Part shown: in pieces, positions 1 to 64,000 of the stretch
How positions within the stretch are numbered: position 1 is the first letter of the stretch
How the letters are laid out: the number at the start of each line of letters is the position of its first letter
NCBI RefSeq assembly: GCF_004010195.1
Contig: NC_057718.1
Coordinates: 67,534,408 to 67,598,407 of the forward strand
Reading direction: 5' to 3'
Length of the DNA stretch: 64,000 nt
Origin: Chiloscyllium plagiosum
Lineage: Eukaryota
Position numbers and translations under genes: made by a program
Notes under the pieces: generated by a model
The model's input: the letters and a program-made list of their open reading frames with translations, nothing else
What the model was told of the DNA's origin: nothing
Databases searched by the model: none

Positions 1-538
1 GGCACCTTCCCCTGCAACCACAAGAAGTGCAAAACTTGCGCCCACACCTCCCCCCTCACCTCCCTCCATGGTCCCAATGGATCCTTCTATATCTGTCGCA
101 AATTCACCTGCACCTCCACGCACATCATTTACTCTATCCGCTGCACCCAACGTGGCCTCCTCTACATTGGGGAGACAGGCCGCCTGCTGGCGGAACGTTT
201 CAGGGAACATCTCTGGGGCACCCGCACCAACCAACCCAACCGCCCTGTGGCTGAACACTTTAACTCCGCCAAGGACATGCAGGCCTCCTCCTTCTCCAGA
301 CCCTGGCCACACGACGCCTGGAGGAAGAGCGCCTCATCTTCCGCCTAGGAACCCTCCAAGCACAGGGGATGAATGTAGATTTCTCCAGCTTCCTCATTTC
401 CCCTCCCCCCACCTTATCTCAGTCTCAACCACCAGATTCAGCACCGCCTTCTTGATCTGCAATCTTCTTCCTGACCTCTCCGCCCCCAACCCCTCCCCGG
501 CCTATCACCCTCACCCTCACCTCCTTCCACCTATCGTA
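1..538 (+). mobile_element. Penelope-like element (Neptune-type) 3' part: Cys-rich linker, GIY-YIG endonuclease and C-rich 3' region
   Basis: Frame 1 from base 1 reads GTFPCNHKKCKTCAH...FTCTSTHIIYSIRCTQRGLLYIGETGRLLAERFREHL...PVAEHFNS, with IIY...YIGET GIY-YIG motifs; frame decays after ~270. Confidence 0.9.
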
Positions 539-1078
539 TCTAAAGCAGATACATAAGGATATGCAAGATTTAATGACCTGTTAAACCTTAGTATCCCGGA
601 ATGGATTTTGAATCCACTTGAAGTACAACCCACCCAAGTTGAGGCAGAAATTCAAGAGAGGTTGATTGATCTTCAGACTACGGAAAAGGCCCAAATATTT
701 TTTATTGCCTTACCTCAACATATTTGGTTGAGAACGGATTCTGCAAGGTAGTTTCCTTGACAAAATCCAGGAACAGAATTATTAGCGCAACAAGAGATGA
801 CCTCCGATGGTCATTGTCTAATTTGGAGCACAATTTCATGAAACTTGCAGAAAAACACCAAGCTCAAGGATTGGATTAGCTATGATAGATGTTTAATTTC
901 ATACAGTCCTTTTTTTAAAGACTGTCCAATATGTTGGAATGTTCAAGTTTTCTTGGTGTTTAGTAATAAATGATTTTCTATCTATCTGTTTGTATTGTAT
1001 CCCTGTTTGAAAGGGGGGCCCGGTACCTGAGAAGAGCTCCTAGAGAGGCCATGGCCAAAACACGGTGAAGAGTCATTG
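539..1078 (+). mobile_element. hAT (Charlie/Buster-like) transposase C-terminal remnant with 3' end
   Basis: Broken frames give RFNDLLNLSIPEWILNPLEV...EIQERLIDLQ, PSTYLVENGF and DDLRWSLSNLEHNFMKLAEKHQAQG; ends in a degenerate ...gaagagtcattg terminus at ~1078. Confidence 0.75.
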
Positions 1079-1079
1079 A

Positions 1080-1795
1080 TTTAGCCCATCAAGTCTGCTC
1101 CACCATTAAATGAAATCCTAGCTGATCTGACAATCCTCAACTCCATTTTCCTGCTTTTTTCCTATTATCCTGGATTTCCTTACTGATTAAAAATCTATCT
1201 TAGATTTGAATATACATAATGACCTAGCCTCGAATACCCTCTGTGGTAAAGAATTCCACAAATTCACTACTTTCTGAGAGAAATGTCCTCCTCATTTTTG
1301 TTTCATATGGGTGATCCCTTATTCTGAGATTATACACTGTCGTCCTAGACTTTCCCATAACTGAAAACAACCTTTCCACACCTAACCTGTGAAGTCCCTG
1401 AATAATCTTGTATGTTTCAAAAAGGTCACCTCTCATTCTTCTAAACTCCAAGCTTTTCCAGCCCAATTTGCTCAACCCTTCCTCATAAAATAGCCTCTTT
1501 ATACCTAGGTGAAGTATGGCAGTAGGTTGACTTAGTGAAACTTCTCGGAACTGCCTCCAATGCCAGTACATGCTTCCTTAGATAAGGGACCCAAAACTGT
1601 TAATAGTATTTCAGCAGTGGTTTGACTAGTACCTTATATGGTTTTAGCAACATTTCCCTATTTTTATTCTCCATTCCCTTTGAAATAAAAGCTAATATTT
1701 CATTTGCCTTCTTTATTACCTGCTGGATTTGTATGATAGCTTTTTGAGATTTATGCATGTGGACTCCCAGACTTCTCTCTACTGCAGTTTTCTGC
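1080..1795 (-). mobile_element. CR1 LINE, 3' fragment
   Basis: ORF 1224-1571 SLEFRRMRGDLFETYKII, typical CR1 ORF2 C-terminus, followed by CR1 3' UTR. Confidence 0.9.
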
Positions 1796-2049
1796 AGTCT
1801 ATTACTGGGAAATTGCTAAAGTCTTTAAATAAGAATAGATTAACTGAATATCTTGAAACATTCTCTGCTGGTCAAAAGAAGCCAGCATTAATTTGTAATG
1901 AATACATCAATTCTGACCAACCTGATCATTTTATTTTGAAAGGTGGCTAAAGTAGTGGTCAAGAAAATCTTTATGGACATCATTTTGTGAACTTCTAGAA
2001 AGCATTTGATAATATTCCTTCTAAAAGACTGTTAACAAAAGCAATAGTG

Positions 2050-3075
2050 AAATGGTGGTACAGTACCAAGTCAGGATGGTTTTAGGAGAACTTTTAGATA
2101 CTGGTGCTCCATTAATCTGCTGTCCTTGTCCTTCCACATGGTGAGGTCACAGGTTTAGAAGGTGTTCTCTAAAGAGACTTGGTGAATTTCTGCCGTGTGT
2201 TTACCAACTGTGGGTGAATGGTGGAGGGAGTGGGCTTCTTTGTCCAGGAGAGTCTCAAACTTCTTCAATATTGTTGGAAATGTACTCATCCAGACAAGTG
2301 TATATTATTCTATCATGCTCCTGACATGTGGTGGATGGGCTTTGAGGATTTAGGAGGTTAATTACTCATTGCAGATTTCTCAGCTTCTGATCTGCTGTTG
2401 TAGGTACAGTATTTATATGTCTGGCCTAGTACAGTTATTGGTCAATGGGTAATGCCATCAATGGCATCAATGGTAATGCCATCAAATGGCAAGTAGTAAT
2501 GGTTGGATTCCCTCTTTTTGGAAATGATAATTGCCTGGCAATTACATGGCACAAATTTTATTTGTCACTTAACAGTTCAAGCCTGAATATTAAATATCTT
2601 GATGTATTTGGACACAGCCGACTTCAGTATCTGAGGAACTATGAATTCCAGTAACCATTGTGCTGCTGTCAGTGTGCATCACCACCTCCAACTTTATGAC
2701 GAGGGAAAGTCATTGATGCCTCGATGTCTATGAAGCAATTGGAAATGATCTGGCTCAGAAACTATCCTGAGGAACTCTTGCAAAGAGGCCTGTGTCTGAA
2801 ATAATTAACATCCAACAGCCACAACTATTTTCCCACGTGCGAGGTATGGCACAGACCAACAGAGTTTTTTCCTCTTAATTCTCATTGACCCCAGTTTTGA
2901 TAGGATTCCTTGATAATAGTTCTGAGGAAAGGTCACGCAACCTGAAACATTACGTCTGACCTCTCTCCACACATGCTGCTAGACTTGCTGAGCTTAGCCA
3001 GCAATTTCTGTTTTTGTTCCTTGATAACATATTCAGTCAAATGCTGCCTTGATAACAAGAGCAGTCATATTCCTA
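2050..3075 (-). mobile_element. Old CR1-group LINE RT fragments with a short PLE arm at ~2920-3020
   Basis: Resembles the reverse complement of RT parts of the old LINE at 34.9-35.9 kb; heavily decayed. Confidence 0.5.
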
Positions 3076-3404
3076 TATTCTATTTTTACCATTTTCATCA
3101 GTTTCTTTGTGACACTTCACCAATTTCTAAAACATTCTTAATCTTACTGCTTCATTGTTTATATGTTCTTTATACTTTTCTCTGCCTCATCTCTTAATCT
3201 AATACTATCCTCACTTTTCTGAGTGAGCTACGGACGGGTCTTGATGATATTTGTTTTTCAATTGGAGAGTATTTTAATTGAACATTTTGAATTGTTTCTC
3301 TAAATGTTTCCTATTTTTCGTTTGTCGCCATACCTTTTTGTTTACTAATCTAAACAAACTTTGCCAGTTCTCCCTTCATACCTGTGTAAGGGACTTTGTT
3401 AATT

Positions 3405-3505
3405 TCATAGAATCCCTACAGTGCAGAAAAAAAAGGCCATTTGGCCCATAATGTCTGCGCTACTCCTCTGGAGAACATACCACATGGACCCACCTCCCAC
3501 ATTCC
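3405..3505 (-). mobile_element. HE1-type SINE / CR1-like 3' tail fragment
   Basis: catagaatccctacagtgcaga...ggccatttggccc tail as in the other HE1 copies. Confidence 0.7.
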
Positions 3506-3511
3506 TGAAAG

Positions 3512-3897
3512 CGGAATTTAGAATAACTTGACTATTGGAAAACCGATCCGAAACATCAACGGAACTAGTTAATTGTTCCAAGACAGTAATATCCCATAAA
3601 CACACCCCTTGACAAAAAGGTGAATTCAAACACAATTCTTACAGGCAGGAGGGAGCAGCATCCAGAGCGAGATTTCAGAAGAAAGTCTGAAGAATTCTTT
3701 ACTGAAGGTTGCAACTCTCTGGACTCACACATCTTGTGACTGCTACAGCTAAAACAAACTAGAAAAACCTGAACTGGGAGAACTCCCTACTCCCTTTCCA
3801 TTGTTAAACTGGACACTTCAGCGTCTCTGCCTTTACAACCTCTCTTCAAAAAGAACCAAGGGTAAAATTATGTTTTTAAAGTGATAACATCATGACA
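3512..3897 (-). repeat. 3' LTR of element A (outer end truncated)
   Basis: Matches ~11570-11954; ends ...catgaca at 3897 next to a purine-rich PPT-like tract on the minus strand. Confidence 0.85.
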
Positions 3898-6800
3898 CCT
3901 TGCCACTTAAAGAAAACAAACCATCAATATACAAAGATGGCTTCATTTTAAAACCACTTAGTCTTACTCTGTTATTATTACATTGGTTCTAAGCATGCAA
4001 ACATTCACTACTACGTTCTATTTCAGTTTCTTTACCCCTGCTACTGAACGACTCCATTTTTCTTCATCCAACTCTCATCAATGCATCAGCAGTTATGTTT
4101 TCTCATCCCTCCATGTGCAATAATAACTCCATCTAAACAGTCTAGAACTTTTATCCTTAAATTTCTAAAGAAACGTTAATAGGTTATGATCAGTATATAC
4201 AATCGTCTCAGAAGTATTACAGGAAATATAAATGTTGAAATGTAACGCCCAAACCAAGCTCAAGGCCTCCTTCTCAACTGTGAAATATTTCTGTTGATGA
4301 ATATTCAGTTCCTGGAGAAGTATCCAATAGATCTTTCTATCTCCTCATTCTTGTAAGAGTACAGCACTGACACTCACATCATTAATATCAATAGCCACCT
4401 TAAACGGCTTTGCATAAGGAGGTGTGGCTAATACTGGGGCAATGGTTAACAGTTTACAGGCTGTCAAATGCCTTCTGAAATTCCTTGGTCCACTGATTTT
4501 GTTTAGCACATTTTCAATAAATCAGTGAGTGGAACAACCACGCTGTTAAGATTTGGCACAAATTTCCTATAAAACCCACTCAATCTCAGGCATTCGAGTA
4601 CTGTTCTTTTCATCACCTCCCCAGTAAACTTTGTTTTCCCAATCCATGGGGCCATCTGTCCATGTCCAACAACATGGCCCAGGAATGTGACTTGGGCTTT
4701 TGTGAATTCACTCTTATCCAGGTTTATCATCAAGTCTGCCTCTCGAAGTCAATTGAACAATTCTAATAAATGTTGCCAATGATCCTTCCACTTGTGACTA
4801 AAAAATCACCAGATCATTGATGTATACCAAACAATTGGGTCATCCAGAAATGACATTATTGGTTAGCCTTTGAAATATGGCTGGCACATTTTTCATACCA
4901 AATGGCATGACTTTAATTTGGTACAGTCCATTCGATGTTACAAAAGCTGAACTTTTCCTCACTCTATCAGATAAAGATACCTGCCAGGATCCTCTGAGTA
5001 AATCCAAATAAGAAATATAAGTTTCTTGTCCCACCTTCTCCATACAGTGTTCCAAATGTGGAATCGGATATAAATCAGACTTTGTAATATCACTGACTTT
5101 GCGATTGTCTACACATAACTGTTGGGTACAATCTGGTTTTGGCACCATTACTATGGGTGAGCTCCTGTCACTGCAACTCACTTTGATTATGTTGTCTTTG
5201 AGCATGCATTCAATTTCTTTTTGAATTTGTGCCAACTTTCGAGGGTTAAGTCTATAAGCATGTTGCTTAATTGGAACACCAGCACTTCTTAGATCTACAT
5301 CATTCATAATTAGATTAGTATTTCCCAGCTTATTCCCACATATCTCCCAATGAGGTAATAATAACTCTTTCACATCATTTTGATTTTACTCTGGAAGATA
5401 ATTCAATAATTTATCCCAATTTTTGAGAATTTCCTCATTGTCCAATTTAATTTGAGGAATGTCCAATTCAAAATCCTCTGAATCTGGTTCTTCACTCTGT
5501 GCTATAACCAGTAACACACTCTCCTTTTGCTTTCCTTCCCTATCAAAATACCTTTTGAGCATATTCATATGACACACCTGTCTGCTTCCAGTTTCATCGT
5601 ATGCCGTGATACTTTTAAATGCTGTCGAGCCAACTCCCCCACTCTATTTAATCATTTCCTAAAATCTGACGCATAGTCCAAATGTGTGGTCTCTGAATTC
5701 TGACTCACCAATTTCTCCTTAATTAATTTGGGTAGCCCTCTCACCTCATGCCCAAAAACTAGTTCAACTGGACTGAATTTGGTTGATTCATTTGGCACAT
5801 CCCTAATGGCAAAAAGTGAAAACAGAATTCCTTTATCCTAATCATCTAGATAGTCTTGACTATAAACCCTTGTCATGGTCTTTAAAGTTTGATGACGCTT
5901 TTCTAAATCTTCCTGCAAATCTGTATGGTATGCAAAGGATTTGAATTGTTTTATTTCTAAGGTATGCATAACTTCCCTGAATAATTTTGATGTAAACTTT
6001 GACCCTTAATTTGAATGTATCTGTGAATAGTCCGTTTCTAGTGAAAAATTTGAGTAACTCTTCTCCGATACTTTTAGGTGTGATATTGCGTAATGGAATG
6101 GCCTTTGGAAATCTAGTGGACATATCCATTATTTTAAACAAACACTGATTCCCCTATTTATTTTAAGTAGTGGAACTGTGTAATCAATTAAAACCCTTGT
6201 GAAAGGTTCCTCAAACGCAGGGATAGGTATTAAAGATGCTAGTTTTATTACTGCCTGAGGCGTTCCAATGACCTGACACATATGACTTTTCTGGCAAAAT
6301 TCAATTACATCCTTATGCAGTTCAGAACAGTAAAAATGTTTTTGAATTTTAGCTTGAGTTTCTCTTACCCCAAATGACCTCCTAGTGATAATTTATGTGC
6401 TACCCGCAACACTTCCTTTCTATAACCCACTGGTAATACAACTTGATAAACTTCTACCCATTTTTCATCCTCCTGAATCACAGTCATAGAGTCCTACAGC
6501 ATAGAGATAGGCTTTTGGCCTAAACTGGCCCATGCTGACCAAAATGTCTATTTCCTTGCACTTGGCCCATATCCTTCTAAACTTTTTCTGTCCATATATT
6601 TGTCCAAATGCCTTTTAAATGTTGGTAATGCACCCATCTCAACCACTTTCACTGGCAGCTCATTCCATATGCATACCACTCTCTGTGTAAAGACGTTGTC
6701 CCTCAGGTTCCCTTTTATTCTTTTTCCTCTAACCTTAAACTGATGCCCTCTAGACCTTGATACCCTAACCCTGGCAATTAAGATTGAGTGCATTCACCCT

Positions 6801-8177
6801 GTTCATGCCTGTCATGATTTTATGAACTTCTATAAGATTCTCCCCTCAGTCTCCTATGCTGTAAAGAAAAAAGTCCTAGCTTGCCCAACCTCTGCCTATG
6901 ACTTAGACCCTTGACCCTTAGACCCGGCAACATCCTTGTAAATTTCTATTGCACTCTTTCCAGTTTAACAACATCCTTCCTATACCAAGGTGACCAAAAC
7001 TGAACACAATACTCCAAGTGCAGCCTCACCAACGGCCTATACAACTGCAACATAACCTCCCAACTTCTATACTCAATACTCTGACTGATGAAGGCCATTG
7101 TGCTAAAAGCCTCCTTCACTGCCCTATCTATCTGTGACTCCATTTTCAGAGAACTGTGCACCTGAACTCCACATTCCCTCTGTTCCACTACACTCCTTAA
7201 GAGCCTACCATTCAGCATGAAACTCCGACTTTGATTTAACTTTCCAAAACACAAGACCTCACACTTATCAATATTAAACTCTATTTGCCATTTATTGGCC
7301 CACTTCCCCAGCTGATCAAGGTCCTGCTGCAATTTCTGACAACCTTCCTCACTGTCCACGATACTGCCTATTTTAGTGTTATCAGTAAACTTACTAATCA
7401 TGTCTTGCACATTCTCATCCAAATCAGATAAGAAATAGACAGCAAACAGCAATAGGCCCAGCACCAATTCTTGAGGCACTCTACTAGTCATAGGCCTCCA
7501 GTCTGACAAGTATCCTTCCACTATATCCTTTGCTTCCTACCATCAAGCCAATTGTGTATCCAATTTGCCAACTCTCCTTGGATTCCATGCAATCTAATCT
7601 TCCAGAGCAGCCTACCATGTGGAATCTTATCAATGGCCATACTGAAATCCAAATAGACCACGTCTACTGCCTTGCCCTCATCAACCTTGCTGGTCACTTC
7701 ATCAAAGAACTCTAACAAATTTGTGAGGCATGATCGCCCATGCACAAAGCCACACTGACTGTTCCTCATCAAACCCCGTCTTTCCAAATGCATGTATATC
7801 TTATCTCTCAGAATCTTCTCAAGTAACTTACATGCCACAGATGTTTGGCTTACTGGTCTATAGTTCCCACGGGTTTTTTTTGCATCCCTTCTTGAATAAG
7901 TGCACAACATTCGCTACACTCTGGTCTTCAGGGATGTCAATCATGGCTAATGATGATGCAAAAATATCTGCCAGGGCCCCCGCCATTTCGTCTCTCACCC
8001 ATTGCAGTGTTCTTGTATATATCTGGTCAGGGCCACAAGATTTATCCACCTTCCTATTTTCCAAACTGTCCAACACCTCCTCTACTGTGATATGGACTGT
8101 CCCCAAGATATCACCACTAACTTCCCCAAGTCTTCATATCTTTCTCCACAGTAAGCATAGAGGAGAAACATTTGTTG

Positions 8178-8592
8178 TGGTTCTGTTCGCCGAGCTGGAA
8201 ATGTTTGTTGCAAATGTTTCGTCCCCTGACTAGGTGACATCCTCAGTGCTTGGGACCCTCCTGTGAAGCGCTTCTGTGGTGTTTCCTCCCGCATTATAGT
8301 GGCTTCTAGGAGTACCTAGAAGCATAGCACTCATCCACAAACTCCATCAACAAACACATCGACCTGGACCCAATATACCGGCCACTACAGCGGACAGCTG
8401 AAACTGACAACCGGAAGCAGCAGGGACAGGCCACTATAAATGCCGGAGGAAACACCACAGAAGCGCTTCACAGGAGGGTCCCAAGCACTGAGGATGTCAT
8501 CTAGACAGGGGACGAAACGTTTGCAACAAAAATTTCCAGCTCAGCGAACAGAACCACAACAACGAGCACCCGAGCTACAAATCTTCACCCAA
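8178..8592 (+). mobile_element. Penelope-like element 3' end with inverted partial copy, nested in CR1
   Basis: EYLEA*HSSTNSINKHIDLDPIYRPL PLE C-terminus; ~8172-8303 is inverted relative to ~8430-8562; flanking 17-bp duplication aggagaaa(c/t)atttgttg at 8161-8177 and 8593-8609. Confidence 0.88.
8485..8524 (+). ncRNA. Minimal type I hammerhead ribozyme motif (PLE-associated)
   Basis: GCA-CTGAGGA-T-GTC...GAC-GAAACGTT-TGC: conserved core, stem I GCA/TGC, stem II GTC/GAC, palindromic ACGT stem III. Confidence 0.7.
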
Positions 8593-11366
8593 AGGAGAAA
8601 TATTTGTTGAGGACTTTCCCATGTCCTGCAGTTCTACACGTACATATCCACTTTGTCCTTGAGGGGTCCGTTACTCTCTCTAGTTATTCTATTTCTTTTA
8701 ATATACCTGAAGAACCTCTTTGGATTCACCCTAATCTTCTCAGCCAAGGCTATCTTGGGCCCCGTTTTCGCCCTCCTGATTTCCTTCTTCTGTAAACTCC
8801 TGTATTCCCTATACACCTCCAGGGATTCCCTAGATCCCAACTGCCTGCAGCTGAACCATACCTCTCTCTTTTTCCTGGTGAGAGCCTCAACATCTCTTGT
8901 CATCCAGGGTTCCCTATTCCTATCAACCTTGTCTTTCACCCTCACAGGAACATATAGATCCTGATCTCTAGTTATCTCACTTTTAAAGGCCTTCCACTTG
9001 CCGGAGGTCCCTTTGCAGCAAACAAACTACTCTAATCAATCCCTGCAAGCTCCTGTCTAACTCCATCATGCCCCAATTTAGAACTTGAACCAGTGGACCA
9101 GTTTTGTCTCTTTCCATAATGAATTAAAAATTAATAGAATTATGGGCACTGGTATCAAAGTGCTCCCCACTGTCACCTCAGTCAACTGTCCTGACCTATT
9201 TCCCAAGAGTAGGTCGGGTTTTGCTTCTACCTGAGTAGGACCCTCTGTATACTCCTTGAGGAAGCTTTCCTGAATGCACTTAACAAGTTCCACCCCATCT
9301 GAGCTGTTAATGCTCTGGCTGTCCCAGCCTATGTTAGCAAAATTAAAATGCCCCACTATGACAATCCTATTGCTCCTGCAATGCATGATGATCTTCATTT
9401 CCTCATCAAGACATCATTCTTGAGACAGTAACATTCAAGAATACACTCAGGTTCCTCTTCTGCAAACACTTACTGATACAATTGCTTCAGTTTTTCATCT
9501 TACTGTTCTATCTCAGTAATTTATCGGAACTAAAATGTTCACTTTGTCCTCCGCCTGTTCTTGTTTCTGATAATTCTACTTCAATTTCCTTGTCTGTATT
9601 ACTTGATTTCTCCTCCTGTTTCAACTGATGGCTTTAGGACCCTGTTATCACACAGTGAGGAAAAATCCCAGGATATACTTCCTGTAATACCTTACGGGCC
9701 TGATTCTCCACTGTCTTTTCAAACACAGTAGGCAGCACTCCTACCTGTGATCCAGCAATATCATTACCAAGAACAGATTGTATTCCTGGAGCCGAGAGTT
9801 CCTCCAGTATGCTTTTCACCACTCCTCCACTTTTCACAGGACACTCGAGCCTCACTCTACATGATGGAGCACTCATCATCTCACCATGAATTTCACGTAC
9901 TAGCCACTTTTTCTGGCAATAGTCCTTCCAAGTTACATATCTCCTCACCGCTCAACATCAAACATTGACATGGTCCCATATCTCTTAATACTGTAACTTC
10001 TTTACCTGTTGCTCCTGGTCAATGTGAGTAAGCCTTACCTGTGCAAGTAAGTGGCTTAAAAAGATCTGGCACTTGCTTCTTAACCAACAAGCAACCAGGC
10101 TGTATAGTCTGGTGCAATCGTTTAACCTCCACTGTGCTCTCCTTTACCACTTTAACAAAATTCACTTGTTTATTCAGTTTTCCTACATCTGTCTCCCCAG
10201 AGCTTTTTCTAATACACCAACACTGTGACTTCATGTGGTCTACTTTATTGCAATGAAAACACCAGAGTCTTTTAACTTCTCTTCCCCCTTCATAGGTTTC
10301 CTTTTTACCTGTGGTAAGTTATCTTTATTATCTTCAATGAGATCTCCTTTTCCCTTACCACCTGAGGATTTTCTTTTCCCCAATTTCTATCCCTCATGGA
10401 TTGAAATTGATGTTGAAAGGCAAACTTTGATTTATGAACCAATTGATAATAATCAGCCATTTCACCTGCTAATCTTGCCATTTTAACCCTCTGCTCTTCC
10501 ACATGCATTCTCACTACCTCAGGAAGTGAATTTTTGCACTCTTCAAAAATAATCATCTCTCGAAGAGTGTTATAATGCCCTTACCCACTTATCAAAATTA
10601 CATCGTTTCATCTTTTCAAACTCAATGTACGTTTGACCAGGTTCCCTCCTTAGGTTGCTGAAATGTTGTCTGTAGGCTTCTGGCGCAAGCTCATATGCAC
10701 TTAAGATGGCTTTCTTCAACTCCTCATACTCTCCAGATATCTCCTCTGATAGTGATGCAAATACCTCACTTACTCTACCTACCAGTTTTGTTTGGATCAA
10801 CAAAACCCATATGGTCACTGGCCATTTCTGTTTGTTTAGCCACTTTCTCAAATGAAATGAAAAAGTCTTCTACATCCTTCTCACCAAATTTGGGTAATGC
10901 TTGGATATACTAAAACAGATCTCCATCAGGCTTTTGGCTACAATGAGCTCATAATCATTATCTTCTTCACTAAGCCTACCTTCTACCTTCACTTCCATCA
11001 TTTTAAGCCAACTTTCCTATCAAAGTGCCAATTTCTGAAGTTCAAATCCTCTCTCTTCCTCCCTTTCCTCTCTCTCTTTTTCCCTTTCTTCTACTAGGTA
11101 CTTCCTCTTGTTTTCTCACAGATGAAGGCAACCCCAACTCCAACTTGTCTGCCAATTCCAACAACTCTTTCTTGCTCACCTTTTGGAAAACCCCCAAAGT
11201 CACTTCTTCAGATCCTAGAAAAAACTTAGTGACTGAAAGAGCCATTATTACACAATGAGCTGTTTAAACCAACCAAATTCAACACCCAGTACAAAAGACA
11301 CTAACACCTACCATTCACCACCTTTGAATCCAAGAACCCTGAACCCAAAGTAGAACTCTAGAATCA

Positions 11367-11385
11367 ATCCTGACAGAGCCCTCCA
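11367..11385 (-). promoter_or_regulatory. Degenerate tRNA-Pro primer binding site of element A
   Basis: Minus strand TGGAGGGCTCTGTCAGGAT vs canonical PBS-Pro TGGGGGCTCGTCCGGGAT, 3 nt from the LTR. Confidence 0.75.
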
Positions 11386-11388
11386 ATC

Positions 11389-11954
11389 TGTGATAGACCA
11401 TGCCAGACCACTCGAAATATTTTAAGAAGGTAGCCTAGAGCCTCACGCTTTCTTACTTTAAAGGCAGATGTGAAGTGGGTGTTCCAGGTATGATGCAACT
11501 GGTCAAACCACTCGGCTTTAAGTAAAACAGAACTTATTTAAATACTACAGTTGAAATACAAACAAAAGAAAGTGGAATTTTGAATAACTTGTCTATTGGA
11601 AAACTTAACCGAACTGAAAACATCAGCTTAATTAATTAATTGTTCCAATAAACATCCCATAAACATACTCCTTGGCAAAACAATAAATTCAAACACAGAT
11701 TCTTACAGGCAGGAGGGATCCAGAGAGAGATTTCAGAAGAAAGTCTGAAGGATTCTTTACTGAAGCTTGCAACTCCCTGGACGCACACATCTTGTAACTG
11801 CTACAGCTAGAACAAACTAGAAGAAACCTGGACGGGGAGAACTGATCACTCCTCTTCCACTGTTAGTTAGACACTACGGTACCTCTTCCTTTATGACCTC
11901 TCTTCAAAAAAACCAAGGACAAAATAACCTTTTTAAAGTGACAGCATTGTCACA
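11389..11954 (-). repeat. 5' LTR of element A
   Basis: TG...CA termini; similar to 3512-3897 and to the reverse complement of the element B LTRs. Confidence 0.9.
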
Positions 11955-11974
11955 AAGCAATCACAAGAACATTC

Positions 11975-12855
11975 TTCCATCTTATCTTTCCAACAATTGT
12001 TGTCATCCTTTTGTTGTCCCAGTTTGTGCTGATGTTAAAGTTCCCCATAATTTTTATATTAACTTTGTTACAACCCCCAATGATGTCTTGTTTGATGATC
12101 TGTCAGAGGTATAATTATTGTTTGGGGATTTATAAACTATTTCCACCAGCATTTTCAGCCTTGTGCTATTCCACTTATACTGATTCTACTTCATTATACC
12201 TGAGGCCAGATCCATTCTCCCTAATGTCCTTAAGTAATCCTGTACTAACAGAACTGCCCCTCTTCCTTGCTATTCTGTTTGCCCTTCTGAAATATAATTT
12301 CCCATAGAAAATTTATTTGCCAATCTTGAACACCTTGTAACCATCTTCCTATAAAGCGGATAAAATCTAAACCATTTCAGTCTATTTGCACCATTAGCTC
12401 TTCAATCTAACTGAAGATGCTTCTTGAATTCAGAAACTTTAAGTTCATTTATTTTATTTCTATTCCCTGAAAATACCTTATTCACTGACAAACAATTTAT
12501 GATAAACTTCCTGTCATTTTCTGTCCCACCAGCATGTTTTTACCCACATCTTTATACTTTCTATTGTCTTGACCTTTCCCTCTAGATCTCTGAATTTCCC
12601 TTCACCCAAATCCTCCCTCCACTCTAGTTGTTTAAAGCCCTATCATAACCTTGTTATAGATCAGCCCTTGATTATACAATGGTCCAAGCCCACTTTAAGG
12701 GCAGACCACCTCAATAGATTTGCTCACATTTATTTTAACACTGACACCAGTGCCATTCTTTTCATGCCATTCTTTGAACTATGAATTCAATTCTCTAAAC
12801 TGCTTAACCCCTCACCAATCTGCACATGGTTCAGGTAACAATCCAGAGATTATTG
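11975..12855 (-). mobile_element. Old CR1 5'/endonuclease-region fragment
   Basis: Decayed similarity to the start of CR1 EN (compare 49440-49860). Confidence 0.45.
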
Positions 12856-12859
12856 TATA

Positions 12860-13360
12860 AGGTTATAAGAACTAGGAGCATGTGTTGGCAATTCAGCCTC
12901 TCAAGCCTTCTCTGCCATTTGATACAATTATGGTTGATCTCATCTTGGCCTCAACTCTACTTTCTTACTTACTCTCCATAACCCTTCAACATGTTGTTAA
13001 TTAAACATCTGTCTATCTCCTTCTTAAATTTACTTAATGTCCACCGTACTCTGGGTAATGAATTCCACAAATTCACGAGCCTTTCAGAGAAGTTATTTCT
13101 CCTCATCTCTGTTTTCAATCTGCTACCCCTTATCCTAAAACTATGCCCTCTCATTCTAAATTGCTCTATGTGAGGAAACATCCTTATTTTGCCAATTCCC
13201 TGTTGCATCTTATATACCTCATTTAGATGGCCTCTTGTTCTTCTAAACTCCAAAGAGTCTAAACTGCTCAATCTCTCTTCTTAAGACAAGATCTGGAGTG
13301 TATCTAGTGAGCCTCCACTGAGCTGCTTCCAACACAATAAAGGGAACAAAATTATAAGCA
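12860..13360 (-). mobile_element. CR1 LINE 3' fragment
   Basis: ORF 12969-13271 SLEFRRTRGHLNEVYK...RLVNLWNSLP. Confidence 0.9.
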
Positions 13361-14125
13361 AATTCAGTCTCCTTCAATGTTCTTTAATTTGGACCTTAAC
13401 TCTTCAAACTTTCTTAACATCATTTTTGGTTCTACCTGTGTCATTAACATTGGGGTATCTTAGAGCCTAGAGAATATCAGCCAACTCTATCTGTGATTGA
13501 GGACTTAGTGGAAATGTTCCTTCCAATATTGACTCAGAGTTGCACATTTCAGCCATGGGTCGACATATGAATGAACAGGCTGAGTAAGCACATGGCGCAG
13601 GACATCTCAGGAGTTGGTGAGACCTAGAGTGCAGTTTCTTTCCTTCTCTGTTGCTGGTTTGCAATGCCAGATGGTATTGTCTTCCTTAAGAAGTGAGACA
13701 CCATTCTGTGAATTCTCTATTGTATCAAATGGGGTTTTGTTCACTTTACTTTGGTGCATAGATGGCCTTGGTGGCTTCAAAAAAAGATTTGAACATCATG
13801 AGTCTGGTAGAATCCATGGCCGGTCCTCCATCAGTAGGAGGGCTGCAACAAGCAATCAAAAGGATGGAAAACAATGAATCCTGGAGTCCTGATGGACCTA
13901 TAGTTGGTATTTTCAAAGCTGCTAGGTTTTTGTTTATATCAAATATATATGTATTCACTATATGGATTTGGAAGGAAAAATAACTCACCCCAATTTCAGG
14001 AATTCAACATTTGGAATGACTTCAAGAAGGGAGATGAATTATGCTGTGTAAACCAGCAAAATATTTCTCCTTTGATCGTGGCAAAGAAAATCCTGATATA
14101 CATTCTCCTGAATTGTCTACTTATT

Positions 14126-14445
14126 CATAGAATCCCTACAGTGTAGAAATAAGCCATTTAGCCGAACAAGTCCACATCGACCCTCCAAAGAGTAGCCCAC
14201 CCAAACCCACATTTCCCCTAACTAATTCACCTAACCTACACATCCCTGAACACTTTGGGCAATTTAGCATGGCCAGTTCACCTAACCTGCACATCTTTAG
14301 ACTGTGGGAGGAAACTGGAACACCTGGAGGAAACCCACGCAGACATGGGGAGAATGTGCAAACTCCACACAGACAGCCGCCCGAGGTTGGAATCAAACCC
14401 AGGTCCCTGGCATTGTGAGGCAGCAGTGCTAACCACTGAGCTACC
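14126..14445 (-). mobile_element. HE1-type tRNA-derived SINE
   Basis: Minus strand head tagctcagtggttagcactgctgcctcac with B-box-like ggtttgattcc; tgtggagtttgcacattctccc body; CR1-like tail. Confidence 0.9.
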
Positions 14446-14948
14446 GAAAATCATGCCAAAGACACACTGTGACTTTTGACTTTCCAGAGGAATATCTGAC
14501 ATGGTCTTTGTTGCCATAAAAATCCAAGAAAAATGCCAATAACAACACCAGGACTTGCGTGGCTTTGTGCATCTTCTCTGAAGAATTTGATGCCTAAAAA
14601 CTTCACCACAATCCTAAAACTGCTTCATGATGATTTCATTGCAACTATTGTGATTGGGAGATCTGAAACAGATGCCTTTAAAATCCAGCCTGTGGTGTTA
14701 TATTTTCCATTCTGCACCAGATTTGAAATTAGAGAAACCTAGCAGGTCTGCCAACATCTGTGGAAAGAGAAATAGAAGTTAGGTCAGTGTTTCAAATGCA
14801 ATATGATTCTTCTTTAGACCCATCAGTATAAATTGGATGAGAGACTCTGGGATATGTTGAGCACTTCCCGTGCCTTGGCAACCATCTCTCTAAAGGCCAC
14901 CAATAACAAGGAAATCAGCTGTGTTAACTCAGCCTTCTACAAAATATG

Positions 14949-15175
14949 AGAGAAAGTGAGGACTGCAGATGCTGGAGAGTCAGAGTCAATAAGTGTGTTG
15001 CTGGAAAAGCACAGCAGGTCAGGCAACATCTGAGGAACAAGAGAGTTGATGTTTCAGGCATAAGCCCATCATCAGGAATGCAATCCTCATGAAGGGCTTA
15101 TTCCCGAAACATCGACTCTCCTGCTCCTCGGATGCTGCCTGACCTGCTGTGCTTTTCCAATGCCACATTTTTTGA
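14949..15175. mobile_element. Fold-back PLE-derived short element with 15-bp TSD
   Basis: Inverted arms around ~15080; TSD cttctacaaa(a/g)tatg at 14934-14948 and 15176-15190. Confidence 0.85.
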
Positions 15176-16046
15176 CTTCTACAAAGTATGGTAGTAAGTA
15201 TTTGACTATAAAGATCTCTGCAAGTTCAAAGAAGTCCAAGTGTCTAAAAGCACTAGAGAAATGACACCAGCAATGGTGCTTCCTCTTATGGGACAACCAT
15301 TGAGTGATTGCTAATGTCCTCTTAAAGACAGCTCTACAAACAACAAAATCCCTGGAAAGCCAATTACAATAGACTGCACACTGAGTTTGCATGGCTGCAA
15401 GAAGTCTCCCCACGCAATTTTCTCAAAGCTTTGACAGCCAACATTCCGGAGGAGAGCACAGAAAACACTACAAATAGATCCTGGAATTATCTTTGAAGTG
15501 CAGGAAAATTAACATTAATGATTAGGAAGGCTGTCATAAGTTGTTCAAGATGACAACAATTTGTCCATTAAGCTGTATCATGCTTCGAGTCCAACCACTT
15601 TTGTTGAGGAGATCTCCTTACCCTGGTCCTGTGCAAGCAATACAAGAGTCAGAATTCCCAAATGGGGCTGCAGAGAACTGCATCTATCCATCTGACAAAT
15701 TTGTTCGCAAGTGGATTTTGATTGATTTGAGGCATGGCCACAGGAATGCACCAGAGAACAGTTAATTCCCATGCATTTGTTAAACTGAAACCATGCCAGT
15801 CAAGTCTGAAAGGTCAAGACATTGCCATGGGGAATTCCACAGGAAATGTTTGTTCCCAAATTTTGTTTAATTTTAAAAGACACAACACATGAATGTGTTT
15901 CTTTGTTTGCAATGGACAAGTCCCTACATATTGATTAATCGAGCTTCTAGCAAGTATGCTTGAGCCTGACTGACAATTTCTGAAACAGTCGCATTTGTTT
16001 AGCAAGTGCAGTCCAATCACAGAATCACATTTAGTGTTACATAAAA

Positions 16047-16420
16047 ACATAGAAGATAGGATCAGAACTAAGCCATTTGACCATTCAAGCCTACTCTGCC
16101 ATTCAATATGATCATTGAGTTCAACATCCTAATCCTGTCCTCCCCCCATATCCCTTCCTTTCTTTGAATACAAGAGCTAGATGTACCGCCTTCTTGAAAA
16201 TACATAAGGTTATGGCCTCAACCACTTTGTATGTGGTAATTACTTCCACTGTCTGGGTGAATAAATTTCTCTCATCTCAGTCCTAAAAGGTTTACCCTAA
16301 TCCTTAAACATGACCTGGTTCTGGCCTACCCCACCATCTGGAACATCTTTCCTGCATCTAACCTGTCTAGTCCTGCCGGAATTTTATAGATTTCTATGAG
16401 ATCCTACCCTGATTCTTCTA
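16047..16420 (-). mobile_element. CR1 3' fragment
   Basis: CR1 3' UTR plus ORF2 end. Confidence 0.8.
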
Positions 16421-16422
16421 AA

Positions 16423-16778
16423 TCAAGAGTGCGGTGCTGGAAAAGCTCAGCAGGTCAGGCTGCATCTAAGGAGGAGGAGAATCGATGTTTTAGGCATAAG
16501 CCCTTCATCAGGAATGAGGCTTGTGGGCCGGGGGGGCTGAGAGATAAATGGGAGGGGGGTAGGGCTGAGGGCAAGGTAGCTGAGAATGTGATAGGTAGAT
16601 GAAGATGGGGGAGACGATGATAGTTCAGAGAGGCGGGTGGAGCGGATAAATGAGAAAGAGGATGGACAGGTCAAAAGGGCAGTGCCGAGTTGGAGGCTTG
16701 GGACTGAGATCAGCTGGGGGGAGGGGAAATGAAGAAACTGGTAAAATCCACATTAATCCTGTGTGGTTGCGGGGTGCC
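16423..16778 (-). mobile_element. PLE 3' region, same family as 1-538
   Basis: Reverse complement resembles 350-538 and continues into the cctgatgaagggcttatgcc terminal motif. Confidence 0.85.
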
Positions 16779-17277
16779 TAGCCTATTATTTAACCTCAAT
16801 CAACACCACAATAAAAGAATATCTTAGCATAACTGCTCAAGACAGGCAATTCAGCCCATCAAGTTATGCTGTCTCTATATGCAGCAATCCTGTCAGTCCC
16901 ACTCCCCTGTTCTCTCCTTGTTTCCCCCAGAAGTTTATTTCCCTCAACATTTCCTTTTGAAATTATTGATCATCTCAAGTTTCCAGCCCCTCATGAACAG
17001 CATTCCAAATCATTACCACTTACTGCAGAAAAATATCGCAACTTACCCTCACCTCCTCGCACACACACACACCTCACCCCAGAACTCTGTGTCCCCTCAT
17101 CCTGGTAGCATCGACAAATAGAAATCTGCTAGTTATTGAAATCTGAATATTTGATTGCTGATGTTGTCCAAGTGGAGATGAATTACACCTCTGTCCCCAA
17201 CATGTTTGTTGTTCAAATGGTGTCCCAAAGGATGAAAAACTTTAGCTTTGTATGGCAGTGGAAGGAGTTCCTTGAAT

Positions 17278-17402
17278 ATGAAGAAGGGCTTATGCCCAAA
17301 ACGTCGATTCTCCTGTTCCATTGATGCTGCCTGACCTGCTGCGCTTTTCCAGCAACACATTTTTAAGCTCTGATCTCCAACATCTACAGTCCTTACTTTC
17401 TC
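17278..17402 (+). mobile_element. PLE terminal arm
   Basis: gaagaagggcttatgcccaaaacgtcgattctcctg...gcttttccagca. Confidence 0.8.
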
Positions 17403-18349
17403 CTATCTGGCATAAAGTGTCTGATATTCACGGGTTTTCATGATTTGCTTGAGGAGGTAATGTCCAACGCTAGTTCTGCTTAATACCTGAGAAAAGATGA
17501 GCACAGTATATTTTATGTCTTGCAAACTGGGGCTGGTTGGGTGCAAGCAATACTCTGCCTTGTTTCAGTGATACTCAATTTCAACTATAGAGCCACTTTT
17601 TGTATAATTTCTCTTTTGCTCTTCATCCTCTCCTCCCTCCATTTTTTTTGCTCTTTTCTCTATTTTGATAAAGGGTCATGAACTGAAATTTTAACTTCAT
17701 TTTTCTATCCACAAATGCTGCCTGACCTGTTAAATATTCCAGCGTAATTTGGTTAAATTTCACATTTCAAATCCTTCTTCGAAATGAAGTCTTAATAATG
17801 CAAAGGATTTGGACTGATATGAGTCAGTATCCTCCGGAAATGAAGAGATGCATTTGGCAATTGAGAATAAGTCTGTTTTTTTAGAGAACATTCTATTACT
17901 GTTTTAGGAATACAATATTCTGACTACTTTGGGCGAATGTAGGACATTTCGAGGATGTGTTTAAATAGTCAAATTGCTTTTGTCATCTAGATTTGTGTCA
18001 TGGTTTTGTAATAGAATGATTTCTGTAATGTATTGATTTGTATTCATTGTTTTCTGAGCTACTGCTTATCAGCTGTTTATTTTAGTCCAAAGATTTATAA
18101 ACATACAACCTAAAATGTTATGACTCAGGACTGACTTAAATTTGTTTGGCTGCTTCAGTTAATTATATGCTGAGGCCTAAGTTAGTTTCAGCAACTGCAC
18201 TTGTCCATAAAAATTTCTAACACTAAAATTCAAGTAGTTACAATTTTAATTTGAATGGCAAATTTTGATGCCAATTTCTGTAAATGTAATTCAAGGGATT
18301 TTGTGAGTTAATCTGCTGGGGAGATATCCAATTTGTTAAAATTAGAATT

Positions 18350-20105
18350 ATAGAGTCATAGAATCATACAGCACAGAAACAGACCCTTCAGTCCATGCCG
18401 ACCATAATCCCAAACTTAACCAATCCCACCTGCCTGCGCTCGGCCTATAACCCTCCAAATATTTTTTGTTCATGTACTAATGCAAATATCTTTTAAATGT
18501 TGTAACTGTATCCACTACTTTCTTTGAAAGTTCATTCCAAACACGAACCACTCTGTGTAAAAAAAATTGCCTTTTTAAAATCTTTCTCCTCTCACCTTAA
18601 AAGTATGGCCTCCAGTTTTGAACTCAACCACCCTAGGGAAAGACCCTTGTCATTGACCTTATCTATGCCCTTCATGATTTTATAAATCTCTATAAGGTCC
18701 CTCTTCAAACTCCTATGCTCAGTGAAAAAAGTTCCAGCCTCTCCTTATAATTCAAATCTTCCATTGCAGCAAGATCCTGATAAATCTTTTTCTGAACCCT
18801 CTCCAGCTTAATAATATCCTTCCTATAACAGGGTGACCAGAACTGGACAATTACACCAGAAGAGGCTTTACCAAAATCCTGTCCAAACTCAACATGACAT
18901 TCATTACATAGAAAACAGTAGCAGGAATAGGCCACATGGATTTTGAACCTGCTGTGCCATTCATTATGATCATAGCTGATGATCTGATTCAAATGATCCC
19001 ATTTTTCCCCGTATCATTTGATCTCTTTAGCTCACCTCCATCTAGAGTCATACAATGGCTTGGGTTTGACTGTTTTCTGTGGCAGACAATTGTGTAGGCT
19101 CACCACTATCTGGGTGAAGAAATGTCTTCTCATCTCAGTCCTCAATGGTCTCTACCATATCCTTAGACTGGAACTCCTGGGTTTTGGACTCTCCTGTCAT
19201 CGGGAACATACTTCCTGTATCTATCCTGTCTATTCCTGTTAAAATGTTATAGGTTTTCCTGAGATCTCCTGTCATTATTCTAAACTCCAGTGAACATAAT
19301 CTTAACAGATTCAACCTTTCCTCATACAGCAGTCCTGCTATCCCAGAAATCAATCTGATAAAACTTTGTTGCACTTTCTCTATAGCAAGAATGTCCTTCA
19401 TCAGCCAAAGAGAACAGAATTCCACACAATATGCTGTGTCTGACCTCAATTGGAGCAAGACATCCTTCCTCCTGTACTTGAATCCGCTTGCTATGAAAAC
19501 CTATATACCTTTTGACTTGTTCACCACCATGCTACGCCTGCATGCTTACTGCCTGCCTTTCAGAAAAAGATCTGTTTATTCCTACTACTTGTTTCCTGTC
19601 TGCCAACTAGTTTTCTATCCATGTCAACATACTACCCCGTTCCCATGTGCTTTAACTTTACATGCTAATCGCTTCTGTGGGATTTTGTCAAAAATCTTCT
19701 GAAAATCTGATAAACTAGGTCCACTGGGTACTCCTCATTATCTTTTGGAATTACATTCGTTAAGAATTCCAATGGATTTATCAAGCATGGTTTCCCTTTT
19801 GTAAAACAATGCTGACTCTATCTGATCCTGCCACTGTTCACCAAATGGTCTTTTATAGTAAACTCTAGCATTTTACCCACTATTGATGTCAAACTGACTG
19901 ATTCATAATTCCCTGTTTACTCTCTGTTTCCCTTTTTAAATAGAGGGGTTGCATTAGCTACAGTCCAATCTGTTGGAACTGTTCCAGACTCAATAGAATC
20001 CTGGAAGATAACTATTAATGCATCTGCTATTTCTAGGAACACTTCGTTATCTACTCTGGGATATGGATCATCAGGCCTTGGGGATTTATTTGTCTTCAAT
20101 CCCTG
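18350..20105 (-). mobile_element. Two adjacent CR1 fragments (18350-18898; 18905-20105)
   Basis: ORFs 18705-18992, 19135-19458 and 19917-20099 (KSPRPDD..WTVANATPLFKKG); two separate 3' tails. Confidence 0.9.
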
Positions 20106-20109
20106 TAGT

Positions 20110-21190
20110 TTTCAGCTGTTGTTTGATGTCACATGGAGTGCTTTGAAATAGCTGACGACGGACATTATTGGTGTTGAGATCTGCAGAAGGAGGCCAAATG
20201 ACATTTCTGGCTGAAAATTGTTGTAAATTCTTTAGTATCTTGTAGTGATGTCCTGGGCTTCTTATTCAGGACATCTGTGGAATCGCTTCTACTGCTTAGT
20301 TGTTTAATTGCCCACCGCTACATATAACTGGATCTGGCAAGACTGCAGAGTTTCAATCTGAGCCATTGGTTATAAGGTGTTTACACTGTTTAGCATGCAT
20401 ATAGTCCTGTATAGTAGTTTCACCAGACTGACTCCTCATTTTTAACTCTTCCCAATGTTGTTCCTGGTATGCACTCTTGCGTGCCACTTCGAACCAAATT
20501 TGATCTTCTGACCTGTTGGAAATTATACAGTGAGGCATACACCAGTCCATGAGATCAAAGATTGTGACTGAATACATTTTTACTGCTGCTATACTCCAAA
20601 ACGTCATGGATGCTTATTATTGAGCTGTTAGATCTACTCTGATTCTTCTTCATATAGCAAGGTAACATTAGCACACAACTCAGTGGAAGGCATGCTCACT
20701 GTGAAGAAAGAATTTAATTTCAATCAGAACTGTGGTGCAGTCACTCCTAGCAATATTTTTAGAAGCAACTCCAAAACATAAATTGATGAGGATGCGATCA
20801 AGCAGTTTTTTACTTTTGTTGACTCTCTCATCATTTGCTTCAGGTCCAGTCTGCCAAACATGCCCTTCAGTATCCAGTAAGTAATGGTGCTTCTGAGTCA
20901 CTCTTGGCGATGGGCAGTGAAGACCCAAATTAAGGGTAGGTTATGTGCTCGTGCTACTCTCAATGGTACATCAAAATGATGTTCAACATGCAGATATACT
21001 GGTTTCTCAGCTGAAAGAGAACATTATTTGATTTCCTTATTCACATTTGGTCGGATGCCATGATGTCATGTTTCCTTTCCCTGAAGGACATTAGCAAACT
21101 AGTTTTTTTATTCCAGACTTAGCATGGTTAATTTCCCTAGGTGGTGTAGTGACATTTGAACTCATGACCCAAATGTTCCAGTCCACAGAT
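20110..21190 (-). mobile_element. Old CR1-group LINE EN region with SINE-like 5' head
   Basis: Reverse complement resembles 32470-34500. Confidence 0.55.
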
Positions 21191-21194
21191 TGAC

Positions 21195-23345
21195 AGAGTC
21201 CAGATGTACAAGAAATTCATAAAGTTAGATCATATGGGATTCAGGGTGAGCTTACCAATTGGATACAAAATTGGCTTTATGGCAGAAGACAGGGTGGATG
21301 GGTTTTTTTCAGTCTGCAAGCTTATTACCAGCTGTGTTCCATAAGGATTGACGTTGGGTCCATTTTTGCTTATCATTTATATAAATGATTTCGATTAAGA
21401 TATAAAAGGCATGCTTACTAAGTTTGTGGATGACACCAAAATTGTTGGTATAGTGAACAGTGCAAAAGGTTATCTAAGATTACAAAGAGATTGTGATCAT
21501 TTGGATCAATTGCCAGGTGGAGTTTAATTTGGGTAAAAAAAAGAGCAGCCCAAATACAATTATAAATACAGCTTTGGGCAGTTTTAATGAACAGAGAGAC
21601 TGAGGGGTTCAGGTACAACATTTTTTGAATTTTGCATCACATATAAACAGGGTGCTTCAGAAGGCATTTAGCACCCTTGCCTTCATTGCCCAGACCTCTG
21701 CGTATAGGAGTTGGGATATCATATTGAGGTTGTACAGGATGTTGGTGAGGTCACTTCTGGAACACTTTGTTCTTGTCTGGTCTCCCTGTTTTAGGAATGA
21801 GGGTTCAGAAAAGATTTACCACAAAGTTGTCAGGAATAAAGGGTTTGAGTTATAAAGAGAGGCTGGATAGTCTGGGACATTTTTCACTGGAGCATAAGGG
21901 GTCGAGAGGTGACCTTATCGGAGTTTGTAAAATCATGAGGGGCATGGATAAGGTGAATGGCAGGTGTCTTTTCCCTAGGGCGGGGGATTTCAAGACTAGG
22001 GAGCATATTTTTAAGGTAAGACGAGAAAGATTTAATAAAGACATGATGGTCAACCTTTTACACAGACAGTGGTTTATGTGTGGAATGAACTTCCAGAGGA
22101 AGTTTTGCATATAGTTCTAATGTTTTAAATTAAACTTGGATAAGCAGAACAAAGAACAAAGAAAATTACAGCACAGGAACAGGTCCTTCGGCCCTCCAAG
22201 CCTGCGTCAATCCAGATCCTTGATCTAAGCCTGTCGCCTATTTTGTAAGGATCTGTACCATTCTACTCCCTGCCCATTCATGTATCTGTCTAGATGCATC
22301 TCAAATGGCGCTATTATGCCTCCACTGGCAACACCTTCCAGGCACCCACCACCCTCTGCGTACAAACCTTCCACGCATATCTCCCTTAAACTTTTCTCCT
22401 CTCACCTTGAACTTGCGACCCCTAGTTATTGAATCGCCCACTCTGGGAAAAAGCTTCTTACTATTCACCCTGTCTATATCTCTCATGATTTTACAGATCT
22501 CAATCAGGTTTCCCCCCCACTTAACTTCCATCTTTCTAATGAAAATAATCCTAATCTACTCAATGTCTCTTCATACCTAGTGCCCTTCATACCATCCTGG
22601 TGAACCTCCTCTGCACCCTCCCCAAAGCATTCACATCCTTTTGGTAATGTGGTGACCGGAAGTGTATACAGTATTCCAAATGTGGCTGAACCAAAGTCCT
22701 ATAGAACTTTAACATGACCTACCAACTCTTGTACTCAATACCCCATCCGATGAAGCAAAGCATGCCATAATGCCTTCTTGACCACTCTACTGATCTGTGT
22801 TGCCACCTACAGGGTACAATAGACCTGAACACCCAGATCTCTTTGTACATCAATTTTCCCCAGGACTTTTCCATTTACCGTATAGTTCGCTCTTGAATTG
22901 GATCTTCCAAAATGCATTCACTCGCATTTGCCAGGATTGAACTCCATCTACCATTTCTCTGCCCAACTCTCCAATCAATCAATATTCTGCTGCATTCTCT
23001 GACAGTCCCCTTCACTATCTACCACTCCACCAATCTTAGTGTCTTCTGCAAACTTGATAATCAGACCTTCCCTCAGATCATTTATGTATATCACAAACAA
23101 CAGTGGTTCCAGCACAGATCCTTGTGGAACACCACTGGTCACAGTTCTTCATTTTGAGAAACCCCCTTCCACTACTACTCTCTGTCTCCTGCTGCCCAAC
23201 CAGTTCTCTATCCATAATGGGAATTATTTAGGGGGATATGGGCCAAGCGCAGGCAAGTAGACCAGTCTAGTTTGAAATTATCATCGGCATGGACTGGTTG
23301 GACTGAAAGGTCTGTTTTTGTGCTGTATGATTCTATGACTCTATG
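21195..23345 (+). mobile_element. CR1 RT 3' half, split by an inverted CR1
   Basis: KFVDDTK, RGDLIGVCKIMRG; resumes at ~23217 (GYGPSAGK) and ends in a ctatga-repeat tail. Confidence 0.9.
22146..23216 (-). mobile_element. CR1 nested in CR1
   Basis: ORF 22301-22531 IEICKIMRDIDRVNSKKLFP; own 3' tail near 22146. Confidence 0.9.
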
Positions 23346-23349
23346 ATTA

Positions 23350-24900
23350 AGAGGTCCCTATATATCTCCTGAGCTGTTAACTCTACCCCCTAAGATGGCT
23401 GCTATGGACATAAAGGACTGATGATAACCCACTCCTAGAACAAAGAGGAACAGGCCTCCTGACCGATCAAAGACCACACCGTGACCAATCCCCTGGACTG
23501 ATAAAGAAGGTTGCCTTTGACTTACTATGTCAGGAACCTTTGACTGACGGGTGAATCCGTGGATTTTGGAGACGGCTACTCCTCTAAGACTTTAATGTGT
23601 CTGCCTGTTTGCTGAACATGCAGTGTTCAGATGTGAGATTGATGTTGCACACTGCAATACAGCAAGATGTACATACCCTTGACTGAGGATTGCTGACCAG
23701 CAAGGCCACCTTGCCGGGTTGCATGACCATGCTAATCAACATGGCAAGGAAAGGCATGGATGCTGCAGGCATGCAGGTAACCACTAAGTTAATGTGCACT
23801 AAGAAAACAAATGAACAGCCCTGAAATGCAGCCTCGTCTAATCTATGAGCTGGGTAACTGTGCCTGTGTGTAAAGAGTTCCTGCTGCAGCTTTTTAATGC
23901 TAGCCACGAGGCCACTCTGCAATGACAGAATGCAAAGCCTGAGCACAGGTCCAAGAAGCCCTAAGATGGTCATGAGAGGTTGCCAGATGCTACACGTCAA
24001 TGTCCATGGAAGAAGGGTGCTGTGGCTGGTGTCCTCGAATCATCCACTGGAGTGTGATCTGATTATAGGCAACCAGGTGGTTGTTAAGAGCAAGTGGCGA
24101 GTTGAATCCACAGATATGTGTTCTGGTTTCCTTGTTTTCTCAATGTCCACCTTGTTTGGTGAGTTTTGTAAGATGTCTGAATATTAATGAAACAACAAGG
24201 TGTTCAACAACAACAATCCTCATCAATTGGTAACACAGCTGCAAAGCAAAAATCATGCCATGCTGCTTGTGAGAAGCATAAAAGATGGTGCAAGTTCTTC
24301 CCAACTTTTAGAAGGGTTTTGCTGGGCTTCTCATCTAAGTCTCGCACACATCTTGCTGTAGCCCAGTCACTCAGACCCCAATAAGATTCCATCCACAGTC
24401 ATTACATTATGCAGGTCTCCCCCACAGCAGTATGTGCATTATCATTGGCTACTCTTCTGATATCGACCCACTCCTAGAGTGATTTTCTTCTCCTGGAGGT
24501 TTTGTTTCTGTTGAGAGAAGTGTTGCCATGGAAACTGTTTTTGCTGATCCATTTCTGTTACTGAAGTATAGTAGATCTCTGGAACTGATGATCTTTCTGC
24601 ACACTGTACAAATGCTGAGATCACTCCTTGCCTGCAGTGAAAACTTAGCTTTTCTAGATATACGACATACAATACGATTCACTGCATATAACCTGGTTGA
24701 TGGTATTGGCTGAAGAATGAACATTGACCAAGAGACCTGAAGAATGCACAGCTTTTCTTCCAACAGAATCAAGGAATCTTTTATGTCCAGATAAGCAGAG
24801 GGAACAAAAACTCAGTGTAATGTCTTCTCTGAAGGAAGCCACCATACTTTAGAACAAATGTCAGCCAAGGGTTTGTGCTTGTGTCTGCTTTAGATGTATT
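23350..24900 (+). mobile_element. Very old RTE-like LINE remnant (tentative)
   Basis: MLRSLLACSENL ~ VLSTLLYGSETW; LHITW; NRIKE...AEGTK ~ RIPK..LYG.LAEG.R; multiple stops. Confidence 0.4.
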
Positions 24901-24989
24901 GGCATCTAAGGCTGACATCCCTATTCTGTCAGCACTTCTATGGGTACTGCTAGTGAATCAGGAATTATCTGCTCAAATGGTAATCCTCA

Positions 24990-25120
24990 TAATTGAAATA
25001 ATGTAAGGATGGGTCTGGAAGATTTCAGGTGATGATGGGGTTGTGACTATTTCCTTTGACAGGTTGTTCCATTATGGAATTGTTTATGGGAAGAAAGATT
25101 GCTGTTAGACTGCCTTGCGA
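24990..25120 (-). mobile_element. LINE (CR1/L2 group) ORF2 C-terminal fragment
   Basis: Minus strand QQSFFP*TIP*WNNLSKEIVTTPSS. Confidence 0.6.
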
Positions 25121-25126
25121 AACGAA

Positions 25127-26785
25127 GGGCTGAATCTTACGGTTTTATGGCATTGAGATCGGTGGAGTGATTCTTGCAACAGCCGAGCATATTTTCTCGC
25201 CATACCTTACCAAATTTTCCACATCACTTGGAATTTCAGCCCTTATGGCAAGTATCACAACAGATTTCCATTACATCTTTTCATGCGCCTTTCCTAACTC
25301 ACAGTCACTGGAGAACACAGCGTTCCCATAGTTAAAAGGCCATTGTGCAGCCAGCCAATCACTGTCAATGCGAAGTTGCCCTGCATGGTTCCTGACATTT
25401 ACCCTAGATGTAACAGTTGGGAGATATTACTATCCTGCTTTGCGAATATCATCCTTCAGTTTCTGGTGGACAGGCTAGTGTACAGGTGGGACTTCCATCT
25501 TTTCCAGGATCAGCACTGGAGGAAACTACTTTGCTAGCCTCATCCAAGATTGCCACCTGGATTAGAGCAGTCATAGACATCAAGAGAAAGCTTCAACACT
25601 CTATGAAGAAGGTCAATATTCTTCTCTATTGGAGGCATAGGTGCCTTCATCTTCCCTCTAACACTTCACACTTACTTTATCGCTTCTACTGTACCCTTTA
25701 AGATTCATGCTTTCCCCCTCTCACAAATGCCTGCAACATCTTCCCCACTCCCGGAAGTGGCGATCAACAGGTGAAAGCTCTGCAAGTGATTGCACAACTG
25801 TACAGCTGAGAAGAACTATTGCTGACAACCATGACAATGTTCTTGGCTTTATGGCTGTGCTAAATAGCATGACAAGATGGTAGCATTAGGAGCCTGGTAA
25901 CTTGAGATGCGGGGCTAATATGCAAAAAGACAAGGCCACGCAAGGTGGAGATGTGGCAAGTGGCCTGGCTCAGAGTGAGTACTAAAGCAATGAAAGAAAA
26001 GCCCCACACATGCGACCTGGTCCAATCCACAGGCTGGGTGTGCATTTGTGAATGCGAATTGCTCCTGCTGCATTGGAATGATAATTGCTGATGTAACCTG
26101 AGGTGAAACATCGAAGCATCCTGGAAGTGGATTGGACATGTACCATGGCTGACGTGTCAGATGCCAATATCTGTGGACGTAGGGTGCATGTGCCTGTGCC
26201 CATGGAGCTTACCTGAAATGTTGATGCTGGTGTCCAATGTGGATGCCTTTTATAGCAAGTGTCAAAAAGTGTGGCGCTGGAAAAGCACAACAGGTCAGCA
26301 GCATCCAAGGAGCAGAAGAGTCGACATTTTGGGCATAACGCCTTCATCAGGAATCCAAAATGCCGGCTGTCCTGCTCCTTGGATGTTGCCTGACCTGCTG
26401 TGGTTTTTACAGCGCTACACTTTTCAACTTTGACTCTCCAGCATCTGCAGTCCTCACTTTCACTTTTTTATAATTGAATCCACCAAAACCGACCTTTCCA
26501 TAGTTTCCAAGCCAAGGTTTCTTAGTGACTAGTTTGTGTGGTGAGTTTGGTAAGATGACAATCCGTGGTGAGTTAGGCTGTTAATAAGGCATTAAACAAA
26601 CAATAATATGTGCCAACTGGCAATTCGCCACTACCTACCAAGAATCGCCAAACCACTTGAGAATAGCATATCAAAGGAGATGAGATAATCTTAACATCAT
26701 GATGTGCTTCACTGAATATCTGTCCTGATTCTACCAGACATCTCGCTGCAGACCATATCACTCAGAATCCTTTAAGATTCCACCC
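25127..26785 (+). mobile_element. PIF/Harbinger-like non-autonomous DNA transposon with Myb/SANT-like remnant
   Basis: Imperfect TIRs GGGCTGAATCTTA (25127) and TAAGATTCCACCC (ends 26785), 11/13 match; 25430-25630 reads CFANIILQFLVDRLVYRWD...KIATWIRAVIDIKRKLQHSMKKVNILL. Confidence 0.65.
26260..26465. mobile_element. Fold-back PLE-derived short element nested in the Harbinger-like element
   Basis: ctggaaaagcacaacaggtcagcagcatcc ... ggatgttgcctgacctgctg inverted arms. Confidence 0.8.
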
Positions 26786-26910
26786 ATGGTCTTTGTATCT
26801 TGTGTGGATGCATATAAATATATATACTTATTGTCATTGCCAGAGGGCACTGTGTTCCTGTCAGTTCCAACCACAGCATAAAATATTTGATAGTGTATTT
26901 TTTCCCCAGC

Positions 26911-27143
26911 TTTTTATTTTCATTTCATGATCAATACTTTTATTTCCATATTCACCAAGAGACAGGAAAGCAGTCTTGGATTACATTTCAACTCCACCTT
27001 GTGAAGGGTGAGTTTGTCAAACAGGTATTCTCCCATGCCATTCTCAGGGGCTACCAATCTGTTAGGTCAGTGACATGATCTCCAAGCTTCTTGACGTTTT
27101 ACACTTGCTCATCCAAGTAGTGAGACTCTAGGAAGTCACAAAG
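26911..27143 (-). pseudogene. 5'-truncated ferritin (heavy/middle-type) processed pseudogene
   Basis: [26 protein letters not shown], then a frameshift, then RLVAPENGMGEYLFDKLTL (27143-27004); AATAAA at 26944-26939 followed by an A-rich tail. Confidence 0.9.
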
Positions 27144-28369
27144 AATGATTCCCATTCTAAACTTTTGATCAAGAATGTGATGCTGGTATATCTCTCATAT
27201 TGATTTTGCAGAATCCTGCAGCAGGAATTTTGATCGGTTCAATTTTATTTATACTTTTCACCATTTAAGGAACTATGGTCAACTTACATACTTCAAGATA
27301 AAGTGATCAAGTATGTGGCAAGGTGTAACCCTCATAAATCGCAATATTCAAAATTCCTCTAATGTCCTGCATGAGCCAAAACCTTCTGGCTCACATGTAG
27401 GCTGCAATCAACTAAGCCAAATCAACACTATACTAATTGACAGATCTGGAAACACCTGTGGAGAGAGAAACAGAGCTAACATTTCAAGTCCAATATGACC
27501 TATTGAGTTTCTCCAGCACTTTCTGTTTGGATTTCAGATCAACAGCATCTGCAGTACTTTCCATTTATTTTATTTTGTTGGTTGGCATGTAGGTTAAGGA
27601 TACCAGGGTATTTAGTACCTTTGAACCATTTCCCAACAAATATCTTACTCAGGAAAACAGTGCAAGGAACTGGGCATGTTAGGTCTGAAAACAATTAGGA
27701 GAAAACAAAAGCATTATTAACATTGTTTTATTTCACCACCAGGGGGACCGAATTATCTTTCATCATTGAACACATAGTGAAAATTCTGACATCATCATAA
27801 CCAGTTCATGGTAGAATTTTTATTATCTGGTATGCATAGCATATATATATTTCTATAATATGTTATAACAACTTATTTGTGGTATAACTTTTATTGTTCA
27901 TGGATTAAAGTTTCTAATTGTGTTGCTGTAGTGATTTGTTTTTCACATAACTATACTCTGAACAGATATTGCCTACAATGTCGTGATCTAATTCAAAAAG
28001 CACTCTAAGATAAAGAGAAAATGGAGAACCTTGGTCAGAAATCGAATTGTTCCACAACATGCAGCACATGGTCTTAGCAAAAGGTTTTGTTCATGTGAAA
28101 CCTGCTGAAATATGAAGCATGAAAATGCAGTTTAAAAAGAAAATGCATATTTTAATGCAATCATAAATCAAATTCCCATCAAATAACAACAAAGTTGTAT
28201 GGAAAACATGGAAGGGAAGTGAGTACCAAATTGTGCATATACACCAAATACACAGCTTTACCTAATTCTCTCATAATCTCGTCTTGAGCTGTTGAATATA
28301 GCTTGGGATTTAGACTACAGCAGTCCTTGCTTCCCAGTTGACACTTGCTATATTCGAGCTATATATAGC

Positions 28370-28590
28370 TGGGCTGTGGAAAGAAAAAGGATAGAGAAAA
28401 TGGAGGAAGAGATGGAAAGGAGGAAAAATAAGGATTAGCAAATAGTAAAGAAAAGAGACCGATAAAAATAAAATTAGATAGAAAGGAATTAAAACAATAA
28501 TTAGAAAATGGTAAAGAAAAGAGATAGGTAAAAGTAAAACAGAAAAGGAAGAGAGGCACACACATACACAGAGCATAAAATAGCAAAGCA
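28370..28590 (+). repeat. A/G-rich low-complexity tract
   Basis: Strongly purine-biased with no clear period. Confidence 0.7.
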
Positions 28591-29250
28591 AGGACAGAAC
28601 TTTGTTTTCACAGTCTGCTCACATTCTTGTGAAATTGGGCAAGGCAGAGCTCATGCATGCATAATTGAATGCACACATAGCACTCCTTACAGGCCTCCCA
28701 TTACCACTGGTTTAACCATTAAAAATAAATGCGAAAATAGTCTGATCTTTTCAATCAGTAAAAAATTAATGCTGGGGAGATTCAACATCATATCATTGCT
28801 ATTTTTGACACAGTTGCATACTTTCATACAATTACCTTTACACAACAGTTAATACCCATAATTTCAATGACTTCATTGACATTGCGTCAATGTGTATTTC
28901 CTAATTTTTTGCATTAGTGTGATGATACCCTGGCCACCATTATAATCTGAAAAATGGAATAAAATAGCTTTATTAAAATGTGCATAAATAAAGGACTATT
29001 AAAAAAGACACAGATCTAATCACAGAGGTTATAGGTTTAAAAGGTAATTTTCTGTGCTATACAGCAAAGTGCAATTATGATTGACCACCTTTTCCTGGGT
29101 TTTATTAGGGCACTAACGATTAGTTCCAAGATTAAAGTGCATGCTTTGCCATCTAAGCACACAAACTTTCTGTGTAGGCCAACAATACAAGTTCCTGAGT
29201 GCTGACATGTAGGAAAATTTCTTAAATTATCTTAACATGTTTACTAGCAG

Positions 29251-29327
29251 TTTATTTGCCGGGGTTTGTGGGTAATGGGGAGGACTGCGAATAATCTGCG
29301 TGCATTTGTTAGCAGCGACACATACAG
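29251..29327 (+). other. Candidate small exon
   Basis: cttaacatgtttacTAGCAG acceptor and consensus CAG|GTAAGT donor; 4 CpGs in unique sequence. Confidence 0.4.
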
Positions 29328-29554
29328 GTAAGTATGTTGAGGGGTTCTCGATGACATGCCTCGTTTAAATAATATAAACCAAAGTCCAGGCCTAAACTGA
29401 CTGCCTAGATAACTGACAAGACTGAGACTTTTCCTCAGGAGATTGCAACTGTGGAAGGAGGAGAGTACTGGACATTAGTCAGAGAAGCATTTCCAGCACT
29501 ATCAGAGAGGGTTGGGAAGTTACAATTGGGAATTTACAATTCCCAAATGGGAGA

Positions 29555-31156
29555 TGAAATAACTGCACAGAGGCCAATATCCCATCACTAAGTCACCCTT
29601 TATTTACATGTGAACATGACCAGCCAGCTCAGCCAGTCCCTAGAATGAGGACATTCTGAATATCCTGTTTCTTTTTTTTCTGATAGTCCTGTTCTTTTTT
29701 CTTTTTTTTTTCTTTTTCTTTCTTTTTTTCTTTTTTACCCCCACACTGCCGCCTAACTGCCGTAGTTCTTATTTGTCCCCAGCACCCATGTTGTGTGAGT
29801 ACAGGTGTGAGACACAGTGAAAGACACAAGGTGTACAAATCTTTATCCAATTTCCACCACCAGGAAGAAAGGAAACACCCAAGTGGCCAGTGAAAAGCAG
29901 TGCCTTTCACATCAAAGGGCAATGCTGTGTGATCAAACAGTGAAGGGGAGGGCAGGGACTAAATCAAATTGGAGTTGGAGGGGGAAATAATGCACTCCAC
30001 TCCCTGCGACGCCCACCTCTCCCTGAACAACTCCAGGGTGTTGGTGGACACCGCGTGCTCCTTCTCCAGAGACACCCGGGCCCTAACGTAACCGTGGAAG
30101 AGGGGCAGGCAGTCGGCCCTAACAACCCCCTCCACGGCCCGCTGCCTGGAATCTCCTGTTTCTTCTTTTTTAATGAAACAAGCCCTTCTCCATTTAACCC
30201 TTTAAGTACCAATGTTTCAAATAAATATTGTTGCAACTTTTACTTCTTATGTCTAACATCTTCAGCATTAACTCACTTAATTTAAGTTCACTTTATCTTA
30301 TTTCAACTTAATTTATATTTAACCCCCACCCTTACTGGAACTCTATAAAAGTTTGGCTTGAATCAAATACTACTCCGATTTGGCTGAATTCAATCTCCTG
30401 TTTCTTTTTTTAAAAAAAAATTTCAGTGCTTGGAGTTTCTGCTATGATTGACATTTTCACTGACTTGTAGTGAAAGCAATCTTTTAATAAAATGTTAATT
30501 TATGAATGTGAAATAACTCCACAGAGGTCAACGTCCTGTCACCAAATCACCCTTTATTTACGCACAGAAAGTCCTTGACACTGATCCAGCTCCCTCAGAG
30601 CCAGCTCTCAGGATCAGAATGTCTGACACTCCTGCTTTTTTCTTTGACCAGAACCTCCAAAACTCCTGTTTTTTTTTAAGTATCCATGTTGTGTGTGCAG
30701 GTGTGAGACACAGTGAAAGACACAAGGTGCACAAATCTTTATTTTTTTTAAAGGGGAAGGTCCCTGTTTGTTTTTTTTTGTTTTTTTTTCTTTTTCTTTT
30801 TCTTTTACAAAGTGCAGACAATACAGACCCAGCAAGCCCCCATCCCTCCCACCTTTCGACAATGTCCCATTTATCTTCTTTTTTTTAATTTTTTTTTTTC
30901 TTTGCTTTTTCCTTTAACCCCCACACTACCACCTAAATGCGGTAGTGCTTATTTTATCCCCAGCACCCATGGTGTGTGCGTGCAGGTGTGAGACACAGTG
31001 AAAGACACAAAGTGCACCAATCTTTATTCGGTTTCCACCACCAGGTGGAATTGAATCTCCTGTCAGCCAGGACTCTCTGATTGGCCCAGGTAAACAATCC
31101 TAATCAAGAATCTTATTCCCAATGAGATTCACCTGATCCTTTCTTCAATCACTATG
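29555..31156. mobile_element. Two LTR-like halves (29555-29667; 30507-30634 plus 31050-31156) hosting a cluster of poly(A)-tailed insertions
   Basis: tgaaataact(g/c)cacagagg...cacc(c/t)tttatttac repeated at 29555 and 30509; remainder tcagccagg...caatcacta after 31060. Confidence 0.65.
29692..30150 (-). mobile_element. Tx1-like LINE 3' end (ORF2 C-terminus, 3' UTR, poly-A)
   Basis: Minus strand SRQRAVEGVVRADCLPLFHGYVRARVSLEKEHAVSTNTLELFRERWASQGVECII; long T-tract at 29692-29736; UTR repeated at ~30680-30745 and ~30916-31044. Confidence 0.75.
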
Positions 31157-32765
31157 GGAGCAATATTTCAATGTGCAAGATCATGGGTGGCTAGGACTGG
31201 GAAAGCCCTAAGAACCATTGACAAGCCGAGGGATATCTCCTGCTTCTTCTGATCTGAATTGAGTTCAAAGACACAAATCTGTACCATAAACTTCCCTCTT
31301 ACCTTGGTTAACAATACTTTGTCAGTTCTCCAAGAAAAAAGTTCTGTTTTCTGATATTGCAATTTTGTAAATGTTAGAAAGATTCCTCCGTGAAAGTGAA
31401 ATGAATTATCGAATGTGAGGGGTGCTCATCAAAATCCTGACTAGTCCCAACAAAATGACAGGTTGTGATGTTATTCAATATTTAACACTAGTTTGGTGTT
31501 ATACCAACCTGCCATCCTTGGCCTTGCACCATTTGTTAATGAACTCTCCTAAACATTCTTCGCAAAACATGCATTCAGTTGCCCAAAGGACTAATGTCTC
31601 CACATCCCACTACCTCCTCCTTCTACATGGTGTCATTTAAAGGGATTAGCATGGTCCTTTCAGGTGAAGTATTTTCATTTTATTTTGCTGTTGCTGAGTG
31701 AGTGGAAGTACCGTGTACTGTGGTTGTTGGAAGATTGCTAACAATTATTAGAGTAATTAGTGAGGAGCTTTCCAGGGAATTCAGTGAAATTTAAAAATCA
31801 GTGGGAAGCCTGCTGTCACTCATAGAGGATACGGATGCAGTCCATCTTGGGATACAGTCTGTGAGTCAGCATGTGCAACTCCTGCATCTATTCTAGCCTC
31901 TGAAAAAAAACATACAGTGCAAATCGCAGAGCTGTTTGCTATGTGCATCAAATTAAATGATGGTGTGCTATTTGTCAGTCACATGTTCTTGCTCAAACCC
32001 TTTGCAGCAAAGCTGTACTGGCTGGCCAGGCAGTAGTGTTATGATTTCAAAAAATATTTGCTGTGTATATTTATTGTGAAAAATAGAGCTTCCATCTACA
32101 GGTTCAATAGCAGGCAGTGGAGAGATTCCTCATTCCCAACTGTCTGCCCCTATTCCAAGGATATGTCCACACTCAAGTATCCCTGGACAGGAAGTATACA
32201 AGTGCCACTGGCATGGGCTATGACAGGTGTGTCCCAAAGTGACTGGGGTGCACCCTCATTCCTAGTCATGAAATTATGATTTAATTTTGATAAGTTTCCT
32301 TTGTAAGTTTCTGTCAAACTTTTTATTCTTTTTGTTACAGTGCCCACCAAGGATATGTCTTAACTTTTTTTGTTTATTTCAAATGAATATAATTTGAGCC
32401 TAATCTTTACTTATGGAGATGTTCCCATTTATAGGGGCATAACTAAATTTCCATTTAACTAGGAGGTGATGACAAAGTGATGTTGTCACTGGACAAGTAA
32501 TCCAGAACACCCAGGCTAATTCTAAATTGACAACATGGGTTCAAAGCCAACTACAGCAGATGATGAAATTTGAATTCAACTAATAATTCAGAGTTAAAAG
32601 CAAGTGTAATGGTGACCATTGTCAACTTTCTTAAAAACCCATTTGGTTCGCTAATGCCCCTTAAAAGTGAAAATCTGCCATCCTACATGTGTGTCCAGGC
32701 CACAGCAATACAGCTAACACTTTAAAATACACTTCTGAAATATCCTAACAAGCCACTTAGTTTAT

Positions 32766-33060
32766 ATTAGATTAGATTACTTACAGTGTGGAAACAGGCC
32801 CTTCGGCCCAACAAGTCCACGCCGCCCCGCTGAAGCGCAACACACCCATACCCCTACATCTACCCCTTACCTAACACTACGGGCAATTTAGCATGGCCAA
32901 TTCACCTGACCTGCACATCTTTGGACTGTGGGAGGAAACCGGAGCACCCGGAGGAAACCCACACAGACACGGGGAGAATGTGCAAACTCCACACAGTCAG
33001 TCGCCTGAGACGGGAATTGAACCCGGGTCTCTGGCGCTGTGAGGCAGCAGTGCTAACCAG
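32766..33060 (-). mobile_element. HE1-type SINE (young, CpG-retaining)
   Basis: Head, body and aatct-repeat tail present. Confidence 0.92.
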
Positions 33061-33992
33061 CAGTTCTATCAAATTGCTATGAAGTATAAAGATAAAAATG
33101 GAACTCTGTGGACCAACTGGTATCAACCTAAGTATCGGAATGGACAACGGAAAACCCAGCCCTGGCATCGCTGCAAAGTCCTCTTTATTAATATCTGAGG
33201 GCTTCTGCAAAAATTGGGAGAGCTGTGCCACAGATTAGTAAAGCAACAGCCTTTCATAATCATACTTACAGGAGCATTCCTTGCCCTCAGGTCCCAGACT
33301 CCACCATCATCATCTCTAGAAAAGTTCTATCCCACCTATAGGGCATACCCAAAAGAGGTGGTGGCACAGTGGTATATAGTTGGAAGGGACTGAGAATCTT
33401 CAAAATTGTCTCTGGACCCAATTAAGTCTCATGGCATCAGGTCAAACATAAGAAAGGAAAGCCACTCACTGATTACTAAGTCCTTCCTTAGCACAGCTCA
33501 TGAATCAGTACTCCCCCATGTTGAACACTGTTTAGAAGCACTGAGGATGAAGAAAACACAGAATGTATTCTGGGTGGGGAACTTGAGTGTTTATTCAAAT
33601 AGTGCCACTATTGATTGAGATGATCAACTCCTAAAATAAGTCATTGCAGATTGATTCTGCAACAGGTAAAGTCCCATCCTCACATTAAGAGTACACTCCA
33701 TTGTGTTGGGTGGCACCACCAACATGCTAAATAGGATAGATATTGATTAGATGTAGCAATTCAAATTTAGACATCAATGATGCACAGATGTGTTGTATGC
33801 AACCACAATTTGTAATTTCAGGACACTGCACAATTCTCTCTCTTCCATTATCAACAAGCCAGAGGGAACAATATTGATTCAATGAAAAGAGCAGGTCCTG
33901 GTAAAACTAAAACACAGGACTACTTGTATGTCAAGGAGTGGAAGGAACATGTAAAAGGCAAGGCTAAACAATCTCACAACCAACGAATAAAC

Positions 33993-34352
33993 TGGGTGGC
34001 ACAGTGGCTATTGGGCGGCATAGTGGCTCAGTGGTTAGCACTGCTGCCTCACTGTGCCAGGAACTTGGGTTCAATTCCAGCTTTGGGCAACTGCCTTTGT
34101 AGAGTTTGCATGTTCTCTTTGTGTCTGTGTGGTTTCTGCTGGATGCTCTTGCTTCCACCCACAGTCCAGAAATATGCATGTTTGGTGGATTGTCCATAGT
34201 GTCTTGGGATGTGCAAACTAAGTGGATTAAGCATGGTAAATGCTGGCTTACAGGGATAGGCTATGGTGCTGGGTTTTGGTGGGATGCTCTTCGTGGGGTC
34301 GGTGCAGACTCAATGGGCTGAATAGTCTCTTTCCACACTATAGGGATTCTAA
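33993..34352 (+). mobile_element. HE1-type SINE
   Basis: gggcggcatagtggctcagtggttagcactgctgcctcac head, with a partial head duplication upstream. Confidence 0.9.
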
Positions 34353-36629
34353 TCCGATTTAAGTTCTATAATCCCTGCCACATTCAGTCGTGAATGGTGG
34401 TGCATGATTAAACTTAACAAGAGTAAGGGGATTCACAAATCAGTAACAACACAGGAGATCAGTGCAACTGGCAAGGCTGAAATATTTGTATCCATCTATT
34501 TGTAGCCATCTATATCTGATGTGCCAAAGGCCTCTTTCTAAACTTGAAAATTATATGATTACATGACTCCCTGTGATTCTGTTACTCTAAGTGCCAAATG
34601 GATGATCCCTTTCAGCAACATCTTGAGATCCACTGCATCACATATTAGGCTTTAACTAATTTGATTCAAATCACACGATATCAGGAAATGATTGAAGGCA
34701 TTGAGTGTGCAAAGACTCTGGGCCCTGATTATGCTCCAGCAATAGAGCCTTTGCTCCAGAACTCACTGTGGCCCAGTAAAGCTGCAACACAGGTATCTAC
34801 GTACTGCAATGCAGGAAATTACCGAGGTACATCCTGTCCACAAAAGGAAAGACTATTCCAATCAGTTTACTCTTGATCATCAAAAAAATAATGGAAAGGG
34901 TTGTCAATAGTACTATCAAGTAGTACTTGTTCAGAAATAACTTGTTCAATGATGCTCAGATTAGTTTTCTCCAGTCATTCAGCTCCAGTTCACATTAAAT
35001 CTTTGGTCCAGACATGGCCCAAATGAACTCCAGAGGTGAGCTGAGAGTGACTGTCCATGATATCAACACTTGACCAAGTCCAGCATCAAGGAGCCCTATC
35101 ACAAACTGAAGTCAATAGGAATCTCTCCTCTCCCTAGAGTCATACAAAACACAAAGGAAGATGGTTATGATTTTTGGATGTCAAAATCTCAGTTGCAAGA
35201 CATCTCTGGAGTTCTTTAATGTAGTGACTTGGGCCCAACCATCTTCAGCTATTTCATTAATGACACTCCATCCATCATAAAGTCAGAATTAGGGGTATTT
35301 GCTGATGATTGCACAACATTCAGCACTGCTCATGACTCAATTGACTAGATAATAATGACTAGGAACTGACTCAATCAGCCATATAAATACTGTTGATACA
35401 GAAGCAAGTCAAAGGCCAGTAATTCTGTAGAAAATAACTCATCTTCTAGCTCTTCAAAGCCTGTCCACCATCTTTGAGGAACAAGTGAACAGAATATTCT
35501 ACATTTGCCTCAAAATTAATCAAAAACCTTGATTCCACCAAGAACAAAGCAGCCGGCTTGATTGTCCACCACCTTTCATTTTTGTTCCCTTCACCACAAC
35601 CACGCAGTGGCCCCTACAAGACAAACTGCTGTCCCTTTCACCAAGTCCCTTTCATCAGCACATTCCAGATCAGCAGTCTACATAACTTAGTAGTACAAGG
35701 CAACAGATGCATGGGAACACTATTACCTGCAAACTCCCCTCCAAGCCACAAACTGTCCTGACTTGTAACCATGCCATTGGTCTTTCACTGTCACAGCATT
35801 AAATTCCTGGAATTCTTTACCTAACAACACTAGAGGTGTCCCAAAACCCTAAGGACATATCACCAACAGCCTCTCAAGGCCAACCTGGGACGGCAGTAAA
35901 TGTTGGGTTAACCAGCCATGCCCCTATCCCTTGAATGAATTTTAAAAATGAAAACGAACATGAAATAAAGCAATTGCATTTGGAAAGTCAATGGACTGGG
36001 TGATAAGAATCTGAGAGAAAAGAAAGCACAATGTCAAATTACACACCTTTCATGTCATAGATTAGAAGTCATACTAAAGCAAATAAGTGTGGTTGTTGGA
36101 GAGACAAGGATCAGTGAAGAGGTAGAAAATTAGATTAAAATAGTTAGGTGTTTGTTTTTGACCTGTGCAGACCCAACGGGCTGAAAGCCTTTTTCTATCC
36201 TGCAAACCCTTATGACTGAGATTGTTGAAGTATGTGATATGAACAAAAGGCATCAGAGAACATCATTGGTGCCAGTTGTAAGTCTCTGTTAGGGCAGCGT
36301 AGTGAATTAGTAACCACAGATTCAAAAGTGTCAACCGAAGACAGAACATTTTTATCTTATATTTTATGGACGTGCCAAGTAGATTTAGTTTTTCTGCAGT
36401 AATCATGATGAGGACAATAGGGTGATTGCAGATAAAATCATGGAAAAATGGATAGGGACCAGACTGAGAGCATATTTAAATTATGACTGACAGTGGAGTA
36501 TATTTTCCCAATGAGCTGTTTGGAAAAGTGTGAAAATATGAATATTCTAGTCAATATTCTTACAGTGTGGAATTTTAAGAAATGGCAGGGAACAGAGGAT
36601 ATTGGTTGAAGTGTGTTTTGTGACTGGAA

Positions 36630-37435
36630 ACCATAGAAGCATAGGACGTAGATGAAAGAGGAGGACATTGTGCCCTTTGAGCCTGCTCTTCCATTCAATA
36701 TGGTCATGTCTGATCATTCAATTTCTGTTCCTGCTTTCTCTGCGTACCCTTTGATCACTTTAGCTCAAAGAATGATGTATCATTCCTCCTTGAAAACTTT
36801 CAATGTTTTGTCCTTAACAATATTCTGTGGCAGACAATTCCATAGGTTTACCATTCTCTGGGTGAAGAAATTTCTCCTCACTTCAGTTCTAAATGGCCTG
36901 TCCTGTATTTTTAGATGCTGACCCCTGGTTCTGAACTCCCAGTCATCAGAAGCACTCATCTTGGTTTACCCTGTCTCATCCTGTTAGAATTAAATAGGTT
37001 TCTATAAGATCCCCTCTCATTCTTCTAAACTTTCTTGAATTTAGTCCTAACTGATCCAGTCTCTTTTCATTCCAAGAATCAGTCTGGTAAATATTTGTTG
37101 CACTCCATCCATAGTCAGAACATTTTTCCTCAGAGAAAAAGACCAAAACTGCACACCAAATAGTGGTCTCACCAATTACAGAAAGACATCCTTGCTCCTG
37201 TACTCAAATTCCTTTATGATGACCAACGTTCCATTTGTTTTCTTCACCCCTTCCTGCACTTGTATGCTAAATTTCGGTGACTGGTGTACAAGGATTCCCA
37301 GGCCTCGTTGCCTTCCTGGTTTTGCTACCAAAATGAATGAGCTCATATTTATTCACAGTTTACTTCATCTGCCATGCATTTGCTCACTCACTCAACTTGT
37401 CTAAATCTCACTGAAGCATCTCTGCATCCTCCTCA
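36630..37435 (-). mobile_element. CR1 3' fragment
   Basis: CR1 tail plus decayed ORF2 end. Confidence 0.8.
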
Positions 37436-37449
37436 CTCTTCCATTCAAG

Positions 37450-38570
37450 CCTATGTCCAATGGCGTACCAATAGGGTTTAGTATTGGGTCCCTTCTGGTC
37501 GTTGTGTACATTAACGATCTGGACATGAATGTAGGAGGTACGATGAATGTGTTTGAAGATGACATGAAAATTGATGGTGTGGTAAATAGCAAGAAGGTAA
37601 GCCTTAGACTACGGGATGATATAGATAAACCGATGGTCTGAACAGTGATATAAGGAGTGTAATCCTGAAAAATGTGAGGTGATTCATTTTGGGAGGACTA
37701 ACGAGGGAAGGGAATGCACATTGAATGTTGGGATGCTTGGAGGTACAAAGGATCCGAGGGATTTTTGTGCTCACGTCTATGTACATCCTTGCATGCAGCA
37801 GGAGAAGTGGATAAGGTAAAGAAGTTAAATGAGATTCTCGCCTTTATTAATCAAGGCATTGAATACAAGAGCAAGAAGATTATGATGGAACAAAACAGAA
37901 AACTGTGGATGCTGGAAATCTGAAACACAAAAGAAATTGCTAGAGATTTTCAGCAGGTCTGGCAGCATCAGTGGAGGGAAAACAGAGTTAACCGTTTGAG
38001 TCCAGTGACCATTCTTCTACTTTCTCTTATGTTATGATGTAGTTGTATCTCATGTTAGTTAGGCCACAGCTGGAGTAATTTGTTTAGTTTTAATTGCCTC
38101 ACTATAAGAAGATGTGATTGGGTACAGAAGAGATTGAGCAGAATGTTGCCTGAGTTGGAGCAATTTAGTTATGAAGAGAAACTCGATAGTTTGAGGCTGT
38201 TTTTCTTAAAACCTAGCAGGCTGAGGGGGAAACAGATTGAAATGTACATAGTCCTGAGATGAATACATGGAGTAGATGGGGATAAACATTCCCCCTTAGA
38301 ACCATTAGTTATGAAAATATCCAGTGGACACAGTTTTAACAGATGATTTAGCAGGGCTTTGAGGAATTCTATTTTCACCCAGTGGGCATCTGGAACTGAA
38401 AGGGTGGCTTAGTTGGGAACCCGGAAGACATCAAAATGCCATAGAATGCTAGACTATAGGCCACATGCTGGAAAATGAGATTACAACAGATGGATGCTTG
38501 ATGACTGGCATAGATACGATGGGCTGAAAGGCATATTTCCATAGTTTACAATTTGTATGATTTTATGAAA
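37450..38570 (+). mobile_element. CR1 RT 3' half with old PLE arm at ~37890-38020
   Basis: GVPIGFSIGSLLVVVYINDLD..VFEDDMK. Confidence 0.85.
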
Positions 38571-39110
38571 GTGATAGAGAAGGTGCTCCATGAGATTTTA
38601 ACTAATCAATCAAACTGTGAGCTAATAGCTGCCCTCACCTCGGTAGTCCATAAAGATAATTTGCTTCTAACGATTGGAGTCATTATTCTTACCAGTTACC
38701 TATGGGAGAATTCCCAAATATGTACTGTACTGTGTGATAGACTCTGCTACACAATGCTCCACAAGTGGTTCCATTTGTTTTATACATTTGAATGCCTTAC
38801 ATGCACAGCAAAGGCATTCATCAACTCTTTGGAGTTAATTTGGAAATTCTCCAGCTTCATATAAGACTGTCTGCAATTATCTCAAATACTAAAGAATTAG
38901 TGTGCTATTTATTTTCTCCTCTACATTCTGGAGATGAAATACAGATTAGTTGGTTATTAGATAAGATACCTTTTTTTATTCAGTCATGGGACATGGGCAT
39001 TTCTGGCTGACCAACATTCATACTTCAGTCAGTCTGGAGGGCTCACTGTATATCAGTTAGTCTGGGGTAAGGGTGTGCTCTTGTCAGTCTGTGCATTGGG
39101 TTCTAGTGTG

Positions 39111-39302
39111 GAGAAAGTGAGGACTGCAGATGCTGGAGATCAGAGTGGAAGAGTGTGGTGCTGGAAAAGCACAGCTGATCAAGCAGCATCCGAGGAGCAG
39201 GAGACTCAATGTTTCAATGAAGGGCTTATGCTTGAAATGTCGATTCTCCTGCTCCTCAGATGCTGACTGACCGGCTGTGCTTTTCCAGCACCACACTCTT
39301 TA
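39111..39302. mobile_element. Fold-back PLE-derived short element with 16-bp TSD
   Basis: TSD attgggttc(t/c)agtgtg at 39095-39110 and 39303-39318; inverted arms. Confidence 0.88.
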
Positions 39303-40344
39303 ATTGGGTTCCAGTGTGTCAAAGTCTTGTTGTCATGCAGTCAGTCTGGGGTTTTTAAGACTCTTAACGAAGTGTTGTACACACTGTGTCCATCCAGTGC
39401 CCTTTATAAGCCTGGGGCTTGGTCTGGAGGCTGGTGCAGTGGAACAAGTGGTCACAAGTATTAGGCAATTGGATGTTGTCATTGGGAATTTGGAAGGGCA
39501 AGGAAAATGTGTACATCTTCACAGTGAGTTCAAGGAATGTCAGGTTTCATTTTACCTATCTGTCCTTCTCCCTTCAAGGTTTCGAGGGCATGCACTCTAA
39601 TATCCCTTTATTCCTCTACATTTCTTGGTAACCTAACATTTAATACATTATTCCTTACTTTTGATGCCTTTCGCAAATGTGTTGGCTCACACCTCTAGAG
39701 ATTGAATTCAACTTATCACTTTCTGCCAACTGCTCAGACTATTCATACCTTCGTGCAATCTGGATTATTCTTATTCATCATCAGCCATATGATTTGGAGA
39801 TGCCATATGAGTAGGTTATGTATCATCTATGCACATCTTAATCAACCTACCACTCACATTAATCTAAATCATTGAGGGATACCATGAAAAGCAAGGTATG
39901 GAACCCTCCCTTCCTAGTAATAATATCCCAGTACAGAACCCTGTTAAAAAACCACCTGTCACAGGTCCTGCCACAGGTCCAATCTTCCCCCGGCATTTTA
40001 TTTTCCTGACAGTCTGCCATGTCGGACCTGATCAAACGTATTGCTAAAATCCATGTAAATTGCACTAAGCACACTACATTCATCTACTCTCTTTATCTTT
40101 TGATCAAAAAATTCAAGCAACTTAGTCAGACATCTTTCCTTAACTAAATAATGCTGAATGTCATTGATTAATCTGCACCCTTCAAACTGACAATTTATGC
40201 TACCCCTCAGAATTTTGCGAACAATTTGTTAGCATTTGGTCACTTCTACACCCCCACACCACCACCCCCCACCCCTACCCCATCCATACTTTTTAACCAA
40301 CAATACAATGCTTCAAGGTTTCTGGTTATCCAAGGTTTTTAGCA

Positions 40345-40630
40345 AGCACAGTGGCTCAGTGGTTAGTTCTGCTGCCTCACAGCACTAGGGTCTCAGGTTT
40401 GATTCCAGCCACGGGTGACTGTGTGGAGTTTGCACATTCTTCCTGTGTCTGTGTGGGTTTCCTCCCACAGTCCAAAGATGTGCAGGTTAGGTGAATTGGC
40501 CATGCTAAATTGTCCATAGTGCTGGGTGCATTAGTCAGAGGGAAATGGTCTGGGTGGGTTACTCTTCAGGGGGTTGGTGTGGACTGGTTGGGCTGAAGGG
40601 CCTGTTTCCGCACTGTAGGGAATCTAATCC
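40345..40630 (+). mobile_element. HE1-type SINE
   Basis: Head, body and gggaatctaatc tail. Confidence 0.9.
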
Positions 40631-41924
40631 TTTATCATGTCTGTAGCCAGGGAAGATTTCAAACTGACGGTCAAAGCTATTTTTCTGCCCTTGCTTCTTC
40701 TTGCAATCTGAGACTCATTTCAACTGGACCTGAGAAATTTTATAAATGTTAAACCTATTAATGTTTCTTCATCCATAAGAATGCCAGTTGTCTTTAAGGT
40801 TTTGTACATGTACCTGGGCCCCATGCTGAATATGCAACTAGCAACACATTCAAAGTTAGGTTAAAAGCAAATGCATTGACATAAGCATGCAGCACAAGGT
40901 TTAGGTGCTGGCTGCGTCATCTTGAATGTGTGCAGAGTAATCACAAGCTGCAATTTCTGCACCTACCAACAATCCTTCATATAAAATCTTGGTGCTTTTA
41001 TGGCAAAAGTCTGCACAGTTTTACCTAGGTGTGGACTTTACAGGGTCTCATTACTGTATTTGAAGATGGGAGGTTCATAAAGTAAGGTTTTTGACCTTCC
41101 TATGACATTATATTGGGCAGGGAAACTATGAAGCAACCCAATTAATAGTCACATTAAGACCACATTTTGTCTCTGACCATGTTTTTTTCCCATAATAGGG
41201 CAAGGTGGAATACATAAAGATAGCCCGGTAGCTTTTATTGCTTGGGCTGTAGTTGGGAAAAAACTAATGTCCACATGAGGATCCCTTGTACTCTCCAAGA
41301 TCAATCTCTCCCCAGTTTCTCGGGCTTTCTCCCCCCCACCCCATTTCCTTTCTTCGATTAACTTGGTTCTGCCAGCCAGGCCTACCAGGAGGGGTCCGAC
41401 CCAAGAATTACAGACCAGTTAGCCTAACATTAGAAGTAGGAAAAATGCTTTATGATATCATTAAGGATGCAATAACAGGACACTTCAAAAATACCAGTAG
41501 GATTACACTACGTCAAAATTTATTATGACAAAAAGAAAATCATTTTTAACAAATGTACTGGGGTTTATAAGGGTGTAACTAGTAAAATAGTTGGGGGAAG
41601 AACCAAGAGATGTATTTGCATTTTCAGAAAGTTTTTCACAATGTCCCGTTTAAAAACTATTGTGTATAATTAAAGCACATGGGTTTAGGGGTAATAAACT
41701 GGTATGGCTTAACAGAGAAGAAACAGAGAGTGGGAGTAAACAGGTTGTTTTCAGAATTAAAGGCAGTGATGAGTGGGATCCTACAGGAATCAATGCTTGA
41801 GCTCCAGAAATTCACAAGACACAATCAACAATTTGGATGAAGGAATCAACAAGACTAGGTAGGATTTTGATTGGTGGGAAGGATACAAAGCATCTTCAGT
41901 GTGATTTAGACAAGTTGAGGAAGT

Positions 41925-42222
41925 GAGAATCATAGAATCTCTACAGTCTGGAAGTAGGCCTTTCAGCTCTTCTGAAGAGCATCCTAACCAGACCCATCAC
42001 CCCCAACTTGCCCCTGTATCATTGCATTTCCCATGGCCGATCCATCCACCCAATCTGAATTACTTTGGACTGTGGGACGAAACTGGAGAACCCGGAGGAA
42101 ACCCACACAGACACGGGGATAATGTACAATCTCTGGACAGACTATTGACCAAGGCTAGAATCAAATCCAGGTCACTGGCACTGTGAGGCAGCAATGCTAA
42201 CCATTGAGCCACCATGCCACCC
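41925..42222 (-). mobile_element. HE1-type SINE
   Basis: Same motifs as the other copies. Confidence 0.85.
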
Positions 42223-42526
42223 AATGAGTAAATGCATGGCAGATGCCACATAATATGGATAAATGTGAGATTGTCCACTTCACTATGATAAACATAATGC
42301 TGATACATTTGAAAATGTTGATGCACTAAAGGAACTGGGTGCTCTCATACACCAGTCATTGAAAGTAAGCAAATAGGTTCAGAAAGCAGTAGGAAGGCAA
42401 ATGGTATGTTGACCTCATTGCAAAAGGTTTTTAACACTGTAGCAAAAAGTCTTACTTCAGCTGTTCGGGGCCTTGTTAAGACTACGACTGAGTTCTGAAT
42501 GCAGTTTTGGTATCCTTACCTAGGAA

Positions 42527-42872
42527 AAGGATCCCTTGATTTACAAACGTCTGGCTTACTATCGCTCATACCTATGAACCTGATCTTATACAGGGGTGTA
42601 ACTTTAAAGACCTGATGTATCAATATTTCCTGTACTTTAGTCATCCAGCATTCCCTATACCTACCAGCATTCCCTTTCACCCTAACAGGAATATACTTCT
42701 TCTGGATTCTTGTTATCTCATGGGTGTAACTTTAAAGACCTGATGTATCAATATTTCCTGTACTTATGGATGACTCATTTATATTATCCTGCATTGTGTT
42801 CTGACTTGTGTACAAATCAATTGTGAACAGATTTCAGGACAGAAACCGTTCACAATCTGGGAACAGCTTGTC
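42527..42872. mobile_element. Tigger-like MITE remnant (tentative)
   Basis: Interrupts CR1; degenerate ends cccttgatttacaaac / gttcacaatctgggaacagcttg; internal 44-bp duplication. Confidence 0.45.
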
Positions 42873-43289
42873 CTTCTAACAGGAATGCAGTGAAGGTTCA
42901 TCAAACTGATTACCGGGATGGCAGATTTATCTTATGATGAGAGATTGGGTCAACTGAACATGTACTCATTGGAGTTTAGAACAATGAGAGGATATGTCAT
43001 TGAAACACATAAACATTTGACAAGGATGGACAGATTGGATGCAAGGATAATGTCTCACCTGGCCAAGGATCCAGAACAAAGGATCACAGTCTCAAGATAA
43101 GTGGTGGGCAATTTCAGATTGAGATGAGGAGAAATGTCTTCATTCAGAGGGTGGTGAAACTATACAATCTTCTACAACAGATGGCTGTGGAGGCCAAGTC
43201 GCTGAATATCTTTAAAATGAAACAGATAGATTTCCAGAAGCTAAACATGTCAAGAGCAACTTTGAGCTGGAAGATCAGCCATGATCATG

Positions 43290-43358
43290 TTGATGGCCAA
43301 ATGGGTTTGAGTGGGCTTGATGGCCAAATGGGTTTGAGTGGGCTTGATGGCCAAATGG
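43290..43358 (+). repeat. 27-bp tandem repeat x2.5
   Basis: ttgatggccaaatgggtttgagtgggc repeated within a CR1 tail. Confidence 0.9.
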
Positions 43359-43999
43359 CCTATTTTTGCTCCTATTTCCTATGTTTCTAAACCAACAGAA
43401 TTAATATGGAGTCAATGCTCCATCACTATGTCTTCTTAGCAATTGCTTCTAGTTTCTAGTTTCAGCACAGGAACCTGAGACTGCTGGGACTGCTAAGTTG
43501 TCACCCACTCAGATTGGCTGGAAGCTCTTGAACAAGGGATTTCCTCCCAGGTGGATGCAAAATTCTCACCCGCAAGCAACTAAAATAACTTCCGGCAAAA
43601 AAGGTCTGATGATTGACTTTTGAGTCTAGGGGTGCAGACAGAAAATACACTGCCCCATAAAGTCTACACGTTAATGTTACTGCGATCACAAGATGTAAGT
43701 AAACTTTTATAGAGCAAAACCAAATATTTAAACTATGATTTCCAAGTCATAGCTCCAACATCTATAGATTTTTAATCTAACCCATCAACCATTAAGTGTA
43801 ATGAAGTTGTTAAACTCTCAGCTGGATTTTTAGGACTGGAATCCAAACAAGTAAGAAGTTGAAATTAAGAGAAATACATCTTCTGTTGAAAACCATGCAT
43901 TGTTTTCTGATAGATTGTGATGGAATGACAAGTTGAGGAGGAGTGTGTATCTTCTTTGATTTCTTCAGCAGTTGGCTGATATGATAAAAATGGAACTTG

Positions 44000-44498
44000 T
44001 AAAACATGGGAACATAAGAATTAGGAGAGGGGGAATAAGCAATCCAGCCCTTTGAGCCCTCTCTGCCAATTAACATGATCAAGGCTGATCTTATCCTGGC
44101 CTCAACTTTACTTTCGTTCCTGCTCCCCATAGCCCTTTGTTCCTCTTTTCAATAGAAACATACTTTTTTCTTTCTTGAATCTGTTGAATGATTCTGCCTC
44201 CATTGGACTCTGGGACAGTGAGTTCCACAGATTCACAACCCTCTGAGAGAAGTGATTTCTCCTCATCTTGGATTTGAACCTACCTCCTCTCACTCCACAC
44301 CTATGACCTCTTGACCGAGACTGTTTCACAAGGGGGAACATCTGTCCAACATCCACATTATCAATTCCCATTAGCATTTTATATACCTCAGTCATATCCC
44401 TCCTCATTCTTCTGAACTCCAGCAAGTGCAAGCTGAAACTATTCAACTGCTCCTCGTACAACAGTGCTTTCATCCCTGGAATCAATCTGGTGAACCTC
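44000..44498 (-). mobile_element. CR1 3' fragment
   Basis: ORF 44108-44485. Confidence 0.9.
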
Positions 44499-44984
44499 TA
44501 AAATGAATGGATTTGGAGCATTATTGGATACTTAATCAATACATCTCAGTTATCAAAGACAAAAATATACTAGATTGTTAAAGTCTCTGCACATAAAATC
44601 TGACATCCTGTATAAATTTCCAATATAATTTTTTATTCATAGTCTTTTTTTTTAAGTCTGTGAGTCAACTATGGGAATTTTCAGACTAAACATCACCATT
44701 AAATTTATAATATGGTCAATAATTTACATCTAAAATCATGGGTAGCATTGTTAAAAACAGAAACACAATCAATTTTAAAATGCTACCAAAATATTAAAAT
44801 AATATGTTTTTAGTTATTTTTATTCATTTTGCTCTTTATAACAAATTATTTATTAAACTTTTATTCATTAATAATTTACTTGCACACCTCAGTTTACTTT
44901 TGCACTCATGCTAATTTTTTGGTTCTTTTTGAAAATTATTTACAAGCTAGATGCTTGCCACTCAACAGCATAATTATAATTTTA

Positions 44985-45930
44985 AAAACAGGAAATGCGG
45001 AGAAACTGTGCAGGTCTGGCAATAGTGTGGAGAAAGAAATAGCATTGTGTTGTGACTTTTCTTCAGAATTGAAAAGCGCTAGAAAGTGATGGGTTCTATG
45101 CTGCAAAAAGGGGGAGGAGGAGCAACTGTAACTGTAAGGATGCCCAAGACCAAAAGACAAAGAGGGTACTAATGGTAATATGGAAGGGATACAAATAAAG
45201 AATATATGTTTATGGTATGTGTTAATAGAAAATAGGTCAACTCTACTGAGAACAAACTCATGCAAACTCATGGGGTATAGGAAGGGGTTTGGGAAGAAGG
45301 TAATCAAAATAGAGGACAGTGTTCATGCTCTGAATTTGTTGAACTCAAAGTTGTTCCCTGAAGTCTGTAAAGAAAATAAAGTGCACCTCCTCCAACTTAT
45401 GTTGGGTTTCACTGCAACTCCACACTGCACTACATTTAGGACAGAAATATTAGCATGAGAGCTAGATAGTGGATCAAAATTGCAAGCAACCAGCAAGTTG
45501 GGGTCATTCTTGCAGACACAGTGGAGATGTTCAGCAAAGTGGTCACCCAGTCTACCTTTAGCCTCACCAATGTAAGAGATACAACATTGTGAGCAGTCAA
45601 TACAGTGAACTAGATTGAAAGGCGTGCAGGTAAGTTACTGTTTCACCTGGAAGAATAATTGGGTGCATTGAACAATTAGGAGAGAGGAGGTAAATGGGAA
45701 AATATTGCAGTTTTGCAATTGTGTGGAAAAGTGCCATAGGGTAGATGGAGAGCAGTTAGCATTGATGGAGGAGTGGACCAGGGTATCATACAAGAAGCAG
45801 GTCCCGGTGTAACGCAGATAGGCAAGGGGAAGATGTGTTTGGTGATACTATCCAGCTGGAAGTGGCAGAAATAGTGGAGGCTGATCTTTTGAATGAAGAA
45901 GCTGGTGGAATGGCTTGCCTATGTCAAGCA
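44985..45930 (-). mobile_element. Old Penelope-like element (GIY-YIG and 3' region)
   Basis: Minus strand ~45620-45510 NLVHCIDCSQCCISYIGEAKGRLGDHFAEHL. Confidence 0.8.
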
Positions 45931-46481
45931 GACCACATTGTGAGCAGCATGTCTTGCTCTTATATGGTGAACTATGGTGTGATTTCAATTAGACAATCCC
46001 AGCCTGAACAAACCATCAGCTCTACAAAAAGCACAGCTATCCAAGAAGAAAGAGAAAGGAGAAAACATCCAATGAGGAAACTGTGATTGTATCTTTGCAT
46101 AATCAGCAACTTAAAAGCAGATTAGACAAAACTGTGAAAGCAGTTTAAAAAAAACAGCAGAAACAAGAAAGATAAACCTTACTGTAGAAGCTCAAATGTC
46201 AAGATATAATGAAAAATACTGTGAAGACCAGATATTCTTACAAAGGGAAAATCCAATTCAAGACCTCGGGTAAAGAGATCAATATCAGGCACCCAGGTAC
46301 GTTGGGTTCTTCACAGGAAAGATGAAAATGCTTAAACTTGAAAAAAGTGGCTGAGAAGTGAAATGGATGCTTAAATCATTATAGTTAATAAACAAACATT
46401 GTTATAATCATCTTAAACGGTCATGAATACCTGAGTCGAATCTCTTTGAAAAAAGATCACTTGTTAAGAAAATTGTTTAAC

Positions 46482-46795
46482 CATAGAGTCATAGAGCTGT
46501 ACAGCATGGAAACAGACCCTTCGGTCCACCCATCCACACCGACCAGATATCCCAACCCAATCTAGTCCCACCTACCAGCACCTGGCCAATATCCCTCCAA
46601 ACCCTTCCTATTCATATACCCATCCAAATGCTTCTTAAATGTTGCAATTGTACCAGCTTCGACCACATCCTCTGGCAGCTCATTCCATACACGTACCACC
46701 CTCTGCGTGAAAAAGTTGCCCCTTAGGTCTCTTTTATATCTTTCCCCTCTCACCCTAAACCTATGCTCTCTAGGTCTGGTCTCCACAACCCCAGG
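46482..46795 (-). mobile_element. CR1 3' end
   Basis: ORF 46562-46786 NFFTQRVVRVWNELP. Confidence 0.92.
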
Positions 46796-46904
46796 CTGCC
46801 AGTTTCAGTAAAAAAAATTGTTTTTTTTTTATTTTTGAGCATTGCAGTGAGTTTTAAATGTTTGAAAGTCTTTTTTTCACCAGAAATATCTGGATAATTC
46901 TGAA

Positions 46905-47688
46905 ACGTTTAGACGTTTTTCAACTTTATTGAACAGATGTTGAACCTCTTCATTAAAACAACAAAGCCTCTTAATGATAAAGCTTTATTAGCAATTTATC
47001 TTTATTATCCACAATTTAAAACACTTAGAATGTTGAAAAACATTAAAACTTGCAGAAGAAATTTCAATATTTATTACGGGGTTGAAGTCATTACACAATT
47101 TGAAACACAAAAAAAACCAAAACCAGTCATACCTACAATTTGTTTTAGATCCTTCAACAATTTTCAAGTAAATCATCTAAATAAGAGAAATGACAGTTAA
47201 GTACTGTGCCAATAGAGAAAGGTATTACACATTCAAGCAGATTAAAGACTGCGGATACTTCGGACAGGAATTAAACTGTACTGTATGAACACATTTCTTG
47301 AAGTCCAAGTAACAGATTATGACTTAAAAGGGTGGAGTGTAATCAAAGAGATGGACACCTTTGAGAATATTATAACAGCCTATGACACTTACTTCACATT
47401 AAAAACTAAGCATATCACGGCAACAGCAATATTTAATGGTAAAATACCATTTCCAGGATAACATGTTAACAAATTTATCAATTTTTTTTGTACATTATCA
47501 ATTTTTTTCTGACTGATGATTTACAATCAGAACTAATTGGAGACAGAAGTATTGTTGGAATTTGTGATACATTTCTTTCAGTTATGTTACAATCAAAACA
47601 GATCGCACACTGGAAAGTGTTATCTAAATGGTGATTGAAGCTGGAATCCAGAAACAAAACAAGAGAATGATTGGAGTGGAAAGCAAAC
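46905..47688 (-). other. Probable terminal exon / 3' UTR of an unidentified host gene
   Basis: Acceptor ctaatgattttctttaacag| at 47689; AT-rich unique sequence; AATAAA at 47006-47001, 46989-46984 and 46930-46925; phase-1 frame reads GLLSTPIILLFCFWIPASITI* (stop 47626-47624). Confidence 0.6.
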
Positions 47689-47916
47689 CTGTTAAAGAAA
47701 ATCATTAGATTTTGTCAGCTGTCTAAGATACGTAAACATCAAAACATTTCATGATAGACTAATGCAAAAAGTCTCCATATCTGTAAATATTAGTTTAAAA
47801 ATCACAAAAATAACACAAATATAACATTTATACAAAAGTGGATCCTTTCCGGAGATTATTATAAACATTCTTTGAACCAAGAACCAATAATGTTTACATA
47901 CCCAAATAAGTCAACA

Positions 47917-48561
47917 TGTGACGATGTTGTCGCTTTAAAACTGACTTGAATTTGCCCTGGATTTTTTTTGAAGAGATGTTGTAAAGGCAGAGGTGCTGAA
48001 CTACCCACTGAAGATGACTTAAGTAAATAACTTAGGAGGCCTTTGGGTTTTTCAAATTAAGAAGTTGGAACGATGAAACAGCTTGAATGTGAGTGGCCAG
48101 TTCTCACAGACCAGGCTTTCTAGATTTTTTTAACTGCAGCAATCAGAAGTATTTTGGAGTCTCAGAAGAGTTGGAGCTTCAGTGAATGATTCCTAGCTGC
48201 TACTTTCTTTGGAATATCTTTTGATATTGTTTCCTCCTAGATTGGAGTACTATATGTAAGAATCTGTGTCTGAATTTGCCTTTTTGCCAAGGGGTGTGTT
48301 TATGGGATATAATTATATTGAAACAGTTAGTTAGTAATAGGTACTGTATCTGTTATTTGGTTAAGTTTTCCAATAGTTGAGTTATTCTAAATTCCTCTTT
48401 CTTTTGTTTGTATTTCAACTATAGTGTTTAAATAAATTGTGTTGTGTTTAACCAGTCACATCACATCTGGAACATGCACTTCACATTTACCTTTAAAAAT
48501 AAGAAAAAGTTAGGGCTACCTTTTTAAAATATTTTGAGAGGGTCCCATCTAGTCCATAAGA
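47917..48561 (+). repeat. 5' LTR of element B
   Basis: tgtgacgatg...ccataaga; homologous to 58933-59562. Confidence 0.9.
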
Positions 48562-48564
48562 AAT

Positions 48565-48583
48565 TGGGGGCTCTTATCAGGAT
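48565..48583 (+). promoter_or_regulatory. Degenerate tRNA-Pro PBS of element B
   Basis: TGGGGGCTCTTATCAGGAT immediately after the LTR. Confidence 0.8.
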
Positions 48584-49433
48584 CAAAATCTAGAATTCCA
48601 AGTTCATTTTAGGATTGTTGGACTCAAGGGTGGCGAATAGTAATTGTTAGTGTCCTTTGTTTTGGGTATTGAATTCTGTTGGTTTAAACAAGGTGTGCAT
48701 TGTGTCATAATAGTTATTTCGATCATGAGCAGTTTTCTGGGTGTTGAATAAGTGAATTCTGGAGTTTTATCAAAAGTGAGCAAGGCAAAGCTGGTGAAAT
48801 TGGCAGACAAGCTGGAGTTGGGATTCCCTGGGTCTGCGAGGAAAGGGGAGATAATTACAGCAATAATTCAAAATTTAAAATTGTCAGAAGTGTCATCAGA
48901 ATCTTTGGAAATGACTAAAATTCAGTTGCAAATGAAGCAACTTGAATTGCAGGCAAAAGAAAAGGAAAGATTAGCTCTGGCAGAACAAAAGGAAAGTGAA
49001 GAGGAAATGAAACAGTTTGAATTATGTTTAAAAGCAGAGGAAAAAAGAGGAGAGGAAGAAGAAAGGCGGAAGGAGAGAGAGACTGTGAACTTCGAATATT
49101 GGCAATTAAAGAGGAGTGTCGACTTAAAATGGTGGAGATGAAGGGAGAAGGCAGGCTTACTGTGGAGGATAATGATGACGAGCAAACCCATTGTAGCCAA
49201 AGCACTGTTTGGGATCTGTTTGAATATGTCCAAGTGTTGTCTAAATTTGACGAGAAGGATATAGAAGCCTTTTTAATTTCATTTGAGAAAATGGCTAAAC
49301 AACTGAAGTAGCTGGTGACCAGGTGGGTTTTGTTGATCCAAACAAAGTTGGTAGGTAGAGTTAGTGAGGTATGTGCATCACTATCAGAGGAGGTATCTGG
49401 AGAGTATAAGGAGGTGAAAAAAGCCATCTTAAA

Positions 49434-52311
49434 TAAATTAAAGTGCATTTATTGCAATGCAAGGGTCCTAACATGGAAGGCAGATGAACTCAGGGCATGG
49501 TTAGGAACATCGGACCTGGATAACATAGCAATTACAGAAATATGGCTCAAGGATGGGCAGGACTGGCAGCTTAATGTTCCAGGATACAAAATGCTAAGGA
49601 AGGATAGGAAGGGAGGCAAGAGAGGAGGGGGAGTGGTATTTTTGATAAGGGATAGCATTACAGCTGTGCTGAGGGAAGATATTCCTAGAAATACATCCAG
49701 GGAAGTTATTTGGGTGGAAATGAGAAATAAGAAAGGGATGATCACCTTACTGGGATTGTATTATAGACCCCCTAATAGTCAGAGAGAAATTGAGAAACAA
49801 ATTTGTAAGGAGATCTCAGTTATCTGTCTGATTAATAGGGTGGTTATGGCAGGGCATTTTAACTTTCCAAACATAGACTGGGACTGCCACAGTGTTAAGG
49901 GTTGAGATGAAGAGGAATTTGTTAAGTGTGTACAAGAAAATTTTCAGATTCAGTATGTGGATGTACCTACTAGAGAAGGTGCAAAACTTGACCTACTCAT
50001 GGGAAATAAGGCAGGGCAGGTGACTGAGGTGTCAGTGGGGGAGCACTTTGGGGCCAGGGACCATAATACTACTAGATTTAAAATAGTGATGGAAAAGGAT
50101 AGACCAGATCTAAAAGTTGAAATTCTAAATTGGAGAAAGGCTAATTTTGACGGTATTAGGCAAGAACTTTCAAAAGCCTATTGGGGGCAAATGTTCGCAG
50201 GTAAAGGGATGGCTGGAAAATGGGGAGCCTTCAGAAATGAGATAATGAGAATCCAGAGAAAGTATATTCCTGTTAGGGTGAAAGGGAACGCTGGTTGGTA
50301 CAGGACATGCTGGATGAATAAAGTAATTGAGGGTTTGGTTAAGAAAAAGAAGGAAACATATGTCAGGTATAGACCGGATAGATCGAGTGAATCCTTAGAA
50401 GAGTATAAAGGAAGTAGGAGTATACTTAAGAGGGAAATCAGGAGGGCAAAAAGGGGACATGAGATAGCTTTGGCAAATAGAGTAAAGGAGAATCCAAAGA
50501 GTTTTTACAAATACATTAAGGACAAAAGGGTAACTGGGGAGAGAATAGGATCCCTCAAAGATCAGCAAGGCGGGCTTTGTGTGGAGCTGCAGAAAATGGG
50601 GGAGATACTAAATGAGTATTTTGCATCAATATTTACTGTGGAAAAGGATATGGAAGATATCGAAAGTAGCAAAATAGATGGTGACATCTTGCAAAATATC
50701 CATATTACAGAGGAGGAAGTACTGGATGTCTTGAAATGCATAAAGGTGGATAAGTACCCAGGACCTGATCAGGCGTACCCTAGAACTCTGTGGGAAGCTA
50801 GAGAAGAGATTGCAGGGCCTCTTACTGAAATATTTGTATCATCGATAGTCACAGGTGAGGTGCCTGAAGACTAGAGGTTGACTAATGTGGAGCCATTGTT
50901 TAAGAAGGGTGGTAACGACATGCCAGGGAACTATAGACCGTGAGCCTGATGTCGGTGGTGGGCAAGTTGTTGGAGGGAATCCTGAGGGACAGGATGTACA
51001 TGTATTTGGCAAAGCAAGGACTGATTAGGGATAGTCAACATGGCTTTGTGCAAGGGAAATCATGTCTCACAAACTTGATTGAGATTTTTGAAGAAGTAAC
51101 AAAGTGGATTGATGAGGGCAGACTGATGGATGTGATCTATATGGACTTCAGTAAGGAGTTCGACAAGGTTTCCCATGGGAGACTGATTAGCAAGGTTAGA
51201 TCTCATGGAATACAGGGAGAACTAGTCATTTGGATACAGAACTGGCTCAAAGGTAGAAGACAGAGGATGGTGGTGGAGAATTGTTTTTCAGACTGGAGGC
51301 CTGTGACCAGTGGAGTGCCACAAGGATTGGTGCTGGGCCCTCTACGTTTTGTCATTTACATAAATGATTTTGATGTGAGCATAAGAGGTATAGTTAGTAA
51401 GTTTGCAGATGACACCAAAATTGGAGGTGTAGTGGACAGCGAAGAAGGTCACCTCAGATTATAACAGGATCTTGATCAGATGGGCCAATGGGCTGAGAAT
51501 TGGCAGATGGAGTTTATTTCAGATAAATGCGAGGTGCTGCTTTTTGGGAAAGCAAATCTTAGCAGGACTTATACACTTAATGGTAAGGTCCTACAGAGTG
51601 TTGCTGAACACAGAGACCTTGGAGTGCAGGTTCATAGCTCCTTGAAAGTGGAGTCGCAGGTAGATAGGATAGTGAAGAAGGCGTTTGGTATGCTTTCTTT
51701 TATTGGTCAGAGTATTGAGTACAGGAGTTGGGAGGTCATGTTACGGCTGTACAGGACATTGGTTAGGCCACTGTTGGAATTATGCGGGCAATTCTGGTCT
51801 CCTTCCTATCGGAAAGATGTTGTGAAACTTGAAAGGGTTCAGAAATGATTTACAAGGATGTTGCCAGGGTTGGAGGATTTGAGCTATTGGGGAAAGGCTG
51901 AACAGGCTGGGACTGTTTTCCCTGGAGCGTCGGAGGCTGAGGGGTGACCTTATAGAGGTTTACAAAATCATGCAGGGCATAGATAGGATAAATAGACAAA
52001 GTCTTTTCCCTGGGGTGGGGGAGTCCAGACCTAGAGGGCATAGGTTTAGGGTGAGAGGGGAAAGATATAAAAGGGGCAACTTTTTCACGCAGAGAGTGGT
52101 ATGTGTATGGAATGAGCTGCCAGAGGAAGTGGTGGAGGCTGGTACAATTGCAACATTTAAAAGGCATTTGGATGAGCATATGAATAGGAAGGGTTTGGAG
52201 GGATATTGACCGGATGCCAGCGGGTGGGACAGATTGGGTTGGGTATCTGGTCGGCATGGATGGGTTGGACGGAAGGGTCTGTTTCCATGCTGTACATCTC
52301 TATGACTCTAA
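49434..52311 (+). mobile_element. CR1 with essentially complete but disabled ORF2 (APE endonuclease + RT), nested in gag
   Basis: LKCIYCNAR..IAITEIWL..YYRPP..GHFNFP; ORFs 49957-50874, 50940-51464 (KFADDTK) and 51480-51848; few stops; ctatga tail. Confidence 0.96.
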
Positions 52312-53364
52312 GTGTATATGAGCTTGTGACAGAGACCTACAGACAACATTTCAGGAATTGAAGGAGAGACACTGGTCAAAAATTCATTTTCTGAGGTAAT
52401 GAAAACTCATGCAGAAGAGCAGCAAGTTAAAACTGCAAGACTAGCAGCTGAAATGGCTGATGATTATGGTTCATAAATCAAAGTTTGTCTTTCAACATCA
52501 AATTCAATCTGTGAGGGATAGAAATTGAGGAAAAGAAAATTTGTCAGATGGTAAGGGAAAAGGAGATCTCAATGAAGATAATAAAGTCTGTTTACCATAG
52601 GGTAAAAAGGAAACGCGTGATGGGGGGGGAAGAGAAGTAAAAAAGCTCAGGTGTTTTCACTGTAATAAAGCAGGCTACATGAAGTTACAGTGTTTGTGGT
52701 TAGGAAAAAGCAATGGGAAGGCAGATGTGGGAAAACAGGATAAGGCATTGAATTATATTAAAGTGGTAAAGGAAAGCACAGTGGAAGCTAAAAAAAACTT
52801 CACCAGAATGTACAATCTGGTCAGAGGTTGGTTGAGAAGAAAGAGACAGATTTTCTTAAACCATTTACTTGCAAGAGCAAGGTTGACTTGCATATGCCAG
52901 GAGGAGCAAGTAAAGAAATTACAATTTTAAGAGTTATGGGAGCGTGTCGATCTTTGATGTTGAGAAATGAGGAGATATGGAACTCAAAAGGACTATTGCC
53001 AGAAAAAAATGATAATATGTGGAATTCATGGTGAGATGATAAGTGCTCCATTTATGTAAAATGAGGTTGGAGTATCTGGTGAAAAGTGGAGAAATGGTGG
53101 TAGGAGTACTGGAGGAATCCTTGATTCCAGGAATACAGTTTGCCCTTGGTAATGACATAACTGATTAACAGGTGAGACTGCTGCCCACAATGGTTGAACA
53201 GCCAGTATGAAATCCGGCAATTGAGATATTACAGGAAATATTATCCGAGATTTCTCCTGACTGTGTGACAATAAGATCACAAAGCCACAGGTGGAAGCAG
53301 ACAGAGAAATTAAAGAATAACGATAAGGCAGTTGAAATACAATTATCAGATATCATGTTTGATC

Positions 53365-53690
53365 ATGGTGTGGCACAATGGTTCAGTGATTAGCACTGCT
53401 ACCTCACAGTGCTAGACACCGGTTTGATTCCACTCTTGGGCAACTGTCTGTATGGAGTTTGCACATTCTCCCCCATGTTGGCATGGGTTTCCTCCAAGTG
53501 CTCCGGTTTCATCCCACAGTCAAAAGATGTCCAGGTTAGATGGACTGGTTGTGTTAAATTGCCCATTGTGTGTAGACTTGTGCAGGCTATGTGGTTTACA
53601 GGAATATGGTAGGATACTCTTTGAAGAGCTAGTGTAGACTCAATGGGCCAAATGGCTTGCTTCCACACTGTGTAGATTCTATGATTCTAT
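53365..53690 (+). mobile_element. HE1-type SINE nested in Gypsy B
   Basis: Head/body motifs; gattctat tail. Confidence 0.88.
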
Positions 53691-55067
53691 CAAATGGTTG
53701 AGAAAGACAAAAACAGGTGGAGGATAAAGTAAATATTTTTAGTTCAGAGAAATTAGCTGATTTAAAAGAGGAAGATGAATAATTGAAGCAATTGTATCAA
53801 AAGGCATATACAGAAAAAGAATCTGAATATATCTCAAAATATTACTATCTTAAAAATTATCTCTTGGTGAGGAAATGAAGACCATCACATATTCAGTCAG
53901 ATGAGAAACGGTTCATCAAGTTGTATTAGCAGTGGGTTATAGAAAGGAAGTGTTGTTGGTAGCACATTAATTACCAGTAGGGGGTCATTTAGGAGTAAGG
54001 AAAACTCAAGCCAAAATTCAAAAATATTTCCACTGGCTTGGAATGCAGAAGGATGTTGTTGAAGTTTGCCAACATGCCTTATATGGCAGATAATTGGAAA
54101 GCCTTTGGCTGTGATAAAATCAACACCTTTAATACCCATTCTGGCATTTGAAGAACCAAGTTCAGAGGATTTTGAATTGGACATTCCTCAAATTAAATTG
54201 GACAATTAGGAAGTTCTCAGAAATTGATATAAAATATTAGGTACCTTCCAGAGGAAAATTGAAATGACATGTGGAGTTATTATTATCTCATTAGGAGATA
54301 TGTGCGAATAAGCTTGGAATTAATAATCTAATTATGCATGATGTATATACAGGAAATGCTATTGCAATTAAGAAACATCCTTATAGGTTTAACCCTCTAA
54401 AATTCGCACAGGTTCAAAAAAAATTGAATGCATGCTCAAAGACAACATAATGAAAGTAAGTTGCAGCGATTGGAGCTCACCCATAGTAATAGTGTCAAAA
54501 CCAATGATTATGTGTGGACTATCGTAAAGTCAATGCAGCTACAATGTCTGATTCATATTCTATTCCATGTTAGGAAGACTGTGTTAAGAAGGTGGGACAG
54601 GCAACTTATATTTCTAAGTTGGACTTAATCAAGGGATACTGGCAGGTACCTTCATCTGGTAAAGTGAAGGCAACTTTGGCTTTTGTGACACTGAATGAAC
54701 TATACCAATTTAAAGTCATGTTATTTAGGATGAGAAACGTGCCAGCCACATTTCAAAGGTTAACCAATAAAGTCATTTCTGAATTAATCAATTATCTGGT
54801 ATACATTGATGACCTAATGTTATTTAGTCATACATGGAAGGAACATTGGCAGCATTTATTAGAATTGTTCAATTGACTTCAAGGGGCTTGCTTGGTGATC
54901 AACCTGGCTAAGAATGAATTCGCAAAAGCCCAAGTCATGTTCCTGGGCCATGTTCTCGGACATAGACAGATGGCCCCACAGAATATGAAAATAAAGATTA
55001 CTGGGGAGTTTACCATACCATCAACGAAGTGGCAGTACTACAATTCCTGGGATTGAGTGGGTTTTAT

Positions 55068-56412
55068 CAGATTGAGTTTAAGAGCCGCAAGGTTATACTG
55101 AAGCTCTATTGAGCCCTGGTTAGACCACACTTGAAAGATTGTGTTCAGTTCTGGCTGCCTCAATATAGGAAGAATGTGGAAGCTTTAGAAAGAGTGTAGA
55201 GGAGATTTACCAAGATTTTGCCTGGACTAGAGAGCATGTCTTATAAAACCATAAGAGATAGGATTGGAAGTAAGGCCATTCAGCCCATCGAGTCCACACT
55301 GCCATTCAATCATGGCTGATGGGCATTTCAATGCTATTTACCTGCACTCTTCCTGTATCCCTTAATTCCTTGCGAGATAAGAATTTATAAATCTCTGCCT
55401 TGAAGACATTTAACGTCCCGGCCTCCACTGTGCTCCATAGCAAAGAATTCCACAGGCCCACAACTCTCTGGCTGAAGAAATGCCTCCTCTTTTCCATTCT
55501 ATATTGACCCCCTCTAATTCTCAGGCTGTGCCCACAGGTCCTCACCTTTTGGAAACAATTTCTCAGCGTCCACCCTTTCTAAGCCATGCATTATCTTGTA
55601 AGTTTCTATTAGGTCTCCCCTCAATCTTCTAAACTCTAATGAATACAATCTCAGAATCCTCAGCCATTCATCGTATGATAGGCCTACCATTCCAGGGATC
55701 ATCCCTGTGAATCTCTCTGGACACTCTCCAGTGCCAGTATATCCTTCCTGAGGTGTGGGGCCCAAAACATGACACACTATTCTAAATGGGGCCTAACCAG
55801 AGCTTTATAAATTCTCAGTAACACATCACTGCTTTTACATTCCAACCCTCTTGAGATAAATGACAACATTACATTTGCTTTCTTAACCATGGACTCAACC
55901 TGCAAGTCAACCTTTAAAGAATCATGTACTAGCACTCCGAGATCCCTTTGTACTTTGGCTTTATGAATTTTCTCACCGTTTAGAAAATAGTCCATGCCTT
56001 ATGAAAAAAGATTGAGGCAGCTAAGGCTTTTCTCATTCAAGTGAAGAAGGGTGAGAGGTGACTTGACAGAGGTGTACAAGATGATGAAAGCCATAGAAAG
56101 ATTGAATAGTCAGAGACTTTTTCCCAGGGCAGAAATGGCTATCACAAGAGGGCATAACTTTAAGGTGTTTCCAGAAAGGAACTGTCAGAGGTTTACGCAG
56201 AGAGTGGTGGGTGTATGGAATGCACAGCCAGTGGTGGTAGTAGAGTCAGATACATTAGGGACATTTAAGTGATTTTTGGATTTGCACATGGATGATACTA
56301 AAATGAAGCGTATGTAGGTTAGTTTGATCTTAGATTAGGACAAAAGATCAGAACAACATCAAGGGCCAAAGGGCCTGTACTGTGCTGTACTTTTCTATGT
56401 TCTATGTTCTAA
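55068..56412 (+). mobile_element. CR1 3' fragment nested in Gypsy RT, itself split by an inverted CR1
   Basis: Starts IEFKSRKVILKLY; resumes ~56000 (RGDLTEVYKMMK); ttctatg tail. Confidence 0.9.
55248..55999 (-). mobile_element. CR1 3' fragment (third nesting level)
   Basis: ORFs 55777-55995, 55514-55777 and 55306-55545. Confidence 0.92.
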
Positions 56413-56959
56413 GTTCGCACCAAATTTTAGCAGTGTGGTTATTTCACTGACTGACTGACTGAAGAAGTGCAGAAAATTTCAGAGGATGGTGGACTGTCAG
56501 AAGGCATTTGACAGCTTGAAAGCTGTGTTAACCACCAACCCAGTGTTAGCCACACCTAATTATGCAAAGCCACTGAAGATGGCCATTGATGCGTGTGTCA
56601 GTGCTGGACTCTAACAAGAAGATGATGAGAAAATTGAAGGATCTATTGGTTATTTCTCCAGAAAATTGAATATTCTTCAACAGAAATATTCCACAATTGA
56701 GAAGGAAACTTTGAGCTTGGTGTTTGCATTATAAAATTTCAACGCTTATATGCCAGTAATGTATCTCAGACAATTGTATATTCAGATCATCACCCATTAA
56801 GGTTTTTGGAGAAAATTACAGACAAAAATTCTAGACTGTTTAGATTGAACTTATTATTGCAACCATTCAATTTAAAAAGTGTACTTGTGGCAGGATGAGA
56901 AAATGTAATTGCCAATGCATTGTCATGACTTTGATAAAGAAAGACAGAGGCATTCGATG

Positions 56960-58750
56960 GTGTGAGTGAAAGTTGAAAATGATGCTGGAGAAGTAGTAAT
57001 AGGGAACAAAGAAATGGCTAAGGAACTGAACAAGTACTTTGCATCAGTCTTCACAGAGTCAGGGGCAAAGGTCAGTATGGTGGCCATCACCAAGGAGAAA
57101 GTGCTAGAAGAACTGAATGGCCTAAAGGTGGATAAATTACTTGCACCAGATGGACAATTTCCCAGCTATCTGAAAGAGACACCTAGAGAGATAGTGGAGG
57201 CGGTTAGTAGTAACCTTTCAGAAATGACTGGAGCCAAGGAGGGTCCCAGAGGACAGGAAAATCCCTAATGTAACCCAACTATTTAAGAAGGAAGTATGGC
57301 AAAAGACTGGAAATTACAGGCTGATTAGCCTGACCTTGGTCATTGGTAAAATTTTGGAGTCCATTGTGAAGGATGAGATTTCTGAATATTTGGAAGTGCA
57401 TGGTAAAATAGGGCAAAGTCAGCATAGTTTCATTGTTGGGGGGTCATGCTTGAAAAATCTGTTAGTATTCTTTGAGGCGGTAACAAGCAGGTTAGACCAA
57501 GGGAAGCCAATGGGTTTTGTCTACCTGGACATCCAGAATGCCTTTGACAAGATGCCACACATGAGGCTACTGAGTAAAATAAGAAACCATAGTGTTAAAG
57601 GCAAGGTGCTAGCACAGATAGAAGATTGGCCATCTGGCAGAAAGCAGAAACTGGGGATAAAAGGGTTTCTCCCAGAATGACAGCCGGTGATTAGTGGTGT
57701 TCCACAAGAATCAGTGTTGGGACCACAACATTTCACTTTATATAACAGTGATCAAGATGAAGGAATTGAGAGCATTCTGGCTATATTTGCAGATGATATA
57801 GGTGGAGAGGCTGTTAGCATTGAGGAGTTGGGAGGCTGCAGAAGAATTTAGACAGACTAGGAGAGTGGGCAAAGAAGTGGCAGATGAAATATAATGTGGG
57901 AAAATGTGAGGTCATGCACTTTGATAAGAAGAACAGAGGCATAGACTATTTTCTAAATGGGGAGAAAATTTGGAACTTTGAAGTGCCAAAGGTACTTGGG
58001 AGTCCCAGTCCAGGATTCTCTCAAGGTAAACTTGCAGACTGAGTCGGCAGTTTGGAAGGCAAATATAATGTTGGCATTTAATTCACGAGGACTGGAATAT
58101 AAACGCAAGAATGTATTTCTGAGGTTTATAAAACTCTGGTCAGATCACATCAAGTCCACAGCATTTCTGACAATGAATTCCACAGATACACCACTCTCTG
58201 GCTAAAGAAATTTCTTCTTATTTCCATTCTAAAGGGTCTTCCCATACCTCAGGAAGGATGTGCTGGCCCTGGTGCGGGTTCAGAGGAAGTTCACGAGAAT
58301 GATCCCAGGAATGAAAGGCTTAACATGTGAGGAATGTTTGAAGACTCTGAGTCGATACTCATGGAGTCGAAGGATGAGGGGGGATCTAATTGAAACTTAC
58401 AGAATACTGAGTAGCCTGGACAGATGGATGTTAGGAAGATGGGAGGAGAGACTAGGACCCAAGTGCACAGCCTAAGAGTAAAGGGAAGACCCTTTAGAAT
58501 GGAAATAAGAAGAAATTTCTTTAGCCAGAGAGTGGTGTATCTATGGAATTCATTGTCAGAAATGCTGTGAAGGCCAGGTCATTGAGTATATTTAAGACAG
58601 AAATGGATGGGTTCTTGATTGTCAAGAGGATCAAGGGTTATGGGAGAAAGCAGGAGAATGGGGTTGAGAAACTTATCAGCCATGATTGAATGGTGGAGCA
58701 GACTTGATGGGCCAAATGGCTGAATTTTTGCTCCAATGTCTTATGGTTGT
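56960..58750 (+). mobile_element. CR1 RT nested in Gypsy B 3' region
   Basis: ORFs 56966-57268, 57336-57680 (VYLDIQNAFDK) and 58260-58475. Confidence 0.9.
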
Positions 58751-58932
58751 ATAGATTGAAATAGAATTTAGTAGTAAATGTTTGCATAGAGTCATAGTGA
58801 CGTACAGCAAGGAAATAGACTCTCCTGTAGGTCAATGTAATGTATATGTATTGTAAAGTACTTGTAGAGTAAGACTAAGGGTTTTATAAACGAAGCCATC
58901 TTTGTTTATGGATTTTTTTTAAGGAGGGTATG

Positions 58933-59562
58933 TGTGACGATGCTGTACTTTAAAGAGGTTATTTTGTCCTGCTTTTTTTTTGAAGGGAGGTTGTGAAGGC
59001 AGAGGTGGTAAACTGGCTAGTGAAGACAACTTAAGTAAACAGCTTAGGAGGTCTTAAGGGTTTATTTTAAAAGTTGTAACAATAGAAGCAGCTTGAATGG
59101 GAGAGGCCAGGTCTCACAGGCCATGCTTTCTAGTTTTTTTTTTAGCTTTAGTAACTAGAAACTATTTGGGGTCTCAGAAGAGTTAGAAGATTTAGTGGAT
59201 AATTCCTAGCTTCTACTTTCTCTGGAATCTCTCTTGATGTTGTTTTCCTACTGAATTAGAGAACTGCATGTAAGAATCTGCCAAGGGGTGTGTTTATGGG
59301 ATGTAACTATATTTGAACAGTTAATTAGTAATAATAGGTACTGTATGTTTTCTCGGTTAAGTTTTTCAATAGTTAAGTTATTCTAAATTCCTCTTTCTTT
59401 TGTTTGTATTTTAACTGTGGTGTTTAAATAACTGTTGAGTAGTTTGACCAGTAGCTTCACATCTGGAACATGCACTTTATGTCTCCCATTTAAATAAGAA
59501 AAAGTTAGGGGCTGGTCTACCTTCTTAAAATATTTAGATGGAATCTGGTCTGGTCCAAAACA
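58933..59562 (+). repeat. 3' LTR of element B
   Basis: Preceded by T-run and aaggaggg PPT; tgtgacgatg...ccaaaaca. Confidence 0.9.
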
Positions 59563-59943
59563 AACATCTTACAGCAGTATCATTGAAGAAATCTCAGTCT
59601 ACCAAATCATACTTTCATTAGAACACATACACTTACTTTCGTGACTCAATGACCTGAACCAGATATGACAGAGATCATATGGGTTTTTGGTCATCCATCT
59701 CATTTAGAATTTGGCAGCCAGGTGATTATTTATGTGTTATCTGAAATCACCCTTCATTTGAAGAGAATTAAACAAAAGCTTTTGGCAGTGAGCTCTTCGC
59801 TCAAAATTAAAGGAATACTAAGAGCCATTTAGACATACAGAGATCAATATTGACTGTATGTTATCAAAATCTAACACTGTTCACAGTTTTGAGCAGAAAA
59901 ACATACACTGCTGTTAACATTCTACACCTTGAAGAATTTCAAC

Positions 59944-60163
59944 CAGAGTCAAAAGCGTGGTGCTGGAAAAGCACAGCCGGTCAGGTAGTGCCTGAGGAGC
60001 AGAAGACCTGGCATTTCGAGCATAAACTCTTCATTATGACGAAGAGCTTTTGCTCGAACCGTCGACCCTCCTGCTCCTCGGATGCTGTCTGACCAGTTCT
60101 GCATTTCCAGCACTACATTTTTCGACTCTGATCTCCAACATTTGCAGTCCTCACTTACTCTTA
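59944..60163. mobile_element. Fold-back PLE-derived short element with 13-bp TSD
   Basis: TSD gaagaatttcaac at 59931-59943 and 60164-60176. Confidence 0.88.
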
Positions 60164-61540
60164 GAAGAATTTCAACAAGCTCAGAACCCAGGTACTCATG
60201 GTCAATGTAACTGCATTTCATATGAGGAAAACATCATTGATCTTAGAAGAATGTTAACTGAACACAAGAAAAAATGTGTGGGAATCAAGGTTATGTTGGT
60301 ATACATCAACTCTTTATGACTGAGAATCATAAGGGACTAATGATTTCATGGGTCTTGAAGAATTGTTCAATTGTTTTTCCACTGCAAATGATTCTTCAAA
60401 ATTTGGTCATCGGACATCTCTGACACCAAGACCACTAGGAGTTAGTAGTAGATTCTTGGTACAGTCAAGCCTTCTGTTAAGAAGAAGCTGTACCAAAGCA
60501 ACAGCAACAACTTTGCTGTCTATGATTGAATCAGATTAAATGACAATGGTATCCAAACAAATATGTACAAGAATAGAAGGATCACATGTGAGTTTACATG
60601 CTATAAAGTCAAAAGGAGAAGATTACTTATTTCAAAAACACAGCAATATTTCCTGTCACGATTTGAGAATAAGATCCTCTGAAGGAGACAAATATTCAAC
60701 AATAACATCAACACAGAACATGTCTTCAATAAAGGGCATTTGGGAAATCAAAGATCCATCAAGGTTCCAGTATAGCAACAAACTAGTATTGAATATTTTG
60801 TCGTCAAGTGATAGATTTCCAACATCCATGAAGTCAGAGACTTAGATGAAATAGAGCTAAGCTAATACGAAACAATTGTATAAAAGATTTGATAAACAGA
60901 ATATGCTGCTTGGGGTAGATATTATAAAGGCAGTAGTACCTGAGAGGCTAACTGGCATCCCAAGATAAGTGCCTCAGATTAGGGTATAAAGGATTATTTC
61001 TGGGAAGATTTAACCGGTGTTCCAGTTTATGTGTTAAGTTATATGTAGCTAAATAATAATGTGTACTTGAGCTTAAGGCTTACAAAACTCATGTAACTCA
61101 GATTTCATATAAATAACATTTAAGTACTATATAATAAACACACTCTATTCAACAAAACTAAGCCTCTCATCTGCCAAAGACTCCATCTGCATATCAGTAA
61201 ATTATATGAATAGCAACAAGGATAGTGAATATACCTAAAAGAGCTCAGATGGACATGACCATGATATTAGCTGCATCTCTCACCTTGACAGGATCCCAGA
61301 TGAAGTCCTTTTTGCTGTCAGTACTTTTTAAAAATTCTTTCGTGGGATAGATATTGCTGACAAGGCTAGCATTTGTTGTTCATTCTTAATTACCTCTTGA
61401 ACTAAGTGAATTGTTAGGCAATTTCAGAAGTGTCACAACTCCCTGGAGTAGCACACTGAGTATTAAGCCTTGGTATTCTTGAATTTTTCCACAAAAGTTA
61501 AAGATTTTGAAATAAGTACATTATATTCCCCAAATTATCT

Positions 61541-61606
61541 GATTTTTCAGATCCACACTGACAGAAAACTTAGATAAATTTTCTGTCAGTGTGGATCTGA
61601 AAAATC
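61541..61606. repeat. Perfect 28-bp inverted repeat with 10-nt spacer
   Basis: gatttttcagatccacactgacagaaaa / ttttctgtcagtgtggatctgaaaaatc. Confidence 0.95.
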
Positions 61607-61696
61607 TGAAAACGTAGATAAGTTTTCTGTGCTGAAAAGAATGACTATTTATTACACTTAAAATCTAGCTAACCAGCTTAACAGTAAGAAACCATC

Positions 61697-62095
61697 GACA
61701 TGGATAGGCTAGGATATTTTTCACTGGGGCATGGGAGGTTGAGGGGTTATCTTGTAGAGGTTTATAAAATCATGAGGGATATAGATAAGGTGAATGGCAG
61801 GTGTCTATTCCCTAAGACGGGGAATTTCAAGACAATGGGGCATATTTTTAAGGTGAAAGAAGCAAGTTTTAAAGAAGGCATGAGGGAATTTTGTTTTACA
61901 CGTAGAGTGGTTTGTGTGTGGAATGAACTTCCAGAAGAAGTAGTGGATTTGGATACAGTTGCAATGTTTATAAGATATTTGCATAAGTACTTGAATAAGA
62001 AATGTTTGGAGGGATATGGACCAAGCATAGGCATGTGGGACTAGTTTCGTTTGGGATTATGGTTGGTAAGGACTGATTGGACTTAATGACTCTAT
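61697..62095 (+). mobile_element. CR1 3' fragment
   Basis: ORF 61700-62044. Confidence 0.9.
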
Positions 62096-62124
62096 ATAAT
62101 TCTATTAATTAAAATTCTAATTAC

Positions 62125-62318
62125 CTTCAGACAGGGAAAAACACATGGATGGAGGGGGAAAGTACTGGAGAGACAATTCAATAGTCTTTGCTCCTAAGTT
62201 CTGCTGAGTTGGTTCTTGCTGATTCGAACGTTTTTTCCTGACTTCCATTTTTCAGCAATTCTACTAGTTCGCGAGAGGCACAGGGTGTTGGTTCCCTTTT
62301 AAGATACTTGTGATCTAT
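62125..62318 (-). CDS. Probable penultimate coding exon of an unidentified host gene
   Basis: Acceptor gatttttaatag|, donor GAAG|gtaatt; phase-0 frame IDHKYLKREPTPCASRELVELLKNGSQEKTFESARTNSAELRSKDY*; no repeat resemblance; retains CpGs. Confidence 0.6.
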
Positions 62319-62629
62319 CTATTAAAAATCACAGCTTACAGCAATTGCTAAAGGTAATATTATTTTTTTCTGGTTTGAAGTGAGTTTTAGTTGCAAAGAA
62401 CAGACAAACCTTTCAGTGATTTTAAATGTTACTGTCCAATCTACATATAACCTGGTCACTTGAATATGTTGTATCAATCTGGATTGTAATTAAAGGTGGA
62501 CCTTGAATTGGCACATGGAACTTGTAGAGTGCTTGTACAGTTCAAAATGTCAGACTTCAGCAGTATTGTTTAGACTATAAATTTTGAGGAAAGGATATAT
62601 AGAGTTTTAGGAATGTTCTCTTTGCCCAG

Positions 62630-63440
62630 TGGAGTGTTCTGAGATTGTTGACTGAGCTGGTAAGTTTGTTTGCAGATATTTCATCACCAAACTAGGTAAT
62701 ATCATAAGTGCGCCTCCAGTGAAGCATTGGTGTTCTGTCCTGCGTGCTATTTATGTGTCCTGGTTTGCTGAGGTGGGTGGTATCATTTCCAGTTTTGTTT
62801 CTTAGTGGTTGGTATATGGGGTCCAACTCTACATGTTCGTTAATGGTGTTCTAGGTTGAGTGCAAGGCCTCCAGGAATCCCCTAACATAGCTTTGTTTGG
62901 CCTGTCCTAGGATGGATATGTTGTCCCAGTCGAATTGGTGTCCTTCTTTATCTATGTGTATGGACATAAGTGATTATTGACCATGTCTCTTGGTGGCTAT
63001 GTAAAGACTGCCAGAAACATTACATAGGGCAAACCAGAAGAAAACTAACCATCAGGGTACACGAACACCAATTGGACACTAAGAGATATGATCTACTATC
63101 ACTTATTTCCAAATACACAGATGAGGATGGACACCAATTCAAATAAAGACATGTACAGGAATTCCTGGAGGCCTGGCACACAACCCGGAGCTTCATTAAC
63201 AAAAATATAGAGTTATACCCCATATACCAACTCCAAAGAAACAAAACTGGAAATGATACCCACCTCAGCAAACTGGGACACATAAATAGCAAGCGGGACA
63301 GAACACCAATGTTTCATCGGAGGTGCACTGATGATGTTACCTAGAATGGTGATGAAACAACTGCAAATTAGCTTACCAACTCAGCAAGCAAATCAACAAC
63401 CTCATCCACAACCTGAGCTACAAATCTTTCCAAGAACTTC
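62630..63440 (+). mobile_element. Penelope-like element 3' end with inverted upstream copy
   Basis: 63000-63140 CKDCQKHYIGQTRRKLTIRVHEHQL; EFLEAWH..FINKNIELYPIYQ; 62630-62995 is the inverted counterpart. Confidence 0.9.
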
Positions 63441-63452
63441 AAAGTTTCTGGG

Positions 63453-63788
63453 TCATAGAGTCACAGAGATGTACAGCACGGAAACAGACCCTTCGGTCCA
63501 ACCTGTCCATGCCGAGCAGATAGCCTAACCTAACCTAGTCCCATTTACCAGCACTTGGCCCATATCCCTCCAGCCCCTTCCTATTCATATTCCCATCCAG
63601 ATGCCTTTTAAATGCTTTAATTGTACCAGCCTCCACCACTTCCTCTGGCAGCTCATTCCATACACGGATCACCCTCTGCGTGAAAAGGTTGCCCTTTAGG
63701 TTCCTTTTAAATTTTTCCCCTCTCATCCTGAACTTATACTCTCTAGTTTTGGACTCCCCCACTCCAGGGAAAACATCTTGTCTATTTA
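63453..63788 (-). mobile_element. CR1 3' end
   Basis: ORF 63535-63834. Confidence 0.92.
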
Positions 63789-64000
63789 GAGCTGAAAATG
63801 TGTTGCTGGAAAAGCGCAGCAGGTCAGGCAGCATCCAAGGAGCAGGAGAATTGACGTTTCGGGCATGAGCCCTTCTTCAGGAAGAAGCCCTTCCTGAAGA
63901 AGGGCTCATGCCCGAAACGTCGATTCTCCTGCTTCTTGGATGCTGCCTGACCCGCTGCGCTTTTCCAGCAACACATTTTCAGCTCTGATCTCCAGCATCT
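63789..64000. mobile_element. Young fold-back PLE-derived element inserted in CR1
   Basis: ~95-bp near-perfect inverted arms 63789-63883 / 63891-63985. Confidence 0.9.
63890..63925 (+). ncRNA. Minimal type I hammerhead ribozyme motif with intact core
   Basis: TC-CTGAAGA-A-GGGC-TCAT-GCCC-GAAACGTC-GA: CUGANGA and GAAA core, 4-bp stem II, palindromic ACGT stem III, GUC triplet. Confidence 0.75.

Follow-up and report, generated by a model that had tools for sequence, protein, structure and literature searches.

In the stretch of Chiloscyllium plagiosum DNA analyzed here (64,000 nucleotides, hereafter the window), one solo LTR is split in two by a stack of tailed insertions. Across both strands of the 64 kb, only 10 CCTG motifs are followed by a T-tract, and seven of these fall within this 1.1 kb, on one strand. 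As listed in a preliminary description of the sequence, the seven motifs end at 29667, 29691, 30158, 30400, 30634, 30668 and 30766, and the host resumes after GAATCTCCTG, which ends at 31062. We read the following features.

29550-29554: left 5-bp TSD of the host solo LTR, GGAGA
29555-31156: host solo LTR, Gypsy-like, one element in two parts, opened at its predicted TATA box
29555-29667, minus strand: R/U5 half of the host LTR (variant A), up to the target CCTG, by alignment
29668-29736, minus strand: A-rich tail of insertion 1
29680-29691, minus strand: 12-nt target piece of another LTR variant, between two tracts of this tail
29737-30149, minus strand: 5'-truncated Tx1 copy (family a), ORF2 C-terminal codons and 3' UTR
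30149-30161: TSD copy of the host target, differing from 29658-29670 at one position
30159-30391, minus strand: insertion 2, a tailed fragment (30172-30391) of an older repeat family
30392-30403: TSD copy of the host target
30401-30634, minus strand: tailed piece, putatively transduced from G000:C4:72832187-72832412
30421-30508, minus strand: unique flank within this piece, ending in the donor LTR's own TSD, GAATG
30509-30634, minus strand: R/U5 half of LTR variant B within the same piece
30635-30860, minus strand: series of short tailed pieces
30644-30668, minus strand: target piece of an LTR variant
about 30680-30742, minus strand: family-a 3' UTR fragment
30751-30766, minus strand: short piece in the tailed series
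30806-30860, minus strand: family-b fragment
30861-30875: probable degenerate TSD copy of the host target, read by eye
30876-31055, minus strand: last insertion, a tail plus a family-a 3' end (30916-31045)
31053-31156, minus strand: final TSD and U3 half of the host LTR, CCAAT box included, by comparison with L023 and L123
31157-31161: right TSD copy of the host solo LTR, GGAGC

The interrupted LTR and its passengers

The host LTR has TG...CA ends, a 5-bp TSD both in the window and at L101, and a polypurine tract (PPT) in L021, L115 and L123. In L123, the tract lies just before an uninterrupted copy of 236 nt, to which 29555-29667 aligns at 86% over 58 nt. Read in its sense direction, the 236-nt LTR has its CCAAT box at 76 and TATAA at 102, followed by the target CAGGAG at 108; a poly(A) signal lies near 188. 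The LINE insertions lie in sense orientation relative to the LTR and, judged by position and layout, not by a mapped start, their target is the predicted LTR TATA box; the preliminary description contained neither point. In the last TSD region of the window (31053-31156), 10 nt with the TATA box are absent, between two CTG microhomologies. Near-intact 20-mer targets number only 5508 in the 3.56-Gb genome.

Upstream of the LTR in L123 we found Pfam matches to RNase H, an integrase zinc domain and rve, in that order; all three are weak and below curated cut-offs, and the order alone is compatible with BEL or ERV. We call the host element Gypsy-like, partly on integrase motifs that we take to be those of Gypsy. 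A homolog search with the 86-aa host integrase tail returned no matches.

The 3' UTR is present three times, as first described, in non-identical copies: a common block of about 60 nt gives 57/61, 55/63 and 56/63, and copy 1 matches copy 3 at 113/130 positions. The first Tx1-like copy does lie between the near-duplicates 29658-29670 and 30149-30161. At the 5' junction of the last insertion, 12 nt (31044-31055) repeat the adjacent sequence of the element in inverted orientation, resembling a second-strand-synthesis snap-back. About 1 kb to the left of the stack, 28410-28539 holds two purine-rich 64-nt copies that are 80% alike.

One piece of the stack can be traced. Positions 30421-30634 match C4:72832187-72832412 at 96% over 225 nt (flank 84/89, LTR part 125/127), a locus at which a solo LTR, bounded by its own 5-bp TSD, is embedded in unique DNA. 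Of this LTR the window carries the R/U5 half only, together with its downstream TSD, 88 nt of flank and a terminal tail, from which we infer 3' read-through and transduction. The donor RNA is beyond reconstruction because the inserts now present at the C4 locus differ from those beside its window copy. The two LTR-like copies noted earlier are real in that the halves starting at 29555 and 30509 align (85% over 53 nt), but the second is a piece of the C4 solo LTR and not an independent broken target; several CCTG/T junctions were therefore carried in and not regenerated here. The preliminary description had taken all seven as insertions made on CCTG, a count that has to be reduced: by our reading, only the motifs at 30158, 30400, 31062 and the degenerate 30861-30875 are host TSD copies of the motif at 29667, whereas three others (29691, 30634 and 30668) correspond to different LTR variants and probably arrived with donor RNA. 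The 12-nt piece at 29680-29691 is probably a 3' transduction, and the same layout is found at TSD-proven non-LTR sites, for example L068. Short LTR target pieces between two tails occur inside TSD pairs at non-LTR sites (L068 and L081 among them), which shows that the donor's target travels with the RNA.

The earlier suggestion that other RNAs reach the same site holds for the C4 piece, the older repeat fragment and a second tailed family, family b, to which 30806-30860 belongs. Family b, known from its non-coding part only, has the same site: CCTGK lies within 3-30 nt of up to 380 of its 721 3' ends (a few counted twice), against a chance level of 6.6%. Family-b junctions often retain CCTG(T/G)TTATA and then have almost no tail (L061, L031, L099). 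The junction sequences suggest that the family-b nick lies deeper in the TATA box, by a few bases, than that of family a. Of the two stretches singled out for identification in the preliminary description, 30806-30875 divides into family b and, at 30861-30875, a degenerate TSD, and 30172-30390 is assigned to an older repeat family, but the donor of the latter was not recovered. That family has 101 candidates, whose best other matches to 30172-30391 reach 70-80%; no donor was found among the 40 of 101 that were scored. Four homologues (L119-L122, read among 40 listed) are internal pieces without a tail, and coding-like remnants lie upstream of the repeat in them.

The inserted element and its preferred site

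The tailed unit is a Tx1-clade LINE of the Tx1L lineage. Positions 29737-30149 are 92-93% identical to many genomic copies (5041 candidates in the 3.56-Gb genome) and run on into the ORF2 C-terminus in longer copies such as L016; L013 joins a 5' end of the L102 type and the window's 3' end in one element of about 7 kb. Copies of family a show a poly(A) tail, 5' truncation and TSD. L102 (on C6, its 3' end masked by N) is a near-full-length copy, frameshifted and with stops, which carries an ORF1 region, an APE endonuclease (EN) and a reverse transcriptase (RT). Its ORF2 matches RT PF00078 (E 4.5e-33) and, N-terminal to this, EN PF03372 (E 0.0013, below cut-off); the EN is 38% identical to that of Tx1L and contains GDFN and SDH motifs. 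In family-a ORF2, a C-terminal zinc motif matches zf-RVT (E 0.00027, below cut-off). A CCHC knuckle, CX2CX4HX4C, was seen by eye in ORF1 (about 1741-1791 of L102), and the ORF1 pieces gave no Pfam match. In this single copy, the EN hairpin loop (L102:3980-4040) is three residues shorter than in the Tx1L, turtle and sturgeon proteins, and N stands in place of a catalytic D. GC-rich tandem repeats in the 5' UTR before ORF1 (L102:400-1140) are a candidate internal promoter.

The preliminary assignment to the Tx1 clade is supported by the placement of this near-full-length copy. ORF2 of L102 is 51% identical to Tx1 ORF2 (P14381) over the whole 948-aa query, the best full-length named match. In the tree (IQ-TREE, 41 rows, the short row P0027 being omitted) it shares a 100/100 clade with Xenopus Tx1L, turtle proteins, one sturgeon protein and one unnamed row; an alligator protein and the teleost proteins lie outside. 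The outgroup is long and poor, the root serves for drawing only, and no row bears the name Keno, Kibi, Koshi or Dewa. Elsewhere in the window, broken LINEs whose EN and RT regions match Pfam domains, at 48915-51464 (plus strand), 4840-5382 and 6946-7533 (minus strand) and 57228-57677 (plus strand), are unrelated to the Tx1 family (at most 26% to tree rows). Presumably they are CR1/L2-like.

Tailed pieces start at many points of the 3' UTR or LTR R (window position about 30680, L055, L085, L105), and the tails at many loci are mixed T/C tracts. Apparently, RT either initiates on RNAs whose 3' ends are heterogeneous or slips as it begins.

Site preference was evaluated on 72 3' ends, drawn in position order from the first 80 or so of 636 exact pattern matches; this sample favours one subfamily, because all its members match one exact 25-mer, and retains the near-duplicate loci L038/L040 and L059/L060. 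An exact target 8-mer is present no more than 60 nt from the tail at 26/72 ends, and one with at most one mismatch at 40/72, compared with 0.2 and 5.2 in shuffles and 0/31 and 1/31 at other T-tracts of the window. At 5' junctions, it is exact in 12/67 and within one mismatch in 24/67 (0.16% and 2.3% of random 31-mers). Specificity is exaggerated by the tail-side counts, since target pieces of the donor are transduced together with the element (L055, L064, L067, L068, L081). The cleanest test is that of the U3 half, since neither donor read-through nor 3' transduction can supply U3. We found it on the 5' side, in the same orientation and within 1 kb, at 23/72 ends (32%), 31 being unresolved and 18 resolved without U3. 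The wrong side in the same orientation gave 0, the opposite strand 3 and 1, and window tiles 2/61. This fraction lies above the more than 20% of flanks used to define target-specific Tx1 families (PMC4494074). Furthermore, a family neighbour lies on the same strand at 49/72 ends and on the opposite strand at 0, and any LTR piece on the same strand at 42/72. An automatic tail-side classifier, which left 43/72 unclassified, was used for examples only; for family a, motif plus 3'-end matches number 546, a count without a matching denominator.

A TSD was detected at 28/67 sites, mostly of 13-15 nt where clean, and by script none at 39/67. TSD-proven insertions also occur at degenerate non-LTR sites (L068, L073, L079, L081, L091, L098, L100), several of which have a loose CTG(T/G)TT-like core. 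The site-specific endonuclease first proposed thus holds as a strong preference and fails as an absolute rule. This specificity is read from old insertions, shaped by selection. At L067 and L090, insertions lie at the same position of another repeat, where the shared flank ends in a CTGTT-like core; this position is possibly a second recurrent target. Whole stacks also occur duplicated in tandem, 0.25-4 kb apart (L038/L039/L040, L059/L060, L092).

How the stack may have grown

Very probably, the locus is explained by a LINE of the Tx1L lineage with a preferred site at the LTR TATA box, a target rebuilt by the TSD, stacking, transduction from donors and a second family using the same site. An APE endonuclease and RT would carry out target-primed reverse transcription at about CTCCTG(T/G)TT(AT)^, cutting the strand opposite the TATA box of the 236-nt LTR; the TSD boundaries are observed and the nick is presumed. 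A TSD of 13-15 nt would leave a complete target, TATA box included, 5' of each new copy. Because the target is rebuilt in full, later copies would land at the same place and give head-to-tail stacks in LTR sense; stacking is observed, and its order would follow from the model. Preferred insertion in this LTR family, with regeneration by TSD and tandem stacking, had been anticipated in the preliminary description. Donor copies would sit in the same LTRs and their RNA would often read past the tail into LTR R/U5 or beyond, moving donor target pieces and flanks to new sites, as seen for C4 and the TSD-bracketed cases. In view of the C4 transduction and the co-carried target pieces, the stack would therefore represent about four events: a family-a copy, the tailed fragment of the older repeat, a composite run with the C4 piece and a final family-a copy. 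Loss of the TATA box may then have ended its growth.

An alternative would place the specificity in the state of the site: an LTR promoter bound by TBP/TFIID or free of nucleosomes, with T-rich priming, would attract an L1-like relaxed endonuclease. The TATA box does offer a TTT/A step like the L1 consensus 5'-TTTT/AA (PMC1950540), and the off-target TSDs are similar only loosely. However, CTG(T/G)TT-like cores recur at the non-LTR sites L073, L091 and L098, TSD copies without U3 context still have further tails after them, and the EN of Tx1L, the closest named relative, is sequence-specific in vitro (PMC1950540); we regard a dependence on site state as improbable. Still less credible is hitch-hiking, in which one LINE-carrying LTR or a chimeric RNA of LINE plus target was amplified. 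Frequent 3' transduction of target pieces fits this idea and inflates the tail-side count, but differing 5' truncation points are each followed by the target and U3, at least two LTR variants were hit, family-a copies are about 90-94% alike as against about 70-88% for LTR copies, and U3 is beyond the reach of 3' transduction, so that hitch-hiking is already largely refuted. Local tandem duplication or misassembly of a single insertion has the least to recommend it: such duplicates occur elsewhere (L092, L059/L060) and contigs from two other sequencing runs stop at 31062, none spanning the full stack, but the three UTR copies are 7-13% apart with different ends, the pieces between them are unrelated, one being traced to C4, and both runs contain the unique flanks and 30152-30364 at flank-like depth.

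Transcription, related systems and significance

Full-length family-a copies start with a head of about 50-65 nt that resembles LTR R, preceded by a variable portion of the family's 3' region. Head and R are only modestly similar (their score was equalled by 4 and 7 of 2000 shuffles, with gap costs chosen after seeing the data); in L033 and L090, bridging pieces connect the head with a complete R that extends as far as the target. The joint between 3' region and head occurs at 119 places in the genome. Among 17 copies selected by this joint, the extension measures between 23 and more than 300 nt and stops at differing points; by eye, CCTG lies at most 12 nt from the end in 7 of 16 visible ends, and another tail stands directly before 15 of 16. 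Of 10 heads identified without recourse to the exact joint pattern, 9 carry an extension of this type. Splicing was ruled out as the source of the head junction, by eye, as no GT donor is present at the joint.

These extensions imply that master RNAs began upstream of the head. As to what supplied them, the LTR promoter is our tentative first choice; general read-through comes next, as a rather doubtful one, and a promoter in the 3' region like that of HeT-A, argued by analogy, appears unlikely. In poly(A) single-cell RNA reads (about 2% of one run; a second set yielded no alignments), a sense-strand signal is seen at family level on the Tx1 3' UTR and LTR R/U5, with no position at which many molecules start or end. 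RNA depth relative to DNA depth is of the same order on U3, R/U5 and LINE, about 2.5e-4 to 9e-4. These reads lend no support to transcription starting after the TATA box, and the signal could stem from oligo-dT that primed on tails in genomic DNA.

We may also hypothesize, with some diffidence, that the LINE is a parasite of promoters: lacking a fixed start of its own, it would land downstream of the LTR TATA box in sense, the TSD would rebuild the TATA box upstream, and the LTR promoter would transcribe the whole stack. The R-like head and the variable 3' region of an upstream copy would then be a record of LTR transcription.

Parts of this arrangement have precedents. Tx1L of Xenopus laevis inserts in the DNA transposon Tx1D (PMC1950540; PMC4494074). 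The shark element belongs to the same lineage, shares the EN-RT-zinc layout and likewise parasitises another transposon at one site; its target, in contrast, is a predicted LTR TATA box, used by preference where Tx1L uses its site near-exclusively, and its EN hairpin loop is shorter by three residues in L102, the one copy aligned. Two crocodilian Tx1 families have been found in LTR retrotransposons (PMC4494074) and have in common with ours this type of target and tandem insertions. Those families are reported to cluster with Keno, and the main text of that study gives no insertion position within the LTR element; the alligator protein in our tree, outside the Tx1L clade, is unlabelled as to either family. 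Tx1-Mar and SINEU in Mariner-N4_AMi, for which transcription from the flanking target was proposed (PMC4494074), also combine several families and passenger RNAs at one site with 5' extensions derived from the target. Their heads derive from U1/U2 and their target is a Mariner, whereas the shark head is LTR-R-like and the site would be a canonical Pol II core promoter, entered in sense. Set beside the Keno/Tx1-Mar group (including Tx1-8_Crp and Tx1-4_AMi), the shark head resembles LTR R, with a modest score. HeT-A of Drosophila, whose promoter was shown to lie in its 3' end (PMC1636488), shares head-to-tail arrays and 5' ends carrying sequence from the 3' end of an upstream copy, but is telomeric, without a target motif or TSD.

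That Tx1 elements insert in another transposon, even in LTR elements, is thus already in print. We came across no publication that describes a Tx1 family at an LTR TATA box, nor one that deals with Tx1 targets in cartilaginous fish; such cases may be described in Repbase Reports, in Kojima and Fujiwara 2004, in Christensen 2000 or in the supplements of PMC4494074. What is new lies in the detail: the Tx1L lineage, a TATA-box site entered in sense, a probably target-derived head and a traced donor.

The family offers a natural, high-copy APE endonuclease of the Tx1L lineage whose target has changed to a Pol II core promoter, and hundreds to thousands of junctions from which its specificity can be read, with the short hairpin loop as a candidate determinant. 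It is relevant to annotation that stacks of this kind inactivate or rewire LTR promoters and carry flanking DNA from one chromosome to another. If the borrowing of promoters is true, it would answer, for family a, how target-specific Tx1 elements are transcribed; selection on the choice of target would then act through expression in addition to the benefit of a safe haven, and each stack would serve as a small factory that produces chimeric, transduced RNA up to the loss of its TATA box, as in the window.

Follow-up and report, generated by a model that had tools for sequence, protein, structure and literature searches.

Two truncated Penelope-like 3′ ends joined head to head in Chiloscyllium plagiosum: a likely by-product of transposition with a predicted silent hammerhead core on each strand

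The window (the whole stretch of 64,000 nucleotides analysed here, positions 67,534,408 to 67,598,407 of the forward strand of Chiloscyllium plagiosum contig NC_057718.1) closes with a fold-back element at 63788–64000. Its two inverted arms match the 3′ end of a Penelope-like element (PLE), and each strand carries a hammerhead core. The locus is organized as follows:

63456..63787, minus strand: older LINE fragment hosting the insertion, with an AT-rich junction
63788..63884, minus strand: left arm, an inverted 5′-truncated copy of the PLE 3′ end, without tail
63853..63880, minus strand: minimal hammerhead core in which a CpG transition at 63852 disrupts the first pair of stem I
63885..63893, no strand: junction, a 5-nt hairpin loop plus 4 nt
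63890..63986, plus strand: right arm, a sense 5′-truncated copy of the PLE 3′ end
63894..63921, plus strand: minimal hammerhead core, nominal cleavage after 63921, stem I of 2 bp
63987..64000, plus strand: beginning of the one-sided PLE tail, truncated where the window stops (about 18 nt longer in sister copies)

Each arm consists of 97 nt, of which 94 (97%) are complementary to the other arm across a centre of 5 nt, in agreement with the original observation of inverted arms of about 95 bp with one hammerhead core per strand. The three mismatched pairs are 63852/63922, 63840/63934 and 63821/63953. The RNA of the fold-back is predicted to form a single long hairpin (−201.9 kcal/mol, z −26), which was equalled by 0 of 200 shuffles. 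Bases 63886–63893 of the junction are also complementary to core and stem II bases 63899–63906, and 8 of 9 junction bases agree with the reverse complement of the core/stem II. On the left, the insertion interrupts a LINE fragment, which we take to be CR1-like from its motif. The 82.9% match of this fragment to 51989–52310 stops precisely at the arm start, and the LINE paralog runs on where the locus changes over to the arm. On the right, the window stops 14 nt into the one-sided tail.

A near-perfect palindrome at a window edge may arise as an assembly or library artefact, and among the contig pieces shown, which were retrieved with one arm only as query, none spans the locus. However, the arms differ at three sites, each of them a private change against the family majority, and four older sisters have diverged arms and target duplications, which together render a false palindrome extremely improbable. 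One of the three differences, the CpG transition in stem I of the minus copy, amounts to 4.6% and 7.8% of the family DNA depth; the other two are private right-arm changes against family majorities of about 93%. Thus, 3 changes have accumulated in 194 arm bases.

Both cores consist of CUGAAGA-A, a 4-bp stem II and GAAA-CGUC, and the boxes lie where they were originally placed, at 63894–63921 (plus) and 63880–63853 (minus). The catalytic boxes, the G10.1–C11.1 pair, the extra base after A9, the palindromic 15.2–16.2 pair and the NUH triplet of PLE minimal type I hammerheads are found on both strands, which bears out the initial assignment to a PLE-type minimal type I motif whose stem III is palindromic and loop-less and in which A9 is followed by an additional base (PMC4209133). 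Stem I has 2 contiguous base pairs in the plus copy and 0 in the minus copy, where the C/A mismatch previously noted at the first pair is indeed present. A 2-bp helix I is also reported for the D. virilis hammerhead (PMC4209133). A descriptor of core and stem II has 6 matches in the window, compared to a mean of 0.06 and a maximum of 1 in 200 dinucleotide shuffles; with the palindromic 15.2–16.2 pair and NUH added, 3 window matches remain, two of them in this element, and none occurs in 200 shuffles. Rfam covariance models gave no hammerhead match in the window, the element or a single arm, either at the gathering threshold or at E≤10. Covariance-model or descriptor search had been proposed as a check; the motif is recovered by the descriptor and by no hammerhead family of Rfam. 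The minus-strand core is the mirror image of the plus-strand core and represents neither an independent feature nor separate evidence.

Metazoan PLE minimal hammerheads, as described in PMC4209133, share the CUGANGA and GAAA boxes, the extra base between positions 9 and 10.1, G10.1–C11.1, the palindromic 15.2–16.2 pair and the lack of loop 3. The Schistosoma representatives have a stem II of 7–8 bp and a stem I of 4–5 bp (PMC4209133), compared to 4 bp and 2 bp here. Nearby dual minimal hammerheads on opposite strands are already known from the same source, where they lie 100–700 bp apart, whereas the present cores are 13 nt apart and fully paired together.

The window also holds further copies and relatives of the arm. 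BLAST and profile searches of the window identified four further fold-backs and two single arms of the family, which are listed here with the remnant that links them to a coding region and with the decayed ends of a sister family:

1..540, plus strand: PLE remnant with Cys linker and GIY-YIG domain
14950..15178, minus strand: sister fold-back with tail and 13-bp target duplication
16425..16790, minus strand: longer single copy with the last GIY-YIG ORF codons, a C/T-rich 3′ region, hammerhead and arm
17279..17402, plus strand: single arm with tail, the closest relative of the fold-back arm in the window (90.7%)
26258..26465, plus strand: sister fold-back with tail, right arm from +18, 7-bp flank repeat only
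39111..39303, minus strand: sister fold-back with tail and 13-bp target duplication
59944..60162, plus strand: sister fold-back with tail and 13-bp target duplication
2922..3005 (plus), 38000..37908 (minus) and 45793..45000 (minus): decayed ends of a sister family whose hammerhead region is related

The parent element can be traced through the longer single copy. This copy (16790–16425) passes unbroken from the last codons of an ORF through the C/T-rich region into the hammerhead and arm. Its arm part is 86–88% identical to the fold-back, and its upstream part (16590–16781) is 74.6% identical over 193 nt to window positions 345–535, which come after a reading frame whose product has both a C-x4-C-x2-C linker and a GIY-YIG domain. 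The remnant at 1–294 scores 27.3 bits against Pfam GIY-YIG (cutoff 22.6), and C-x4-C-x2-C is present at the start of its translation and in homologs. Among 161 candidates, 113 are relatives of this frame; the shark Chiloscyllium punctatum is the named source of the top two (77% and 67%), and a relative of 894 residues contains a reverse transcriptase (RT) followed by GIY-YIG. No RT remnant of the arm's family was found within the window. A Cys-rich linker, CX2-5CxxC, between RT and endonuclease (EN) characterizes the Neptune/Nematis clade (PMC8557442). We thus assign the arm to the 3′ end (pLTR) of a putative Neptune/Nematis-type PLE, with the clade indicated by the Cys linker and the endonuclease connected through two intermediate copies (75% and 86–88%).

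Other PLE lineages in the window show a comparable architecture. The sister-family copy at 45793–45000 is a more decayed remnant with the same order of Cys-linker/GIY-YIG endonuclease, 3′ region and hammerhead-like end. A second PLE family has left a fold-back at about 8172–8590 with 124-nt arms (95%), a 17-bp target duplication, GIY-YIG C-terminal codons in the spacer and a hammerhead per strand with a longer stem II and a 3-bp stem I. A third family is represented at 62645–63440, directly upstream of the LINE hosting the present insertion, by an older and longer fold-back with a GIY-YIG remnant (about 62990–63250) and a hammerhead at 63328; a target duplication was sought for it and none was found. 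The second and third families have other stem II sequences around the same catalytic boxes. Retention of the boxes with differing stem II sequences points to selection on the motif in the active lineages, rather than in these copies.

Each of the five fold-backs has one arm that stops at a first fixed site and another that continues into the tail, which is about 33 nt long in all four sisters. Direct repeats of 13 bp, scoring 10–13, flank three of the four sisters for which both flanks are available. A score of at least 10 is reached by 4 of 1500 random pairs of flanks, and none of 30 mismatched pairs scores above 5; the 7-bp repeat of the fourth sister is reached by 2.7% of random flanks. A MITE-like DNA transposon, whose terminal inverted repeats hold a hammerhead-like motif by chance, would likewise be short and high-copy, with long inverted arms and flanking duplications. 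In 5 of 5 fold-backs, however, only one side has a tail beyond the inverted repeat, and such asymmetric ends contradict this explanation. Single arms also exist, and the arm forms one uninterrupted sequence with a GIY-YIG retroelement remnant, so that a MITE is highly improbable.

Outside the window, one arm matches, at 85% likeness, 51,595 of 21.6 million contigs from the window's species and 68,905 of 39.3 million from another species, counts that are not copy numbers. Pattern scans of metagenome and viral contigs yielded 0 copies. A literature search, thin on subscription journals and made without Repbase or Dfam, turned up no publication about the shark family. In both species, a few contigs contain, at very low depth, a 33-nt tandem duplication of the hammerhead unit (joint 63923 to 63891), which would set two same-strand cores side by side in a possibly dimer-competent form.

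We conclude, with a probability of about 0.8, that the fold-back consists of two 5′-truncated 3′ ends of a high-copy PLE, arranged head to head, likely by one insertion event, and that its hammerhead is predicted to be inactive through antisense pairing. The insertion is likely a young truncated Penelope fold-back and a dead by-product of transposition. EN+ PLE insertions typically comprise inverted 5′-truncated copies, a one-sided tail of 30–40 bp and target duplications (PMC3846280, PMC8557442). The insertion units in Fig. 2 of each of these papers are alike in their head-to-head inverted copies, one-sided tail and palindromic junction, and share the target duplication, which is known here from the sisters. 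In contrast, the present element has no ORF between the arms, and both copies are only about 100–130 nt long. The duplications of the rotifer EN+ PLE examples, 8–10 bp in these sources, compare with 13–17 bp in this window.

According to PMC11167929, a purified PLE protein nicks AT-rich DNA on both strands and extends each of them; synthesis begins at two internal sites of the RNA, which delimit the tail, and hammerhead cleavage is not required. The GIY-YIG nuclease of the PLE would nick AT-rich DNA in a staggered fashion, and each freed 3′ end would prime reverse transcription on uncleaved element RNA, with RT starting at one of two internal sites about 33 nt apart. Both cDNAs would end after about 100–130 nt, near the hammerhead, and then join at their inner ends. 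One cDNA per nicked strand would place an antisense arm at the left flank and a tailed sense arm at the right flank, as seen, and the inserted copy would then decay neutrally. Dual priming as the source of the inverted copies is what we infer here, and it goes beyond the available text of PMC11167929. Alternatively, snap-back self-priming of a single cDNA would yield the same layout; self-priming on the antisense strand has been proposed (PMC3846280). The Poseidon element PAc of Anolis carolinensis, as presented in PMC11167929, shares the two fixed 3′ ends defining the tail and the AT-rich target, and likewise has no RNA ends at the hammerhead site; the shark family differs in its Neptune/Nematis-type Cys linker.

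The inner ends of the arms were read from the alignment, with arm limits set by hand. Relative to C3 of the hammerhead, 11 of 12 lie between −9 and +19, one lies near −270, and none is at the cleavage site (+28). This tight clustering and the complementary junction of 8–9 nt are unpredicted by plain random truncation. The clustering would be accounted for if reverse transcription ran off the 5′ end of an uncleaved pLTR transcript. A snap-back scan of the cDNA 3′ end showed pairing peaks near the core (−19 to −7, and +8); snap-back pairing was rejected as the cause of the clustering because equally strong peaks lie far upstream (−256, −196 and −176). At −4, C is present in the two arms of this copy, compared to A in four other arms. 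Together with the palindromic junction, this C could reflect an inherited palindromic pLTR end, of a kind that has been described (PMC3846280), or a native upstream variant.

The same observations bear on the possibility that short fold-backs form a non-autonomous family that propagates in its own right, in which the Penelope enzyme copies the hairpin RNA in trans and this copy has inherited its junction from a master fold-back. Short fold-backs of similar size make up 5 of the 7 family insertions in the window, and the clustered inner ends, the C at −4 shared by both arms and the 8/9 match of the junction to the core/stem II reverse complement would all be consistent with such a master copy, as would 50 contigs of set X1 with similar inverted sequence entering 63890, although their agreement is only 0.34. 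However, the five fold-backs have five different junctions, the outer ends lie at two fixed sites, one per arm, as expected of priming sites, and RT would need to unwind a 97-bp stem. Opposite-strand joints in contigs are scattered and shallow, a weak test since contigs break at hairpins. On balance, we regard a propagating family as unlikely. Non-LTR retrozymes (bioRxiv 10.64898/2026.07.22.740005) also combine a non-coding PLE-derived repeat with a type I hammerhead, but in them the units are repeated head to tail, and two or more hammerheads lie on the same strand. The inverted pair described here has a single core per strand and no same-strand tandem, and a non-LTR retrozyme was therefore rejected.

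With the fold-back read as two truncated PLE ends, the fate of its ribozyme can be considered. The transcript of each strand contains the antisense core first and then one sense core, and therefore allows no dimer in cis. In the full hairpin, the predicted probability that the core is unpaired is 0.0006 (plus) and 0.001 (minus), and forcing the hammerhead fold costs 58 (plus) and 51 (minus) kcal/mol, or about 50–58 kcal/mol overall. In a simulated growing transcript, the core pairs base by base while emerging. Even in the lone plus arm, a hairpin between the junction and the core/stem II is favoured over the hammerhead by 6–7 kcal/mol. Cofolding of two minimal copies gave a misfolded dimer and no double hammerhead, with an energy model that cannot score such a core. 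The hairpin is thus predicted to bury either core and to keep the ribozyme silent in this copy.

Transcripts of the family are present in RNA run X21, with 2,351 reads on the arm in both directions, of which only 63 are at least 99% alike to this copy. These reads show neither a pile-up of molecule ends nor a depth step at 63921/63922, weak evidence from a fragmented polyA single-cell library with many source loci. For the flanking stretch 60200–63790, no RNA dataset was listed. The proposal that the plus copy could self-cleave after 63921 finds no support here, given the leading antisense arm, the pairing of the core on emergence and the absence of a dimer in cis. The hairpin had also been suggested to compete with ribozyme folding and thereby possibly to silence it; the calculations agree that the hammerhead is out-competed (by 50–58 kcal/mol), but not with a designed silencing device. 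The mismatch of the minus copy is a CpG transition also seen elsewhere in the family and fits ordinary decay rather than a control.

A functional, regulated ribozyme pair, in which the plus copy cleaves after 63921 under the control of the hairpin and the minus-strand mismatch, could be argued from the two intact cores with their palindromic stem III, from the family RNA on both strands in that one run and from a related anole ribozyme that cleaves with protein help (PMC11167929). Against it, the cores lie on opposite strands and form no dimer in cis, the folding penalty and the pairing during transcription apply to both, and even a lone arm, whose stem I is 2 bp, prefers another hairpin; the reads provide no sign of cleavage, within the limits of that library, and the intactness of the cores is accounted for by youth. 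We consider such a pair very unlikely.

Conservation within the family is in line with this assessment. The full core is kept in 2 of 12 family arms in the window, both within this young copy, and the outcome leans negative for preferential conservation of the core across copies, which had been set beforehand as a test. The intact cores of this copy are explained by its youth. G12, the general base of the hammerhead (PMC6155905), is changed to A in 7.9% and 12.2% of the DNA depth and in 16% of RNA reads, similar to the 7.7–14.4% at neighbouring stem III CpGs, both among the 40 of 61 rows listed. CpGs outside the motif are at 6–9% raw, or 11–25% when scaled to the CpG-bearing share, among the same 40 of 61 rows and in contigs that drop rare variants. 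Catalytic G12 is thus lost at CpG-like rates across the family, and may be under mild protection.

Variable places in the RNA include 10 A>G and 11 T>C changes, compared to 1 and 5 in each DNA run, and the strand bias fits the A-to-I direction in 9 of 10 rows (among the 40 of 61 rows listed, with RNA from a different individual). Relative to DNA, the rise in A>G and T>C does not clearly exceed that of other changes, which are also raised in RNA (p = 0.10). Over 63885–64000, the X21 reads show an A>G plus T>C excess that is not separated from locus-specific variants. A-to-I editing of the family hairpins may occur and is a lead only. A broader proposal, that a self-propagating Penelope hairpin RNA of about 230 nt, its ribozyme turned off by its own antisense arm, is copied in trans at very high numbers and feeds ADAR-edited double-stranded RNA, is improbable.

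As one of very many decaying Penelope ends, the fold-back matters mainly for annotation. Such hairpins are liable to be mis-annotated as MITEs, miRNA precursors or double ribozymes; the miRNA matches of this fold-back are sub-threshold only. The family is nevertheless useful as study material: the positions at which the arms stop and join form a fossil record of the Penelope insertion mechanism and of whether the hammerhead cuts the template. Even without self-propagation, the 5′ end of the real template RNA could be read from the fold points, which, collected genome-wide, would show that uncleaved, rather than ribozyme-cleaved, RNA is inserted. The hairpins of the family are also a likely source of double-stranded RNA, a role played by inverted Alus in primates.

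Several other repeats are present in the window. An unrelated small palindrome at 61535–61630 has 38-nt arms (92%) with a 2-nt centre and a partial third copy, and a pair of 94-nt inverted arms (96%), 225 nt apart, lies in a LINE-like fragment at 58157–58569. Several kilobases of nested LINE-like and LTR-retrotransposon-like sequence at 4116–11707 and 48085–56861 are in opposite orientations with 68–81% identity; their class labels, and that of Gypsy for other window repeats, are our presumption. ARAGORN called no tRNA on the copies of a SINE-like repeat of about 300 nt, which occurs six times (14125–14445, 32770–33059, 34010–34197, 40346–40629, 42045–42227 and 53363–53684) and which we take to resemble the shark HE1 SINE.
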